A stretch of DNA of 64,000 nt. Origin: Gemmatimonadota bacterium. Its GTDB lineage: Bacteria > Gemmatimonadota > Gemmatimonadetes > Gemmatimonadales > GWC2-71-9. A program made the translations under genes and the position numbers. The notes under the pieces are model-generated. The model was not told where the DNA came from. It saw only the letters and a program-made list of their open reading frames with translations, and did not search any database. How positions within the stretch are numbered: the first letter of the stretch is position 1; each line of letters opens with the position of its first letter. Positions 1 to 64,000 of the stretch are shown one piece after another. The stretch covers positions 8,202 through 72,201 of the forward strand of contig QHUS01000092.1 of NCBI GenBank assembly GCA_003222035.1, written 5' to 3'.

Positions 1-1
1 C

Positions 2-718
2 GCGGTCGACGACGCGCAGTGGATGGATGGGCAGCTGCTGGCGACCCTCCCGACGCTGGCGCGGGACGCCACGACGCGACCCATCCTGCTGCTCCTCGGC
101 GTCGCTCGGGGCTCGCCTGGTGGCGAGCGCCTCGACGCGTTGCGAGCCCGCGTGGGCCGAGACTTGGAGGGCGCTGTCGTGCGCCTGGAGCGGCTTGACG
201 GGAACGCGCTGCGGGCACTCGTCGATTGGGCGCTCCCTCACTACACCGCGTCTGACGCCGAGCGGATCGTGCGGCGGCTCGAAGCGGACACCGCCGGCAT
301 TCCGCTCCTGGCCGTCGCGATGCTCGAAGCCGTGGTCGCCGGGTTCGCGCCGTCGCCCGAGGCGGGAGCGTGGCCGTCACCCAAGCGCACCCTCGTCGAC
401 TCGCTCCCCGGAGACCTCCCACCGGCCATCATCGGGGTGATCTGCCAGCGGTTCCGCGACTTGCCGCAGCCCGCGCAGCAGGTCCTCGGCGCGGCGGCCG
501 CGCTCGCAGAGCGCTTAGGCGCGGATCGCCTGGCACGCGCCACCGCCTTGCCGCAAGGGGTAGTGGACGAAGCGCTCGATCGGCTCGAATGGGATCGCTG
601 GCTCGTGGCCGACGGGCGCGGCTACGTGTTCGTGGCGCCGATCGAGCGCGCCGTTCTCCTCCAGGAAATGGTCACCCCCGGACAAGCCCGTCGCTATCGC
701 ACCGCGGCTCCTGCTTGA
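2..718 (+). CDS. C-terminal part of AAA-ATPase domain protein (SARP/LuxR/MalT-type STAND-like regulator), 5'-truncated by window edge
   Basis: Frame open from position 2: AVDDAQWMD (Walker B of AAA_16-type), later TAGIPLLA (GxP motif) and LPQPAQQVLGAAAAL winged-helix segment. Confidence 0.75.
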   Translation, partial: AVDDAQWMDGQLLATLPTLARDATTRPILLLLGVARGSPGGERLDALRARVGRDLEGAVVRLERLDGNALRALVDWALPHYTASDAERIVRRLEADTAGIPLLAVAMLEAVVAGFAPSPEAGAWPSPKRTLVDSLPGDLPPAIIGVICQRFRDLPQPAQQVLGAAAALAERLGADRLARATALPQGVVDEALDRLEWDRWLVADGRGYVFVAPIERAVLLQEMVTPGQARRYRTAAPA

Positions 719-775
719 AACCGGCTTGAGACCGTGGACCGATCGTGCCTCCCGTTCCTCGCACTGGGAGACACG

Positions 776-1234
776 ATGCAATTCGGCCACCTCGGGATCG
801 CGCTCGCGATCGCTTCCCTCGACCCGCGCCCGGAGACGTACGCCATCGTCGGGGCGGCGCAATTCCTGCCGAACGCTGACTCACTCGTCATCCGCGCTGG
901 CTGGGCTCCGTCCGAGTTTCATGGGACCTGGAGCCACAGTCTCGCGTTCTGCGCCGCCGTCGGTGCTGTCGCGGCGGTCCTGTTCGGACCCTGGCTCGGC
1001 GCTCTCGCGTTCGCGAGCATCGCGGCGCACGTAATCGCCGACCTGCCGACGGACACGGGGATCCCCGTCCTCCTCCCGTTCAGCCGGCACCGCTTCACGC
1101 TCAATCTCTGGAAAAACACCGGGTATTGGGGACGGAGCATGTATTTCGGCTACTACCGCCAGCCGTGGCCGTGGATTCTCGAAGGGGCCGTGTTCGCGCT
1201 CGTGGCTTGGCGGTACGCGGGATTGCTCGCATGA
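776..1234 (+). CDS. Membrane metal-dependent hydrolase (YdjM/LexA-binding family)
   Basis: Motifs GH...LPNAD...HGTWSHSL...HVIAD...G in hydrophobic context; ATG 776 preceded by GGGAG. Confidence 0.75.
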   Translation: MQFGHLGIALAIASLDPRPETYAIVGAAQFLPNADSLVIRAGWAPSEFHGTWSHSLAFCAAVGAVAAVLFGPWLGALAFASIAAHVIADLPTDTGIPVLLPFSRHRFTLNLWKNTGYWGRSMYFGYYRQPWPWILEGAVFALVAWRYAGLLA

Positions 1235-1812
1235 AGCTGCTCGCGTTCCTCGTGGTCGCTATGGTGGTGCACGGCCCGCTGTCGCCGCTGTTGCCCACTG
1301 CCTTCGAGACCGCGCTGCTCTATTACGTGCGGTTCTACCCAGCCTGGCTGCTGGCGGTGGTCGGCACGCTGGGGGCGTCGCTCGCGGAAGCGCTCAACTA
1401 TCGGCTGGTGGATTGGGCCGTGGCGCTTCCGAAACTCGCGGCGCTGAAACAGCGCTCTGGGGTGCGTTGGACTGTCGGGGCGTTCTTGCGTGCCCCGTTC
1501 TGGACGACCGCGTTCGTGATCTTTTCCCCGATTCCCGACTCCGCGGTACGAATCCTCGCGCCGCTCGGCAGATATCCGCTCCACAAGTTTCTCGCGGCGG
1601 TGGCACTGGGCCGTTTCCCGCGCCTGCTAGTCATCGCCGGTCTCGGCGTGCTCGTCCCGATTCCGACGTGGCTGCTGCTCGGCGTCGGAGCGGGTCTCGT
1701 GGCGCTCACCGTGGGGCGAAGCGATGTGGCCGCGGCGCTCGCGTGGCTGTGGCGGCGCTACGGAGACCTCTACCGGCCACTCAACGGGCGTGCCGCTCGT
1801 CGAACGGACTGA
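1231..1812 (+). CDS. DedA/VTT (SNARE-associated) membrane protein, putative lipid scramblase
   Basis: GTLGASLAEALNYRL...FSPIPD...KFLAAVALGRFPR pattern; ATGA overlap with upstream gene. Confidence 0.75.
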   Translation: MKLLAFLVVAMVVHGPLSPLLPTAFETALLYYVRFYPAWLLAVVGTLGASLAEALNYRLVDWAVALPKLAALKQRSGVRWTVGAFLRAPFWTTAFVIFSPIPDSAVRILAPLGRYPLHKFLAAVALGRFPRLLVIAGLGVLVPIPTWLLLGVGAGLVALTVGRSDVAAALAWLWRRYGDLYRPLNGRAARRTD

Positions 1813-1815
1813 ACT

Positions 1816-2676
1816 ATGTGGCTACTCGGGCTCGTGCTCCTGGCGGATACGATTCGGACCTTCACGCTCCCGCTTTCGGCGGCCGAGTCGCTCACGGTCA
1901 CGGTGGCGGGCGATGGCGATCCTGTGGTGCTGGTGCCGGGCTTGATCGGCTCGGCTTTCGGGTACCGTCGGCTCGTACCGCTCCTGACTCAGGCCGGGTA
2001 CCGCGTCATCGTGGTGGAGCCACTCGGCATCGGCACGTCGGCGCGCCCCGAGCACGCTGACTACTCCCTTACGGCCCAGGCCGACCGCATCGCCGCCGCG
2101 CTCGACCGGCTCGCCGTGCGGGGCGCGATCGTCATCGCCCACTCACTCGGCGCGTCGATGGCGTACCGCATGGCCTACCGGCGCCCGGACCTCGTCGTCG
2201 GGATCGTCTCGATCGACGGGGGTCCCGCCGAGCGAGCTGCCACGCCCGCGTTTCGCCGCGCGATGGCGTTCGCGCCATGGATCAAGCTGTTCGGCGGCGT
2301 CAGCCGCGTGCGCAGGAAGGTCCGGGCGCAGCTGATCAAGGAGTCTGGAGACACGACCTGGGTGAGCGACGCGGTAGTGGATGGCTACACCCAGGGGGCG
2401 GCCCGGGATTTGGACGCGACGCTCAAGGCGTTCGTCACAATGGCTGAGCGACGTGAGCCGGAGCGGTTGCGTCCCCATCTCTCGGAGTTACGGTGTCCTG
2501 TCCGGCTCCTGGTCGGGACCGCGCCGCATGACGGAGGGATCAGCCAAAGAGAGGTAGGCGTCCTCGCGGAAGCGCTCCCAGCGTTCACGGTTGACAGCAT
2601 TCCAGGGGTGGGGCACTTCATCCAGGAGGAGCGGCCGGAGGCGATTGTGGCAGCGGTGGCGCGGGTCCGCTCGTGA
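1816..2676 (+). CDS. Alpha/beta fold hydrolase, probably exported
   Basis: VVLVPG oxyanion region, AHSLG nucleophile elbow, C-terminal GHFIQEERP; short hydrophobic N-terminus. Confidence 0.85.
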   Translation: MWLLGLVLLADTIRTFTLPLSAAESLTVTVAGDGDPVVLVPGLIGSAFGYRRLVPLLTQAGYRVIVVEPLGIGTSARPEHADYSLTAQADRIAAALDRLAVRGAIVIAHSLGASMAYRMAYRRPDLVVGIVSIDGGPAERAATPAFRRAMAFAPWIKLFGGVSRVRRKVRAQLIKESGDTTWVSDAVVDGYTQGAARDLDATLKAFVTMAERREPERLRPHLSELRCPVRLLVGTAPHDGGISQREVGVLAEALPAFTVDSIPGVGHFIQEERPEAIVAAVARVRS

Positions 2677-2726
2677 AAGCGGGTCCGTTGCCCGGCGCGC
2701 CGTCTCGTGATTACAATTCCCGCGCT

Positions 2727-3833
2727 ATGACTCGACACCTCTTCCTCGGACTATTCGTCCTCCTGTCAGCCGGCGACCGATCGGCGCCGCTCGAAGCTCC
2801 CGGTCCTCGCATCTTCCTGGACGACGCGAACGGCACGCTCGTCCTCGACCTTGCGCCCATGGACCTGCCCGCGCGAACGCCGCATCACGCGATCGCACAA
2901 CCTCCGGTGGCAACACTCGAGATTCCCGAGTCGGGATCCATTTATGGCTTCCGGGTTCAGGTGGTGGACAGCGCCGGGCACGCACTCCCCGACGAACTGA
3001 TCCATCATTTCAATCTCATCGACCCGGACCACCGCGAGCTGTTTCTCCCGATCTCGCGGCGCCTCCTGGCCGCGGGACACGAGACTGGAGCGATCCAGCT
3101 GCCACGTCTGCTGTTCGGGCTGCCGCTCAAGCAGGGCGAGCACGTCGTCGCGAGCGCGATGGTCGAGAACATGACCCCGACGGCCTATCGGCAGGCGCGG
3201 GTGCGTCTCGTCATGCGCTTCACGCCCGCGCGGCGTCCGTGGCCGCTGTTTTCCGCCTCGCCGTGGCAGATGGATGTCGCGTTTCCGGTCGGCGACAAGT
3301 CGTTCGCGCTTCCCCCCGGGCGGTCTTCGCGCTCGTACGAGGGCAGCCCGGCGGTGCCCGGAAAGATCGTCGGCCTGGGCGGGCACATGCACGACTACGG
3401 GCGCGTGATCGAATTCACCGACGTGACGTCGGGTGCAGTTATCTACCGTGCCTCCCCGGTCGCGGATGCGGCAGGCCAGATCGAATCGATTCCGGTCGCG
3501 AAGCTGTACGGCTGGACCCGGCTCGGCGTTCACATCGTGCCGGAGCACCGCTATCGCATCAGCGTGTCCTACGACAATCCCACCGGCGCGCCCATTCCAG
3601 ATGGAGGCATGGGGGTCGTTGGCGGGCTGTTCGTTCCCGATCACGGAGTCACCTGGCCGGCTGCGGACCCCCGCGATTCCCTCTATCAAGCGGATTACCG
3701 ACACTACATGCGGCTCGAGGGGGACGGGCACGGGCACGACATGATGCGGATGGCGGACAAGTCGATGGCGAGGGGGGGCGCGATGCCCATGAAGATGGGC
3801 GCCCACGAGCGCGCCGCGCACGACCGCCACTAG
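2727..3833 (+). CDS. Secreted copper type II (PHM/DBH-like) monooxygenase-like protein with His/Met-rich tail
   Basis: Signal peptide; IHHF (CuH-like), GGHMHDYG and later GMG (CuM-like HxH plus Met); YDNPTG; tail GHGHDMMRM...MPMKMGAH..H..H. Confidence 0.55.
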   Translation: MTRHLFLGLFVLLSAGDRSAPLEAPGPRIFLDDANGTLVLDLAPMDLPARTPHHAIAQPPVATLEIPESGSIYGFRVQVVDSAGHALPDELIHHFNLIDPDHRELFLPISRRLLAAGHETGAIQLPRLLFGLPLKQGEHVVASAMVENMTPTAYRQARVRLVMRFTPARRPWPLFSASPWQMDVAFPVGDKSFALPPGRSSRSYEGSPAVPGKIVGLGGHMHDYGRVIEFTDVTSGAVIYRASPVADAAGQIESIPVAKLYGWTRLGVHIVPEHRYRISVSYDNPTGAPIPDGGMGVVGGLFVPDHGVTWPAADPRDSLYQADYRHYMRLEGDGHGHDMMRMADKSMARGGAMPMKMGAHERAAHDRH

Positions 3834-3852
3834 GCAGCCTCCCGCCGACGTC

Positions 3853-4509
3853 GTGCTGTTCGACTTCGGCGGGACGCTCGACGCGGATGGCGTTCACTGG
3901 AGTCCTCGGTTCCACGCCGCCTATCGTGCCGTGGGCGGTGGCCTGGATTTCGCGGCGTTCGAGACCTTCTTCAAGGCCTCCGACACGGCTGTCGCGCGGT
4001 TGCCCGACATTCGAGCGCTCGGATTCCGCGCCGCGATCGACGCGCAAGCCCGTTTGCTGGCCGGATTCCTGCCCGACCGTGTGGACCCCGGGGTGATCGC
4101 GCAGCGGTTGCACGCGGATGCGCTCGCGATCGTGACACGCAACACTCCCGTGCTGGAGCGACTCGCCCGGCGCTACAAGCTCGGAGTCGTGTCCAACTTC
4201 ACCGGCAACCTGCAGCCGTGTTTGCAGGAGCTCGGATTGGCGAGATTCTTCAGCGTGATGAGCGACTCGGCCCTGGTGGGGTGGAGCAAACCCGACGCGC
4301 GTATCTTCACACACACCCTGGACGCGCTGGGCGTGTCGCCACAGCGCACGTGGATGGTGGGCGACAACTTCGAAGCGGACGTCCGCGCCGCCGCGGCGCT
4401 GGGGATGCGGACGTGCTGGCTCGCGCCGCCCGACCGCAGCCCGCCGGGGGGCCTCGTCCCCACGGCCCGGATCGCGCGCCTCCCGGACGTCGAACAGGTG
4501 CTGGACTGA
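3853..4509 (+). CDS. HAD-superfamily hydrolase (phosphatase)
   Basis: FDFGGTLD motif I variant, VVSNF, KPDARIF, MVGDNFEAD. Confidence 0.88.
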   Translation: MLFDFGGTLDADGVHWSPRFHAAYRAVGGGLDFAAFETFFKASDTAVARLPDIRALGFRAAIDAQARLLAGFLPDRVDPGVIAQRLHADALAIVTRNTPVLERLARRYKLGVVSNFTGNLQPCLQELGLARFFSVMSDSALVGWSKPDARIFTHTLDALGVSPQRTWMVGDNFEADVRAAAALGMRTCWLAPPDRSPPGGLVPTARIARLPDVEQVLD

Positions 4510-4510
4510 C

Positions 4511-5242
4511 GTGCACGGGCTGATCCTCGCCGGGGGAGAGGGGTCGCGGCTTGCTGCCGGGGGCGTTCGGGTGCCGAAGCCTCTCGTGGAGGTAGCCGGC
4601 CGCCCCCAGATCGTGCGGTTGCTCGAGACCTTCGCCTCCCTAGGCTGCCCCAGTCTGACCTGTGCTGTGCGGGCCGATTTCCCCGCGGTGGTACGCCTCC
4701 TTGCCGAAGCGCGGTTCGGACCGCCTCTTTCGGTGGTGGAGTGCCGGACGCCGTCGTCGCTGCATACGCTGGTCGAAGGGCTTCGGGCGGTACCGGCGGG
4801 TCCGGTCTTCTGCAGCATGGTGGACACCGCCATGCGAGGGGAGGACTGGGTCGCGCTGTACCAGGGGACGGCCCGGCATCTGGAGGAGGGCGTGGACATG
4901 GTGCTCGCTGTGACCCCCTACATCGATGATGAGTCTCCTGTGTACGTTACCCGGACCAAGCGGGGAGGAGGGGGGAGGGAAGGGGTGGCGGTCCAGGCGG
5001 TGAGCGACCAGCCGGTCGACCCGCCCTGCGTCACCGGCGGGGTCTACGGCTTGAGTGCGGGGGCGCGCGGCGCCGCGGCGGACGCGGTCGCCGCCGGCGT
5101 GCGGAAGATGCGCGGCTTTCTGAAGGCCGTGTTGGCGGACGGCGGGCGCGTGGCGGCGGTGGAAGTACCGCGCATCATCGACATCGATCGACCATCGGAT
5201 CTCCAAACTGCCAACGCGTGGCTGGCCGCACGCGAAAGGTGA
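4511..5242 (+). CDS. NTP-transferase (sugar/polyol-phosphate nucleotidyltransferase, probable cytidylyltransferase)
   Basis: GLILAGGEGSRL...PKPLVEV signature; C-terminal IDIDRPSDL. Confidence 0.85.
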   Translation: MHGLILAGGEGSRLAAGGVRVPKPLVEVAGRPQIVRLLETFASLGCPSLTCAVRADFPAVVRLLAEARFGPPLSVVECRTPSSLHTLVEGLRAVPAGPVFCSMVDTAMRGEDWVALYQGTARHLEEGVDMVLAVTPYIDDESPVYVTRTKRGGGGREGVAVQAVSDQPVDPPCVTGGVYGLSAGARGAAADAVAAGVRKMRGFLKAVLADGGRVAAVEVPRIIDIDRPSDLQTANAWLAARER

Positions 5243-5245
5243 ACC

Positions 5246-6106
5246 TTGGCCCAACTCGTCGCGATCTATCGCAACCCGTCGTACTCTCCCCTGCAGCACC
5301 GCGTGAACGACACCGCCATCCTCGATGCGACGGTGGCGCGGCTCGAGGCCGAAGGCTGGCGCGCGATCAAGACCACCGAGTGGGAGGTCGAGCGCGGTCG
5401 AGTCCCCGGGGCGGAGCTGTATCTCAACATGTGCCAGGGCGCGCGCGCGGCAGAGCAGCTGCTGTCGCTCGAGTCGGATGGCGCGGTGATCGTGAACCGC
5501 CCGTCGAGCGCGCTGAATTGTCACCGGCGTCGCCTGGTCGAGCGGTTACGGGAGACCGGCCTCGCGTTTCCCCGCACTCTGATCCACGCGACCTCGGGGC
5601 CCGCGCCCTCGCCCGAGGAGCTCGAAGGCCTGCACGCCGATCAGGGGAAGGTCTGGCTCAAGCGGGGCGACGTGCACGCGGAGCGCCCCGAAGATGTGAT
5701 CGCGACGTCGCTCGAGCGCGTGGCAGACGCGCTGCAGGCGTTCCGCCAGCGCGGCATCCCCTGGGTGGCGCTGCAGGAGCACATTCCCGGCCCGGTGGTG
5801 AAGTTCTACGGCGTGGCGGAAGGGCGATTCTTTAACTGGTACGGGGCGGACGCGGGCTTCGCGGGCGAGCGGCCACGGGTGGACGAGCGGCGGCTCAAGG
5901 CGCTCGCTCTCGATGCGGCGGCGAGCATCGGGCTCGAAGTGTTCGGCGGCGACGTGGCCTTCCCCGAGCCCGACCGTCCCGTCCTGATCGATATCAACGA
6001 CTGGCCGAGCTTCGCGCCGTTCCGCGAGGACGCGGCGCGGGCCATTGCGGCCTATCTCATCCAACGATTCGCCATCGGTGACGTGCGTGACGCATACGTT
6101 GCGTAG
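5246..6106 (+). CDS. ATP-grasp fold protein (RimK/ITPK1-like)
   Basis: WLKRGD, LQEHIPG..VKFYGV, GLEVFGGD, LIDINDWPSF metal-binding segment. Confidence 0.75.
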   Translation: MAQLVAIYRNPSYSPLQHRVNDTAILDATVARLEAEGWRAIKTTEWEVERGRVPGAELYLNMCQGARAAEQLLSLESDGAVIVNRPSSALNCHRRRLVERLRETGLAFPRTLIHATSGPAPSPEELEGLHADQGKVWLKRGDVHAERPEDVIATSLERVADALQAFRQRGIPWVALQEHIPGPVVKFYGVAEGRFFNWYGADAGFAGERPRVDERRLKALALDAAASIGLEVFGGDVAFPEPDRPVLIDINDWPSFAPFREDAARAIAAYLIQRFAIGDVRDAYVA

Positions 6107-7421
6107 GCTCCAGGTCCCCGGGCCGAAGTCGAAGGCCCTGTTCGACGCCGAGGCGCTGTATTTGGCCCCTGGCACTCAGAGCGTGGCGCTCTTCAGCCAG
6201 CTCTCGATCGATCACGGGGACGGTGCGGTGCTGTACGACGTGGACGGCAACCGCTACGTGGATCTGCTCGCGGGAGTCGGGGTCGCCAGCATCGGGTACG
6301 CCCATCCGAAGTACGTCGCGGCCATGCAGCGACAGATCGCGCGGGTTCACGTGGGGAGCTTCACGACGGAGCATCGCGCCGCGCTCGTGAAGCTGATCGC
6401 CGAGCTCACCCCCGGCGACTTGAATCGCACGCAATTCTATTCGAGCGGTGCCGAAGCCATCGAGGCGGCGCTGCGACTCGCAAAGTCGCGCACCGGCCAC
6501 ACGGAGGTCGTGGGCTTCTGGGGCGGGTTCCATGGCAAAACCGGCGGCGTGCTTCCCGTGCTCGGCTCGAGCTTCAAGCACGCGCTCGGGCCCCTCATGC
6601 CGGGCGCGTACCTGTCGCCCTACGCCTCGTGCGCCCGCTGCGCCTTCGGGAAGACCTTCCCGTCGTGCGAGTGGCACTGCGTCGACTTCCTCCGCAAGAA
6701 AATCGAGCTGGAAACCACGAAGGACGTCGCCGCGATCATCGTCGAGCCGATCCAGGGCACCGCCGGTAACGTGGTGCCGCCGCCGGGCTACCTGAAGCTG
6801 CTACGCGAGCTCGCCGACAGCTTGGGCGCCCTCCTGATCTGCGACGAGATGATCACCGGGTTCGGGCGTACCGGGAAGATGTTCGCGATCGAGCACGAGA
6901 GCGTGCTGCCGGACATTCTGACGGTCGGCAAGGGGTTCGGCGGTGGGTTCCCGATGAGCGGCGTGATCGCGCGCGAAGAGATCGCCTTCTCGCAGCCGTG
7001 GGCGAACGCGAGCGGCAGCTCGTCGTCGTACGGCGGCAATCCCCTCGCCGCGGCGGCGGCGCGTGTCACCATCGAGACGATCATCGAGGATCAGCTGGTC
7101 GAGCACGCGCGGCAGCTGGGCGCGAAGATGCTGGCCGAGCTGAAGAGGTGGGAATCCGAGCTGCCCATCGTATCCGACGTGCGGGGTCGTGGACTGATGA
7201 TCGGGATGGACCTCGTCGTTCCGGGGACCCGCCGGCTGCTCGACAAAAAGACCACGCGCTGGATCTTCGACACGCTGCTGGCCCGCGGGGTGCTCGCCAT
7301 GATCTACAACCCCGAGGTGCGCATCAATCCGCCGCTGGTCATCGACGAAGATCAGGCGCTGGGCGCCCTGGCGACCATGAAGGATGTGCTGGGTGAAGCC
7401 GCCGAACGACTTGTCGGATAA
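6087..7421 (+). CDS. Class III PLP-dependent aminotransferase
   Basis: SSGAEAIEAA, GFHGKT, IIVEPIQG, DEMITGFGRTG, PDILTVGKGFGGG; likely GTG start at 6087. Confidence 0.92.
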   Translation: MTHTLRRLQVPGPKSKALFDAEALYLAPGTQSVALFSQLSIDHGDGAVLYDVDGNRYVDLLAGVGVASIGYAHPKYVAAMQRQIARVHVGSFTTEHRAALVKLIAELTPGDLNRTQFYSSGAEAIEAALRLAKSRTGHTEVVGFWGGFHGKTGGVLPVLGSSFKHALGPLMPGAYLSPYASCARCAFGKTFPSCEWHCVDFLRKKIELETTKDVAAIIVEPIQGTAGNVVPPPGYLKLLRELADSLGALLICDEMITGFGRTGKMFAIEHESVLPDILTVGKGFGGGFPMSGVIAREEIAFSQPWANASGSSSSYGGNPLAAAAARVTIETIIEDQLVEHARQLGAKMLAELKRWESELPIVSDVRGRGLMIGMDLVVPGTRRLLDKKTTRWIFDTLLARGVLAMIYNPEVRINPPLVIDEDQALGALATMKDVLGEAAERLVG

Positions 7422-8295
7422 GGGCCGAGCCGTCGAGGAGTGGGTCGACCTCCACTTCTTCCGGCCGATCGGTATCCGGATTGCGCGCGCGCTCCAGCCG
7501 ACCGGCATCTCCGCGGACCAGGTGACGCTGTGGTCGCTCGCGATCGGGCTCGTGGCCGGCCACTTGTTCGCGTACGGCGATCGCTGGACCAACCTGATCG
7601 GCTTCGGGTTGTTCATCGTCTCCGACATCTTCGACTCGGCCGACGGTCAACTGGCGCGGCTGCGCGGCACCTCGACGCGGTTCGGCCGCTTGCTCGACGG
7701 CATCAGCGACAATCTCCGCTTCGTGAACCTCTACTTCCATCTCATCTACCGTCTCATCCAGTCGGGGTACTGGTGGCCGGGCGCCGTGCTGCTCGTGGCG
7801 GCGGCGGGCCTCGCGCACAGCATCCAGAGCGCCGCCATCGACTTCGTGCGGAACGCGTTTCTCCACATCGGGATCGGTAAGCGCGGCGAGCTGGATCTCC
7901 CCGAGGACCTGCGGGCCACGCGGCCGGCCACGTTGCTGGCGCGATTCGGCGGCAGGGTGTATCGCGACTACGTGCAGCGGCAAGCGGAGCTGTTCCCGCG
8001 CTCGGTCAAGCTGATCCGCGACCTGCGCCGCTATCCGGTAACGGACGGGTTCCGCCAAGGGTACCGGTCGCGTCAGGAAGTCGTGCTGCCGCTGTGCGCG
8101 TGGCTCGGGCAGAACATCCGCTTCGCGGCGCTGGGCGCCGCGGCGCTCGTCGGGCATGTGTCCGCGTTCCTCTGGACCGAGGCCGTGTGGATGAGCCTCC
8201 TCCTCGTGGTGCTCATCTGGATCCATGAGTCGAACGCCACGGTGCTGGGAGACCTGTTCGACAGCGAGCGCCATGCCTACGCCCGCGTCACCTGA
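7411..8295 (+). CDS. CDP-alcohol phosphatidyltransferase (long type)
   Basis: DSADGQLARLRGTSTRFGRLLDGISD matches DxxDGxxAR...GxxxDxxxD. Confidence 0.9.
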   Translation: MSDKGRAVEEWVDLHFFRPIGIRIARALQPTGISADQVTLWSLAIGLVAGHLFAYGDRWTNLIGFGLFIVSDIFDSADGQLARLRGTSTRFGRLLDGISDNLRFVNLYFHLIYRLIQSGYWWPGAVLLVAAAGLAHSIQSAAIDFVRNAFLHIGIGKRGELDLPEDLRATRPATLLARFGGRVYRDYVQRQAELFPRSVKLIRDLRRYPVTDGFRQGYRSRQEVVLPLCAWLGQNIRFAALGAAALVGHVSAFLWTEAVWMSLLLVVLIWIHESNATVLGDLFDSERHAYARVT

Positions 8296-9331
8296 GCCGC
8301 GGCGCTACCGCGGGGCCCTCATCGGAGCGGGCGGGATCGCGCGGCAGTCGCATCTCCCCGCGCTCCGCGGCGCCCCGGCCCTGCAGCGCCGGGTGGAAGT
8401 GGTCGCGCTGGTAGACAGCGCCGCCGACGTGCCGCCGGTCGACACGCTTCCGCTGCTTGCGCGCCGCGAGCAGCTCGCGGACCTCGGGCCGCTGGATTTC
8501 ATCGACATCTGCACGCCGACCGCATCGCACCTGGACCTGACGCTCTGGGGGCTCGAGCGTGGCTACCATGTCGTGTGCGAGAAGCCCGTCGCGCTGACGC
8601 GCGTCGAAGCGGACCGGATCGGCGCCGCCGCCCGGGCCAACGGTCGCATCGTGATGCCGTGTCACCAGTACCGCCACAACCCGGTCTGGGTGAAGGTGAA
8701 GGAGTGGCTCGCCGCTGGCGCCATCGGCCACTGGCACCTGGCCGAATTCTCCGTCCACCGGCCGACCGCCGATCCGGGTCGCGCCGCCGGCGACCCCGGC
8801 TTGCCGTGGCGCGGCACGCGTGCGGCCGGGCGCGGCGGGGTGCTGCTCGACCACGGTACGCACCTCATCTATCAGCTGCTCGACATCGCCGGTCTGCCGT
8901 CCACGGTGAGCGCTTGGACCGGCCGCCTGCGCCACGCAGCATACGAAGTCGAGGACACGGCATCGCTGCGGTTCGAATACCCGGGGGGAGGGCGGCTCGT
9001 CACGATGTTCTTCACGTGGGCGGCGCGCTCCCGCGAGAACCGGATTCGCTTCGTCGGTGACGCGGGTGCGATCGAGTGGGCCGGGGGCGAGCTGCGGCTC
9101 GAACGCGCCGGCGTCGTGGAGCGATTCGACTATTCGGCCGAGCTCGAGAAGAGCGCCTACCACCGCTGGTTCACGGGCCTATTCGAGGGGTTTGTCGCGG
9201 CGCTGGACCACGGCGCCGCAGCGGCCGCGGCCCCATTCCTCGAGGACATCCGGCGGGTCGCCAGCGTGGTGGAGCACGCGTACACCGCCGCCCGCAGCGG
9301 GACCACGGTCGCGATCCCGGGGAGCGCGTGA
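8273..9331 (+). CDS. Gfo/Idh/MocA family NAD(P)-dependent oxidoreductase (inositol/sugar dehydrogenase-like)
   Basis: IGAGGIA Rossmann fold, CEKPVA, GGVLLDHGTH. Confidence 0.9.
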   Translation: MPTPASPEPRRYRGALIGAGGIARQSHLPALRGAPALQRRVEVVALVDSAADVPPVDTLPLLARREQLADLGPLDFIDICTPTASHLDLTLWGLERGYHVVCEKPVALTRVEADRIGAAARANGRIVMPCHQYRHNPVWVKVKEWLAAGAIGHWHLAEFSVHRPTADPGRAAGDPGLPWRGTRAAGRGGVLLDHGTHLIYQLLDIAGLPSTVSAWTGRLRHAAYEVEDTASLRFEYPGGGRLVTMFFTWAARSRENRIRFVGDAGAIEWAGGELRLERAGVVERFDYSAELEKSAYHRWFTGLFEGFVAALDHGAAAAAAPFLEDIRRVASVVEHAYTAARSGTTVAIPGSA

Positions 9332-10326
9332 GCCGCAAGCTGCAGCTGCTGCTGTTCCTCGGTGGCTCCGCCGTCTTCGCGTACCTGGTCGGACGCATCG
9401 GCGTCGAGCAGCTCCTGTCCGACGCCGTACGCACCGGCTGGCTGTTCGTGCCAATTCTGCTGCTGTACGGCGTGGTGTGTCTCTGCAATGCCTGGGCCTG
9501 GTGGCTCAGCATGGCGGACGAGCCGAGCCATCCACCGTTCTGGCGTACCTTCGCCATCACGATCGCGAGCTTTTCGCTCAACTTCATGACCCCCATGGTC
9601 AACGTCGGCGGCGAGCCGTTCAAGATCGCCGCGGTGGCGCCGTGGCTGGGCTTGCGCCGGGCAGCCGGATCGGTCGTCATCTACCAGATGCTCCATACGC
9701 TGGGGATGTTGCTCAGCTTCCTCACGGCGGTGGTGCTCGGCGCCCTGCTGCTCCCGCCGCATCCGGCGCTCCTTACGACTCTGGCCGTGGCCTTCGTCGT
9801 CCTGGCGGGTCTGACGCTGCTGCTCCTGACGGGGCATCGCCGAGGCGGGTTGGAGCGGCTGCTGGATCTGTTGCACCGCATCCCGCTCGTCGACCGCGTG
9901 GCCCGCCGCCTCGAGCCCAAGCGCGCCACCATTGCTCAGATGGACGAGCAGATCACCGAGTTCTATCACCGGCGCCCGCGCCGCTTCGTCCAGGCGCTGG
10001 CGCTGGAGTATCTGAGTCGCTCGATCTTCATGATCGAGTACATGCTCATCGCGTTGGGCGTCGGTCTGCACATGACCTTCGCACAGGCCTACGTCATCGG
10101 CGGTCTCTCGTCGCTCATCCAGAACGTGATCTTCTTCGTGCCGTTCGAGGTGGGAACCAAGGAAGGCTCCCTGTACCTCGTGTTCCAGCTCCTGGGAATC
10201 GATCCAGCGGTCGGCGTCTACACCGCCATCGTGAGCCGGGCGCGCGACCTGGCCTGGATCGGCCTAGGGCTCGCGCTCGTCTGGTTCTCCGGACGCGCGG
10301 CGCAGGAGCGGACGGCGGAACCGTGA
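9328..10326 (+). CDS. Lysylphosphatidylglycerol-synthase TM/UPF0104 flippase-like membrane protein
   Basis: About 8 TM segments; NFMTPMVNVGGEP and FVPFEVGTKEG motifs; GTGA overlap. Confidence 0.85.
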   Translation: MSRKLQLLLFLGGSAVFAYLVGRIGVEQLLSDAVRTGWLFVPILLLYGVVCLCNAWAWWLSMADEPSHPPFWRTFAITIASFSLNFMTPMVNVGGEPFKIAAVAPWLGLRRAAGSVVIYQMLHTLGMLLSFLTAVVLGALLLPPHPALLTTLAVAFVVLAGLTLLLLTGHRRGGLERLLDLLHRIPLVDRVARRLEPKRATIAQMDEQITEFYHRRPRRFVQALALEYLSRSIFMIEYMLIALGVGLHMTFAQAYVIGGLSSLIQNVIFFVPFEVGTKEGSLYLVFQLLGIDPAVGVYTAIVSRARDLAWIGLGLALVWFSGRAAQERTAEP

Positions 10327-10766
10327 CGATCTTCACGCACGTGCTCGCCACCACACTCGGCGCGCAGGCGTTGGAGCTGCGCGGCGGGCAACTGGCGCTC
10401 GCGTACGCGTTCGGCGTGGGCGTCGACATCGATCACGCCATCAAGGCGCCGTTTTACCTGCGGGCCGTCGGCTTCCGGGACAAGCGCGGATACTACTGGC
10501 GCTCCTCGCTCCAGGAGCCGGTCGCCCTACTGTGGATCGTCCCGCTCAGCGTGTTCCTGGGTACGGTCATCCCGATCGTGTTTTTCGTCATGCACGTCGC
10601 GATGGACTACAGCGTGCGGTTCGAGAAGATGCCGGTCTACCCCTATTCCCCGTGGGTGACCCGAGGCTGGCTCACCCGCGTTCCGGACAAGGTCAAAGAG
10701 GGCATCCTGTTCGCAGTGCTGGTCGTGCTCAACCTCCTGGTCTACTGGTCGCGCAGGCATGTTTGA
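10323..10766 (+). CDS. Small membrane protein, divergent YdjM-like metal-dependent hydrolase
   Basis: N-terminal THV, VDIDH, RSSLQEP, HVAMD; GTGA overlap with flippase gene. Confidence 0.6.
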
Positions 10767-11361
10767 CTTCGCCCCCGCGGTGGGCCGGACGACGGATCGC
10801 GTGATCCGGCCGGTGCTGCGATTCTGTCACGTGGTCCTCGGCCTGTCGCCCGCGCAGGTCACCTGGGCCGCGTTCGTGGCCAGCGTGGCCGCGGCGGCCG
10901 CCGTGGCGACCGGGCGGCTGGGATGGGGCTTGAGTCTGATGGCGTTCGGCCAGCTGCTGGACGGCATCGACGGGGGCATCGCGCGCGAATACGGGCTCGC
11001 GTCCGAAGCGGGGCGGCGCCTCGACACGCTGGTGGACCGCCTGTCAGAAGCCGCGATCTTTGCGGGGTTCGCGCTGGCGCGGCTCGTGTCCTGGAAGCTG
11101 GCGCTCCTGGCCCTCGCCGCGATCCTCTTGATCACCACCATCGCGGATCGCTCGAAGCTCGACCCGGGCGTGAAACGCTTCGCGCTCTACTTTGGCCTGT
11201 GGCTTCCGTACCCCGCGATCTTCACTGTGGTGTTCGCTGTGAATCTGGCCGCCTACGTGGTGGGATTGCTGCTCCTCGACTTCCGGTTCCAACGCAGGAT
11301 GGACGCGCTCGGAGGCGACCTGGACACCATCGCCTCGCGGGCCGCGGCCCTCGCGCCCTAG
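10759..11361 (+). CDS. CDP-alcohol phosphatidyltransferase (short, PgsA/PIPS-like)
   Basis: [26 protein letters not shown] signature. Confidence 0.88.
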
Positions 11362-12320
11362 GCGGGACCCGTCTCCAGCTCGCGGCCGGGAAGCGAGCCG
11401 ACGGCGGTCGCGGGTTCCGACGCGTAGATGTACTGGGATGCGAAGACCGCGAAGGCGACGAGCAAGCCGGCCAGCGCATCCACGGCATAGTGGAACTGCC
11501 CGTAGACCACCGACAGGACCAGCCCGATCGTCAGCGGCATGAGGGTCAGGCCGAGCGGCCGCCAGTAGCGCAACGCGCAGAGGGCCGCGACCATCGCGGC
11601 CGCGACGTGCGACGAGGGGAATGCGGCGCCCCACGAGTCACCGCGGTCGAGTAACCACTGCGCCCACCGCGCCGGCCCGACCGACGTGGCGGCATTATGC
11701 GCGAGGTCGAACATGTAGCGCGGTCCCGCCACCGGGAAGAAGAGGAACACCACGTAACAAACGTAGAACGTCACCATCACCGCGAGGATCGTGCGCCGCG
11801 CCGCGTCGCGCCGGCCCCTTAACCAGAGCCCGAGCGGCGACGCGCACAGGATGGCGTAGTAGACGAGATAGCAGCTGTGCAGCAGCCAGGACAGCCCCGG
11901 GTTGGGCATCTCTCGGATCCAGCGGTACGACAGCTGCGACCCGAAGACCCAGAGCTCGAGCCGCTGGATGATCTGGTCGTGCTGGACTCCCAGATCCACG
12001 TTCACCACACCGACCTCCGCGTAGAGCCCGGCGAGCAGGACCATGGGGTACCAGTCGCCCAGGAAGCGACCGACCGCCCCGGCCTCGCGGGCGCGCGGGG
12101 CGATGAGGACGAGCACGACCACCAGTGCGTGCGCCGTGAGCAACAAGTCCCAGCTGGCGTGGTCCTCGCCCGAGAACGCGAGTACGGCCGCAGTCGCGAA
12201 CGTGACGTAGACGAGCGTGACGATGTCTACGGCGGTGAAGCGTTGTACGCCGACGCGACGGAACACGGCGAGCGCGCTCCAGAGAGGTGCCGTCGTGCCG
12301 TCGTGTAACGAGTGGCTCAC
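11358..12320 (-). CDS. PAP2_3 / AUR1-like inositol-phosphorylceramide-synthase family membrane protein
   Basis: [22 protein letters not shown] motifs; multiple TMs; GTGA overlap at 12317-12320. Confidence 0.8.
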
Positions 12321-13285
12321 AGCCACCCCTCGCTCCGATACCACGCCGCGGTGCGGTGCAAGCCCGTCTCCAAGTCGACCTCCGCACGCCAGCCCGTCTC
12401 GCGCATCAGCGTATCGGGACGGCACGTCCACGCGGGCGCGAGGAATTCCGCTGCTTTGTCACCCGACAGGACCGTCGCCCGGCCCGCGAGATGCGCTATC
12501 GTTCCGATCGTCCAGAGGAGACCACGAGCGATCGGCCGGGGGAGGGGCACGATCAACGGCGCCCGCCCCACGGCCCGTCCGATCGCCTGCACGAGCCCGC
12601 GGCTGGTGGTCACGACCGGGTGGGCGGCGTAATAGACGCGGTTGGTCGCCCCCGGCGCCGTGGCCGCCGCCACGAGAGCGGCGGCGAGATCCCCGGCGTA
12701 AATGACCGACAGCTCCTGCGAGCCGTCACCGAACACGGGGGCGAACCCCGCGCGAGCCAGTTTGAACGCTTTGAGCACTTCCCGATCCCACTCACCATAC
12801 ACCGCGGGCGGCCGCACGATGGTCCAGGACCGAGCCATGCCTCGCACGAGCACCTCGGCGGCGAGCTTGCTCTGGCCGTACGGCGTGACGGGCGACGGCG
12901 GCTTGGTCTCGTCGATCGGCTGCCCCGGCACGGTCGGCCCACCGGCCGCGATGGACGAGACCAACAGGAGCCGCCCTTGCCAGCCAGGTGCGATTGCCTC
13001 GAGCAGGTTGGCCGTGCCGTCCCGGTTGGCGCGCATGAATTCTCCGAGATCGCGCGCGCTGATCCGTCCGGCTACGTGGTAAATCACATCCGCGTCGGCG
13101 CACCCTGCGCGCAGCGCGCCGGAATCGTCCAGGTCGCCGTGAACTAGCCGTACATCGGTCCAGCCGAGGGCGGCCGCCTTGCGGGGGCTCCGCACGAGAC
13201 ACGTGACGGTGTCGCCACGGGTGCGCAGGGCCTGCACTAGGTGCGCACCGACGAACCCGGTGCCGCCGGTGACGAACGCCTTCAC
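12317..13285 (-). CDS. NAD-dependent epimerase/dehydratase-type SDR, probable ceramide (3-keto) reductase, CerR-like
   Basis: VTGGTGFVG, YGQSK (YxxxK), VRPPAVYG; in operon with spt and GNAT. Confidence 0.75.
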   Translation of the reverse strand: MKAFVTGGTGFVGAHLVQALRTRGDTVTCLVRSPRKAAALGWTDVRLVHGDLDDSGALRAGCADADVIYHVAGRISARDLGEFMRANRDGTANLLEAIAPGWQGRLLLVSSIAAGGPTVPGQPIDETKPPSPVTPYGQSKLAAEVLVRGMARSWTIVRPPAVYGEWDREVLKAFKLARAGFAPVFGDGSQELSVIYAGDLAAALVAAATAPGATNRVYYAAHPVVTTSRGLVQAIGRAVGRAPLIVPLPRPIARGLLWTIGTIAHLAGRATVLSGDKAAEFLAPAWTCRPDTLMRETGWRAEVDLETGLHRTAAWYRSEGWL

Positions 13286-14394
13286 AGTGGCTTGTCGTAG
13301 ATCCGGTAGGTCTTGTAAGGGTGGAAGCCGAGCTGCAGCGCGGCATTGACCATCGGCATGTTGTCTTCGAGGATCCACCCCCCCTCGCCCCAGGTGAAGC
13401 CGTGCTTCGCGCCCTTGGACCAGATCCAGTGGTACATCAGGGCGTCCACGCCGCTGCGGCGGTACTCCTTCAGCGCTCCGAGGAGCGGGATGCGGCAGCG
13501 ATGGATCCGGCGCGCATACCACAGGACCTTGGGGAGGCCCCAGATCCGGCCGGACGGATTGTGCTTCAGGGCCACGTTCAGATCCGGCAACGCAACCGCG
13601 AAGCCGATCACCTGCCCGGCGCGCTGGGCGAAGCACACCAGATCAGGGACCACGATCGGCCTCAGCTGCTTGGCGAGATGATCGATCTCCGCGCCGGTGA
13701 GCGGCACGAAGCCCCAGTTACGCTCCCATGCCTGGTTGTACAGCATCTTCACCAGCTCCACCTCTTCCCTGAACCGCTTCATGTCGAGCGGGCGCAGCGT
13801 GATCCCCTGGCGCTCGGCGAGCAGTTTGGCGACCCGCGTGATGCGGTCGGGCACCTGCGAGCTCGTGCTCTGGAACGCCAGCAGGTCCTTGGCCTTCGTG
13901 AACCCGTAGCTCTCATGCAGGGCGACGTACGAGGGGCCGTTGTGCGGCATCATCAGCGCCGGCGGCGTGTCGAAGCCTGCGACCAGTAAGCCACATTCAT
14001 CGTTGATCGAAGGGTTCATCGGCCCGCGCATCACGAGGAAGCCCTTGTCCGCGAGCCACCGCCCGGCGGCGTCGAACAGCGCGTTCGCCACCGGCTGCTC
14101 GTTGACGCACTCGAAGAAGCCGTAGAATCCGACGCGGTCCTGGTGCTCGTGCGTGTGTGCGTCGTTCTTGATCGCGGCGATGCGGCCGACCGTGCGGCCG
14201 TTCCGGACGGCGAGGTAATACTGGGCTGCGGCGTGCTCGAAGAACGGATTCTTGCCGGCCGTGAGCAACGTCCGGACGTCCATCCGCAGGGGCGGGACCC
14301 AGAGCGGGTCGCCGCGGTAATGCTCGTACGGAAAACCGATGAACCGCTCCAGATCGCGCCCGCTGGTTACGGGCACGATCTGCGGAGCGCTCAG
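13282..14394 (-). CDS. GNAT-fold N-acyltransferase, bacterial ceramide synthase (bCerS/YghO-like)
   Basis: VGRIAAI, GFYGFFEC, MRGPMNPSINDECGLLVAGFDTPP..MMPHN, WGFVP, WILEDN, KTYRIY; directly downstream of spt. Start uncertain (CTG 14394 or GTG 14376). Confidence 0.8.
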   Translation of the reverse strand: MSAPQIVPVTSGRDLERFIGFPYEHYRGDPLWVPPLRMDVRTLLTAGKNPFFEHAAAQYYLAVRNGRTVGRIAAIKNDAHTHEHQDRVGFYGFFECVNEQPVANALFDAAGRWLADKGFLVMRGPMNPSINDECGLLVAGFDTPPALMMPHNGPSYVALHESYGFTKAKDLLAFQSTSSQVPDRITRVAKLLAERQGITLRPLDMKRFREEVELVKMLYNQAWERNWGFVPLTGAEIDHLAKQLRPIVVPDLVCFAQRAGQVIGFAVALPDLNVALKHNPSGRIWGLPKVLWYARRIHRCRIPLLGALKEYRRSGVDALMYHWIWSKGAKHGFTWGEGGWILEDNMPMVNAALQLGFHPYKTYRIYDKPL

Positions 14395-15599
14395 ATGACC
14401 CCCAGCTCTTTGCCGATCCTTCCGAAGGTCTCCAAGGCGTAGTCGATTTGTTGCGCCGTGTGCGTCGCCATCACGCTCGTCCGCAGCCGGCAGCGCGACG
14501 GCGGCAAGGCCGGCGGCACGACGGGGTTGGTGAACACGCCGGCATCGAAGAGCTTGCGCCAGAAGAGCAGCGTCTTCTCGAATTCCCCGATCAGGAATGG
14601 CACGATGGGGGTCTCGGTCGTCCCGATGTCGAACCCCATCGAGCGCAGCCCCCGCTGGAGCCGACGCGCGTTCGTCCAGAGGCACTCCCGGCGCTCGGGC
14701 TCGCGTTGCATCACGTGCAGGGCAGCGAGCACCCCGGCCGTGTTCGACGGCGGGAGCGCGGCCGTGAACACCAGGGGTCGCGCATTGTAGCGGAGGAACT
14801 CGATCACCCCTTCGGGCCCCGCCACGAAGCCGCCGATCGACGCGAGCGATTTCGAGAACGTGCCCACGATCAGGTCGACCTCGTCGCCGAGCCCGAATTG
14901 GGCGGCGGTGCCGTCGCCCTGCGGGCCGAGCACCCCGACCGCGTGGGCGTCGTCGATCGCGAGCGCCGCTCCGTGCTTCTGAGCGATCTTGAGCAGGTTG
15001 GGCACGTCGGCGATGTCGCCCTCCATCGAGTAGACGCCATCGACAATGATCATCTTTCCGACGCCCGTCGCCGCGCGCTGCAGCTTGCGCTCGAGTTCCG
15101 CCAGATCGCCGTGGGCGAACCGCTCGGTTTGGCCGTACGACATCTTGGCGCCGTCCACAATCGAGGCGTGGTCCAATTTGTCGAGGAAGACGACGTCCCC
15201 CCGGCCCACCAGCCCGGAGACGACTCCCAGGTTCGCCTGGTAGCCGGTCGAAAACACGAGGCAGGCCTCCTTGCCGAAGAACTGCGCGAGCTCCCCTTCG
15301 AGCTGCTGGTGCAGATCCAGCGTGCCGTTCAACAACCGGCTCCCCGTGCAGCCCGAGCCGTAGCGATCGAGCGCCGCCTTTGCCGCCGCGAGCACCTCGG
15401 GGTGGTGCGTGAGCCCCAGGTAGTTGTTGGAGCCCATCATGATGCGTTGCTTCCCCTCGATGATGACCACGGTGTCTTCGGACTGGGAGATCGGCTTGTA
15501 CCAGGCGTGGAGCCCAGACGCCTGGACCTCGCGCGCCTTGGGAAGGAAGTTCCTGCACTTCTCGAACAACGCGATGTGCTGCAGGGTCTCGGTACTCAC
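14391..15599 (-). CDS. spt: Serine palmitoyltransferase (alpha-oxoamine synthase family)
   Basis: GSNNYLGL, GCTGSRLLNGTLDLH (SPT-type), DHASIVDG, DDAH, GTFSKS PLP-lysine; no bio genes nearby; ceramide genes follow. Confidence 0.8.
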   Translation of the reverse strand: MSTETLQHIALFEKCRNFLPKAREVQASGLHAWYKPISQSEDTVVIIEGKQRIMMGSNNYLGLTHHPEVLAAAKAALDRYGSGCTGSRLLNGTLDLHQQLEGELAQFFGKEACLVFSTGYQANLGVVSGLVGRGDVVFLDKLDHASIVDGAKMSYGQTERFAHGDLAELERKLQRAATGVGKMIIVDGVYSMEGDIADVPNLLKIAQKHGAALAIDDAHAVGVLGPQGDGTAAQFGLGDEVDLIVGTFSKSLASIGGFVAGPEGVIEFLRYNARPLVFTAALPPSNTAGVLAALHVMQREPERRECLWTNARRLQRGLRSMGFDIGTTETPIVPFLIGEFEKTLLFWRKLFDAGVFTNPVVPPALPPSRCRLRTSVMATHTAQQIDYALETFGRIGKELGVI

Positions 15600-15748
15600 G
15601 GGGCCCCCAGTCGGTGATGATAGGAAAAAATCAGCCTAGAGCTTAGCCGCGAGGGGCTAAAACCGCAAGGCCACGAGAGATGCGCCATGTCGGCACGACC
15701 GGCGCCCGGCGCGTAACTTGTAGGCCGCTCGCTCTCCGTGAGACTCCG

Positions 15749-16462
15749 ATGCGCGCGTCCGCTGTCGCCGTTCCGCTGGTGCTCTGCTTCGCCCGGCCCC
15801 ATGGCGCCGTGGCGCAGCAGCTGTATCGTGTCTCGTGGTGGGACGCCGCGTCCATCGCGGTCGCCGGCGGGCTCGCCGTGATCCCCACCGCCGCCGGCTT
15901 GCCGAGCGGGCCGCCGCCCTGCGCTCCGTGCGATCCCGCCACGCTGTCCGACTTCGATCGTGTCGCGCTGAACACGTTTTCCTCAAGCGCAGCAACGACG
16001 AGCAACTTTCTGCTGATCGGTGTGACGGCGGGTTCCGCTGCGGCGTTGCTGGAGGGTGCAGACCCGAAGCGAGCCCGCGGCGACGTTGCCGTGTTCGGGA
16101 ACGCACTGACCTGGACTCTGGCGACGACCGAGTGGCTCAAAGTGGCGGTGCATCGCAGTCGGCCCGTCTTGTACACGGCGGACGCGCCCGCGGCGGCGTC
16201 GAGCCCCGAGAACCGGAAATCGTTTCCTTCCGGGCACGCGTCGTTGGCGTTCGCGGCGGCGACGTCCTATCTCGTGATGTCAGGGCGGCATCGCTTGCGC
16301 CACCGTGCCCGCAATGCAGCGCTGCTCTACGCCGGCGCGCTCGGCGTCTGTGCCCTGCGGGTGGCAGCGGGCAAGCACTTTCCGACGGACGTCATTGGGG
16401 GCGCGGCGCTGGGCAGCGGGGTTGGGTGGCTCGTCGCCACGATCCATCCGACGGAACCGTGA
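15749..16462 (+). CDS. PAP2 family phosphatase
   Basis: KVAVHRSRP, SFPSGH, LRVAAGKHFPTDV (C1-C3 motifs). Confidence 0.88.
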   Translation: MRASAVAVPLVLCFARPHGAVAQQLYRVSWWDAASIAVAGGLAVIPTAAGLPSGPPPCAPCDPATLSDFDRVALNTFSSSAATTSNFLLIGVTAGSAAALLEGADPKRARGDVAVFGNALTWTLATTEWLKVAVHRSRPVLYTADAPAAASSPENRKSFPSGHASLAFAAATSYLVMSGRHRLRHRARNAALLYAGALGVCALRVAAGKHFPTDVIGGAALGSGVGWLVATIHPTEP

Positions 16463-16482
16463 CGGGTCGCCGCGGCGATGAC

Positions 16483-17868
16483 ATGACCCGGCTGCCGCGG
16501 GTCATGGGACTGCGCGACGTCGTGCTGTTCAACATCTCCGCGATCGTCGGGCTCCGCTGGCTCACGACGGCCGCGAGTCAGTTCGGTCCGGCGAGCCTGA
16601 GCGTGTGGCTCGTGGCGATGCTGATTTTCTTCCTGCCGTCGGCCGTCGCGGTGCGCGAGCTGTCCGAGATCGATCCGGGTGCCGGGGGGCTGTACCGGTG
16701 GGTGCGCAGCGCGTTCGGGCCCGTGAACGGGTTCGTGGCGGCCTGGGGCTACTGGGTCAACAACCTGCTGTACTTTCCGTCGCTCCTGGTCACGACCGCG
16801 GCGATCGCCGCGTACGCCGGCGGGGTGAGGTTCGTTCACCTGGGCGACGACTCCCGGTTCATCGCGCTCGTGTCCCTGGCGGGGCTGTGGCTGGCGGTGG
16901 GCATGAACGTCGTCGGCCTGCGGGTGGGGAAGCGGTTGCAGAACATCGGCGGACACGCCACCTGGGTGCCGTTCCTGATCTTCATGGTGCTCGCGGTCTG
17001 GGCGCTGGTGACCCGGGGCAGCGCGACCCCGGTTACGGCGCCACCGCTGCTGCCGGCGACGTTCGACCTCCAGTCCATCAACCTGTTCGCGACGATGACG
17101 TTTGCGTTCGCGGGGCTGGAGCTCGCGCCCACGCTGGGCGACGAGATCCACGACCCCGCGGCCACGCTGCGGCGCGGCATCGTGGTGTCGGGCATCGCGA
17201 TCGTGACGATGTACGTGCTCGGGACCGCCGCCATGCTCGTCGCGCTGCCCCCCGAAACGGTGAGCATCACCAACGGCATGCCGCAGGCGACGGCCGCCCT
17301 GGCCGACCGACTGGGGACTCGGTGGCTCGCACCTGCGTCGAGCGTGGTCGCGATCCTGCTCGTGCTCGGGAACCTGGGCGGCGTGGGTGCGTGGCTCGCG
17401 GGCTCGGCGCGCTTGCCCTTCGTCGCGGGCCTCGACGGCGCCCTGCCGCGGGCGTTCGGGCGCATCCACCCGCGCTGGCACACACCGCATGTCGGATTGC
17501 TCGTCCAGGGGGGGATCGCGACGCTGTTCGTGATCGCAAGTCTGGTGGGGACCACGGTGAAGAATGCCTACCTCGTCCTCACACAGACGACGATCGTGCT
17601 GTTCTTTATCCCCTACCTCTACGTCTTTCTGGCGTACCTGCGCCTGCGGCGCCAACGCACGGTGGGCAGCGCGCTGGTCGGATGGATCGGCTCGGCGGCC
17701 GTGCTGTTATCGATCGTCCTCGGCTTCGTCCCGCCCGCCGATGAACCACGCCCCTGGTTGTACGAGGCGAAGGTCGTCGGCGGCGTGATCGGATTCATGG
17801 CGCTCGGGGTAGTACTTGCGGGCCGTGGTGTGAGGCATCCCACCCCTGCCTCGATGCCGCAGGCCTAA
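16483..17868 (+). CDS. APC family amino acid permease (GadC/YjeH-like)
   Basis: VGLRWL, GGLYRWV, FAFAGLE, about 12 TMs. Confidence 0.88.
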   Translation: MTRLPRVMGLRDVVLFNISAIVGLRWLTTAASQFGPASLSVWLVAMLIFFLPSAVAVRELSEIDPGAGGLYRWVRSAFGPVNGFVAAWGYWVNNLLYFPSLLVTTAAIAAYAGGVRFVHLGDDSRFIALVSLAGLWLAVGMNVVGLRVGKRLQNIGGHATWVPFLIFMVLAVWALVTRGSATPVTAPPLLPATFDLQSINLFATMTFAFAGLELAPTLGDEIHDPAATLRRGIVVSGIAIVTMYVLGTAAMLVALPPETVSITNGMPQATAALADRLGTRWLAPASSVVAILLVLGNLGGVGAWLAGSARLPFVAGLDGALPRAFGRIHPRWHTPHVGLLVQGGIATLFVIASLVGTTVKNAYLVLTQTTIVLFFIPYLYVFLAYLRLRRQRTVGSALVGWIGSAAVLLSIVLGFVPPADEPRPWLYEAKVVGGVIGFMALGVVLAGRGVRHPTPASMPQA

Positions 17869-17916
17869 GCTAGATTGCCGCAGCCGATCGTTCCTGCACA
17901 CACGCCGAGGGTTGCC

Positions 17917-20199
17917 GTGGCGTCTCGCTCGCTGGTCTACATCGCCGTGCTCTCGATCCTGGGCCTGCCCGCTGCGGGACGTGCCCAGCAGGCCCCGCCC
18001 CACGCGTCTGTGGCGCGGGTGCGCCGGGAGATTCCCGGCTTCGACTTCCGCAAGGACGGCGTGTGGCGCCGGCAAGCGCGCGCGGTGCGCGCCCTGCGAA
18101 AGCGCCTCCTGTCCCGGCAGAACTTCGGTGCGCTGAACGCGCCGATGGCGGGGGCGGGGGCACCGCTCGCCACCGGGGCCGCGGTCTCCGGCGTCCTCAA
18201 GGTCCCGGTGATTCTCTTCAAGTTCAAGAACACGCCCAGCTCCCAGCTGCGCACGACGGCGGCGTACAACGACGTGCTGTTTGGGAGCACACCACCGAGC
18301 GGCCGTCCCTACACGTTTCGTTCGTACTACGAGCAGTTGTCGAACGGTCTCTTGAGTGTGCAGGGCCAGTCCTATGGCTACGCCGCGTTGGACTCGAACG
18401 AGGTCACCTACGCCGGCGCCCCAGGCTCGTGTCACGAGAACCCGTACGGGACCACCAACTGCAACGGCCTGTTCAGCGACGACGCTGTTTCGCGGATGCA
18501 GTTAGGGCTGGTGGAAGCGCTGCGCAAGATCGACAACCTGGTCGACTGGAGGCAGTACGACTCCGATGGTGACGGCATCGTCGACCTCGTGGTGTTCATT
18601 CACCCGCCGCAGGGGGGGGAGTGTGGCGGCGTTACCAACAATCACCTCTGGGCGCACCGGTATGTCCTGACGGCGGGGGCCTACGCGACGCACTCGCGCG
18701 ACGCGCTCGGCCGGCGGATCGTCGTCTCGGATTACACGCTCCAGAGCGGCGTCGGGGGCGAGGACGGCTGCGATTCCACCCAGATCATGCCGATCGGGAC
18801 CGTCGCGCACGAGACGGGGCACGGATTCGGGCTCCCCGACCTGTACGACACGAGCAACCAGAGCGAAGGCGTGGGGGAGTTCAGCCTGATGGGGAGCGGC
18901 AACTACACCTCGCCGCTGAGCCCCTCGCGCATGGATGCGTGGTCGCTCAGCGAGTTGGGATGGGTGACCGTCGTCCCGCTCTCGGCCAACGACACCTACA
19001 GCTTCGGCGCAGCGCCGACCTCCGACACGGCGTTCTACATCCCCGTGGTGGGCGCGAACCCGCGCGGTGAGTATTTCCTGCTCGAGAACCGCCAGGCGGT
19101 GCAGTCCGACAGCGCGATGATTCACTTTCACTGCCAGGTGTGGTTCCATACCGCGTTCCCGCCGCCCTGTGGAGGCGGGCTGCTCATTTATCACGTCGAC
19201 TCGGAGCAGATCACCAACTTCCTGCCGGCGAACCAGGTCGACAGCGGGCCGCTTCACGGGCTGGAAGTCGTGCAGGCCGACGCGTTCGGCAACCTCGATG
19301 CCAACCCCACCTCGAGCTGCTCGTCCACGCCCGTCTCGAACTGCTCCGATCGGGGCGACGCGGGCGATCATTACCCGGGACTGACCAGCAACACCGCCTT
19401 CACCGCCACCAGCACGCCGGCCGCGCTGCGGAACGCGGACGGCACGGCCGCGGCGCTGGCGATCGACCAGATAACGCAAGTGGTGCCGAACGGGACGATG
19501 CAGTTCCATCTGGTCTTCCCCGTTTGGGTGGTTCGCGCGACGGACACGGCGGCGGTGATCGAGTTCGATGGGACGCCGTATCACGTGTTCCGCGGCGTTC
19601 TCACGCCGAACTCGATGCACAGCGTGAGCGTGGCGGACACGCAATTCACCAACGCGAACCGGACGCGGCAGGTGTTCACCTCGTGGTCCCCGCCCGAGCC
19701 GCGCAGCTTCACGTATGCGGCGAGCGCCGCGCCGGAGACGCTCACGGTGACCCTGGCGCGGTCGCACCGCGTCATCTACACGACGACGAACGGCGGCAAG
19801 ATCACCGGCTCGGTGCCGAGCGACACTCTCGTCGCCGAGGGCACCGCGGTCACCCTGACGGCCATCGACACGAGCGCCACGCGCACGTTCCTGGGCTGGG
19901 CCGGCGACACCATTTCCAAGAACGCCAGCGTCACGCTCCCGATGGGTCGGCCGTATACGGTGCGTGCGGTGTTCCTCGAGACGTTCACTACGGCCGAGAT
20001 CGTGGCGCAGCTGTTGAACGGGTCCAGCGCGCTCACGGCCGCGCAGCTCGGGGACCTGGACCAGCTGGGGAACGGCAACGGGGGATTCGACCTGGGTGAC
20101 TTCCTCGCCTGGGTGCAGGCGACGGGCGCCCCCCCCCCCCTCACGGCCGAGCAACGGACCCTGGTACGCCCAGTGCAACGGAAGGGAGCGTCGCGATGA
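17917..20199 (+). CDS. Secreted M6 family (immune inhibitor A-like) metalloprotease with C-terminal beta-repeat and dockerin/EF-hand-like tail
   Basis: Signal peptide; YDSDGDGIVD, HETGHGFGLPDLY, SLMGSG, EYFLLENRQ; FLGWAGD repeat; DQLGNGNGGFDLGDF tail. Confidence 0.88.
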   Translation: MASRSLVYIAVLSILGLPAAGRAQQAPPHASVARVRREIPGFDFRKDGVWRRQARAVRALRKRLLSRQNFGALNAPMAGAGAPLATGAAVSGVLKVPVILFKFKNTPSSQLRTTAAYNDVLFGSTPPSGRPYTFRSYYEQLSNGLLSVQGQSYGYAALDSNEVTYAGAPGSCHENPYGTTNCNGLFSDDAVSRMQLGLVEALRKIDNLVDWRQYDSDGDGIVDLVVFIHPPQGGECGGVTNNHLWAHRYVLTAGAYATHSRDALGRRIVVSDYTLQSGVGGEDGCDSTQIMPIGTVAHETGHGFGLPDLYDTSNQSEGVGEFSLMGSGNYTSPLSPSRMDAWSLSELGWVTVVPLSANDTYSFGAAPTSDTAFYIPVVGANPRGEYFLLENRQAVQSDSAMIHFHCQVWFHTAFPPPCGGGLLIYHVDSEQITNFLPANQVDSGPLHGLEVVQADAFGNLDANPTSSCSSTPVSNCSDRGDAGDHYPGLTSNTAFTATSTPAALRNADGTAAALAIDQITQVVPNGTMQFHLVFPVWVVRATDTAAVIEFDGTPYHVFRGVLTPNSMHSVSVADTQFTNANRTRQVFTSWSPPEPRSFTYAASAAPETLTVTLARSHRVIYTTTNGGKITGSVPSDTLVAEGTAVTLTAIDTSATRTFLGWAGDTISKNASVTLPMGRPYTVRAVFLETFTTAEIVAQLLNGSSALTAAQLGDLDQLGNGNGGFDLGDFLAWVQATGAPPPLTAEQRTLVRPVQRKGASR

Positions 20200-20591
20200 A
20201 TCGCTACGGACGATTCCTGCTCTTGGCGCTGGCGCTTGCGGGCGCGGGCAGCTGCAGCAGCGACGGCGGCGGTCCGGTCGCGGGCATGCTCACCGTGTCG
20301 TTCACGACCCCCAACTCGGGGGCCGACGGAGCCATCCTTTTCAGCGTGACCGGCCCGCAAGCGCCCACGAGGATCACGGCCGGCGCTGGCCTCCGCGCGT
20401 TCTCACAGCCCCTGTCGATGACCACGAAGGTGGCGGTCACCGGGACGCTCGCGAGCGGCGCGATCCTCACCTTCGGCGTCACCGACACCCGCCAGGCGGC
20501 GCAGTACGCCGCGACGATTCAGAGCGTCGCGGCCGCGGCGGATTTCCAGCTGCGCTCGCTGTCGGGGTACTCCCTCACCGTTTCGCAATAG
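20196..20591 (+). CDS. Small beta-rich lipoprotein (possible cohesin-like)
   Basis: Lipobox-like LAGAGSC; ATGA overlap with protease gene. Confidence 0.65.
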   Translation: MNRYGRFLLLALALAGAGSCSSDGGGPVAGMLTVSFTTPNSGADGAILFSVTGPQAPTRITAGAGLRAFSQPLSMTTKVAVTGTLASGAILTFGVTDTRQAAQYAATIQSVAAAADFQLRSLSGYSLTVSQ

Positions 20592-21366
20592 TCTCGCATT
20601 CGCCGGCCCGGGCGACGAACGCCGGCGTGCCGTCGGCGAGGTGGAGGGCGAGGATCCCTTCACGGCCGCGGGTCGTGGCCCATGTCGCGAAATCCCGGCT
20701 CGCGGGATGCGGGGTGGGACTGCGCACCACGTACAGCGTGTAGGGGTTCGTGAGCGCGGTGTCCGCGCTGAAGAGGAGACGCAGGCCCAAGCCGCCGAGC
20801 TTCGCGTACGTGGGGAGGTCGGCCAGCGCGTAGGCCCGGCGCTCGTCGGCCAAATGAAGGGTGGCGGCCTGGTCCGTTCCGGACTCTAGATACCAGCGCC
20901 CTGCTGGCTTGACGCCGGCCGACTGCCACAGGGTGAGCTCCTTGACGTGCGTGCCGGAGGAATCACCGCGCGAGACGAACGGCCCCCCGGCGGCGGCGAT
21001 GCGACGGAATGCGTCCACCGCGCTGGCCGCGACCGCGACATGCGCGGGATCCGCGTCGGGTCCGACGATCGCGAAGCGGCTGGCGACCAGCGGGCAACGG
21101 AGCAAGGCGTGTCCAGGCGCGACGAGCAGGCGCTGCTCGAGCGCGGGAGCGTGCGTGATCACCACGTTCACGTCGCCAGCGGCGGCCGCCCGCAGGATCT
21201 GACCCGACGGACCGATCACCGTCGCGAACGTCGGGCCGGTCCACCCCGCCTCGAGCACCGCGAGCGCGCCGGACTGCTGCACGGTATAGGTGGTCCCGAC
21301 GCGCAGCGCCGCTGGCCCGGCGCGACAGCCGAGCGCTACGAGACATGCGAGAACCAGCGACTTCAC
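20575..21366 (-). CDS. Tungstate ABC substrate-binding protein-like (TupA/PBP_like_2) lipoprotein
   Basis: GTT...SG, THAP, FVSRGDSSGTH, NPY motifs; LGC lipobox; GTGA overlap. Confidence 0.72.
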   Translation of the reverse strand: MKSLVLACLVALGCRAGPAALRVGTTYTVQQSGALAVLEAGWTGPTFATVIGPSGQILRAAAAGDVNVVITHAPALEQRLLVAPGHALLRCPLVASRFAIVGPDADPAHVAVAASAVDAFRRIAAAGGPFVSRGDSSGTHVKELTLWQSAGVKPAGRWYLESGTDQAATLHLADERRAYALADLPTYAKLGGLGLRLLFSADTALTNPYTLYVVRSPTPHPASRDFATWATTRGREGILALHLADGTPAFVARAGECETIAKR

Positions 21367-22346
21367 AGCGTCGAATACACGATCCGAACGAACGCGTCGC
21401 CGTCGAACCGACCCTTGCCCCATTTGTCGTCGAGGTCGGTGAACGGCTTGGCCGCGATGGCTTCCTCGAGCGACTTTCCGGATGACTTGAGCTTCGACAC
21501 GCGGTCGTGCGCCGTCGCCATCATGTCGCGATATCGCGCGAGGTCCGCTTTCGTGCACCGGGCGCCGTGGCCCGGAACGATCTTGGTGTGGTCGTCGGCC
21601 AGCCCCAACAGCGTGGTGGCGCCGGCCACCATGCCGCTCATCCGTCCGCCGGTGCTGCCGTCGATGTAGGGGTATCTCCCGTTGAAGAAGACGTCTCCCG
21701 TGTGGAGCACGTTAGCCTTCTCGAAGTGCACATAGATGTCGGTGTCCGTGTGGGCGGGCGCGACGTGGGACAACTTCAGGCTCTCGCCGTTCACTTGCAG
21801 TCCCTGACTGTCCTTGAAGACCTGCTGTGGCAGGGCGACGGCCGGCGACGGCGGGAACTGCAGATCGAGAATGGCGAGGTGGTGCGGCTGGGACATCCTG
21901 GTCTTCGTGTTCGCGTGCGCCAGCACCGTCGCGCCGAGGGCATGGAGCGGCGCGTTGTTGTCGGTGTGGTCGAAATGCCAGTGCGTATTGATGACGTGTC
22001 TCACCGGCGCCGTGCCGAGCCCCCGGAGCGCTTCCTGGAGCTTGGGCCAGGCGGGCGAGACGAAGGTGTCGACCAGCAGCATCCCGTCGGGTCCGGTCAG
22101 CACGACGACGTTGCCGCCTGGCCCCGAGAGCAGGATCAGGTTGTCGGCGAGCTTTTCCGTTTGGATCGGGGTGGCCCCAATCTGTGCGCGGAACGCGACG
22201 GTTCGCTCCGCCGGTGACGTGGTGGGCTGTTGCGCGTAGCCATGCGTCGCGGCGCGGAATCGCTCGAGCAGCGCCCCGGCGGCGAACGCGCCGCCCGCTT
22301 GCAATGCCTCCCGCCGCGTGAGTCTCACCGTGCTATGTCGATTCAT
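21363..22346 (-). CDS. Tat-exported MBL-fold metallo-hydrolase (cyclase-like)
   Basis: TRREAL twin-arginine, NTHWHFDHTD, AHTDTD, HTGD, VPGHG. Confidence 0.88.
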   Translation of the reverse strand: MNRHSTVRLTRREALQAGGAFAAGALLERFRAATHGYAQQPTTSPAERTVAFRAQIGATPIQTEKLADNLILLSGPGGNVVVLTGPDGMLLVDTFVSPAWPKLQEALRGLGTAPVRHVINTHWHFDHTDNNAPLHALGATVLAHANTKTRMSQPHHLAILDLQFPPSPAVALPQQVFKDSQGLQVNGESLKLSHVAPAHTDTDIYVHFEKANVLHTGDVFFNGRYPYIDGSTGGRMSGMVAGATTLLGLADDHTKIVPGHGARCTKADLARYRDMMATAHDRVSKLKSSGKSLEEAIAAKPFTDLDDKWGKGRFDGDAFVRIVYSTL

Positions 22347-22425
22347 ACGAGCCTCCCGTTCGAGCGGGCGAGAATAGCGTCGTATTCGTGATCCGTCGAG
22401 AGCCTTGCTATCTTACCAGGCGCTC

Positions 22426-22498
22426 GGGGCGGTAGCTCAGCTGGGAGAGCACCTGGTTTGCAACCAGGGGGTCGTGGGTTCGAATCCCATCCGCTCCA
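22426..22498 (+). tRNA. tRNA-Ala (TGC), CCA not encoded
   Basis: GGGGCGG/CCGCTCC-A acceptor with G3:U70; TAGCTCAGCTGGGAGAGC D-arm; CCTGG-TTTGCAA-CCAGG anticodon arm; GGTTCGAATCC T-arm. Confidence 0.97.
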
Positions 22499-22528
22499 TT
22501 CACATATCCCCCATCCCCCCATCCCACC

Positions 22529-23305
22529 ATGTCCCCCACCGAGTGGCTGCTGTTTCTCATTGAGCTCGCCGATCGCGCCGATAAGCTGGCGCTGCAGTGG
22601 TTCCGCACTCGCGACCTGCGCATCGACCAAAAACCCGACGCCAGTCCGGTCACGGAAGCGGACCGGGCGATCGAAGCGATGGCACGGCAGCTCGTGCACG
22701 AGCGGTATCCGGAGGTAGGCGTGCTCGGCGAGGAGCAGGGCGACGCCACCGGGTCGGCCGGAACGCGCCTCGTCATCGATCCCATCGACGGCACGCGCAA
22801 CTTCGTGCGCGGGATCCCCGTCTTCGCCACGCTGCTCGCTATTGAGGCGGGCGATGAGATAGTGGCCGGCGTCGCGAGCGCCCCGGGCCTGAGTGCCCGC
22901 TGGCACGCCGCGCGGGGCGCGGGCGCGTTCCGTGACGGACGCCGGCTCCACGTCTCGGCCGCACCGTCGCTCGCCGATGCGCTGCTCTTCCACGGGAACC
23001 TCGGCGCACAGGAGGGCGGTCCGCCCCCGGGGCTCCTCGCGCTCCTCCCCTACGTGGGCCATACCCGGGGGTTCGGAGACTTTTATCAACACATGCTCGT
23101 CGCCGAGGGCGCGGGGGATATCGCCGTCGATCCCGTCATGCACCCCTGGGACATCGCCGCCCTGCAGGTGATCGTGGAGGAAGCCGGTGGCCGCGCGACC
23201 AGCCTGCAGGGAGAGCGCTCCATCCGCGCTCCGAGTCTGGTGAGCTCGAACGGAGTGCTGCACGAGGCCGTGCTCCACGCCCTAAGCGGAAAACCCGCGA
23301 CCTGA
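22529..23305 (+). CDS. hisN: Histidinol-phosphatase, inositol monophosphatase family
   Basis: SPVTEADR, GEE, IDPIDGTRNFVRGIP, GFGDFY, WDIAA. Confidence 0.75.
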   Translation: MSPTEWLLFLIELADRADKLALQWFRTRDLRIDQKPDASPVTEADRAIEAMARQLVHERYPEVGVLGEEQGDATGSAGTRLVIDPIDGTRNFVRGIPVFATLLAIEAGDEIVAGVASAPGLSARWHAARGAGAFRDGRRLHVSAAPSLADALLFHGNLGAQEGGPPPGLLALLPYVGHTRGFGDFYQHMLVAEGAGDIAVDPVMHPWDIAALQVIVEEAGGRATSLQGERSIRAPSLVSSNGVLHEAVLHALSGKPAT

Positions 23306-23364
23306 CCTGAAACGCGGCCGAGCGGGGCGCCGTAGAGCGCCTGGTTCTTTCTGGGGCCGTCACC

Positions 23365-24387
23365 ATGCACGTCGGAGTTCGCTGGGCCATCGTCGGTGTC
23401 GGGCTCGCCGTCGCGTTAGCCCCGCAGCCGCTCCCCGCACAGGACACCACCGTCGTCGACTCGCTGCCGCGTCGCAAAGCGGGTCACTTCCATCTCGGTC
23501 TCACCGTCCACGACTACGGCGTCAGCTTCGGAAACGCCGCGCGCGTCAGCGGGATCCGCCTGAACGTCCAGGACGCGGAGCTCGAGCGCGTCAACGGTAT
23601 CAACGTCACACTTTGGAAGCCGCAAGACCCCATGAGCGGCGTCGTGAACGGCATTCAGGCTGGTGTGCTTCCTGGCTCGGAGTCGGTGAACGGCGTGGCG
23701 CTCGGCGTCGCGGGCGTCGTCACCGAGCGGCGCCAGCGCTGGCTGTCGGTGGGCGGCCTCGGCGTCGTGTCGAACGGCTCGATGGAAGGCGTTGCCGTGA
23801 GCGGGCTCGGGACCGTGGCCAACCGCGACATCGCAGGACTGGCCGTCGCCGGCCTCGGCACCGTCGCGAACCGCAATATCCACGGGATCGCGATCGCGGG
23901 ACTCGGGACGGTGGCGAACGGGGAGGTCGCCGGCGTCGCGCTGGGCGGGCTAGCCACGGTCGCCAACGGCCGCTTCTCCGGTGTCGGCGTCGGCGGATTG
24001 GCTGTGGTGACGAACGGTGCGCTGCGCGGCGTCGGTGTTGGCGGCCTGGCGACCGTCGCCAACGGCTCGATCGCGGGCGCTGGCATCGGCGGCCTCGCCG
24101 TCGTCACTGACGGCCGGCTCACTGGCCTCGGCATCGGAGGCTTGGCGGTCGTCGCGGACCAAGAGCTCCGCGGCCTCGCGATCGCCGGGTACAGCGTGGA
24201 CAGCCACCGGATCGCGGGACTGTCGGTCAGTCCCTACAACCACGTCCGCGGACCTCAGTACGGGCTCGCCATCGGCGTATACAATTCGACGGACGAGCTG
24301 CACGGCGTCCAGATCGGCTTGATCAACCGCGCGAAAAACAACAGAGCACCGTTCAAGATCCTGCCGATCCTCAACCTTCACCTCTAG
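23365..24387 (+). CDS. Exported Gly-rich 16-aa repeat protein (LA_2272-like surface repeat)
   Basis: Signal peptide; 8 or more repeats such as GLAVAGLGTVANRNIH; ends GVQIGLIN...ILPILNLHL. Confidence 0.7.
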   Translation: MHVGVRWAIVGVGLAVALAPQPLPAQDTTVVDSLPRRKAGHFHLGLTVHDYGVSFGNAARVSGIRLNVQDAELERVNGINVTLWKPQDPMSGVVNGIQAGVLPGSESVNGVALGVAGVVTERRQRWLSVGGLGVVSNGSMEGVAVSGLGTVANRDIAGLAVAGLGTVANRNIHGIAIAGLGTVANGEVAGVALGGLATVANGRFSGVGVGGLAVVTNGALRGVGVGGLATVANGSIAGAGIGGLAVVTDGRLTGLGIGGLAVVADQELRGLAIAGYSVDSHRIAGLSVSPYNHVRGPQYGLAIGVYNSTDELHGVQIGLINRAKNNRAPFKILPILNLHL

Positions 24388-24393
24388 ACGCAA

Positions 24394-24420
24394 GGGGCCG
24401 GGAAGCAGTGTCCTGGCCCC
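24394..24420. terminator. Hairpin between convergent genes (possible bidirectional terminator)
   Basis: GGGGCCGGGA-agcagtg-TCCTGGCCCC stem; no clear U tract. Confidence 0.5.
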
Positions 24421-24430
24421 GTTGCCCGTC

Positions 24431-25084
24431 CTACTTCCTCGCGTCCTCGAACCTGCGTCCCACCTCAGGCCAGTTGACCACATTCCACCACGCCGCGATG
24501 TAGTCGGGGCGCCGGTTTTGATACTTGAGATAGTACGCGTGCTCCCACACATCGAGCCCGAGCAGGGGGATCTTGCCGTCCATGAGCGGGCTGTCCTGGT
24601 TGGCAGTACTGAACACCTCGAGACGAGCCCCGCTGATGGCGAGCCAGGCCCAGCCGCTACCGAACCGTGTGGCAGCCGCGGTGGACAGCTGCTCTTTGAC
24701 GGTCGAAAGGCCGCCGAAGGCCTTCGTGATCGCCGCGGCCAGCTCGCCGGCCGGCTCACCGCCGCCGCCTTTCCCAGCCGGCGCCATGATCGTCCAGAAC
24801 AGCGAGTGATTGTGGTGACCGCCGGCGTTGTTGCGGACGGCGGTGCGGATGTCTTCGGGGACGGTGGTGATGTCGCGGAGCAGGTTTTCAATGGTCTTGT
24901 TGTACAGCTCGGGGTGCTTGTCCAGCGCGGCGTTCAAGTTGTTGACGTACGCCTGATGATGCTTGTCGTGGTGGATCTGCATCGTCTGCGCATCGATGTG
25001 AGGCTCGAGCGCGGCAAAGCCATAGGGGAGCGGCGGCAGAGTGTGCTTCGCCCGTTTCTCCGTGGCGGCAGTCGTTCCGGCCAT
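24431..25084 (-). CDS. sodA: Superoxide dismutase, Mn-type
   Basis: [37 protein letters not shown]; GAGGAG RBS before ATG 25084. Confidence 0.95.
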
Positions 25085-25152
25085 CGTATTTCTCCTCGGG
25101 TTGTATGACGGGGTTGTCGGTGCAACCCGCGACACCAGCGGAAGGTTCCCGC

Positions 25153-25180
25153 TTGATTCCCCTTGGAGCGCCGATATCTT
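25153..25180 (+). promoter_or_regulatory. Putative sigma70 promoter for puuD-like/ahpE operon
   Basis: TTGATT-16 nt-TATCTT. Confidence 0.4.
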
Positions 25181-25234
25181 CCCGAACCGAAGCTCCACAT
25201 CTCCGTCGCGGTCCCCTCACCTGGGAGGCTCCCG

Positions 25235-25936
25235 ATGGCGCTGTTCTCCGACGCGGGCGTCCAGTTGTTACTCCGCTGGATTCATTTTCTTTCCGGGATC
25301 ACGTGGATCGGTCTCCTCTATTACTTCAACTTCGTGCAGGGTCCGTTCATGGCGGAGGCCGACGCGGCGGCCAAGAGCGGTGTCACGCAGAAGCTGGTGC
25401 CGCGCGCGCTGTGGTGGTTCCGGTGGAGTGCGGCGCTCACCTTCCTGTCCGGCCTGACGATCCTCGCCCAGCGACGCGCGAGCTGGAACGACCCCTGGGG
25501 ACTCACGATCCTGACCGGGGCCGCGTTCGGCATCGTGATGCTCGCTAACGTGTGGCGGGTGATCTGGCCGAACCAGAAGATCGTGATTGCGAGCGCGGTG
25601 GCGGTCGCGGGTGGGGGTCAGGCGAATCCGGCCGCCGCCGGCGCGGCGCGGCGGGCCTTCCTCGCCTCGCGCACGAATGTCGTGTTCTCGTTCCCCATGT
25701 TGTTCTTCATGGGCAGCGCCTCCCATTTCACGCTTCCCGCGGGCGGAAACCGGGGGCTGTGGGCCGTGTTGCTGCTCGTGATCCTCGCGCTGCTCGAGAT
25801 CAATGCGCTGGTGGGCACCACGGGACCGACCAAGAAGCCGATCGAGACGGTGCGCGGGGTGATCGTCACCGGCGTGATCACGACGTTCATCGTCTACTAC
25901 CTCGCGCAGGCGGTGCTGCGCTCGCAGGTCGTCTGA
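25235..25936 (+). CDS. Urate hydroxylase PuuD-like (Urate_ox_N) membrane protein, no cytochrome c domain
   Basis: [42 protein letters not shown]; GGAGG RBS. Confidence 0.75.
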
Positions 25937-25937
25937 C

Positions 25938-26411
25938 GTGGCGGTCGCGGCCTCGACGACGCTGCGGGTCGGGGCCGCGGCACCCGATTTCACGCTCCCG
26001 TGCACCGCGGGGGCCGACGTCACGCTCTCGTCGTTCCAGGGTCGCCGGCACGTGCTGCTCGCTTTCTTTCCGCTCGCGTTCACCAGCACCTGCACTGCCG
26101 AAAACTGCGCCTTCAGCGAGGACTACGACGCGTTCGACCGCGCCGGCACGGTGGTGCTGCCGATCAGCGTAGATTCGGTGCCCACGCTCAAGGAGTACAA
26201 GGCCAAGCATGCGATGCGACAACAGCTGCTGAGTGATTTCAAACGGGAGGTCAGCCGCGCGTACGGGGTCTTGCTCGAGGACCGGTTCTTCTCCAGGCGG
26301 GCGTACTTCCTGATCGATCGGGAAGGCATCTTGCGATGGTCCCACGTCGAGACGGAGCTCGGGCACAAGCGAGACGACGCCGAGCTGCTCCGGCAGATTG
26401 CGGCGCTCTGA
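25938..26411 (+). CDS. Peroxiredoxin (AhpE/BCP-like)
   Basis: [36 protein letters not shown]. Confidence 0.88.
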
Positions 26412-26422
26412 ACGGAGGCTCG

Positions 26423-27124
26423 ATGAGACGCGCGGTGCTCCTGGGGCTGGCCGTTGCGGCGTGTGGGCCGACGACGTTCGTCCCGCCGCCGCCGTCCCCC
26501 ACGCGGGTCTACGGGGCCTCCGAGGTCGACGAGCTCCCGGAGATCGTGCTCACGCCGCCGTCGCACTATCCGGCGGGAGGCAGCGACGGCGTCGTCCTCG
26601 TGCGGCTGGTGATCGATAGTGCGGGGAATCCGGAGCCGGCGACGCTCGTTGTGGTTCAAGGGTCTGATTCCGTCACCAGCGCCGCGGCCCGCGCACTCGT
26701 CCTGAAGACACTGTTCCGGCCCGCGCGGGTGCGCGGCCACGTCGTGCAGGTATCGGTGGACATCCCCGTCGAGTTCGCCGCTGAAGCGGTGCCGCCCGTG
26801 ACGCTGCACGTCTCCGGCGATGTGTACGGCGAAGCGGCCGTTCAGGAGCGCCCGCACCTCACATCGAGCGCGACGCTGGCCTATCCCGCCGCCTTGCTGC
26901 TCTCGCACGTCCCCGGCCGGGTGGTTGTGCAGGCGGTGGTCGATACCACGGGCCGGGTCGAGGAAGGCTCCGTGCGCGTGCTCCAGAGCAGCGACGCCCG
27001 CTTCAACCAGGCAGCGGAGGATTACGTCAAGGCGGCGCGCTTCACTGCGGGTCGCATAGCCGGCCGCGGCGTGCGGGTGCTGGTAGAGCTGCCCGTCGAG
27101 TTCAAGCTGCCGACGCGCGACTAA
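26423..27124 (+). CDS. Lipoprotein with two tandem TonB C-terminal domains
   Basis: LAVAAC lipobox; two YP...G.V.V..V(I/V)D..G...F.(P/A).R..G..V.V...PVEF units. Confidence 0.75.
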   Translation: MRRAVLLGLAVAACGPTTFVPPPPSPTRVYGASEVDELPEIVLTPPSHYPAGGSDGVVLVRLVIDSAGNPEPATLVVVQGSDSVTSAAARALVLKTLFRPARVRGHVVQVSVDIPVEFAAEAVPPVTLHVSGDVYGEAAVQERPHLTSSATLAYPAALLLSHVPGRVVVQAVVDTTGRVEEGSVRVLQSSDARFNQAAEDYVKAARFTAGRIAGRGVRVLVELPVEFKLPTRD

Positions 27125-27130
27125 ACGTCC

Positions 27131-28129
<999 letters not shown>

Positions 28130-28133
<4 letters not shown>

Positions 28134-29416
28134 ACCGCATGCTCGTACTCTGTATCGCCTGCTGGGGCTGCGCCGCCGCCGACTCCGGCGCGGGAGTGGC
28201 GCTGCTGCACCGCGCCGACGAGGCCGCGGCGCGCCTCGAGGACCAGCTGCTCGCGCCCTATCGCGCTCGCCACCCGGGCCTCGAAGTCGCTGAACGGCAC
28301 GTCGCGCTCCCGGCCGCGGAGTACCGCCGTCTCCTGCTGGTGGCGGCGGCGCGTGAGGCCCTTCCGGATGTCTTCCAGCTGGACGACATCGGTGTTCCCG
28401 CCGTCGTGGACCGGGGTCATGCCCTCGACCTGGCTCCCTCGTTGGGGCGAGTCGGCGTCGACCTGACCCGTTTCGATCCCACCGTCCTCGCCATGTTCCG
28501 ACGTGGCGCGGGGATCTACGCACTCCCCCGCGGCTTCACGCCGCTCGTGGTCGTCTACAACCGAGACCTGCTGGACCGCGCGGGAATCGCCGCTCCGACG
28601 GGCGATTGGACCTGGGACGACTTCGGGCTTGCGGCGCGGCGCCTGACGCGCGACGAGGACGGCGACGGGCGGATCGACCATTGGGGGGTCGTGTTCGATC
28701 GGCGACCGGCGATCTGGATTGCGTGGATCTGGGCCGGCGGCGGCGACGTGCTCTGTGCCGACGGGCGGCGCGCCTCGGGATGTCTCGATTCCCCGGTCAC
28801 GGTCGCGGCCATCCGCTGGTACGCGTCGTGGGTCGCGCCGGGGAGAGCGGGCGGACCGGTGGCGCCGCGCGCGCGCGACGCGCGGGACTCGAACGCCGCA
28901 GGCGACGGGTTGTTCGCGGCGGGCCGCGTGGCATTCATGACGGTGGATCACGGTGCGGTGCCCAATCTCCGGGCGGCGGCGGCCGCGGGTCGCCTGCGCC
29001 TGGGATTCGTTTCGATTCCGCGCCGGGCGGGGTCCGAGCCCGCCACGGTCTTGTACGCCTCCGGATACGCCGCGCCGGCGAACCTTCTGCGCCGGAAGGC
29101 AGCGGTCGAGCTCGCCGCCGACCTCACCGACTCGGTCGCCGATGCGACCCGGGGGGAAGCGGGCATCGAGCTGCCGGCGGTGACCGCCGCGGCCGCGGCG
29201 CTGGCGGCCGCCGACACCCTGGGGTGGGAGGCAGTGTTTCTGCGGGCCGCGGCGCGCGGGCGCGCGACCTGGGGCGCGCGCGTGGCGCAATGGGGCGAGG
29301 TCGAGGCCGCACTCACCGACCTGATGGATCGCGTCACCGTGGACGGCGCCGATCCTGCTCGAAGCGCGCGCGCTACCGCGCGCGAGCTCGACCGCTTGCT
29401 CGGCGCTACCCGATGA
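28130..29416 (+). CDS. Sugar ABC transporter substrate-binding lipoprotein
   Basis: Cys lipobox-like, PDVFQLD, IYALP, VYNRDL, WTWDDF, GRVAF. Confidence 0.85.
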
Positions 29417-31242
29417 CTCCCGTTGCACGCTGGCGGGGCGGCGCCCTCGTCGCGCTCGCGGTCGGCGTCGCGCTGCCCTTCGGGGTGGCGCACGAGCTCC
29501 GTGGCAGATACCAGCGCGCGCTGGCGCTACAGGAGGCGACCGCGGTGGCGGGTTATATCGCGGTCGTAACGCCGCGTACGCGGACCGGCGCCGCGTACGA
29601 TCTGCCGCCGCTGCTGATCCGTGCCAGAGCCCTCGACCAGCTGCCCGAGTTCTCGGGCCGGTTCGAGGTCTACCATGCGACGGCACCGCTCGTGCATGCC
29701 ACGGCTCCACCGCTGCCGACTGCGACGCTGCAACGCCTGCGGCGGGAAGTGGCGGCACATTGGACGGGACGCGAGGCCCTGGCCCCGTTGCTCGATCACG
29801 ACGGCTGGGCCGTGGTGGGTGCGGTTGCGGCCCGCCCGGCTGGCGATGAGGAGCCGGCGCCGCTTTGGTCCGTGGCCGCGCTGCTGCTCCTGGGAATCGC
29901 GGCCACACAGGCTCTGCGGACGATCGGGGGGCCGCGCCACGCGTGGCGAGCGGCGCTCGGACCCTACGGCATGGTGGCGGCTCTGTACGGCGCCGCGGTA
30001 TTCGCCGACCTGCGTAGCGCAGCGCGGGCCACCACCGACCGACGGCTGTACGACACGCGGCTGCTGATACAGGAGGCTGCGGCCCGCGTGCCCGAGGTCC
30101 GTGGCGCGCCCGGTGACCTGGCGCCGATCGCCCGAGGAGCGCAGATCGTCCCCGGTGACTCCGGCTCCTCGGCGGCGTGGCGGCGCCAAGCCGGCGGCGT
30201 GACTCGAGCGGCCGTTGCCGTGCGGTTCACATCGGGGCGCTGGGTCGAGCTGCGCGTCCCCCCCGCCGAAGCCGGTGTGATCGTGTGGCTCCCTCTGACG
30301 CTCGGCTGCGCCGCGCTCGGGCCGCTCGCCGCGCTCTTGGCCGGCTGGAGCCTGACGGCGGAACCCGAGTGGCGACGCGAGACCGCGGCGGCGTGGACGT
30401 TCCTCGCCCCATCGGCTCTGCTCCTCGCCGCTTTCTCCGCCATCCCCGTGCTTCTCGCCCTGTACGTGTCGGTGCACGGGTGGAGCCCGATCGAGACGGC
30501 GCGCCCGTTCGTGGGGCTCGCCAACTATGTCCACGTCGTGCGTGATCCGCTCACGTGGTCGGCCCTCGGCCACACGGCCGTGTATGCGCTCTATGTCCCG
30601 ATCGCGTTGGCCCTCGCCCTCGGGCTCGCCGTCACGCTCGGCCGACACCCGCGCCTGACCGGTTTCGTGAGCGGCGTGCTCCTGTTGCCGTACGTCTCGT
30701 CCGTGGTCGCGCTGGCGCTGGTGTGGCGCTGGCTATACCACCCGGATCTCGGGGTGATCAATCAGCTGCTGACGCGGGCAAGGCTCACGCCGGTGGACTG
30801 GCTCGGCAATCCAAAGACGGCGCTGGCCGCGTTGATGGTCGTGGCTGCGTGGATGCAGCTGGGTTATCAGATGACGGTCTTCGCGGCGGGGCTCCGCGCG
30901 ATCCCCAGAGTGTATCTGGATGCCGCCCGAGTGGACGGCGCGAGCGCCTGGCAGCGATTCTGGCGCGTGACCTTCCCGCTGCTGCGTCCGGTGACACTGT
31001 TCCTGCTGGTGACGGGCATGATCGGTGCTTGTCAGGTCTTCGCGCTCGTTTTCGTGATGACCGGCGGCGGGCCGGCTCATGCCACAGACGTGATCGTAAC
31101 TCGCATCTATCGGACGGCGTGGGAACTGCTGCAATTCGGCGAGGCCAGCGCCCTCGCGCTGCTGCTGTGCGCGCTGCTGCTCGGAGCGACGTGGAGCCAG
31201 CTCAAGCTGCTCGATCGGCGGGTGGAATATGACGAGGGGTGA
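29413..31242 (+). CDS. Carbohydrate ABC permease (MalF/UgpA-like) with about 320-aa N-terminal extension
   Basis: C-half FLAPS..FVGLANY, DAARVDGASAWQRFWRVTFPLL (EAA loop), MTGGGP. Confidence 0.82.
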   Translation: MTPVARWRGGALVALAVGVALPFGVAHELRGRYQRALALQEATAVAGYIAVVTPRTRTGAAYDLPPLLIRARALDQLPEFSGRFEVYHATAPLVHATAPPLPTATLQRLRREVAAHWTGREALAPLLDHDGWAVVGAVAARPAGDEEPAPLWSVAALLLLGIAATQALRTIGGPRHAWRAALGPYGMVAALYGAAVFADLRSAARATTDRRLYDTRLLIQEAAARVPEVRGAPGDLAPIARGAQIVPGDSGSSAAWRRQAGGVTRAAVAVRFTSGRWVELRVPPAEAGVIVWLPLTLGCAALGPLAALLAGWSLTAEPEWRRETAAAWTFLAPSALLLAAFSAIPVLLALYVSVHGWSPIETARPFVGLANYVHVVRDPLTWSALGHTAVYALYVPIALALALGLAVTLGRHPRLTGFVSGVLLLPYVSSVVALALVWRWLYHPDLGVINQLLTRARLTPVDWLGNPKTALAALMVVAAWMQLGYQMTVFAAGLRAIPRVYLDAARVDGASAWQRFWRVTFPLLRPVTLFLLVTGMIGACQVFALVFVMTGGGPAHATDVIVTRIYRTAWELLQFGEASALALLLCALLLGATWSQLKLLDRRVEYDEG

Positions 31243-32020
31243 AGGGGGAAGGGGGACGAGGGATGGGTGGTTGGCGTATGCGCTCGGGCTGCCGCTCGCG
31301 GTGCTCGCGCTCGCTCCATTCCTCTATATGGTCGTGACCGCCGTAAGGGACCAGCCGATCGAGACCTTCGTCGCCGCCGCGACCACAATGCCGTTCGATC
31401 GCTTTCTCCTCACGAGCCTCGTCCTGTCGCTCGCCGTCGCGTCGGGGCAGGTCTTCACGAGCGCGACTGCGGCCTACGCACTGGCGCGGCTCCGCTTCGC
31501 TGGGCGCGAGCGCGTGTTGCTCGTTTACTTGTCGGCGTTGATGGCTCCGGGGATTCTGCTCGCCATTCCGCGGTTCCTCCTGATCGACGCCCTCGGCTGG
31601 GTGGACCGGTACCGCGGCCTCGTCTCAACGGAACTGGTGTCCGTGACGGGGATTTTCCTGCTGCGTCAGTTCTTCCGCACGATCCCCCGCGACTTGGAGG
31701 ACGCCGCCCGCCTCGAGGGCGCCCGGGAGTGGACGATCTTCTGGCGTGTGATTCTGCCCGTGTCGCGACCGGCGCTCGTCACGCTCGGGGTGCTCGCGTT
31801 CGCCGATCAATGGCGAAGCTTCCTCTGGCCCCTGGTGGCGACGCGCGCCGAGAGCATGCGACCCGTCGAGGTCGGCATTGCGGATCTGCGCGGGCTCTAC
31901 GAATTGAGCGGGCCCGGTCAAATGGCAGCCGCAACGCTCGCGGTGCTTCCGGTAGTGCTCGTGTATTGCGTGGCGCGGCGGTACTTCGTCAGGGGAATCA
32001 GCGAAACGGGGCTGAGGTAA
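31229..32020 (+). CDS. Carbohydrate ABC permease (MalG/UgpE-like)
   Basis: AYALARLRF.GR, IFLLRQFF..IPRDLEDAARLEGA, FLWPL. Confidence 0.88.
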   Translation: MTRGEGGRGTRDGWLAYALGLPLAVLALAPFLYMVVTAVRDQPIETFVAAATTMPFDRFLLTSLVLSLAVASGQVFTSATAAYALARLRFAGRERVLLVYLSALMAPGILLAIPRFLLIDALGWVDRYRGLVSTELVSVTGIFLLRQFFRTIPRDLEDAARLEGAREWTIFWRVILPVSRPALVTLGVLAFADQWRSFLWPLVATRAESMRPVEVGIADLRGLYELSGPGQMAAATLAVLPVVLVYCVARRYFVRGISETGLR

Positions 32021-32029
32021 AGAAGCCGT

Positions 32030-34792
32030 TTACGGCTTGCCGGTGCGCCGACCGGTCGTGGCGGATCGGAAGGTCAATGCCCATCTGATGTCCCTCCCGT
32101 CTCCACCCGCGGGCCATTCGAGCACGGCGTGCCCGGACTCCAGCCTGCGCACGGTACAGGGTCGGTCGGCCTTGCACGTGGCGGGCCGCAGCCCCTTCGG
32201 AACGGAGATGGTGACCGCGTACGCCCGGGCGTCGAGATTTGTGGCTGCGGCCTTGAGCGTGCGGGCTGTCGCGTCCCAGGATTCGTCGGCGACGTCCACT
32301 GCTCCCTGCACGATGTGGCGGGTCGTGCCGATGATTTGAGGCCGGGCGACGGCGGGCCGGATCGCGACTGTCCGCGCGGAGCGCGGCTCGACCGATACCA
32401 CGAGGGTGGCTTTCAGGTCGGGGGCGGGCGCGTCACGCCACACGTCGTACGCGTCGAACGTCGTGCCGCTGATGCCGAGCTGCGCGAGCGGCACGGACAC
32501 CTGCAGCGGCTCATTGTCCCAGTTCGCGGCCACGACGGTCCACCACCGCGGCGCGCCCTCGCCCACCCAGACCCGGGCGGGCCGGTCGCGGCGCACGCTC
32601 CAGATCCCCCCGGCGTCTTTCCCGCCCCCGGACACTCGGACGGCGAGGACGTTCTCGCCTCCCCAGTTGACACCCTCGGAAGGCACGGAATAGCGACGAT
32701 ACTCGCCGGGGCCCGTGGTCTCCCCGATCTTGAGACCGTTCAAGAACGTCTGGTCGGCGTCGGCGATCTTGCCGAGCTCGAGGGTCAGGGTCCGACTGTC
32801 CGACGGTCCGACCGTCCGACCGGGGGGGGGTGGAAGGGTGAATCGCACGCGATACCAGGCGATGCCGGTGTACCCCGCATGTCCTGCCTCGTCCCAGCGT
32901 TGCGGTACCTGAATGGTCTCCCACGCTTCCTCGTCGAATCCACGCGCGCTGTAGCCCGGATCGTCACCCGTCCGGAAGCGCCACGAGCCGCTCACCGGAT
33001 ACACGTCGCCGCCCGCTACGACGGCCGGAGCCACGGCGGGCCCGACTGAGCCGGTTTCGATCGGACGGCCGGCCAGGCGCGCGACCGGAAGGCAGCGCTG
33101 CAGCAACGCCACCCGGTCCGGCGGGAGCGCCGGCAGGTTGTCCGAGAAGAGCGTGATCCCACCCGTCACCGCTACGAGGGAGGCCCAGAGCTCGGCGGCT
33201 GCGCGGGTGAGGGGAGGACGCACGACCAGGCAGTCGGGGTCATTCAGCCACGCCGCGCGCTGGAAGAAGCTCCGCAACCCGGCCGCCTGTGCGGGGGCCT
33301 GGATGCCCCCCCAGCTCGCGTCCACGTCGGGGCCGATGCGCATGCCGTTGACGAATCCCGCGGCATGCTGCAGGGGCGCCCGGCTCCCGATCAAGAGCGC
33401 CTCAGTGCCGAGGCCGTCGCGCAGCGCCGCCAGGCCGGCGCGGTACGCCTCCGCGTGAGTCAGTCCGCCGAAGTGGCTCGCGCCCAGCTGGGCCCAGTGC
33501 AGCATATCGACGCGAACGTAGTCGTACCCCCACTCTCGCACGGCGCGGCGGGCGAGCTCGAACAACCATTGCTGGACCTTGGGATGAGCGCCGTCGAGCG
33601 CGTAGACGTTGCCACCCCAGGCTTCGCGAACGGCACACACTACCGGGTCATGGGCGTCACGCAGCAGCCAGTCGGGCTGCGACGTCGGCACACCGGATCC
33701 ATCGCTGACGCCGAAGGGCGCCACCCACAGGCCTGCCTTGAAACCCGCCGCGTGGATCTGGTCAGTGAGCCGGGCGTGTCCCTGCGGAAACCGGTCGTTC
33801 GTTTCCCAGGCGCCTACGGCTCGCTCATATCCGTCATCGAGCTCGATGTAGCGAAAGAACCGGCGATCGAACGTCTTGGCGCAGAACTCCACGTTCGCGA
33901 GCACATCGGCTTCGCTGGCCGCGCTGCCCAGCTCGGACCGCGTGCACCACCCCGCGGGGGCGACCGCCTCCGCGAGGCGCTCCTGGTCGACCGGCGATGG
34001 CGGGACGAAGACGGTACTCAGCGCCTCGAGTCCGTCACCTTCCGGGTCGAAGCACAGCCGCATCCGGGAGGCGTCGCCCTCGGGCCGGAGGGGCCGTGGG
34101 GGCAGCCAATCGCTTACCGCCTCCACCTCGTCCGCCGACAGCTGTACACGAGCCTCCCCCGGTTCGCCCGCGTCAAACGCGATGGCGAGCCCCCGGCGAC
34201 CCCGCGTGAGCCCGCAGGCCGCGTAGCTCGCGACACCCGCCGCATCCCGCGCTCCCACCGTCACGATGCGGCACGGGTCACTCGAGTGGGCGCCGTTCAG
34301 GAGTGCGACGAGTGAACCGTCGCCCGCGAGCACCTGCGCGTGCGCCACCCGCAGGAAGCGCACGCCTTTGACGGTCGGGAGAAAGCGATCCGGGAACACA
34401 GTGACTGTGACGGCTGCCTGCGGAGCGGCCGCGCCACCGGCCGTGAGAAACTCCGCCTCCACCCACACGCCCGCCGCCCGGCCTCGCACCACGACGGCGT
34501 CGCCACCGGGGGGACGCCGGCTTCCAACGGCGCTATCTTCCAGCTCCGCAAGCGTCAGCGCCCGGTCACCGACCCACGTCAGGACCTCCGCGTCCCGCAC
34601 CAGGGGAACGGGAGAGCCGTCCCCGTAGTACCAGAGCGACCAGCGGCGCCGCTCGTCGAGCTCAAAGCGCAGCCGGCCGGGCACGTCCCGACGGTGAGGA
34701 CGCGGACGCTGCCGGGCGTCGGCGAGCGCGGGGCGCGCGACGAGTCCGCCGGAGACGCCTCCCGTGAGGAGAACGAACGTGCGTCGGTCCAT
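32030..34792 (-). CDS. Tat-exported alpha-galactosidase (GH36/GH27-like) with inserted GH2-type jelly-roll domain
   Basis: MDRRTF Tat signal; GWCT, IELDDGY, GLWVAPF, YDYVRVD, MRIGPD, NDPDCL; WRFRTGDD...AWYR...GENVLAVRV insert. Confidence 0.82.
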   Translation of the reverse strand: MDRRTFVLLTGGVSGGLVARPALADARQRPRPHRRDVPGRLRFELDERRRWSLWYYGDGSPVPLVRDAEVLTWVGDRALTLAELEDSAVGSRRPPGGDAVVVRGRAAGVWVEAEFLTAGGAAAPQAAVTVTVFPDRFLPTVKGVRFLRVAHAQVLAGDGSLVALLNGAHSSDPCRIVTVGARDAAGVASYAACGLTRGRRGLAIAFDAGEPGEARVQLSADEVEAVSDWLPPRPLRPEGDASRMRLCFDPEGDGLEALSTVFVPPSPVDQERLAEAVAPAGWCTRSELGSAASEADVLANVEFCAKTFDRRFFRYIELDDGYERAVGAWETNDRFPQGHARLTDQIHAAGFKAGLWVAPFGVSDGSGVPTSQPDWLLRDAHDPVVCAVREAWGGNVYALDGAHPKVQQWLFELARRAVREWGYDYVRVDMLHWAQLGASHFGGLTHAEAYRAGLAALRDGLGTEALLIGSRAPLQHAAGFVNGMRIGPDVDASWGGIQAPAQAAGLRSFFQRAAWLNDPDCLVVRPPLTRAAAELWASLVAVTGGITLFSDNLPALPPDRVALLQRCLPVARLAGRPIETGSVGPAVAPAVVAGGDVYPVSGSWRFRTGDDPGYSARGFDEEAWETIQVPQRWDEAGHAGYTGIAWYRVRFTLPPPPGRTVGPSDSRTLTLELGKIADADQTFLNGLKIGETTGPGEYRRYSVPSEGVNWGGENVLAVRVSGGGKDAGGIWSVRRDRPARVWVGEGAPRWWTVVAANWDNEPLQVSVPLAQLGISGTTFDAYDVWRDAPAPDLKATLVVSVEPRSARTVAIRPAVARPQIIGTTRHIVQGAVDVADESWDATARTLKAAATNLDARAYAVTISVPKGLRPATCKADRPCTVRRLESGHAVLEWPAGGDGRDIRWALTFRSATTGRRTGKP
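32792..32823. repeat. Tandem octamer array inside alpha-galactosidase gene
   Basis: CCGACTGT-CCGACGGT-CCGACCGT-CCGACCGG. Confidence 0.75.
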
Positions 34793-34894
34793 CGTCACAA
34801 TGTTGGTGGGCATGGTTGGTTTGTCTACGCCGCTGATGGGCCAGGGTAGCGCCGCGGCTGGCGCGGGGGGAGCGCCGTCCCTAGTTTGGCACCG

Positions 34895-36447
34895 ATGGTA
34901 GCGCCATCCCTCGATACCGAGCATCCCGGCATCCGGGTCATTGCGGAAGTCGCGTCGGTGTTGCAAGCGGGCCTCGGGTCGGGGGAGGTCCTGCACGGCG
35001 TGGTGAGCGCGCTGCGGCGTGGCCTCAACCTGCGCCGCTGCCGCCTCTGGCTCCGCAGCCCGGACGGCACGCGCTTCACGCCGGTTACGACGTCGGGAGA
35101 CGAAGCGGAGCAACCGGGCTATGCCCCGCCGGTGGCCGAGTGGATGCGCCGGGGCCACCAGCGGGAGGACGTACCCGGCGGCTCCATCGTCCGGCTCCCC
35201 CTCATCCATAACGACGAGCCGCTCGGCGTGCTCGAGGTCGTCATCCCCACGGGACGCTACGAGGGCATCGCGCACGACGTCGTCGTGGTGGTGGCGCGCA
35301 TTCTGGCGCCCATCATCGGCGCAAGCGAGCTGTCACAGGATCTCGCGTCCGAGGTTGCGCTCCGTACACACGAGGTGGAAGCGCAGCGGAGCTTCGCCGC
35401 GCAGATCATCGACTCCCTCCCCGTCGGTTTGTACGTGATCGACCGCGACTACCAGATCCGTGCGTGGAACCGCAAGCGCGAGACGGGCACGCAGGGGGTG
35501 TCGCGCGAGGACGCCGTGGGTCGCGTGATCTTCGACGTGCTCGACCGGCAGCCCCGGGACCTCCTGAAGCGAGAGTTCGACCGCGTGTTCGAGACCGGCG
35601 AGCTGCAGCAGGTGGAGATGGAGTCGCAGGCCTCGGGCGAAGCGCGCCACTACCGCATCACGAAGATCCCGATGCGGGAAGACGGCCGCACCATCTCCCA
35701 CGTCGTCACCATCGGCGAGGACATCACGGAGTGGCGCCAGGCGCAGCAGCGCCTGACGGAGACGGAGAAGCTCGCAGCGGTGGGGCAACTCGCCGCCGGC
35801 GTCATGCACGAGATCAACAACCCGCTCGCGACCATCCTGGCGTGCTGCGAAGCCCTGGCGCTCCGGGCCGAGGACCTGACCCCTGCCGACCGTCACGGTT
35901 ACGCCGAGTACCTGAAGATCATCGACGCCGAAGTGCAGCGTTGCCGGCGGATCGTCGAGAGCCTGCTCGAGTTTTCCCGCCCGAAAGGGGGCGACAAGAA
36001 GCTGCAGGACGTGAACGGCGTGGTGGAGCAAACGCTGTTCCTGCTCAAGCACCACGCGCGGTTCAAGCGCCTGACGGTGGTGCGCGAGCTGACGTCGGGT
36101 CTGCCGCCGGTGCTCGCGGACCAGGAGCGCCTGATCCAGAGCTTCATGGCACTGATGCTCAACGCGATGGATGCGATGGACTCACGGGGGACCTTGACCG
36201 TCAGGACCTGCATCAACCCCGACCGCGCGGATGAGGTGCTGCTCGAGTTCATCGACACGGGCACCGGCATCAAGCGAGAGGACCTGCCCAAGATTTTCGA
36301 GCCGTTCTTCACGACGAAGCTGCAGGGGCGGGGTACTGGACTCGGCCTCTCGATTTGCTACGGGATCATCGCCGAGCACCGGGGGCGCATCGAGGTGGAG
36401 TCGCAGCTCGGAGTTGGATCGAACTTCAAGGTGTATCTCCCGATGGG

Positions 36448-36451
<4 letters not shown>
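34895..36451 (+). CDS. Cytoplasmic GAF-PAS sensor histidine kinase (NtrB-like)
   Basis: GQLAAGVMHEINNPL H-box, NAMDAM, DTGTGI, FEPFFTTK, GTGLGL. Confidence 0.92.
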
Positions 36452-37116
<665 letters not shown>

Positions 37117-37117
37117 C

Positions 37118-38550
37118 GTGCCGACGCTGCGCGGGCAGCTCTCCGCCTGGTATTCCGGAGCACTCGCCCTCACCCTCGCTGCCTTCGCCGGAGTGTTGTA
37201 CTTCGATCGGCGGAGCGCTTCGTACCAGGACCTCGACCAGCGGATCCAGTCCGAGGTGTCGCTGACCGCGGGGATCCTCGCCGAAAGCTACCGGGCCCGC
37301 GGCGTGCTGGTGCGGGCGGACACCGCCGGGCGTCCGATCCTGATCCCCGACCTCGCCGCACTGCTCGAGGCGGTCCCTGGCTTTCTCATCATCACGGCGC
37401 GCGATGGGAGCCTGTTGTTCGCCTCGTCCGATGCGCGGGCCCTGACCTTCCAACAGGTCGAGCAGCTGCAGCGGCCCGCGAGCACGCTCGTCTCGGGGGG
37501 GGAACGAGGGCAGGGGGGCGGGGGGGGGCAGGGGGCGCAGGGGGGGCGGTCGAGCGGGACGCTCCGGCTCGACGCCAACGGCCCGATGAGACAGCCGAGT
37601 TGGGGCCCCAGCAGCTGCTCTCGACGTTCCTCTGGGTGCTCCCCTTCGGCGTCGGCGTCGCGCTCTTGATGGGCCTGTGGATCGCCCGGCGCGCGCTTGC
37701 GGCGGTGGACATGATCATCACGGAGGTACGCGAGATCACGGACGGTCGCAGCCTGCACCGGCGCCTGGCCGAACCCATGGAGAAGGACGAGATCGGTCGC
37801 CTGATCGAGACGCTGAACCAGATGATGACCCGGTTGGAGCGCAGCTTCGCCGCCCTGCGGCGGTTCACGGCCGACGCGAGCCACGAGCTGAAGACGCCCC
37901 TCACCGTGCTCCGGGCCGGCGTGGAGCGCGCGATCACGACGCCCAACCTTCCGCAGGACACGCTCGCGACGCTCGAGGAGACACTTCAGGTGATCCAGCG
38001 CATGACCGAGCTGGTGGACGCGCTGCTGACGCTGGCCCGCGCCGACGAGGGGATCGCGCCGCTGCATCGCGAGCCGGTGGACCTGCGCGAGATCGTCGAA
38101 GAGCTCCGTGAGACCGGTGAGCTGCTCGCGGAGGAGTCCGGCATCCGGATGGAGGTGGCGACCGCTCCGGAGCCGATGGTCGTCTCCGTCGACGCGACGC
38201 GCATCCGCCAGCTGATCCTCAACCTCCTCACCAACGCGGTGAAGTACACGCCCACGGGCGGGATGGTGCGCATGCAGCTCGGCGCCGCGAACGGGCGGAT
38301 CACGCTCAGCGTGGCCGACACCGGAATCGGCATCGCGCCTGGGGATCTGCCGCACATCTTCGACCGCTTCTGGCGCGCCGACTCGGCGCGCACACGCACC
38401 GGAGAGCGCCCGGGCGCGGGATTGGGCCTCGCGATCTGCAAATGGATTGCCGAGGCGCACGGCGGCCACATCGACGTGGTGAGCCGTCCCGGGCGCGGCA
38501 CTACGTTCACCGTCTCGATTCCCCGGGACGCGGCGTCCGCCGACTCCTAA
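37118..38550 (+). pseudogene. Membrane HAMP sensor histidine kinase (CusS-like), frameshifted/deleted near 37588
   Basis: TM1 and periplasmic part in one frame; TM2-HAMP-ADASHELKTPL-HATPase in another frame. Confidence 0.8.
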
Positions 38551-38640
38551 CCCGGCCGTCATCGGTTCGTCACGCCGCTCCCATCCCGTTGCAAACGACG
38601 CGTGGCATGATGGTGGAGCACCCTTTCGTGGAGGGGCTTC

Positions 38641-39276
38641 ATGTTGGCCACCGATCGACGGCTCGTACCGAGTGGGGTCATATCCGTGCTCGCCCATGCG
38701 GGCGTGCTCGGCGCGGCGTTCCTGGCAACGCTCCGACCGGACCGCGTTGCCGATGCCGCGAGCCAACCGGTCATCCTGGCGTGGCCACAGACGCCTGACG
38801 GGCCGCCCGATCCCCCGGACCCGAGACCCGGACCCGTTCCACCCATCGACGTGCCGCCGCAACCGCCCATCGGGATTCCGCCGATTGATGAGGGTCTGTC
38901 TTTCGATGGTCGACCGCCGCTGCTGGCACGGGACACCGCGGCTGCCGGGAACGGCGCCGCTCAAGTTACCGGAGAGCCGTGGAGCGTCGCAGGGGTCGCG
39001 GAGCCTCCCGTTCTCCTCGCCGGTCCGCTGCTCGCCTACCCTGAGGCGCTGCGCCGCGCCGGAATCGCCGGGCGCGTCGTCGTGCAGGCGGTGATCGACA
39101 CGCTTGGTCGGGTCGAGCCCGGCTCGGTGATCGTCGAGAGTTCCGTGGCGGGGTTCGCCGCGTCGGCACGGGCCTACGCGCTCGGTGCGCGGTTTCGACC
39201 GGGGCGGGTGAATGGTCGTAGCGTGCGAGTGCTGGTCAGCTTGCCGATCGACTTCACGCTCGCGCCTCCCCGTTGA
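38641..39276 (+). CDS. TonB family energy transducer
   Basis: SVLAH TM motif, Pro-rich linker, YPEALRRAGIAGRVVVQAVIDTLG TonB_C. Confidence 0.85.
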   Translation: MLATDRRLVPSGVISVLAHAGVLGAAFLATLRPDRVADAASQPVILAWPQTPDGPPDPPDPRPGPVPPIDVPPQPPIGIPPIDEGLSFDGRPPLLARDTAAAGNGAAQVTGEPWSVAGVAEPPVLLAGPLLAYPEALRRAGIAGRVVVQAVIDTLGRVEPGSVIVESSVAGFAASARAYALGARFRPGRVNGRSVRVLVSLPIDFTLAPPR

Positions 39277-40043
39277 CCGGCGTAGGTTACGCGTCCATGT
39301 ACGTCGCGAGGCCGATCCTGGTCGTCGCCATTGTCTGCAGCAGCGGCGTGGCGCGTTCGGGTGCGGCCCAAATGACCGCCGGCGATCTCGTGAGCGCGGC
39401 GCGCACCCAGCTGTGGAACGGCAACGCGGACTCAGGTCTCGCGCTGCTGCGGCTCGCCCTGGACTCCGGCACGAGCGGGACGACCAGCGATCGGATGAAC
39501 GCGCTGGTGTGGCGCGGCGTGTTTCAGTACTTCAAGGGACGGGATAGCCTCGCGCGGGAGTCGTTTCGCGACGCCCTGACCATCGATCCGCGGCTCGAGG
39601 TCACCGGCCTGGCGCAGGTGGACTCGCTGCTCGCGCTCGAATTCGAAGCGGTACGTCGATCGATTCCGGTTCCGCAGACGGCGGCGCGTCCCACACCCGC
39701 CCTCGCCCGCCTTGCCGCGGGCCGATCAGCCGACACGCTGTTCACCTGCGTTCCCGACTGTCATGGGCTCGACCAGCCTCCCCGAATTCTCTCCGGGATG
39801 GCGGAGACGGTGGCGGTCGAGAGTGGGACCCTCATCATGGGTGGGGTGGCGGTGGTACGGTTTGTGGTGGACACCGCGGGGAGCGTCGAAGCCGCTTCGA
39901 TCTCCGTGGTTTCGTCTCCCGGTGCGGCGCTGCGAGAAACCCTGATCGATCATGTCCGCCCGGCGCGGTTCACCCCGGGACGCGCGCAGGGGCGAGCGGT
40001 GCGGGTTTTGATGCAGTGGCGCCTCAACGTGCGGAGTCGGTGA
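39273..40043 (+). CDS. Exported helical (TPR-like) protein with C-terminal TonB_C domain
   Basis: Signal-like N-terminus; ARESFRDALTIDP TPR-like; VRFVVDTAG...FTPGRAQGRAVRV. Confidence 0.65.
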   Translation: MTGVGYASMYVARPILVVAIVCSSGVARSGAAQMTAGDLVSAARTQLWNGNADSGLALLRLALDSGTSGTTSDRMNALVWRGVFQYFKGRDSLARESFRDALTIDPRLEVTGLAQVDSLLALEFEAVRRSIPVPQTAARPTPALARLAAGRSADTLFTCVPDCHGLDQPPRILSGMAETVAVESGTLIMGGVAVVRFVVDTAGSVEAASISVVSSPGAALRETLIDHVRPARFTPGRAQGRAVRVLMQWRLNVRSR

Positions 40044-40159
40044 AGCAGACGCCTCACCCGGCTGTCATCGTTTTGTAATCCGCGCGCCACTAGCGAGTGG
40101 AGGGATTTCGGCGGTAATTCATAAGGAGTTACCCGATCGAGCCGGGAGGGATACAGAAC

Positions 40160-40834
40160 GTGTTCGACAACCTGATCGAGTCCAAGCGCAAGAAGAGCGG
40201 CGGCAAGACGGCGGGTGTCGGGGCCGTGTCGCTCATCGTGCACACGGTCGTGATCGCCGGGGCGGTCTACGCGACGCTCAACGCCGGTCAGACCGACAAC
40301 AGCGTCAAAGTGGATACCGCGATGGTGTTCGTCGACCAGCCGAAGCAGGAGAAGCCACCGGAGCAGCCCGTGCAGCTCGACGTCCCGCTCAAAGGGTTCC
40401 AGACCGTCGTCGCGCCCGACGTGATCCCGACGAACATCCCGCCCGTCAATCTCCAGGAGCATTTCGATCCGAAGGACTATTCGGGTTCGGGCGTGGAGGG
40501 TGGCCTCGCCACCGGGATGGTGCCGACCGGCAACGAAGTATTCATGGAAGCGATCGTCGAAGAGAAACCCACGGTTCTGTCGGGACCGATCCCCGTATAT
40601 CCCGAGCTCTTGAAGCAGGCACAGATTCAGGGTCGCGTGCTCGTGCAGGCGATCGTGGACACGCTCGGCCGCGCCGAGCCGACGTCGGTCAAGGTGTTAC
40701 AGAGCCCCAACGCCGGGTTCGATCAGTCCGCGAAGAACTACGTGCTGAAGGCGCTGTTCCGGCCCGCGCGCGTGCACGGCCGGGCCGTCCGCGTCCTGAT
40801 TCAGATCCCCATCGATTACCGCATCAAACAGTAA
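40160..40834 (+). CDS. tonB: TonB energy transducer
   Basis: SLIVH TM motif, YPELLKQAQIQGRV, FRPARVHGRAVRV; first gene of tonB-exbB-exbD-exbD. Confidence 0.85.
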   Translation: MFDNLIESKRKKSGGKTAGVGAVSLIVHTVVIAGAVYATLNAGQTDNSVKVDTAMVFVDQPKQEKPPEQPVQLDVPLKGFQTVVAPDVIPTNIPPVNLQEHFDPKDYSGSGVEGGLATGMVPTGNEVFMEAIVEEKPTVLSGPIPVYPELLKQAQIQGRVLVQAIVDTLGRAEPTSVKVLQSPNAGFDQSAKNYVLKALFRPARVHGRAVRVLIQIPIDYRIKQ

Positions 40835-40882
40835 GATGCACGACCTCACCCTCGGTCTAGGCCCAAAGGAGCCTTCCGCCAC

Positions 40883-41632
40883 ATGAGTCTGTCGCTCTAC
40901 GAACTGTTCATGACGATGGGCCCCTTCGCCAAGTTCATCGTCCTGGTGCTGGCGCTGATGTCGATTTTCTCGTGGACCAGCGCCTTCCAGAAGCTGTATC
41001 ATATCCTGCGGTCCCAGGGCGAGACGCGCCGGTTCGCCCCGGAGTTCTCGCGTTTCCTCCAGGAAGAGCAGCTCGACGGCGCGATCAAGCTCGCCGAGAA
41101 ACAGAAGAAGAGCCACGTCGCCCGCGTCGTAGGAGAGGCGCTCGCCGAGGTCAAGCCGCTCTTGCGGGATCGGGCCACCATCACCGCTGCCGACATCAAT
41201 TCGGTCGAGCGCGCGGTCGAGCGGGAGATCCTCATCGTCTCGGCCGAGCTGAAGCGCGGCCTGGGCATTCTCGCGACCACGGGATCCACCGCGCCGTTCG
41301 TCGGTCTGCTCGGCACCGTGATGGGGATCGTGAACGCCTTCACCGGCATGGCGGCCTCGGGCGGCGGCGGCTCGCTCGCGTCGGTGTCCGCCGGTATCGC
41401 CGAGGCGTTGATTACCACCGCCTTCGGCCTCATCGTCGCCATTCCGGCGGTCTGGCTGTACAACTACTTCACCACGAAGATCGACTTCCTCTCCGTCGAG
41501 ATGACCTACACCTCGAAGGAGCTGATCGACTACCTGATCAAGAGCGTCGGGTCGGAGTTCGGCCGCTCGATCTTCACGAAGGAATTCCAGACGCAGAAGG
41601 CGTCGCAGACCAGTGGCCCTGTCAGCCACTAG
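40883..41632 (+). CDS. exbB: MotA/TolQ/ExbB proton channel
   Basis: TAPFVGLLGTVMGI, GIAEALITTAFGLIVAIPA. Confidence 0.9.
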   Translation: MSLSLYELFMTMGPFAKFIVLVLALMSIFSWTSAFQKLYHILRSQGETRRFAPEFSRFLQEEQLDGAIKLAEKQKKSHVARVVGEALAEVKPLLRDRATITAADINSVERAVEREILIVSAELKRGLGILATTGSTAPFVGLLGTVMGIVNAFTGMAASGGGGSLASVSAGIAEALITTAFGLIVAIPAVWLYNYFTTKIDFLSVEMTYTSKELIDYLIKSVGSEFGRSIFTKEFQTQKASQTSGPVSH

Positions 41633-42071
41633 CGCCCGCGCGGCCGTCAAGGCCGACATCAACGTCACGCCGCTGATCGACGTGATGCTGGTGCTGCTCA
41701 TCATCTTCATGATCGTCACGCCCCTGATCGCCGCGGGGTTCCAGGCGACGCTGCCGCGTTCCGCGAATCCCGAAAACCGTCCGGAAGGGCCGGACGAGGT
41801 CCGACTGGGAATCGACAAGGACGGCAAGTTCTACCTCGATGTGGGCAGCGGGCCGCGTGTGATTGCGGACCAGGAGCTGCCGGCACGGCTGCAGGCGCTG
41901 TACGAGACGCGGACGCAAGACAAGATCTTGTTTCTCAAGGCCGACCAGAACATCGAGTTCGGCCGGGTGCAGCAGGCGATCGAGATCTCCCGGCAGGCGG
42001 GGGTTCGCGTGGTCGGTGCCATCACCGAGCAAAAGCAGTCGCTCACGAAAAAGAAGAAGGAAGGGGGCTGA
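41613..42071 (+). CDS. exbD: ExbD/TolR biopolymer transporter
   Basis: DINVTPLIDVMLVLLIIFM, LKAD. Confidence 0.9.
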   Translation: MALSATSARAAVKADINVTPLIDVMLVLLIIFMIVTPLIAAGFQATLPRSANPENRPEGPDEVRLGIDKDGKFYLDVGSGPRVIADQELPARLQALYETRTQDKILFLKADQNIEFGRVQQAIEISRQAGVRVVGAITEQKQSLTKKKKEGG

Positions 42072-42074
42072 CCC

Positions 42075-42494
42075 ATGGCGATGGCGTCCGGCGGCGGCGG
42101 TGAGGGGCTCAGCTCCGACATCAACGTCACACCGCTGATCGACGTGCTGCTGGTGCTGCTGATCATCTTCATGATCACGCAGCCCCTGTCCCGCAAGGCG
42201 TTCGACGTGCAGGTGCCGCCGAAGCAACAGACGAAGTCCAAGACACCGCCCAGCAGCCAGATCGTGCTCGAGCTGCGGCCGGACGGATCGTACGCGATCA
42301 ACGGCCAGCCGTACGCGCTGAACCAGCTCGAGCAGGCGTTTCGCCAGATCTACGATCCGCGTCCAGCGAAGCTCCTGTTCATCAAGGCCGCGCCGAGCCG
42401 CAAGTACCTCGACGTGATGCAGGCGATGGACATCGCCCACGCCGCTGGGGTGCAGGTCATCGGGTTCACACCCCCCGAGCAGCCCAAACAATAG
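42075..42494 (+). CDS. exbD: Second ExbD/TolR biopolymer transporter
   Basis: DINVTPLIDVLLVLLIIFM. Confidence 0.88.
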   Translation: MAMASGGGGEGLSSDINVTPLIDVLLVLLIIFMITQPLSRKAFDVQVPPKQQTKSKTPPSSQIVLELRPDGSYAINGQPYALNQLEQAFRQIYDPRPAKLLFIKAAPSRKYLDVMQAMDIAHAAGVQVIGFTPPEQPKQ

Positions 42495-42526
42495 CCGGTG
42501 GAGGGGCCGGGGCCGAGCAAGCCAAG

Positions 42527-42552
42527 AGGGGCGCAGCGTGCTGCGCCCCTAC
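42527..42552 (-). repeat. GTAG-type REP-like palindrome
   Basis: Minus strand GTAGGGGCGCAGC-AC-GCTGCGCCCCT; perfect 11-bp inverted repeat, intergenic. Confidence 0.55.
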
Positions 42553-42582
42553 TTTCATGGTGCTGGGGTATCTATCCCCGTG

Positions 42583-43287
42583 ATGCCGACCGCTCTCCCC
42601 GGGCTCCGTCTGCCGCTCGGCCGCCGTCGTCTCGGGCCGGGGGCCGCAGTGGCGATATTCGTGCATGCGGCGATCGTCGGGGCCCTCCTGATCCACGGGC
42701 GTGAGCTGGCGCGGCGCGGGCCGGGGGGGGGCGGCTCGCGGGCGCCGAGCGGCGGCGTGAACTTCTTCGCCATTCCCGGAGCGGCGCCGGCGGCTGTGGA
42801 TGTGGCGCCGCCGCTGCGTCTCACCGTCTCCGATGTTGCCACGCTGCGCCGGATTCAGGTCGAGCTGCCCCCGCTCGAGCCCCTGCGCACCACAGTGTCG
42901 GCGCCGCTGCAGGATTACCGGGTCGTAGGAGATGGCGGCGGGGGCGGCGGCGCGGGGCCCGGCGCGACGGCGGGGTCCGGTGCGGGGATGGGGACTGGAA
43001 CGGGCAGCGAAGCGGGTTACATTTTTCCCGCCTCGCCGCGGACCGCGATTCTACCGCCGCCGGGCCAGGTGCCGGGCTCCGTGGCCGGTCACACCCTCCG
43101 GGTGAAGTTTTGGGTAGCGACGGACGGCCGCGTGACGCGCGTGGAAGTCAACCCGCCGATCGCCGACGGGGCCTACAGCCGGGAGTTCCAGCAGCGCATG
43201 ATGGCGTACCAGTTCTACCCGGCCCACACCCGGGACGGGCAGAGCGTGGCGGGCGTCGTCACCATCTCTGTTCGCATCGGTCACTAG
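42583..43287 (+). CDS. Divergent TonB-like protein
   Basis: AIFVH TM, Gly-rich linker, VKFWVATDGRV..V...FYPAHTRDGQSV TonB_C-like. Confidence 0.65.
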   Translation: MPTALPGLRLPLGRRRLGPGAAVAIFVHAAIVGALLIHGRELARRGPGGGGSRAPSGGVNFFAIPGAAPAAVDVAPPLRLTVSDVATLRRIQVELPPLEPLRTTVSAPLQDYRVVGDGGGGGGAGPGATAGSGAGMGTGTGSEAGYIFPASPRTAILPPPGQVPGSVAGHTLRVKFWVATDGRVTRVEVNPPIADGAYSREFQQRMMAYQFYPAHTRDGQSVAGVVTISVRIGH

Positions 43288-43302
43288 GAGTCATAACTCA
43301 CT

Positions 43303-45360
43303 ATGCTCATTGCCATCGTGCTGGGGCTGTCTGTCCTCGCCCTGGCCGTCGCCTGGGGTCTGCGCGGCTTCGTGCTGCGGCAGGACAACGGCACCCCCGA
43401 CATGCGGAAGATCTCCGACGCGATCCAGGAGGGTGCCCAAGCGTTCCTGCGGCGCCAGTACCGCACGATCGGTTCCCTGAGCATCGCGCTCGGCGTGCTC
43501 ATCTACCTGCTGTACGCGTTCTTCCGCAAGCCGCATCCCGGCGAGCCCGCGGCGACCACGCTCGCGCTCACGACGACCCTCTCCTTCCTGTTCGGCGCCC
43601 TCTGCTCCGGCGTGGCCGGTCTCGTGGGGATGTACGTCGCCGTGCGGTCCAACATCCGGACCGCCAGCGCGGCGCGCTCGAGTCTCAACAAGGCGCTGCA
43701 GATCGCGCTGCGGGGCGGCGCCGTGAGCGGGCTGTTCGTGGTGGCGATGAGCCTGTTCGGCGTGAGCCTGCTCTACAGCGTGCTCGACGCCCTGCACTTC
43801 GAGCCGACCAAGATCCCTCTCATGATCGTGGGCTACGGTTTCGGGGCGTCGTTCGTCGCGCTGTTCGCCCAGCTGGGGGGCGGCATCTACACCAAGGCCG
43901 CGGACGTCGGCGCCGATCTCGTGGGAAAGGTGGAGGCGGGCATCCCCGAGGACGACCCCCGCAATCCGGCCGTGATCGCGGACCTGGTGGGCGACAACGT
44001 GGGCGACTGCGCGGGTCGCGGTGCCGACCTGTTCGAGTCGACGGCGGCCGAGAACATCGGCGCGATGATTCTCGGCGCGGGGCTCGCGTCGGCGAACCTC
44101 GGCGTGTTCAGCCCGGCGCAGGTCGTGGGCCTCATGCTGTTTCCGCTGGTGGCGCGGGCGTTCGGACTCGTCGCGTCCATCATCGGCGTCCTCGTCGTGA
44201 AGGCCCGCGAAGACGAGGACCCGATGCGCGCGCTCAATCGGGGCTACATGTGGACCGCAGTGCTCGCCGCCGCCGGCTTCGTGGGTGGGACGTACTGGCT
44301 GCTCAACCCCGCTGGATATCCGGCCGCCTGGTGGCACTTCGCGCTGTGCGGTGTGATCGGAATCGCGACTTCGATCGCCTTCGTTTATATCACGCAGTAC
44401 TACACCGAGTACCGCTACCGTCCCGTGAAATCGATCGCCGCTGCCTCCGTCACCGGTCCGGCGACGAACATCATCGCGGGGTTTGCCGTCGCCCTCGAAT
44501 GCACCGCGCTGCCGACCTTCGCGATCTCGGCGGCGATCATCGCCTCCTACAGGCTGGGGGCGTCGAGCGGGCTCGCGCATGCCGGGCTGTTCGGGACGGC
44601 GGTGGCCACGATGGGGATGCTGGGCACGGCGGCGTAAGCCATCCGCAAACGCACCGATCGGCTCGACGCCGTCGGCAACACGACCAAGGCGCTCACCAAG
44701 GGCTACGCCATCGGTTCGGCGGCGCTCGCCGCCTTCCTGCTCTTCTCTGCCTACCTGGACGAGGTGGCCGCCCTCGGCTCCCCGCTCGCCGCCGTCGACA
44801 TCTCGAAGCCCGAGGTGTTCGTGGGCGGCCTGCTGGGCGCGATGCTGGTGTTCTGGTTCTCGGCGCTCGCGATCGGGGCGGTGACGAAGGCGGCGGTCAG
44901 CGTAATCAAGGAGGTGCGGCGCCAGTTCCAGGCGGACCCCGGCATCCTCAAGGGGACGTCGCGTCCTGACTACGGCACCGCCGTGGACATCGTGACCATC
45001 GGTGCCCTCAAAGCAATGGTGGCGCCGGGTCTGCTCGCGGTGGCGATGCCGATCGCGGTCGGGCTGTTCTTCAAGCTATTCCATCTCGGGGCCGAGACCG
45101 TGGCCGCATTCCTCATGGTCGGGACGATCGGCGGCATCTTGATGGCCACGCTGCTCAACAATGGCGGCGGCGCGTGGGACAACGCGAAGAAGTTCATCGA
45201 GACGGGCGAGTACGGCGGGAAGGGGAGCCCGACCCACAAGGCCGCCGTGGTTGGTGACACGGTGGGCGATCCGTTCAAGGACACCGCCGGCCCGTCGCTC
45301 CATGTGCTCATCAAGCTCTTGAGCACGGTCACGCTGGTGCTGGCGCCGCTCTTTGTCTAG
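43303..45360 (+). pseudogene. hppA: Membrane proton-translocating pyrophosphatase (K+-independent type), in-frame stop at deletion junction 44635-44637
   Basis: GGGIYTKAADVGADLVGKVE, EDDPRN, DNVGD, GNTTKA, GDTVGDPFKD; the conserved D.(F/Y)GPI.DNAGGI.EM segment is absent. Confidence 0.88.
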
Positions 45361-46861
45361 CGCGCGGCAGCTCCTTCGGCGCAAGCCGATCTCGGAGCTG
45401 CTGGTCGAGGGAGGAAGTCCCTACGCGCTGAAACGGGCGCTCGGAGCGGGCGACCTCATCATGCTGGGCATCGGCGCGGTGATCGGTGCCGGCATTTTCG
45501 GGGCGATCGGTACCGCCGCGGCGGGGCAATACGACGCGGCCGGTCACCTGGTGCGGAGCGGGGCAGGGCCCGCGTTGGTGCTGTCCTTCCTGCTGCTCGG
45601 CGTGGCATGTGCCCTGGCGGGCCTGTGCTACGCCGAGCTCGCCGCGATGATCCCGCAGGCCGGCAGCGCCTACGCGTACACGTACGCGACCCTGGGAGAG
45701 TTGGTCGCGTGGATCATCGGCTGGGACCTCATTCTCGAGTACGCGGTCGGCAACGTGGCCGTCGCCATCTCGTGGGGTGATTACTTCACGTCGCTGCTCG
45801 GCAGCTTCCACGTTCACCTGCCGGCCTGGCTCGTTACCGGGTACCGTACGGCGCTCCTGTCTCCCGATGCCGGCGTGCACGGCTTGCTGCAGACCGCTCC
45901 ACACGTCCTGGGCGTACCGATCCTGGTGAACCTGCCGGCCTTCGTGATCGTCGCGCTCATCACGTGGCTGCTCATGCTCGGCGTACGCGAGAGTGCCACG
46001 GCCAACAACATCATGGTGACGATCAAGCTGCTCGTACTGGGGTTGTTCATCGTCGCCGGGCTCACGCACCTCAGTGCCGCGAACTACCACCCGTTCGCTC
46101 CCAACGGGTTTCGCGGCGTCCATCAAGGCGCCGCGATCGTGTTTTTCGCGTACATCGGTTTCGACGCCATCTCCACCGCGGCGGAGGAAACCAAGAACCC
46201 GCAGCGAAACCTGCCGATCGGCATTCTGGGTGGACTCGCCATCTGCACCGTGATCTACATGATCGTCGGTGCGGTACTCACGGGGATGGTCCCGTACAGC
46301 GAGTTGGGTGTCGCCGATCCGCTCGCGAAGGCGCTGAACAGTGCCGGCTTCACGACGGTCGGCTGGATCGTCGCGCTGGGCGCGATCGTCTCGATGTCGG
46401 CGGTGCTGCTCGTGTTCCAGTACGGGCAGCCGCGGATTTTTTTTGCGATGGGGCGCGACGGGCTGCTGCCACCCTGGGCTGCCCGGGTGCACCAAAGGAC
46501 TCGGGTCCCGTACATCACGACGCTCATCACCGGCATCTTCGTGGGCCTGTGGTCCCTGATCGGCGATGCCGGCGAGACCTACAACCTCACCAACATCGGA
46601 ACCCTGTTCGCGTTCGTGCTGGTGTGCGTCGGTGTCCTGGTGCTGCGCCATACGGACCGTGATCGCCCGCGACCGTTTCGCGTGCCGCTGGTATGGGTCG
46701 TCTCGCTCACGGGTGCTGCGCTCTGCGTGTTCGTGATGGTCGGGCTGCCCGGTGAAACCTGGTGGCGGTTCGCGATCTGGCTCGCGATCGGCCTCGCCCT
46801 CTACGTCTTCTACGGGTTCCGCCACAGTCGCCTGCATGCCCCGACGGGCCTCAGACAGTGA
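45353..46861 (+). CDS. APC family amino acid permease (cationic amino acid transporter-like)
   Basis: GIGAVIGAGIF, CYAELAAMIPQAGSAY, FFAYIGFD, RPFRVP. Confidence 0.92.
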   Translation: MSSARQLLRRKPISELLVEGGSPYALKRALGAGDLIMLGIGAVIGAGIFGAIGTAAAGQYDAAGHLVRSGAGPALVLSFLLLGVACALAGLCYAELAAMIPQAGSAYAYTYATLGELVAWIIGWDLILEYAVGNVAVAISWGDYFTSLLGSFHVHLPAWLVTGYRTALLSPDAGVHGLLQTAPHVLGVPILVNLPAFVIVALITWLLMLGVRESATANNIMVTIKLLVLGLFIVAGLTHLSAANYHPFAPNGFRGVHQGAAIVFFAYIGFDAISTAAEETKNPQRNLPIGILGGLAICTVIYMIVGAVLTGMVPYSELGVADPLAKALNSAGFTTVGWIVALGAIVSMSAVLLVFQYGQPRIFFAMGRDGLLPPWAARVHQRTRVPYITTLITGIFVGLWSLIGDAGETYNLTNIGTLFAFVLVCVGVLVLRHTDRDRPRPFRVPLVWVVSLTGAALCVFVMVGLPGETWWRFAIWLAIGLALYVFYGFRHSRLHAPTGLRQ

Positions 46862-48153
46862 AGCTCCACACCAAGATCGTGCTGGGCCTGGTGCTCGGTG
46901 CCGGCTCCGGCGTGGCGGCGAATCAGCTCGCGCCGGGCGCCGCCTGGGTGCGCTGGGTCGGTGACAACGTCGCGGGACCCGTGGGGCAGGTGTTCCTCCG
47001 CATGCTGCTCATGACGGTGATCCCGCTCGTGTTCACGTCTATTACGCTCGGTGTGGCGGGGATCGGGGACATCCGCAAAGTCGGCCGGGTCGGGATCCGG
47101 ACGCTCGCGTACTTCCTGGTCTCGACGGCCCTCTCCGCGGCCATCGGCCTGGCGCTCGTCAACGTCTTCCAGCCGGGCACCGGTCTCGCCGCCGAGGTGC
47201 GCGAGCAGCTGATGACGACCTACCGCTCACAGGCGCAGGGACTACAGGCCGCCGGCACGACGCATTTCGGCATCGACACCTTCGTCAACATGGTACCACG
47301 CAACCCGATCCAGGCCGCCGCCGGGATGGACCTGCTGGGCGTGATCTTCTTCTCGCTCGTTTTCGGGGCGGCGCTCACCTTGATCCCGGAGGAGCGGGCC
47401 CGGCCGCTGCTGCGGGTGCTCGACGCCGTCGGCGAGGCGGTCGTGAAGATCATCGACCTGGCGATGAAGCTCGCGCCGTATGGCGTGTTCGGGCTCATTT
47501 TCTTCACGACCTCCCGCTTCGGGTGGGGCTTGCTGCGGCAGCTGGGGCTGTACGTCGTCATCGTGCTCCTCGGGCTGCTGATTCACGGAGCCGTGAGCCT
47601 GTCGCTGCTGGTGCGCGCGCTGGGAGGGCTCGCGCCGCGCGTATTCTGGAGCCGCATCCGCGCGAGCATCGTCACCGCGTTCTCGACCAGCTCGAGCAAC
47701 GCCACGCTCCCGACCAACATCGCCGTCGCCGAAGAAGAACTGAAAATCCCCCCACAGATCGCGGGCTTTGTGCTCCCGCTCGGCTCGACGATGTGCATGA
47801 ACGGCACGGCGCTGTACGAGGGCGTGACGGTGCTGTTTCTGGCGCAGGTGTTCGGTGTGTCGCTCGATCTCGGGACGCAGGTCGTCGTGCTGGTCTTGAG
47901 TGTCATCACCGCGGTCGGTGCGGCGGGGGTGCCGGGTGGCTCGCTGCCGCTCCTCATGGTCGTGCTGGCCACCGTGGGCGTGCCGGCCGAGGGGATCGCG
48001 ATCATCCTGGGCGTCGACCGCATCCTCGACATGTGCCGCACGACGATCAACGTGTGCGGGGACCTGACGGCGGCGGTGTACGTCGCGCGGACAGAGAGCG
48101 ACTGGGATCCGCGCGACGTGAACGAGGCGTCCCGCCTGCCGCAAGCGGCGTAG
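46858..48153 (+). CDS. Dicarboxylate/amino acid:cation symporter (GltP-like)
   Basis: FSTSSSNATLP, MNGTALY, GAAGVPGG, GVDRILDMCRT. Confidence 0.92.
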   Translation: MKLHTKIVLGLVLGAGSGVAANQLAPGAAWVRWVGDNVAGPVGQVFLRMLLMTVIPLVFTSITLGVAGIGDIRKVGRVGIRTLAYFLVSTALSAAIGLALVNVFQPGTGLAAEVREQLMTTYRSQAQGLQAAGTTHFGIDTFVNMVPRNPIQAAAGMDLLGVIFFSLVFGAALTLIPEERARPLLRVLDAVGEAVVKIIDLAMKLAPYGVFGLIFFTTSRFGWGLLRQLGLYVVIVLLGLLIHGAVSLSLLVRALGGLAPRVFWSRIRASIVTAFSTSSSNATLPTNIAVAEEELKIPPQIAGFVLPLGSTMCMNGTALYEGVTVLFLAQVFGVSLDLGTQVVVLVLSVITAVGAAGVPGGSLPLLMVVLATVGVPAEGIAIILGVDRILDMCRTTINVCGDLTAAVYVARTESDWDPRDVNEASRLPQAA

Positions 48154-48197
48154 GTCGGGAGAGGCTCATTCCCCAGCCTCCAAAGCCTCGCCGTTGC

Positions 48198-51005
48198 TCA
48201 GAACTCGTAGCGCACGCCGAGCTGCCCCTGCCGCGGGGCGTAGACGCCGCTCTTCTGGCTGTACTTCGCGTCGGTCTGGCGGCCGACGAAGCCTGAGTAG
48301 TTGTCCCAGTTGAAGATGTTGAACGCTTCCGCGCTCACGCTGAGCCGGCGGGCGCCGCCCACCGCCACGCCCTTGGCGAGGCGCAGGTCCACGGTCCGGT
48401 ACATGTTGTTCCAGGCCGCCACGGGCCGGATGACTCTGTTGGCGCTGTCGCCCACGAAGTCGTCGGCGGTGTTGCCGTCATTGTTCCTGTCCGGGCCGAC
48501 CGTGGCGACGTAGGGCCGTGGCGCCGCGAAAATCGCGACCGCCGACAGCTTCAGGCCATACGGCAGATCGCCGATCTGCGACAGGACCAGGCGCCACCGC
48601 TCATCCGCCGTCGTCGGCTGCATGACCAGCCAGGCGCGGTCGTTGTAGTTCCCGAGACCCTCGAACTCCGACTGGTACGAGCCCAGCGTGCCGGCCACGT
48701 TGAGCCGCAACCCGGGCCGGTCGTAGGTCACCCCGAGAATGAGCGCGTCGAACTTGGCGCGGCCTACGTCATCGTACAGGGTGATGGTGCCGTAGTTGTT
48801 GGTCAGCTGGCGCTGGCCCGTCACCGCGTCGCGCCAGTTGGGGGTAAGCTGCACGTACAGGTGGCGCGCATCCTGGTGAATGTAGTCCAGGTTGACCGCC
48901 AGCTGGTCCGTGACCTGGTGCCCGATCCCGATGGAGACCTGTCGGTTCTCGGGCGTCTTCATGTTGGTCTTGAGAAGATTGATGTTGGGCGGCGTGGTGC
49001 CCCCGCCGTTCAGCACGATGCGCCGCAGCGAGTCGGGGTCGGTCGTGCCCGGGTTCGCGAAGTCGTAGGAGCGCCACCCCGCCGATTGCTTCTCGAAGAA
49101 TGCCATGAAGGTGGTGATGCGGTCGTACATGATGCCGGCGCCGCCCCGCAGGAAGGTGCGGTGGTTCGGGAACACGTCCCACGAGAAGGCGACGCGCGGG
49201 CCGAGGTTGTTCAGGTCGTTCTTGCGCTGGCCCGTGTTCAGGAAGTCGGCGAGCTGCGGGATCGCCTGGAGCGTGGGGTCGCTCGCCCAGGGCACGGTGT
49301 AGCCGTTGTTCAGCGTGTTGATCTCGGCGTCGTAGCGGAGGCCCGCGGTGACCTGGAGGTTCGGTCGCGCCTGCCACTGGTCCTGAAGGTACGCACCGGT
49401 GCTCCAGCCATTCGTGATGGCACGGGCGTCTTCGGTCGAATTGGGGTCGAAGAAGCCGACGCCGATACGCCCGAGGTTGGGGAGCGAGCTCGAGTCCAGG
49501 GTGAAGCGGAAGAAGCCGTCCTGATTACTGGGCAGCCAGCTGTTCGTGCGGACGCGGGCCAGCTCGATACCGCCGGTGACGATGTGCCGGCCGCCGCCCA
49601 ACGTGCGCGTGGCCCGGTCGATGAGCCGGACGTGCGTCTCCTTGAGGACAAGGGGGAAGCCCGCCGTGCCGAAGGTGATGCTGGGGTACACCAGCGTGAC
49701 GCCGGGCTCGAGCGGCGACTCGTTGTGGCTCCACAACAGCACGTTCAGCGAGAGCTCATTGACGAACCCGGAGGTGGGCGTGTACGTGTCTCGGAGCTGT
49801 GCGCTGTGGATCGAATACTTAGCATTGATCCCGGCGTTGTGCGCTATCGCGTCGCCAAAGTTCGTCTCACTGTTGTAGTAGCGACCGGCCCACACCAGGT
49901 CGAGGGTGTGGGAGCGGGAGAGCGGAGCCGTGAGCCGCACGACGCCGGTGTGGTTCTGAGTCGGTGCCTTGAAGGTTCCGGCGAAGGCATCCCAGATGTC
50001 GGGTTGGTACGTTGGCCGCCCGGGCACGACGTTGAAGCCGTCGTCGATGCTTTGTCCCTCGTAGCTGACCGCGAAGAACAGCTTATCACGCCGGATCGGG
50101 CCACGCAGGTTGAAGCCGAACTGGGCCCGGCCGTAGTCTGGGATGGAGAGGCCGGGGTGCGCAGCCAGGTATTCCCGCTGGGACAAGTCGAGCGCCCTGA
50201 GGCTCGTGGCCTGGCCATAGCCAAAGACGGACCCGTGGAGGTCGTTGGTGCCGCGCTGCGTCACGGCGCTGATGACGAACGACGCCCCGCGTGTGTACTG
50301 GGCGTCGTACGGGTTCAAGTGGACGCGAAACTCGCGCATCGCCTCCTGCGGCAGCGGCGAGCCGGTCTGGGGAATCCCGACGAGGTTGCCGTTGAAGAAG
50401 CTTTTCCACTCCGCCCCGTCCAGGTAGAAATTCCAGAAGCGCAGGTCCGGCAGCGAGCCTGACGACGGCAGCGACCGGCCCGCGGTGGGCGCGAAGGTCT
50501 TTATGCCCGGCACAATAGCCGCCAGGTTCATCGTGTTGCGGCTGTTCAAGGGCAGGTTGAGAATCTCGTTCGTCACGACCAGCGCGGAGACGTCGTTGCG
50601 CTGCACCTCGAAGCTGGGCTCACGCTGGTGCGCGACCTCCACAGCCTCGAGCGCCACGGCGGCCTGCTGGAGCTGGAAGTCGAGCGTCGCGTGCTGGCCG
50701 ACCAGGAGCTCGATGTCGCGCTCCTGCGCCCCGTAGCCCAGCAGGGCGACGCGCAGGTGGTAGGCACCGGGCGGCAGGCCGACGATGGTATACGTCCCCT
50801 GCGCCGACGTGACGGCGCTGCGCTGCTGCCCGGTCTCACGGTTCGACACCGTGATCTGGGCGGCCGCGAGCGGCGCGCCGGCCGCGCCGGTGACGCGGCC
50901 CTGCAGGTTGACCGTGTTCTGTGCGGGGAGGCCGACGGCGCCGGCGACGAACCATGCGGCGGCCAGCAGCACGGCGCGGAGTCGGTGAGCAAGTGGAGAC
51001 GACAT
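48198..51005 (-). CDS. TonB-dependent receptor (Oar-like, N-terminal carboxypeptidase-regulatory domain)
   Basis: Signal peptide; G.Y....LPPG.Y; NNLGPRVAFSWD; EAFNIFN; terminal GVRYEF. Confidence 0.9.
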   Translation of the reverse strand: MSSPLAHRLRAVLLAAAWFVAGAVGLPAQNTVNLQGRVTGAAGAPLAAAQITVSNRETGQQRSAVTSAQGTYTIVGLPPGAYHLRVALLGYGAQERDIELLVGQHATLDFQLQQAAVALEAVEVAHQREPSFEVQRNDVSALVVTNEILNLPLNSRNTMNLAAIVPGIKTFAPTAGRSLPSSGSLPDLRFWNFYLDGAEWKSFFNGNLVGIPQTGSPLPQEAMREFRVHLNPYDAQYTRGASFVISAVTQRGTNDLHGSVFGYGQATSLRALDLSQREYLAAHPGLSIPDYGRAQFGFNLRGPIRRDKLFFAVSYEGQSIDDGFNVVPGRPTYQPDIWDAFAGTFKAPTQNHTGVVRLTAPLSRSHTLDLVWAGRYYNSETNFGDAIAHNAGINAKYSIHSAQLRDTYTPTSGFVNELSLNVLLWSHNESPLEPGVTLVYPSITFGTAGFPLVLKETHVRLIDRATRTLGGGRHIVTGGIELARVRTNSWLPSNQDGFFRFTLDSSSLPNLGRIGVGFFDPNSTEDARAITNGWSTGAYLQDQWQARPNLQVTAGLRYDAEINTLNNGYTVPWASDPTLQAIPQLADFLNTGQRKNDLNNLGPRVAFSWDVFPNHRTFLRGGAGIMYDRITTFMAFFEKQSAGWRSYDFANPGTTDPDSLRRIVLNGGGTTPPNINLLKTNMKTPENRQVSIGIGHQVTDQLAVNLDYIHQDARHLYVQLTPNWRDAVTGQRQLTNNYGTITLYDDVGRAKFDALILGVTYDRPGLRLNVAGTLGSYQSEFEGLGNYNDRAWLVMQPTTADERWRLVLSQIGDLPYGLKLSAVAIFAAPRPYVATVGPDRNNDGNTADDFVGDSANRVIRPVAAWNNMYRTVDLRLAKGVAVGGARRLSVSAEAFNIFNWDNYSGFVGRQTDAKYSQKSGVYAPRQGQLGVRYEF

Positions 51006-51040
51006 CAGACGACCCTCCTCTTAGTAAGGAACCCGTGAGA

Positions 51041-53302
51041 TCAGGGCCGGCGACTCCGCCGGAACTCCAACACGTAGGCCCCGCCGGCCGGCAGCTCCAG
51101 CGCGATCGGCACGACGGTACTCGAGAACTCGCCGAACGGACGGCGCCCGCCCTCATCGATCCGCTCGATTTGCCCGCCCTGCGCGAGGCCGTAGGCGGCC
51201 GGGTCGAAGGCGAAGGAGACCGACGTCGGCTCGTCCACGATGCTCGCCACGGCGATCGCGACGCTCCCCTCTGCGGCGCGCCACGCCCCCGCGATCGCTG
51301 CCGGGTACCGCGCCACCGACACGGTGGGACCCCCGCGCCGGGCTGCGTAGATCGAGACGCGCGAGAGGTCCACGTCGACCGACGGCACGCTCAGCTCCGG
51401 CGGGCGCAAGAATGTCCCGTACAGCAGGTATTCCAGCACGCGCGCGCGGATGCGGGCCAGGCGCATCATGTAGGCCGTCTCCTCCGGCCGGTCGGTCAAC
51501 TGCGAGGCGCGGAAGTTCGCGATCGTCGGCTGCAACCCCCACACGAAGGCCCGCGCCTGCTCCAGATAGAACTGCCGGCGGAAGCGCGTGTCCAAGAGCT
51601 CGAGCGGCCCGGGGGGGGGCGGCGCGAACTGCGCCGGCCACAGCTCGTCATAGGGCGGCATGACGAGCGACGAGTAGTTGCCGTAGGTCACGCCATAGGC
51701 GTGGTAGACCGCCTGGAAGAAGGGGATCGGCTCCCACCCGCTGCTTGGGTCGCTGTAGCGCTCCTGGCTGACCTGAAGGGTGAGCATGAGGTCCAGCTCC
51801 GGCAGCCACGGCTCGCCGGCGCCCTCACCCGCGAGCAGCACTTGCCGCCCCGGCGCGGCGGCCGCCCGGATCTGCGCCGCGAGGGCGCGGAATCCGCCCA
51901 TCCAGTAGTTCCCGCCGCCGACGGGATGTCCGTGCGTCGAGTCCCAACACACGAGCGACTGCACCGCCTGGTCCATGTAGATGCCATCGACGCCGTAACC
52001 GTCCAACACGGTGTCCGCGATACCAGCGTACTTGGCACGCCAGAAGGGCGTGGTCACGTCCATGGTGGCGCAGGGCTGCGGGTCGAAGACATTGTACGTC
52101 TCCTCGCGCACGCGGCCATCCTTTTCCTTCACCGCCCAGTGGGCGGCGTGCTCGCTTGCCCAGCTTGGCGTGCCGGTGCACCACAGCCGCTGGTTCATGT
52201 AGACCATGGCATGGCTGCCGGCGGCGTGCGCCGCCGCTACGCCCGCGCGAAACGAATCGACCCCCTCCCGCGGGGGGAGGTAGTCGGGGAAGCTCGTGTC
52301 GTACGGCCCGTGGTGCCACCAGTGCCAATAGATGTTGACGGGAAGGCCGAGGGCACGTTGCAGCGCGAGCGCCGGCGGCACCACGCCGGCCGAGCGGCCG
52401 CGGTTCCAGACCCACATGCCCGTTCGGAGCAGCCAGTCCGGAACGCGCCCCCGGACGAGCCGGCTCTCGCGCGCCCAGGGCTGGCGCGTGCCCCACGCGC
52501 GATAGCGCTCGGCCACGGTGATCCAGTCGCCGTGGAATGTCCCGAGCAGCGCGGCGTACGCCAGCGCCCACTGCCTCCTTGGGCTCGCCGGGTTCTCGAG
52601 CGGGTGGATCAACTCGTAGCCGCGTGACCCGTCCGAATCACCCCAGATGGCGAACGTCTTTCGGTAGGCCAGTGTGTCGTCGGCTGCGGCGTAAAGGCCG
52701 GCGCCGCCGCGCCGGTACAGCGCCATCACCTGGAGCGACAGCGTGCCGGGATACGCCCACTCGAGGCGGCGGCCCTTGCCATCCGGTCCCGCGAGCAGGG
52801 TGGCCGGGTCACGCGCCAGCGCGCCCATCCAGCGCGGCACCGCGAGCTCTTCGCCACTCCCGAGCTGCGGTATGCCGGTGAGCCGTGGAAAGCGCACCTG
52901 CTCGATCGCCATGGCGCCCGGGGAATCGACGGCGATACGCCACTCCGACAGGGCCGAGTCTCCCAGCAGCCGGACCGTGGCGGTGACACGCAGCCCAGGC
53001 GCCTCGTTCAGCCCGAAGTCACTCCAAACCAGGGCGAGCCCCGGACCCCCGCCCGCCACCTCGTGCCAAAAGAAGCGACGCGCGGCGCTCGGGACGACCC
53101 TCAAGGCTCCCGGGCCGAGCCCGTCGAGCCGCCAGATGGCGGTGGCGCGACGCCCGTCGACGAAGGACTGACCGCTCGCACGGTCGGCGAGCTCGAGCAA
53201 CGAGCCGTTGGTCGGGTCGAAGCCGAGCCGTAGGCGATCGTTTTGAAGCCAGAGCGTGTCCGCGGCGGCGACGGCGAGCAAGCCACCGAGCAGGATGTTC
53301 AC
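51041..53302 (-). CDS. Exported DUF6259-like putative glycoside hydrolase (TIM barrel)
   Basis: WHWWH..PYDTSFPDYLP, YMNQRLW, DGIYMDQ, HGHPVGGG, GEG; GTGA overlap with namZ. Confidence 0.65.
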   Translation of the reverse strand: MNILLGGLLAVAAADTLWLQNDRLRLGFDPTNGSLLELADRASGQSFVDGRRATAIWRLDGLGPGALRVVPSAARRFFWHEVAGGGPGLALVWSDFGLNEAPGLRVTATVRLLGDSALSEWRIAVDSPGAMAIEQVRFPRLTGIPQLGSGEELAVPRWMGALARDPATLLAGPDGKGRRLEWAYPGTLSLQVMALYRRGGAGLYAAADDTLAYRKTFAIWGDSDGSRGYELIHPLENPASPRRQWALAYAALLGTFHGDWITVAERYRAWGTRQPWARESRLVRGRVPDWLLRTGMWVWNRGRSAGVVPPALALQRALGLPVNIYWHWWHHGPYDTSFPDYLPPREGVDSFRAGVAAAHAAGSHAMVYMNQRLWCTGTPSWASEHAAHWAVKEKDGRVREETYNVFDPQPCATMDVTTPFWRAKYAGIADTVLDGYGVDGIYMDQAVQSLVCWDSTHGHPVGGGNYWMGGFRALAAQIRAAAAPGRQVLLAGEGAGEPWLPELDLMLTLQVSQERYSDPSSGWEPIPFFQAVYHAYGVTYGNYSSLVMPPYDELWPAQFAPPPPGPLELLDTRFRRQFYLEQARAFVWGLQPTIANFRASQLTDRPEETAYMMRLARIRARVLEYLLYGTFLRPPELSVPSVDVDLSRVSIYAARRGGPTVSVARYPAAIAGAWRAAEGSVAIAVASIVDEPTSVSFAFDPAAYGLAQGGQIERIDEGGRRPFGEFSSTVVPIALELPAGGAYVLEFRRSRRP

Positions 53303-54492
53303 CGGTAGATCAGGTACGCAGCGCGCTTGTTCCGGAACGTCGCCTGGTCGCGCTCCCACTCGCGCAGGAGCTCGGGCAGCGTCCCTGCCTCGATCGCCTG
53401 GCGCAGCCGCGCGCTGCCGCCGTGGCGCTCGACGGTCGCGCCCGCCCACTGGAATTGATCCGGGTGGAGCCGGCGGATGAGGTCGATCATCAAGAGCGAC
53501 GTCGCCAGCGGCCGGTAGGAGGCGCGGTCCGTCACGGTGAAGCGCACACCCTTGAGCACCTGGCCGGGATACTTGCGCGTGGTCTCCGTCGTCGGGAACT
53601 CGACCGCTTCGAAGCGGATGCCCGGCAGGTTCATCGCATTCATGGCCGCGACGACCTCGCTGTTCCTGAGCCAGGGCGCGCCGATCTGCTCGAACGGCAG
53701 GTCCGTGCCACGCCCCTCCGAGACGTTGGTCGCCTCGAAGAACACCGTGCCGGGGTAGTCGATGGCAGCTTCGAGCCGCCGGATATTCGGCGACGGGTTC
53801 ACCCAGGGCAGTCCCGTCTCGTCCCACCACATGTCGCGCCGCCAGCCATCGACCGGCACGACGGTCAGGTCGGCGCCGATCCGCTGCTCCGCGTTGTACA
53901 TCTTCGCCAGCTCGCCCAGCGTCATGCCGTGGCGCGAGAGGACCGGATAGATACCGACGAACGACTGGTAGGCGGGCTCGAGGATGTTCCCCTCGAGAAT
54001 GGTTCCGGTGACCGGGTTGGGCCGATCGAGCACCACGATGGGAATTCCCTTCTCGGCCGCGGCCTGCATCGCGAGCGCGAGCGTGGACTCGAACGTGTAC
54101 TGCCGCACGCCCAGGTCCTGGATGTCGTAGACCAGTACGTCGATTCCCTCGAGCATCTGCGGCGTGGGTTTGTCGGTGTCGCCGTAGAGCGAATGAATGG
54201 GCAGCCCGGTCTTCTCGTCCACCGTCGAGGCGACGCGCGTCTCGGCGACGCCGCGGATGCCGTGCTCAGGCGAGTACAGCGCGACCAAGGTCAATTCGCG
54301 CATGCCGCGGAGCAGGTCGATCGTGCTGCGGCGTTGCCGATCGATGCCGGACTGGTTCGTAATGAGGCCCACGCGTTTGCCGAGCACGCGCGCCGGCGGG
54401 TGCTCGGCGAAGACCTCGACGCCGGGACGAACGGCGGGCGCAGATGCGCACGCCAAGGTGGCTGCGACGAGCAAGGCGGCGGTGCGTGTCAT
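53299..54492 (-). CDS. namZ: Exo-beta-N-acetylmuramidase (DUF1343/YbbC)
   Basis: GLITNQSG, SPEHGIRG, YDIQDLGVR, VLDRPNP, RHGMTLGELA, SPN, SEGRGT; lipobox LACA. Confidence 0.9.
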   Translation of the reverse strand: MTRTAALLVAATLACASAPAVRPGVEVFAEHPPARVLGKRVGLITNQSGIDRQRRSTIDLLRGMRELTLVALYSPEHGIRGVAETRVASTVDEKTGLPIHSLYGDTDKPTPQMLEGIDVLVYDIQDLGVRQYTFESTLALAMQAAAEKGIPIVVLDRPNPVTGTILEGNILEPAYQSFVGIYPVLSRHGMTLGELAKMYNAEQRIGADLTVVPVDGWRRDMWWDETGLPWVNPSPNIRRLEAAIDYPGTVFFEATNVSEGRGTDLPFEQIGAPWLRNSEVVAAMNAMNLPGIRFEAVEFPTTETTRKYPGQVLKGVRFTVTDRASYRPLATSLLMIDLIRRLHPDQFQWAGATVERHGGSARLRQAIEAGTLPELLREWERDQATFRNKRAAYLIYR

Positions 54493-54536
54493 GAATTCCG
54501 TGACATGCTACGCGCTGCGGCCTAGATTGCAACCTC

Positions 54537-56472
54537 ATGCCGGCAGCCGTTTGGGCTCTCCTTCTCATCCCGAGCGTGCAGGCTCCGCTCGCGCGTTGGA
54601 CGCCGGAACTGGCATTCTCGGCCAAGCGCGTCGGGGGCGTGGCGATCTCTCCGGACGGGCGCTGGGCAGCGGTGGAGATGTCCGAGCCGGTGATGGAGCC
54701 AGAGGTAAGTGAATGGCGCTCGTCCATCCGCGTCTATCCCGTCGCCCGGATGGGTCTGGGCACCGCGCGGGTCGAGCCAGCGGCGAGCGCTCCCGCCTGG
54801 TCGCCGAACGGGCACTGGCTGGCGTTCGTCTCGACCCGGTCGGGGACGCGGAGCCTGTGGCGTGCGGCGTCAGGCGGTGGACCAGCCGAGCAGCTCACGC
54901 GTGTGACCGGCGAGCTGGGCGAGTTCCGCTGGTCGCCGGACGGCCGGCGCATAGCCTACGTCCTCAAGGACGCACCCGACGAGAGGGAGCTTCGCCCCGT
55001 CCGCGAGAAACGCGACGCGCGTGTCGTCGGCGAGGCGCACAGGTTCGCGCGGCTCTACGTCCTCGACGTGGAAGGTGGGCACGACAGGGCCGCACAGGTG
55101 ATCACAGCGCCCGACATGCACGTGGGTGGGCACGTGGGCGCGGGGCTGAGCGGCCCCGCGTTCGCCTGGTCGCCGGACGGCTCCGCCATCGCTTTTTCCC
55201 ACTCGCCGTCCCCGCTGGCGGACGACTGGGTGCGGGCCGACGTGTCCGTGGTGGATGTGGCAACGCGGAGCGTTCGTCCGCTGGCCGCCACCCCGGCAGC
55301 TGAAGGAGGGGTCGCGTGGTCCCCCGACGGCCGCTGGGTCGCGGTGACGGTCTCGGATGTCCCCGCCACGTACGCGCTGACCTTTCGCGTCGTGCTCGTT
55401 TCGCCTGCCGATGGGGCGACGCGTTCCCTGGCGGACAGCTTCGACCAGCGGCCGACGATCGTCGGGTGGACCGGGGATTCCCGTGGCGTGGTCGTAAGCG
55501 AAGCCCGTGGGACGGTGTCGCGGCTCAGCGTACTTCCGGCCGATGGTGGTGCACCCGTGGACCTCTCGCCGGACACCCTGATGGTGTCCGCGCCCGCGCT
55601 GAATAGCACCGGCACGTACGTGGGCTTCGTCTCCGAGGCACCCGACCGCGCGCCGGAGCCGTACTTCAGTGGCCTGACGCCGTTCGCGCCATCGCGCGTC
55701 GCAGAGGTACAATCGCTTCCGCTCATCCCGTTTGGACCGACGGAGGTGATCCGGTGGAGGTCCTTCGACGGCCACGAGGTCGAGGGCCTCCTGACCTACC
55801 CCGTGGGCTACCGGTCCGGAGCGCGAGTGCCCCTGCTGACGATCCTGCATGGCGGTCCGCCCTCGAGCTTCACGCGAACATTCACCGGGGGCGTGACCTC
55901 GTACCCGATCGCCTGTTTCGCTGCCGACGGCTACGCCGTGCTCCGCCCGAACGTCCGCGGGAGCAGCGGCTACGGCCGCGAGTTCCGTTACGCGAACCTG
56001 CGTGACTGGGGTGGCGGCGACTTCCGGGACGCGATGGCCGGGATCGACGATCTGGTACAGCGGGGGGTCGCGGACCCGGCGCGGCTCGGCGTGATGGGCT
56101 GGAGCTACGGCGGGTACCTGACGGCATTCACCATCACCCAGACCACCCGGTTTCGGGCGGCGTCCGTGGGTGCCGGCATCACGGACCTGGTCTCCTATGT
56201 GGGCGTGGCCGACATCCCCGGGTTCATTGCGTCCTACTTCGGTGGCGAGTTTTGGGACGCGCCGGATCTGTGGCGCACTCGCTCCCCCGTGCTCAACGTC
56301 AACGCTGTGACCAGCCCGACGCTCATCCAGCATGGTGAGAACGACGTCCGCGTCCCCGATGGTCGTGTACCCTCGCCAAGGACACAGCGTCGAGGAGCCG
56401 AAGCTTCAACTCGACGTGATGCGTCGGAACCTGGAGTGGTTCCGGCGCTGGGTGCGCGACGCGCGCGACTGA
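54537..56472 (+). pseudogene. S9 family serine peptidase (beta-propeller plus hydrolase), frameshift/deletion near 56357
   Basis: WSPDG repeats, HGGP, GWSYGG, HGENDVRVP; catalytic-His segment MVVYPRQGH...WF lies in another frame (56359-56472). Confidence 0.82.
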
Positions 56473-56481
56473 CGGCCCGTC

Positions 56482-57423
56482 CTACACGAGTTCCGCCGCC
56501 AGCTTCAGCGCGCCGAGCGCCGGATCGACGCGATCGGGCACCAGGCGCGCTCGTTTGAAGGCGACGGCCAGCCGATCGCGGAACGCGGCGGTGAGCGGCG
56601 ACTGCGGCAAGAGCAGGCCGCCCGTGATCGCGACCGGGACAGGGCCTGTGTCGGGAAAATGGCGCCCCAGCATCATGACCAGCTCGACCAACTCGCGCGC
56701 CGCGTCGTCGACCGCCCGCTGCGCCACCACCTCGCCCTCCCGCGCCGCGTTGAGCACGTGCGGCGCGAGCGCCGCCACCTGCGCCGGTGTGGCCGTCGCC
56801 GTCCAGCGCACCAGATCGTCGAACTGCTGCAGGCCGAGGGCACCGAGCAGCCGGGCCAGTAGGGTCGAGCCCTCGGCCCGGCCATCCTGCGCGCGCCCCG
56901 CCAGATCGAGCGCGCGGCGACCGAGCCAGTAGCCCCCGCCTTCATCCCCCAGCTGCCACCCGTATCCGCCCGCGCGGTGGATCTCGCCTCCCGGCCCCCG
57001 CGCGTACGCGATCGAGCCGGTGCCGGCGTTCACCAGTACGCCCGCCCCGCGCTCGAAGGCCGTGCTCAATGCGACCTCACCGTCCGCGAGCACCCGCGCG
57101 CGGCGCGTGACGCCGGCCTCGACCAGCGCAGCTTCGAGCTCGGCTTGCTCCTGCCGCCGCCCGGCGCCCGCCGCCCCCACGACCGCAGCCGCCACGGGCA
57201 GCTCGATGCCGGCTTGGGTCGCCGCACGCCGCGCGGTCTCAGCCAGCACGGCGGCCGCCCGGGCCGCTCCAGCCGGCCGCATGGCCGCGCCGGGTCCGTC
57301 AGCGCGGCCGAGGACGGCGAGATCCGGCCCGCCGATCACGACGGTGGAATGGGAGCCACCGGCGTCGGCGCCGAGGTACACGGCGGTCGGGCGGGCGGAC
57401 GGCCGGGCAGACGGTGAAGTCAT
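56482..57423 (-). CDS. N-acetylglucosamine/N-acetylmuramic acid kinase (BadF/BadG/BcrA/BcrD, MurK-like)
   Basis: GADAGGS, GAAG, NAGTGSIA, RAGGYGWQLGDEGGGY. Confidence 0.85.
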   Translation of the reverse strand: MTSPSARPSARPTAVYLGADAGGSHSTVVIGGPDLAVLGRADGPGAAMRPAGAARAAAVLAETARRAATQAGIELPVAAAVVGAAGAGRRQEQAELEAALVEAGVTRRARVLADGEVALSTAFERGAGVLVNAGTGSIAYARGPGGEIHRAGGYGWQLGDEGGGYWLGRRALDLAGRAQDGRAEGSTLLARLLGALGLQQFDDLVRWTATATPAQVAALAPHVLNAAREGEVVAQRAVDDAARELVELVMMLGRHFPDTGPVPVAITGGLLLPQSPLTAAFRDRLAVAFKRARLVPDRVDPALGALKLAAELV

Positions 57424-57465
57424 GTTACCTGGGCGTTCTGTCCGGCCGTCCGGCTGTCCGGCCGT
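57383..57465. repeat. Two inverted arrays of octamer CCG(A/G)C(C/T)GT-like units flanking a gene junction
   Basis: GCGGTCGG-GCGGGCGG-ACGGCCGG-GCAGACGG (57383-57414) and CCGGCCGT-CCGGCTGT-CCGGCCGT (57442-57465). Confidence 0.7.
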
Positions 57466-58916
57466 CCAACCAGGGACGACAGCATCCCCGCCGCCACGGT
57501 CACCGCCGTCCCCAGCGGCACGTACCACGGCCAGGCGAGACCCGGGAGCCAGTGCCAGCGCTCGGGGAATCTCGGAATGACCGCCGGGAGCACGATCGGC
57601 GTCATGATCGCCACTCCTGCCACCATGGCGATGATCACGTCGCGCTGACGAGCGCGCCGCCACAGGCCGCCCAACACGTAAGTCCCGAGGAGACTCCCCC
57701 AGGTCACCGACGTGATGCTGAGCGCGAGTTGAACAACGGGCGTGTTCTGGTCCCGGAAAGCCATCGCTCCCGCGACCAAGACCGCGGTCCAGAGCAAGGT
57801 GAGCCAGCGCCCTACCCACAAGAGGTGCGTCGGGTCGTGACGCCCGGTGAGCGGCGCGTAGAAATCATGGGTCGATGCCGAGGCGAGCGAATTGACCGCG
57901 GACGCGTGACTACTCATGGCGGCTGCGAGAATCCCAGCGACCACGAGGCCCGCGAGCCCCGAAGGGAGTTGGGTGATCACGAACGTGGGATAGATCGCGT
58001 CGCCGCGCATCTTGAGATCGTCCGCCCCTGCAAGCCACAGGCTCGTGCCCACCAGCAGGAACAGCCCGATTTGGAAGATGATGAATATTCCAGACCCAAT
58101 GAGCGCGCGCTGCGCGTCCCTCAGGCCGCGGGCGGCGAGCAACCGTTGAACGATCAGGTGATCCGTGCCATGTGATGCCCCCGCGATCAGCGCGCCGCCT
58201 ACGAGGCCTCCCCAGAACGTGTAGAGGACGGTGAACGAGGGGCGGAAGTCGAGCACCACGAGCTTCCCCTGCTCCCAGGCGCGTGCGAAGGCGCCCACGC
58301 CCCCCGCGAGGTGCGTTGCGACCACGAGGGTCGCGATCCCGCCCAGGAGATAGACCCCGAGCTGGATAACGTCCACCCACACGACCGCACGCAACCCGCC
58401 TACCCACGTGTAGATCACGGTGACGATCCCGATCGCGAGGATGCCAACGGCGAGGCTCCCGGGATTGGGGGTGCCATAGAGAATGATGGCGAGCGGTATC
58501 GCGGTCGCGAAGATGCGCACGCAGTCGGCGAGGGCGCGGGTGAGGAGGAACAGCCCGGAGGCCGCGCGCCGCGCTTGAGGGCCGAAGCGGCGCTCGAGCC
58601 GCTGGTAGGCAGTGTCCTGGGTGCCTTCGAAATAGCCCGGCAGCAAGTACGCGGCGACCCCGATCCGCCCGACCAGATAGCCAAACGTGACCTGTAGCCA
58701 CACCAGGTTCGTGCGGGCCGCGATGCCGGGAAAGGAGATCACCGTCAGGGCGGACGTTTCGGTCGCGACGATGGACAACATGATCGCCCACCACGGCAGC
58801 CCGCGGTGGCCCAGGAAATAATCTCTGGCGTCGCGCTGGCGTCCCGACCGCACGAGCCCGAACACGATCACGGCGACGCAGTACGCCACGATGACGGCAA
58901 CGTCGAGTGGGCGCAC
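57420..58916 (-). CDS. Sodium:solute symporter (SiaT/NanT-like, probable amino-sugar uptake)
   Basis: YFLG.R.LPWWAI.LSIVATETS, GGLRAVVWVD, GTD...VQR, AAAMSS. Confidence 0.88.
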   Translation of the reverse strand: MRPLDVAVIVAYCVAVIVFGLVRSGRQRDARDYFLGHRGLPWWAIMLSIVATETSALTVISFPGIAARTNLVWLQVTFGYLVGRIGVAAYLLPGYFEGTQDTAYQRLERRFGPQARRAASGLFLLTRALADCVRIFATAIPLAIILYGTPNPGSLAVGILAIGIVTVIYTWVGGLRAVVWVDVIQLGVYLLGGIATLVVATHLAGGVGAFARAWEQGKLVVLDFRPSFTVLYTFWGGLVGGALIAGASHGTDHLIVQRLLAARGLRDAQRALIGSGIFIIFQIGLFLLVGTSLWLAGADDLKMRGDAIYPTFVITQLPSGLAGLVVAGILAAAMSSHASAVNSLASASTHDFYAPLTGRHDPTHLLWVGRWLTLLWTAVLVAGAMAFRDQNTPVVQLALSITSVTWGSLLGTYVLGGLWRRARQRDVIIAMVAGVAIMTPIVLPAVIPRFPERWHWLPGLAWPWYVPLGTAVTVAAGMLSSLVGRPDSRTAGQNAQVT

Positions 58917-58921
58917 CTAGC

Positions 58922-58948
58922 AAAAGAGCCCGCGACGGGCGCGGGCTC
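58922..58948 (-). terminator. Rho-independent terminator after iscA/erpA-like gene
   Basis: Minus strand GAGCCCGCG-cccgt-CGCGGGCTC-TTTT. Confidence 0.7.
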
Positions 58949-58978
58949 GACTTGCCGAAAGCGGGAAGGCCAACGGCC

Positions 58979-59338
58979 TCACACCGTGAACGATGATCCG
59001 CAGCCGCAGCCGCCGGTGGCGTTCGGGTTTTCGAAGGCGAACCCCGACTCCTGGAAGTTGCTCCTGTAGTCCAGGGTGACGCCGTTCAGGTGCTGGGCGC
59101 TGAATCCGTCCACGAAGCAGCGCACGCCGGCGCTCTCGATCACGATGTCGTCGTCGGCGGGCTTGTCTTCGATGCTGAGGCTGTATTTGAAGCCCGAACA
59201 CCCGCCCGGCAGCACGCCGATGCGCAGGCCGGCGGTCTCGGGGGACACCTTCTCCTCCGCCATGAATTTCCGCACCTCGACCGCCGCCTTCTCGGTCAGG
59301 GTGAGGGTCATGGGGGTGGTGTTCTGCGTCGTGGCCAT
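58979..59338 (-). CDS. A-type Fe-S cluster carrier (IscA/ErpA/HesB)
   Basis: GGCSGFKY, F.FENPNATGGCGCGSSF; GGAGG RBS. Confidence 0.93.
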   Translation of the reverse strand: MATTQNTTPMTLTLTEKAAVEVRKFMAEEKVSPETAGLRIGVLPGGCSGFKYSLSIEDKPADDDIVIESAGVRCFVDGFSAQHLNGVTLDYRSNFQESGFAFENPNATGGCGCGSSFTV

Positions 59339-59391
59339 TGCGATCCTCCAGTCAAATGCCAACTTAGACGGTCCCTTCGAGCAAGTCAACT

Positions 59392-61173
59392 ATGCGCCTC
59401 ACACTCGCCGATTGGTTGGTCGTTGCCCTGTACTTCCTGTTCAACGTCGGCGTCGGCTTCTACTACAAGCGCCGCGCCGGCCGCGACACGGCCGAGTACT
59501 TCCTCTCGGGACGAAACGTCCCCTGGTGGCTCGCGGGGACCTCCATGGTGGCGACCACGTTCGCCGCGGACACGCCGCTGGTGGTCACCGGGCTCGTGGC
59601 ACGCAACGGCGTGGCCGGAAACTGGCTGTGGTGGAACCTGCTCGCGAGCGGCATGCTCACCGTGTTCTTCTATGCCCGGCTGTGGCGGCGCTCGGGGGTC
59701 ATGACCGACATCGAGTTCACGGAGATCCGCTATTCGGGTCCCCCCGCTGCCTTCCTGCGCGGCTTTCGCGCGCTCTACCTGGGCCTCCTCATCAACTGCA
59801 TCATCCTCGGGTGGGTGAACCTCGCCATGGCGAAGATCCTGCAGCTGGTGTTCACGATCTCGAAGGGCGAGGCCTTGTGGATCGTCGTCGGGCTCATCGT
59901 TCTGACGTCCGCAATCTCGACGCTCTCCGGGCTGTGGGGCGTGCTGGTGACCGATCTGTTTCAGTTCGTGATCAAGATGGGCATGGTGATCGTGCTCGCC
60001 GTGGTCGCCGTGCAGGCCGTGGGCGGGATCGAGGCCATGAAGGTCAAGCTCGCGGCGATCGACCAGTTGCGCGGGGCCACGACCGGCGGTCAGGGATCCG
60101 TCCTCAGCTTCGTGCCCGACATCGGCTCGCCGTGGATGCCGATGATCACCTTCTTCGTGTACATCGCCGTGAACTGGTGGGCCACCTGGTACCCGGGGGC
60201 GGAGCCCGGCGGGGGCGGGTACGTGGCGCAGCGCATGCTGAGCGCGAAGGACGAGAAGCACTCGCTCTTGGCCACGTTGTGGTTCAACATCGCCCATTAT
60301 GCTCTGCGACCGTGGCCCTGGATCCTGGTCGCGCTCACCTCGTTGATCCTGTTTCCCAACCTCCAGGACCCGGAGACCGGATATATCCGGGTCATGATCG
60401 ACTATCTCCCCTCGTCGCTCCGCGGGCTGATGGTGGCGGCGTTCGCCGCGGCGTTCATGTCGACGATCGCGACGCAGCTCAACTGGGGCGCCAGCTACCT
60501 CGTCAACGACTTCTATCGGCGCTTCGTGCGCCGGCAGGGCAGCGAGTCGCACTACGTCCTGATCTCGCGCGTCGCCACGGGCCTCTTGACCGTGCTCTCG
60601 GCCGCGGTTGCCTTCCAGATCGAGTCGATCGGCGGCGCCTGGAAGCTGCTGATCATCACCGGCGCCGGCACCGGCGCCGTCCTGCTGCTGCGCTGGTACT
60701 GGTGGCGCATCAATGCCTGGAGCGAAGTGTCCGCGATGATCACGGCATTCGTCGTGTCGGTGTTGTTACAGACGGTCTGGGGGCTCGACAGCGACCGACC
60801 GGTGGACTTCGCCAAGATCGTGCTGATCACCGTTGCCATCACGACCGTCGTGTGGCTCGCCGTCACGTACCTGACGCGCCCCGAGGCGGAGTCGACGTTG
60901 GACGCGTTCTACCGCCGGACCCGCCCCTCCCGGACGGGCTGGGGTCCCGTGGCGGCCCGCGCCCCGGACATCCGCCCGTCGGCCGACGGCCTCGCGAACC
61001 TGCTCGACTGGGTCGCCGGGTGCGTCCTGGTGTACGGCGCGCTCTTCGGCATCGGGAAGCTGCTGCTGCACGAGGTGCCCAGCGGTCTCGCGCTGCTGGC
61101 GCTGGGCGCGATCGCCGGGTGGGTCATTTATCGCGACCTGTCCCGGCGCGGCTGGCACACCGTCGTCGAGTGA
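59392..61173 (+). CDS. Sodium:solute symporter family protein
   Basis: YFLSGRNVPWWLAGTSMVATTFAADTP, GGYVAQRM, AAFMST. Confidence 0.9.
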   Translation: MRLTLADWLVVALYFLFNVGVGFYYKRRAGRDTAEYFLSGRNVPWWLAGTSMVATTFAADTPLVVTGLVARNGVAGNWLWWNLLASGMLTVFFYARLWRRSGVMTDIEFTEIRYSGPPAAFLRGFRALYLGLLINCIILGWVNLAMAKILQLVFTISKGEALWIVVGLIVLTSAISTLSGLWGVLVTDLFQFVIKMGMVIVLAVVAVQAVGGIEAMKVKLAAIDQLRGATTGGQGSVLSFVPDIGSPWMPMITFFVYIAVNWWATWYPGAEPGGGGYVAQRMLSAKDEKHSLLATLWFNIAHYALRPWPWILVALTSLILFPNLQDPETGYIRVMIDYLPSSLRGLMVAAFAAAFMSTIATQLNWGASYLVNDFYRRFVRRQGSESHYVLISRVATGLLTVLSAAVAFQIESIGGAWKLLIITGAGTGAVLLLRWYWWRINAWSEVSAMITAFVVSVLLQTVWGLDSDRPVDFAKIVLITVAITTVVWLAVTYLTRPEAESTLDAFYRRTRPSRTGWGPVAARAPDIRPSADGLANLLDWVAGCVLVYGALFGIGKLLLHEVPSGLALLALGAIAGWVIYRDLSRRGWHTVVE

Positions 61174-61182
61174 GGGCGACCG

Positions 61183-62291
61183 CTACAGCTCGGGGTGGGT
61201 AACGGCCTCGGCCACCAGGTCGGCGACGCGCGCCCGTACCCGCAGGATGGCGGTGTTGGCCCGGGTGGGATTGACGCGGTTCGTGAGCAGGATGATGAAC
61301 AGATCGCGGTCCGGGTCCATCCAGATCGACGTACCGGTGAAGCCCGTATGGCCGAATGAACGGCGCGACAGCTTCGTGCCCGCGCTCGAATACCCGGAGT
61401 CCGCAGGCGTGTCCCACCCCAGCGCCCGGCTCGAGCCCGGGGGCATGTTCTGGCGCTCGGTGAATTCCGCGACGGTCTCCGCGCGAATCAGCTGCAGGGT
61501 GTCCCACGCTCCGCCGTTCAACAGCATCGCGGCGAAACGCGAGAGATCGAGCGCGTTCGAGAACAGGCCGGCGTTCCCCGACACGCCACCCAGCCGCGCC
61601 GCGCTCTCGTCGTGGACCTCGCCGCGGAGCCAGCGGTGGCGGAAGACGGTGTCGTGCTCGGTGGGAGCGATGCGATCGCGCCACGATGCTGGCGGCAGGA
61701 AGCGCGTCGCCGGCATTCCCAGCGGGCCGAAGACCCGCGTCTCGACCCAGCGGTCGAACGGCTCCCCGGTCACGCGCTCGACCACCTGCATCAGGACGAT
61801 GGCGCTCAGATCGGAGTAGCGGTAGCTCGTGCCGGGCGGGGCGAGCAGCGTCGTCGTATCGACCGCCGCGAGCGCGGGCCGCCGCGACGCGGTCTCGGCT
61901 CCGGGACGTATCGCGCGATCGGCGCGTCGAGCGCCAGCCGGCCCTCATCTACGAGGATCATGCAGGCGGTGGTCAGCGCGACGACCTTCGTGAGCGACGC
62001 GAGATCGTACAGCGTGCCCGCCTCGACGGGACGCCGGTCGTCGACGCCGTAGTGCCCGACGGGCGCGAGCGCCGCGAGCCGGCCGTGCCGTCCCACGGCG
62101 AGCACCGCTCCGGGGAATGCGCCGCTATCGCTCTCGGCCGCGAGGTAGCTCACGACTGCGGTCAGCCGGGCGCTGTCGAGGCCCAACGACCTCGCCGGTG
62201 CCAAGGGGATCCCGGCACTCTTGGGCGGGGTCGGGCCGCCCGATGAGCACGCCACGACCAGTCCGATGAGCGCGCAGCGAAGGGGCCTCAT
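61183..62291 (-). pseudogene. Beta-lactamase-family serine hydrolase (AmiE/NamA-like), frameshift/deletion near 61898
   Basis: Lipobox VVAC, DLASLTK (SxxK), YRYSD, GEVHDE, GHTGFTGT, LLTNRV; T(I/V)R.LLTH.SGL segment missing. Confidence 0.8.
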
Positions 62292-64000
62292 GGTCCCGCG
62301 ACGGGGACGGTCACGCCCCAGCCGACGGGGTAGTCGGGCGGGATGCGGGTCGGCAGGTGGCCGGCGATGGGCACGCGGCCCAGGAGGGCGAGTGCCACGG
62401 CGCGCTCCGACGCTCGCACGCCGCTCCAGGCGACGAGGTAGGAGCGTACGCCGGGCGTCTGATTCAGCAGGTACGGGCTGCCCAGCGAGACGAGCACCGT
62501 CGGCCGGGCCGCGTCGGTGGCCGTGATGAGCTGCGCGAGTGAATCGGGAAGCGCGATGTTCCCGCGCGACGAGATCGGGCGAACGTTGGCGAGGAATACG
62601 GTCGCGGGCGCCCGGGCGATCACGGCCCGAGCAGAGTCGTACGACAGCGTGCCCGACATCGGCCAGAGCCTGTAATAGTCGACCGTATCGCCGCCCTGAC
62701 GCAGCAGCTCACCCAGATATTGACCCACGCTGGAGTTGAATTCGTCGGCATATGCGATCACGGCGAGCCGCCCGGGGCGTCCCCGCAGCGCGTGCAGGCG
62801 CCCACCGACGTCGCGCACGAGCGTGAGCGCGCGAACGGCGAGGTCGTTCGCCGCGTCCTGAAAGCGACGCGTGCCGACGGTGTAGGGGATCGAGTCGAGC
62901 GGCACGGTCCGCCGCTGGAACAGGGCGAGCTGCTGCTTGATGGCGAGCAGCCGGCGCACCGACTGTGCCAGTCGCTCCGGCGTGATGCGACCCGCGGCCA
63001 CCGCCGCCGTCATCGCCACCACCGCTGAGTCCGGATCCGCGGGCATCAGGAGGAGGTCGGAGCCCGCGAGGAAGGCACGCACCGTCGCCTCGCCGGCCCC
63101 GTACTTCGCCACGATGGCGCCCATCGTCAGCGCGTCGGTCACCACCAGACCGGTAAAACGGAGGGAGTCGCGCAGCAGACCCGTCAGCACGGCCCGGGAC
63201 AAGGTGCCGGGGTCGTCCGACCCGGTGAGCGCGGGGAACGCGATGTGTGCGCTCATCACCACGTCGGCCCCAGCGGCGATTCCGGCGCGGAACGGGACCA
63301 GTTCGAGCGAGTCGAGACGCGCGTACCCCGCCGTGATCACCGGGAGACCGATGTGGGAATCGGTTTGCGTGTCGCCGTGACCCGGGAAATGCTTGAGCGT
63401 CGAGAGCATGCCGTGCTCGTGCAGCCCGCGCACGTACTCCGATACCAGACGAGACACGGTGCGCGGGTCCTCGCCGAACGACCGGATGTTGATGATCGGA
63501 TTTGCCGGGTTGTTGTTGACGTCGGCATCGGGGGCGAAATTGACGTGGATCCCGACGGCCCGGCCCTCGACGGCGGCGGCGGCGCCGATCGTGTACGCAT
63601 CGCGGGGGTCGCCGGTGGCACCGACCGCCATGATCTGCGGGAATGCCGTCGCTCCCACGACGCGCATCGCGGCTCCCCACTCGAGGTCGGCCGAAACGAG
63701 CAGCGGCAGCCGAGAGCGTCGTTGCAGGGCATTGAGCTTGGTGGCGATGTCGAGGGGCGAGCCGACCGAAATAATCAGCCCCCCGATCTCCAGGGAGTCC
63801 ACCCAACGGGCCGCCACCTGGAAAAGCGAATCGTCGAATGCGGTGTAACTTCCCGAGAGCCAGGGGACGACGAGCTGTCCGACCTGCTGGCGAATGCTGA
63901 GCGTTGCGAGCAGCGAATCGACGGACCCGCCGGGGACGGGTGACGCGGGATGGGGGGCTGGGGGCACGGGTCCGGCCGTCCGTCCGACTGTTTGACCCCC
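62288..64000 (-). CDS. nagZ: GH3 beta-N-acetylglucosaminidase, 5' end beyond window
   Basis: ADLEWG, FAPDADVNNNP.NP.INIRSFGEDP, KHFPGHGDTQTDSH, VTDALTMG; frame open to the window edge. Confidence 0.9.
   Translation of the reverse strand, partial: GGQTVGRTAGPVPPAPHPASPVPGGSVDSLLATLSIRQQVGQLVVPWLSGSYTAFDDSLFQVAARWVDSLEIGGLIISVGSPLDIATKLNALQRRSRLPLLVSADLEWGAAMRVVGATAFPQIMAVGATGDPRDAYTIGAAAAVEGRAVGIHVNFAPDADVNNNPANPIINIRSFGEDPRTVSRLVSEYVRGLHEHGMLSTLKHFPGHGDTQTDSHIGLPVITAGYARLDSLELVPFRAGIAAGADVVMSAHIAFPALTGSDDPGTLSRAVLTGLLRDSLRFTGLVVTDALTMGAIVAKYGAGEATVRAFLAGSDLLLMPADPDSAVVAMTAAVAAGRITPERLAQSVRRLLAIKQQLALFQRRTVPLDSIPYTVGTRRFQDAANDLAVRALTLVRDVGGRLHALRGRPGRLAVIAYADEFNSSVGQYLGELLRQGGDTVDYYRLWPMSGTLSYDSARAVIARAPATVFLANVRPISSRGNIALPDSLAQLITATDAARPTVLVSLGSPYLLNQTPGVRSYLVAWSGVRASERAVALALLGRVPIAGHLPTRIPPDYPVGWGVTVPVAGP

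Follow-up and report, generated by a model that had tools for sequence, protein, structure and literature searches.

The plus-strand region 3853-11361 of the window (the whole 64,000-nucleotide stretch of Gemmatimonadota DNA analysed here) is a translationally coupled nine-gene operon whose members abut or overlap. Pfam and NCBIfam scans, together with the open reading frames, recovered every gene that the earlier note had named, with unchanged coordinates and strand.

3853..4509, + strand: HAD-IA family hydrolase (PF00702, 61.8 bits; PF13419, 56 bits)
4511..5242, + strand: MobA-like nucleotidyltransferase, NTP (PF12804, 47.4 bits)
5246..6106, + strand: ATP-grasp protein X286, 286 aa (no Pfam or NCBIfam match of its own; orthologue profile and AlphaFold model)
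6045..7421, + strand: class III (PLP) aminotransferase, AT3 (PF00202, 312.7 bits)
7384..8295, + strand: CDP-alcohol phosphotransferase CDP1, 303 aa (PF01066, 46 bits)
8225..9331, + strand: Gfo/Idh/MocA NAD(P) oxidoreductase, GFO (PF22725, 80 bits; PF01408, 55.7 bits; PF02894)
9328..10326, + strand: flippase-like membrane protein, LPG_synthase_TM family (PF03706, 95.9 bits)
10323..10766, + strand: small membrane protein, 147 aa (no Pfam or NCBIfam match; position beside CDP2)
10759..11361, + strand: CDP-alcohol phosphatidyltransferase CDP2, 200 aa (PF01066, 49 bits)

GTGA start/stop overlaps join the Gfo/Idh/MocA stop to the flippase-like start (9328-9331) and the flippase-like stop to the start of the small-protein gene (10323-10326), and the true start of the aminotransferase may be the GTG at 6087. 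No terminator-like sites were found on the plus strand within the operon, site counts being those of shuffled sequences. Among 80 loci retrieved with X286 as seed, all seven core genes are co-stranded in 57, and 20 of the other 23 loci are cut by contig ends. The gene arrangement of the operon is not due to chance.

A simpler arrangement, NTP-X286-CDP1-(flippase-like)-HAD with an adjoining myo-inositol-phosphate synthase (MIPS) gene, occurs among the CDP1-family loci in Bacteroides, Prevotellaceae, Sphingobacterium, Dysgonomonas, Tannerella and Kapabacteria. By sequence comparison, the operon is this basic cluster with the aminotransferase and dehydrogenase added, an amino version of it. The basic cluster matches the "alternative inositol-lipid cluster" proposed for Bacteroides (Phocaeicola) vulgatus and for Prevotella, which is described as putative, its pathway being unproven, in the parts of Heaver 2022 (Nat Microbiol, PMC9246714) used here; the likeness rests on the published description and on Bacteroides/Prevotellaceae loci rather than on the B. 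vulgatus genes themselves. CDP1 has full-length relatives in Bacteroides, Prevotellaceae, Sphingobacterium and Dysgonomonas loci (30-35% identity), the Bacteroides and Prevotellaceae loci sharing the gene order of the operon, and is the counterpart of the transferase in the Bacteroides/Prevotella-type cluster. Unlike that cluster, the operon includes the class III aminotransferase and the Gfo/Idh/MocA dehydrogenase; CDP2 and its small membrane partner are a further addition in this lineage, and MIPS is not adjacent here. The ATP-grasp gene lies between nucleotidyltransferase and transferase in both versions, and is not among the cluster genes given in those parts of the published description (PMC9246714).

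The aminotransferase-dehydrogenase pair and its relation to MIPS

The aminotransferase and dehydrogenase genes occur together in 28 of 66 untruncated homologous loci, and 38 have neither (CDP1-family set; 79 loci tabulated of 80 retrieved, L031 left out). The greater frequency of the pair-less cluster favours an alternative in which the product is an ordinary, non-aminated inositol phospholipid or phosphoceramide, the pair serving, for instance, to epimerise the ring via a keto intermediate, to supply or remove an amino compound, or to modify another metabolite. For carriers of the basic cluster, plain PI-dihydroceramide is the reported product (Heaver 2022, PMC9246714, in part). We nevertheless consider this alternative unlikely, since no locus among the 66 has only one of the two genes, and both lie at fixed places inside the operon. 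The pair is thus strictly co-inherited and, as the earlier note had proposed, a dedicated part of an inositol-linked head-group operon. Absence from most homologous clusters had been named there as a point against the proposal; the pair is present in every amino-type cluster, in at least five phyla, so that the objection falls for this cluster type.

The aminotransferase scores under every NCBIfam equivalog cut-off. Its closest solved relatives are GABA aminotransferases (nearest structure GabT 4ffc, 8.6e-71), a similarity that would suit the plain-lipid alternative. The enzyme keeps the equivalents of E. coli GabT K268, D239 and R398, including the PLP lysine; however, R141 is replaced by K and E211 by T in 11/11 orthologues. 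We take R141 and E211 to be gating and substrate residues of GabT, and their replacement argues, in line with the earlier note, that this is not a canonical GABA enzyme. The aminotransferase is also the best-conserved gene of the operon (56-61% identity across phyla). Between phyla, its orthologues encoded in the clusters share at least 54% identity, whereas the best match anywhere in basic-type genomes is only 34-37% identical (5/5 genomes), i.e. these genomes hold no orthologue elsewhere, which again speaks against a plain lipid.

The dehydrogenase reaches only 44 bits against the IolG model TIGR04380 (cut-off 355), a shortfall that weighs against the amino-inositol reading. Its neighbours in the PDB oxidise secondary alcohols of sugars and cyclitols, and one of them is scyllo-inositol dehydrogenase (5ya8, 4e-12). 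No signal peptide was found in its translation, and the protein is presumably a cytoplasmic ring-hydroxyl dehydrogenase.

The pair had been thought to stand in the place of MIPS. The window does lack a MIPS gene, as had been stated, but a genome-wide search located the single copy on the same contig at 74221-75546 (window-equivalent 66020-67345), about 2 kb beyond the window end and about 55 kb downstream of the operon, with a PIP-synthase-like gene directly upstream of it (NF045883, 160 bits, cut-off 170). MIPS lies directly 3' of the HAD gene in the Ignavibacteria, Acidobacteriota and Bacteroidota versions. This is the case in 10 of the 11 non-Gemmatimonadota loci of the X286-seeded set, the eleventh being truncated. 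Loci retrieved with the aminotransferase as seed contain MIPS in 19 of 21 cases, 18 directly after HAD and one rearranged (Elusimicrobia L182), and the two without it end just past HAD. Judged by this gene content, the pair does not replace MIPS and is instead an addition to it.

Among the Gemmatimonadota-type loci of the X286-seeded set, 68 of 69 have no MIPS within 10 kb. A Gemmatimonadales head group not derived from inositol would explain the missing in-operon gene, some other polyol or sugar phosphate, e.g. of serinol or amino-sugar type, being oxidised and aminated; relatives in the nucleotidyltransferase family do take varied phospho-substrates (PMC12275187, in part). We regard such a head group as very unlikely, because the seven core genes are orthologous to and syntenic with those of MIPS-containing operons, the one MIPS of the genome is on the same contig, and those X286 residues that at least 95% of 71 sequences keep are common to the Gemmatimonadota and MIPS-linked versions. 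MIPS is found in 265/301 genomes of the phylum and accompanies X286 in 35/37, a co-occurrence that says little given the near-universal presence of MIPS.

Activation and transfer enzymes and their version-specific residues

The MobA-like nucleotidyltransferase, syntenic in amino-type and basic-type clusters alike, weakly matches sugar-1-phosphate nucleotidylyltransferases in its N-terminal part only, and is presumed to be a CTP:(amino)inositol-phosphate cytidylyltransferase. X286, likewise encoded in both cluster types, could be assigned as an ATP-grasp protein, as the earlier note had done. A profile of 24 orthologues matched PDB chains of ITPK4 (7pup, E 4.7e-5), human ITPK1 (about 0.004) and RimK (0.025), the ITPK signal being a 57-residue match, and Pfam scans of the individual members gave weak matches throughout, to ATPgrasp_ST (11/24), Ins134_P3_kin (9/24) and RimK (6/24). 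The AlphaFold model (pLDDT 89.7) can be superposed on ATP-grasp enzymes with Z scores of 19-21. A structure search with this model gave a Z of 20.8 for both ArgX and RimK and of 18.9 for PPIP5K2, with ITPK absent among the best 50 structural matches; the modelled fold is at least as near to carboxylate-amine ligases as to inositol-phosphate kinases, which weighs against the proposed pathway. X286 is presumed to phosphorylate the head-group precursor, although it could instead be a ligase.

The profile of 16 HAD orthologues matches PH1655, HDHD3, YfnB and N-acylneuraminate-9-phosphatase. We presume that the protein is the pathway phosphatase, the phosphate-removing role given to it earlier. Its motif I is atypical (F-D-F-G-G-T-L-D), with D4, G6, G7, T8 and D10 invariant in 16/16 orthologues, and lacks the usual Asp+2, the general acid expected in HAD motif I, which is a point against the proposed pathway.

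CDP1 has extra C-terminal membrane segments and an intact motif (D-S-A-D-G-Q-L-A-R...G-R-L-L-D-G-I-S-D). CDP2, whose catalytic motif is also intact, matches two NCBIfam models under cut-off, with 61 bits for archaetidylinositol-phosphate synthase and 56.7 bits for PIP synthase. Some amino-type loci have it and others do not, and the clear basic-type loci all lack it. The small membrane protein is always paired with CDP2, and the two move together (e.g. L050, L051, L078, L080). CDP2 is a minimal, PIP-synthase-like transferase and an optional module. The flippase-like protein scores 77 bits against HpnL (TIGR03476) and 41.7 bits against TIGR00374, both under cut-off.

At the thresholds used, five proteins yielded four positions that discriminate between the versions, three of which change charge. 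Position 64 of X286 is Q in 99/101 amino-type and R in 36/36 basic-type sequences, the amino-type exceptions being L167, which keeps R, and L182, which has E. In the HAD cap, position 65 carries Q in 93% of the amino-type sequences (n = 30) and K in 91% of the basic-type ones (n = 33), and at position 273 of the flippase-like protein the corresponding residues are E in 88% (n = 26) and Q in 89% (n = 19). All three changes make the amino version less positive or more negative, which would fit a head group that has gained an ammonium, and these matching changes in three partner proteins argue further against a plain lipid. CDP1 has no version-specific residue, as that alternative would have it. 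The two versions are split by a single branch in the X286 tree (only 83% SH-aLRT support), whereas the CDP1 tree needs three changes between versions; the charge changes may all stem from one evolutionary split.

Lipid context and proposed head-group pathway

A second operon, on the minus strand, converges on the head-group operon.

11358..12431, - strand: PAP2_3 membrane protein (PF14378, 71.5 bits)
12317..13636, - strand: Epimerase-family SDR (PF01370, 119.3 bits)
13282..14397, - strand: GNAT-like protein, 371 aa (Atlas neighbours)
14391..15599, - strand: serine palmitoyltransferase-like (Spt-like) alpha-oxoamine synthase (PF00155, 189 bits)

The same convergence is seen in 28/80 X286-seeded loci, all of Gemmatimonadota, with PAP2_3 adjacent. 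We take the PAP2_3 family to be linked to AUR1-like transferases, and the protein is a candidate for transfer of the phospho-head group to ceramide. Matches to the SDR begin at residue 119 of its long reading frame, and its true start is probably near 13300; it is a candidate counterpart of CerR, an NDUFA9-like reductase (PMC11087976). The GNAT-like protein has no Pfam or NCBIfam match. Its Atlas neighbours are clusters of "N-acetyltransferase family protein" of about 370 aa (score 0.98; PF00583 in 59-84% of members), which offers a lead to a candidate bacterial ceramide synthase. The best NCBIfam match of the Spt-like protein is serine palmitoyltransferase (NF047600, 504.5 bits, cut-off 640), and Spt-like genes (484-520 bits) are present in 4/5 cluster-bearing genomes, the fifth having two fragments at contig ends.

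Nucleotidyltransferase, CDP-alcohol transferase, phosphatase and MIPS also form the gene set for di-myo-inositol phosphate, and the product might be a soluble compatible solute of this kind, possibly aminated, rather than a membrane lipid. The IPCT/DIPPS pathway of hyperthermophiles likewise activates inositol phosphate with CTP, uses a membrane CDP-alcohol transferase and then dephosphorylates. Synthesis of di-myo-inositol phosphate is mentioned in the part of Heaver 2022 used here (PMC9246714), and NTP, CDP1 and CDP2 weakly match the bifunctional IPCT/DIPPS model NF041135. These matches score only 18-33 bits where the cut-off is 580, however, and the operon genes are separate, not fused, and stand with the amination pair in a lipid-related context. 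A lipid is favoured by the flippase-like gene, by MlaE, ABC ATPase (MlaF-like) and MlaD genes in the Ignavibacterium operon, and by the adjoining ceramide operon with PAP2_3 and the Spt-like genes. By the titles of their sequence records, the carriers are mesophiles from soil and gut, and a solute is the least probable of the readings weighed here.

On balance we favour, with moderate confidence, a lipid built on ceramide or diacylglycerol whose head group is an amino-inositol phosphate. This head group would most likely be amino-deoxy-inositol (inosamine) phosphate, put on a membrane lipid by a Kennedy-type route; the acceptor here is probably ceramide and possibly also diacylglycerol. The amino-cyclitol reading of the earlier note is partly supported. 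MIPS would supply inositol 3-phosphate, the dehydrogenase would convert one ring hydroxyl to a ketone, and the aminotransferase would aminate this ketone, drawing on glutamate or another alpha-amino acid, as suggested by the retained R398 equivalent. The ATP-grasp protein would phosphorylate the cyclitol, the nucleotidyltransferase form the CDP-activated alcohol, CDP1 transfer the phospho-head group to the lipid, HAD remove a phosphate and the flippase-like protein move the lipid to the outer leaflet.

The order of reactions and the aminated position are inferred. HAD could act first, the free cyclitol then being oxidised, aminated and phosphorylated, which is the order of the earlier note and follows streptidine logic. 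Amination could instead proceed on inositol phosphate, followed by a second phosphorylation, CDP activation, transfer and, last, HAD, after the logic of PIP synthase and PIP phosphatase. The earlier order fits as one of these two. We slightly prefer the second, since the version-specific residues of the HAD cap and ATP-grasp protein, which suggest that both proteins see an aminated compound, favour a late phosphatase step.

Streptidine-type chemistry employs an inositol dehydrogenase, an inosose aminotransferase, an inosamine kinase and a later phosphatase. The proposed route shares the sequence from ring hydroxyl to ketone, amine and phosphate, with the phosphatase later, and a dehydrogenase of the same superfamily. 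It differs in its product, which would be activated with CDP and attached to a lipid instead of becoming part of an antibiotic. Rhizopine and aminoglycoside pathways, invoked earlier as precedents, use DegT/StsC-type aminotransferases, whereas the operon enzyme is of class III (sole match PF00202).

No amino-inositol lipid of such a kind was found in the literature searched; if the proposal is true, a widely conserved operon in a soil Gemmatimonadales bacterium makes a kind of lipid not yet described. The B. thetaiotaomicron/mycobacterial route proceeds through MIPS, PIP synthase, PIP phosphatase and an AUR1-like PI-ceramide synthase (Heaver 2022, PMC9246714, in part). The genome resembles it in the PIP-synthase-like gene upstream of MIPS and in PAP2_3 beside the ceramide operon. 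The head-group operon differs in its amination pair, its nucleotidyltransferase and its different CDP-alcohol transferase family, the last two implying a CDP-alcohol donor and not CDP-diacylglycerol. PAP2_3, like CDP2 and the small membrane protein that accompanies it, is a lineage-specific extra; these proteins may exchange the head group between glycerolipid and ceramide.

A conserved head-group operon with an optional gene pair

The host genome (3.58 Mb, completeness 94%) has MAGs of soil Gemmatimonadales as its closest relatives; G+C content is about 69%. Nine genes lie head to tail on its plus strand between window positions 3853 and 11361, separated by gaps of 1-3 bases or otherwise overlapping, with GTGA start/stop overlaps at two junctions. 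The genes and coordinates given in the earlier note are correct.

Genes of the operon in order of transcription
Gene 1, 3853-4509, plus strand: HAD hydrolase (HAD)
Gene 2, 4511-5242, plus strand: MobA-like nucleotidyltransferase (NTP)
Gene 3, plus strand: protein of 286 aa with no family match (X286)
Gene 4, 6045-7421, plus strand: class III aminotransferase (AT3)
Gene 5, 7384-8295, plus strand: CDP-alcohol transferase, 303 aa (CDP1)
Gene 6, plus strand: Gfo/Idh/MocA oxidoreductase (GFO)
Gene 7, plus strand: LPG_synthase_TM/flippase-like protein
Gene 8, plus strand: membrane protein, 147 aa
Gene 9, 10759-11361, plus strand: CDP-alcohol transferase, 200 aa (CDP2)

The operon is real and conserved. 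The complete set of HAD, NTP, X286, AT3, CDP1, GFO and flippase-like genes occurs on one strand in 57 of the 80 loci of a first set seeded with X286, and contig ends interrupt 20 of the remaining 23. Carriers belong to Gemmatimonadota, Ignavibacteria, Acidobacteriota and Bacteroidota, and include one Elusimicrobia MAG with a rearranged set; within Gemmatimonadota X286 is patchy (37 of 301 sampled genomes, two families only). Clusters were also seen in records of Syntrophomonadaceae (L113), [Ruminococcus] lactaris (L118) and Patescibacteria (L176), which adjoin Acidobacteriota (L108) and Prevotellaceae (L135/L155) rows in the X286 tree; the aminotransferase of the Patescibacteria record is 89% identical to the Ignavibacterium query. 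Mis-binning of contigs seems a better explanation for these records than wide gene transfer. Upstream of the operon (window 23-3833), genes for a YdjM-like membrane protein, a VTT/DedA protein, an alpha/beta hydrolase and a 386-aa protein without family match (2673-3833) keep their order in close Gemmatimonadales relatives only. A scan for promoters and terminators was uninformative, with site counts equal to those in shuffled sequence. Elsewhere in the window an H+-pyrophosphatase is split into two ORFs (43303-44637, profile positions 1-393; 44764-45360, positions 466-645), which may reflect a frameshift, an assembly error or a broken gene.

The closest described system is the alternative inositol-lipid cluster of B. 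vulgatus and Prevotella, predicted and unconfirmed in the accessible text of Heaver et al. 2022 (PMC9246714), in which genes for an NTP transferase, a CDP-alcohol phosphatidyltransferase and a HAD hydrolase lie by that for myo-inositol-phosphate synthase (MIPS), with a lysyl-PG-synthase-like gene nearby and a tentative role as PI-ceramide synthase for the HAD. The same three genes are present here at 4511-5242, 7384-8295 and 3853-4509, respectively, and the DxxDGxxAR...GxxxDxxxD motif of CDP-alcohol transferases, as given in that text, is intact in both CDP1 and CDP2. Where accessible, the text contains no occurrence of "aminotransferase", and its description of the cluster names no ATP-grasp protein (PMC9246714). 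Relatives of NTP, CDP1 and HAD occur in the same order in Bacteroides, Prevotellaceae and Sphingobacterium loci. Full-length relatives of CDP1, retrieved by a search with an alignment of this protein, were found in Bacteroides, Prevotellaceae, Muribaculaceae, Sphingobacterium, Dysgonomonas, Tannerella, Kapabacteria and others, in loci with the order NTP-X286-CDP1-(flippase-like)-HAD, MIPS adjoining, and AT3 and GFO absent. The operon differs from the IPCT/DIPPS system of di-myo-inositol-phosphate synthesis (NF041135), a fused cytidylyltransferase and transferase: here the two functions are on separate genes, and the operon reaches only 18.1, 30.8 and 33 bits against a cut-off of 580.

The CDP1 search yielded 80 loci, of which 79 were tabulated (L031 was left out); 13 truncated loci were set aside, leaving 66. 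Clusters with AT3 and GFO are called amino-type, and those without them basic-type.

Occurrence of AT3 and GFO in the 66 untruncated loci
Both, X286 present: 28 loci
Neither, X286 present: 37 loci
Neither, X286 absent: 1 locus
Only one of the two: 0 loci

In five basic-type genomes, the best genome-wide match to the cluster aminotransferase shares 34-37% identity, the level of a paralogue, against at least 54% for cluster orthologues of other phyla. This 28/38/0 pattern, together with the lack of an aminotransferase orthologue in these basic-type genomes, argues that dehydrogenase and aminotransferase form a two-gene module added onto an inositol head-group cluster. The earlier note had placed the pair where inositol-lipid clusters have MIPS; the pair is instead an addition, and MIPS coexists with it in amino-type operons. 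By comparison, then, the whole is an inositol-linked head-group cluster of CDP-alcohol type with an optional oxidation/transamination pair.

Linkage to inositol phosphate synthesis

MIPS lies beside the amino-type operon in its Ignavibacteria, Acidobacteriota and Bacteroidota versions. It is the next gene after HAD in Ignavibacterium (L076) and in an Acidobacteriota locus (L073); of the 11 first-set loci from outside Gemmatimonadota, 10 have MIPS after HAD. Among 21 loci seeded with the Ignavibacterium aminotransferase it is found in 19, directly after HAD except in the rearranged Elusimicrobia locus (L182). Those of these 11 and 21 loci that have no MIPS are truncated ones.

The adjacency to MIPS that characterises the alternative cluster of Heaver et al. 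is not seen at the locus under study. A search of the rest of the genome for MIPS (ino1), proposed by the earlier note, found a single copy on the same contig (QHUS01000092.1, 74221-75546), about 55 kb downstream of the operon and 2 kb past the window end. Directly upstream of it is a PIP-synthase-like CDP-alcohol transferase gene (NF045883, 160 bits against a cut-off of 170). This pair (contig positions 73391-75546, equivalent to window positions 65190-67345; locus L002) forms an ordinary phosphatidylinositol module of its own, on the contig that also carries the operon. Inositol phosphate is thus within the organism's capacity, and so, probably, is ordinary phosphatidylinositol. Co-occurrence of MIPS with X286 was rejected as a test of the link: nearly all Gemmatimonadota genomes sampled have MIPS (265 of 301), and its presence in 35 of the 37 X286-positive genomes is therefore uninformative. 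The genomes tallied for X286 and MIPS comprise three flagged as unpublished, on which none of the conclusions rests. A protein of the Inositol_P family at 22529-23305 scores best as histidinol-phosphatase HisN (244 bits against a cut-off of 275) and should not be counted as evidence of inositol metabolism.

Predicted enzymes and version-specific residues

AT3 belongs to the class III aminotransferases (PF00202, 312.7 bits against a cut-off of 30.5) and reaches none of the NCBIfam equivalog cut-offs. GABA aminotransferases are its closest relatives of solved structure, yet with 273 bits AT3 stays below the 506.65 bits required for GabT (TIGR00700). Alignment with E. coli GabT (L183) shows that the PLP lysine K268, D239 and R398, the last presumably the alpha-carboxylate arginine, are invariant, whereas R141 and E211, which we take to be substrate or gating residues, are replaced by K and T, respectively, in 11 of 11 cluster orthologues. 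Most AT3 orthologues also have an insertion with four cysteines (C-x2-C ... C-x3-C, columns ~200-225 of the aminotransferase alignment) which E. coli GabT does not have and which is missing from the orthologue of locus L065; it may form a metal or Fe-S site. GFO shows both the NAD-binding and the C-terminal domain of the Gfo/Idh/MocA superfamily, and its translation contains EKP and DHGTH, presumably the catalytic motifs. Its solved neighbours, scyllo-inositol dehydrogenase among them, oxidise secondary alcohols of sugars and cyclitols; against the IolG equivalog model (TIGR04380) it scores 44.2 bits with a cut-off of 355. No signal peptide was found in the AT3 or GFO translations.

X286 of the window has no match in Pfam or NCBIfam. 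Its AlphaFold model (pLDDT 89.7, pTM 0.87) displays the three domains of an ATP-grasp fold, and the protein is accordingly assigned to this fold. The model superimposes on ArgX (3vpb; Z 20.8, rmsd 3.0 over 252 residues) and RimK (7qyr; Z 20.8), with Z 18.9-20.8 across ArgX, LysX, RimK, Ddl, carbamoyl-phosphate synthetase, PurT, synapsin and PPIP5K2, and Foldseek gives probability 1.00 to Ddl, LysX, RimK and ITPK1. Fold comparison was rejected as a means of telling kinase from ligase, the ATP-grasp families tying at Z 19-21. A profile of 24 X286 orthologues searched against solved structures gave Arabidopsis ITPK4 (7pup, E 4.7e-5) as best match, followed by human ITPK1 and an Entamoeba ITPK (about 0.004-0.005) and RimK (0.025); the ITPK matches are confined to the last 50-57 profile positions, and all of these matches cover the C-terminal Mg/ATP-binding stretch. 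The ITPK family PF05770 is matched by 9 of the 24 members (best E 0.0044) and not by the window's own protein. An Atlas search with X286 returned "hypothetical protein" clusters only, one having RimK in 16% of its members. A ligase acting on the new amine is less likely, since the gene also occurs in 37 basic-type loci that have no aminotransferase. As judged from these loci, X286 is part of the basic cluster too, and therefore cannot be an enzyme solely for acylating the new amine.

HAD groups with HAD-IA phosphatases such as PH1655, HDHD3, YfnB and NANP. In typical HAD phosphatases, the residue Asp+2 of motif I serves as general acid. Motif I here reads D-x-G-G-T instead of D-x-D-x-T, in 16 of 16 amino-type orthologues and in 12 basic-type examples, and the usual general acid is thus missing. 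HAD may therefore not be a simple phosphatase, and calling it "the phosphatase" is the weakest enzymatic assignment of the operon. Compared with the PDB, NTP has only weak N-terminal matches and no specific relative, and inositol-1-phosphate cytidylyltransferase is absent from its 9 matches (E up to 0.01). CpgD-type CDP-glycerate chemistry was set aside because of the MIPS linkage.

The five proteins shared by the two cluster versions were compared for residues conserved within groups (at least 85% and at least 80%) and occurring across groups in less than 10%. Four positions pass these thresholds.

Discriminating positions between amino-type and basic-type clusters
X286, position 64: amino-type Q; basic-type R
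HAD cap region, position 65: amino-type Q (93% of 30); basic-type K (91% of 33)
Flippase-like protein, position 273: amino-type E (88% of 26); basic-type Q (89% of 19)
NTP, position 132: amino-type L; basic-type M
CDP1: no discriminating position

Among all distinct X286 sequences collected, 99 of the 101 from amino-type clusters have Q at position 64, and all 36 from basic-type clusters have R; the only two clusters deviating are those of Melioribacter sp. OK-6-Me (L167, R) and the Elusimicrobia MAG (L182, E). The L167 proteins differ in their identity to the Ignavibacterium query (NTP 51%, X286 64%, aminotransferase 92%), which hints at a mosaic cluster. By tblastn, L167 (NZ_JBPSEH010000001.1), a candidate among cultured carriers, has the complete amino-type operon together with MIPS; the basic version is found in, for example, Sphingobacterium multivorum NCTC11343, Bacteroides ihuae and Dysgonomonas. 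At all three charge-changing positions the amino version carries the less positive or more negative residue, a direction that would fit the selection expected from a ligand with a hydroxyl exchanged for an ammonium group. A single branch (SH-aLRT 83) separates the versions in the X286 tree and three version changes are needed in the CDP1 tree, so that these residues may record one to three events, not many.

A candidate amino-inositol lipid pathway

Genes on the minus strand converge on the operon.

Convergent genes
11358-12431, minus strand: PAP2_3 protein
Minus strand: epimerase-family SDR (119 bits)
Minus strand: 371-aa protein, GNAT-like by Atlas features only (its neighbours are GNAT acyltransferases, a lead)
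Minus strand: serine-palmitoyltransferase-like (Spt-like) gene (NF047600, 504.5 bits against a cut-off of 640)

Several are candidates for the enzyme types of the bacterial ceramide pathway, i.e. Spt, the acyltransferase bCerS and the NDUFA9-like reductase CerR, as outlined in the accessible text of PMC11087976. Such a ceramide-type module adjoins the operon in 28 of the 80 first-set loci, Gemmatimonadota in every case. Spt-like genes scoring 484-520 bits, as against about 335 bits for BioF-like paralogues, are found in four of five cluster-bearing genomes of other lineages, and the fifth has two Spt-like fragments at contig ends. Given these genes in carriers and the convergent module, ceramide is a likely anchor, as in Bacteroides, with diacylglycerol as a possible alternative. 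In the Ignavibacterium operon (L076, 7496-9986), the nucleotidyltransferase gene is separated from the ATP-grasp gene by an insertion encoding MlaE, an ABC ATPase and MlaD, which suggests dedicated lipid transport. Searches of the openly accessible literature found neither an inosamine or amino-inositol lipid nor Gemmatimonadota ceramides, and the accessible text of a study of Black Sea sphingolipids (PMC11334938) mentions neither inositol nor these phyla.

We consider it rather probable that the operon encodes an amino-inositol lipid head-group pathway, a variant of a cluster type that is itself still predicted. We infer its steps and their order, for which two schemes may be envisaged. In the first, that of the earlier note, HAD would dephosphorylate inositol 3-phosphate, GFO and AT3 would then make inosamine, X286 would phosphorylate it, NTP would activate the product with CTP, and CDP1 would transfer it; this is the logic of streptidine synthesis. 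In the second, inositol phosphate itself would be the substrate of GFO and AT3, and X286 would add a second phosphate; NTP and CDP1 would transfer the group derived from the cyclitol bisphosphate, and HAD would act last to remove the MIPS-derived phosphate, a step resembling that of PIP phosphatase in the PIP-synthase route. Either order would account for the need of the basic cluster for a kinase-like gene as well as a phosphatase-like one. Three points incline us slightly to the second: version-specific residues occur in X286 as well as in the HAD cap, the position at which GabT binds a carboxylate is still cationic in AT3, and ITPK-like kinases act on inositol phosphates.

Bacterial inositol lipids have long been considered rare. 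The CDP-inositol ("alternative") route is so far a genomic prediction, which the operon would extend to an aminated cyclitol. The chances seem evenly balanced that soil Gemmatimonadales, and with them lineages of Ignavibacteria/Melioribacteraceae, Acidobacteriota, Bacteroidota and Elusimicrobia, make an undescribed class of zwitterionic membrane lipids, namely amino-inositol (inosamine) phosphoceramides and/or phosphatidyl-inosamines, by a Kennedy-type CDP-cyclitol pathway with an ATP-grasp cyclitol kinase, a flippase of its own and, in certain lineages, export of the Mla type. Soil bacteria that are abundant and for the most part uncultured would then contain a phospho-sphingolipid or phospholipid of zwitterionic character, and testable roles would follow for two proteins that gut Bacteroides and Prevotella encode in their basic clusters, the ATP-grasp protein and the atypical HAD. 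If so, residue 64 of X286 (R or Q) would mark the head group that a genome makes, and this marker and the both-or-neither pattern of dehydrogenase and aminotransferase would serve as simple genomic predictors. In the truncated loci, too, X286 position 64 agrees with the aminotransferase status of the cluster.
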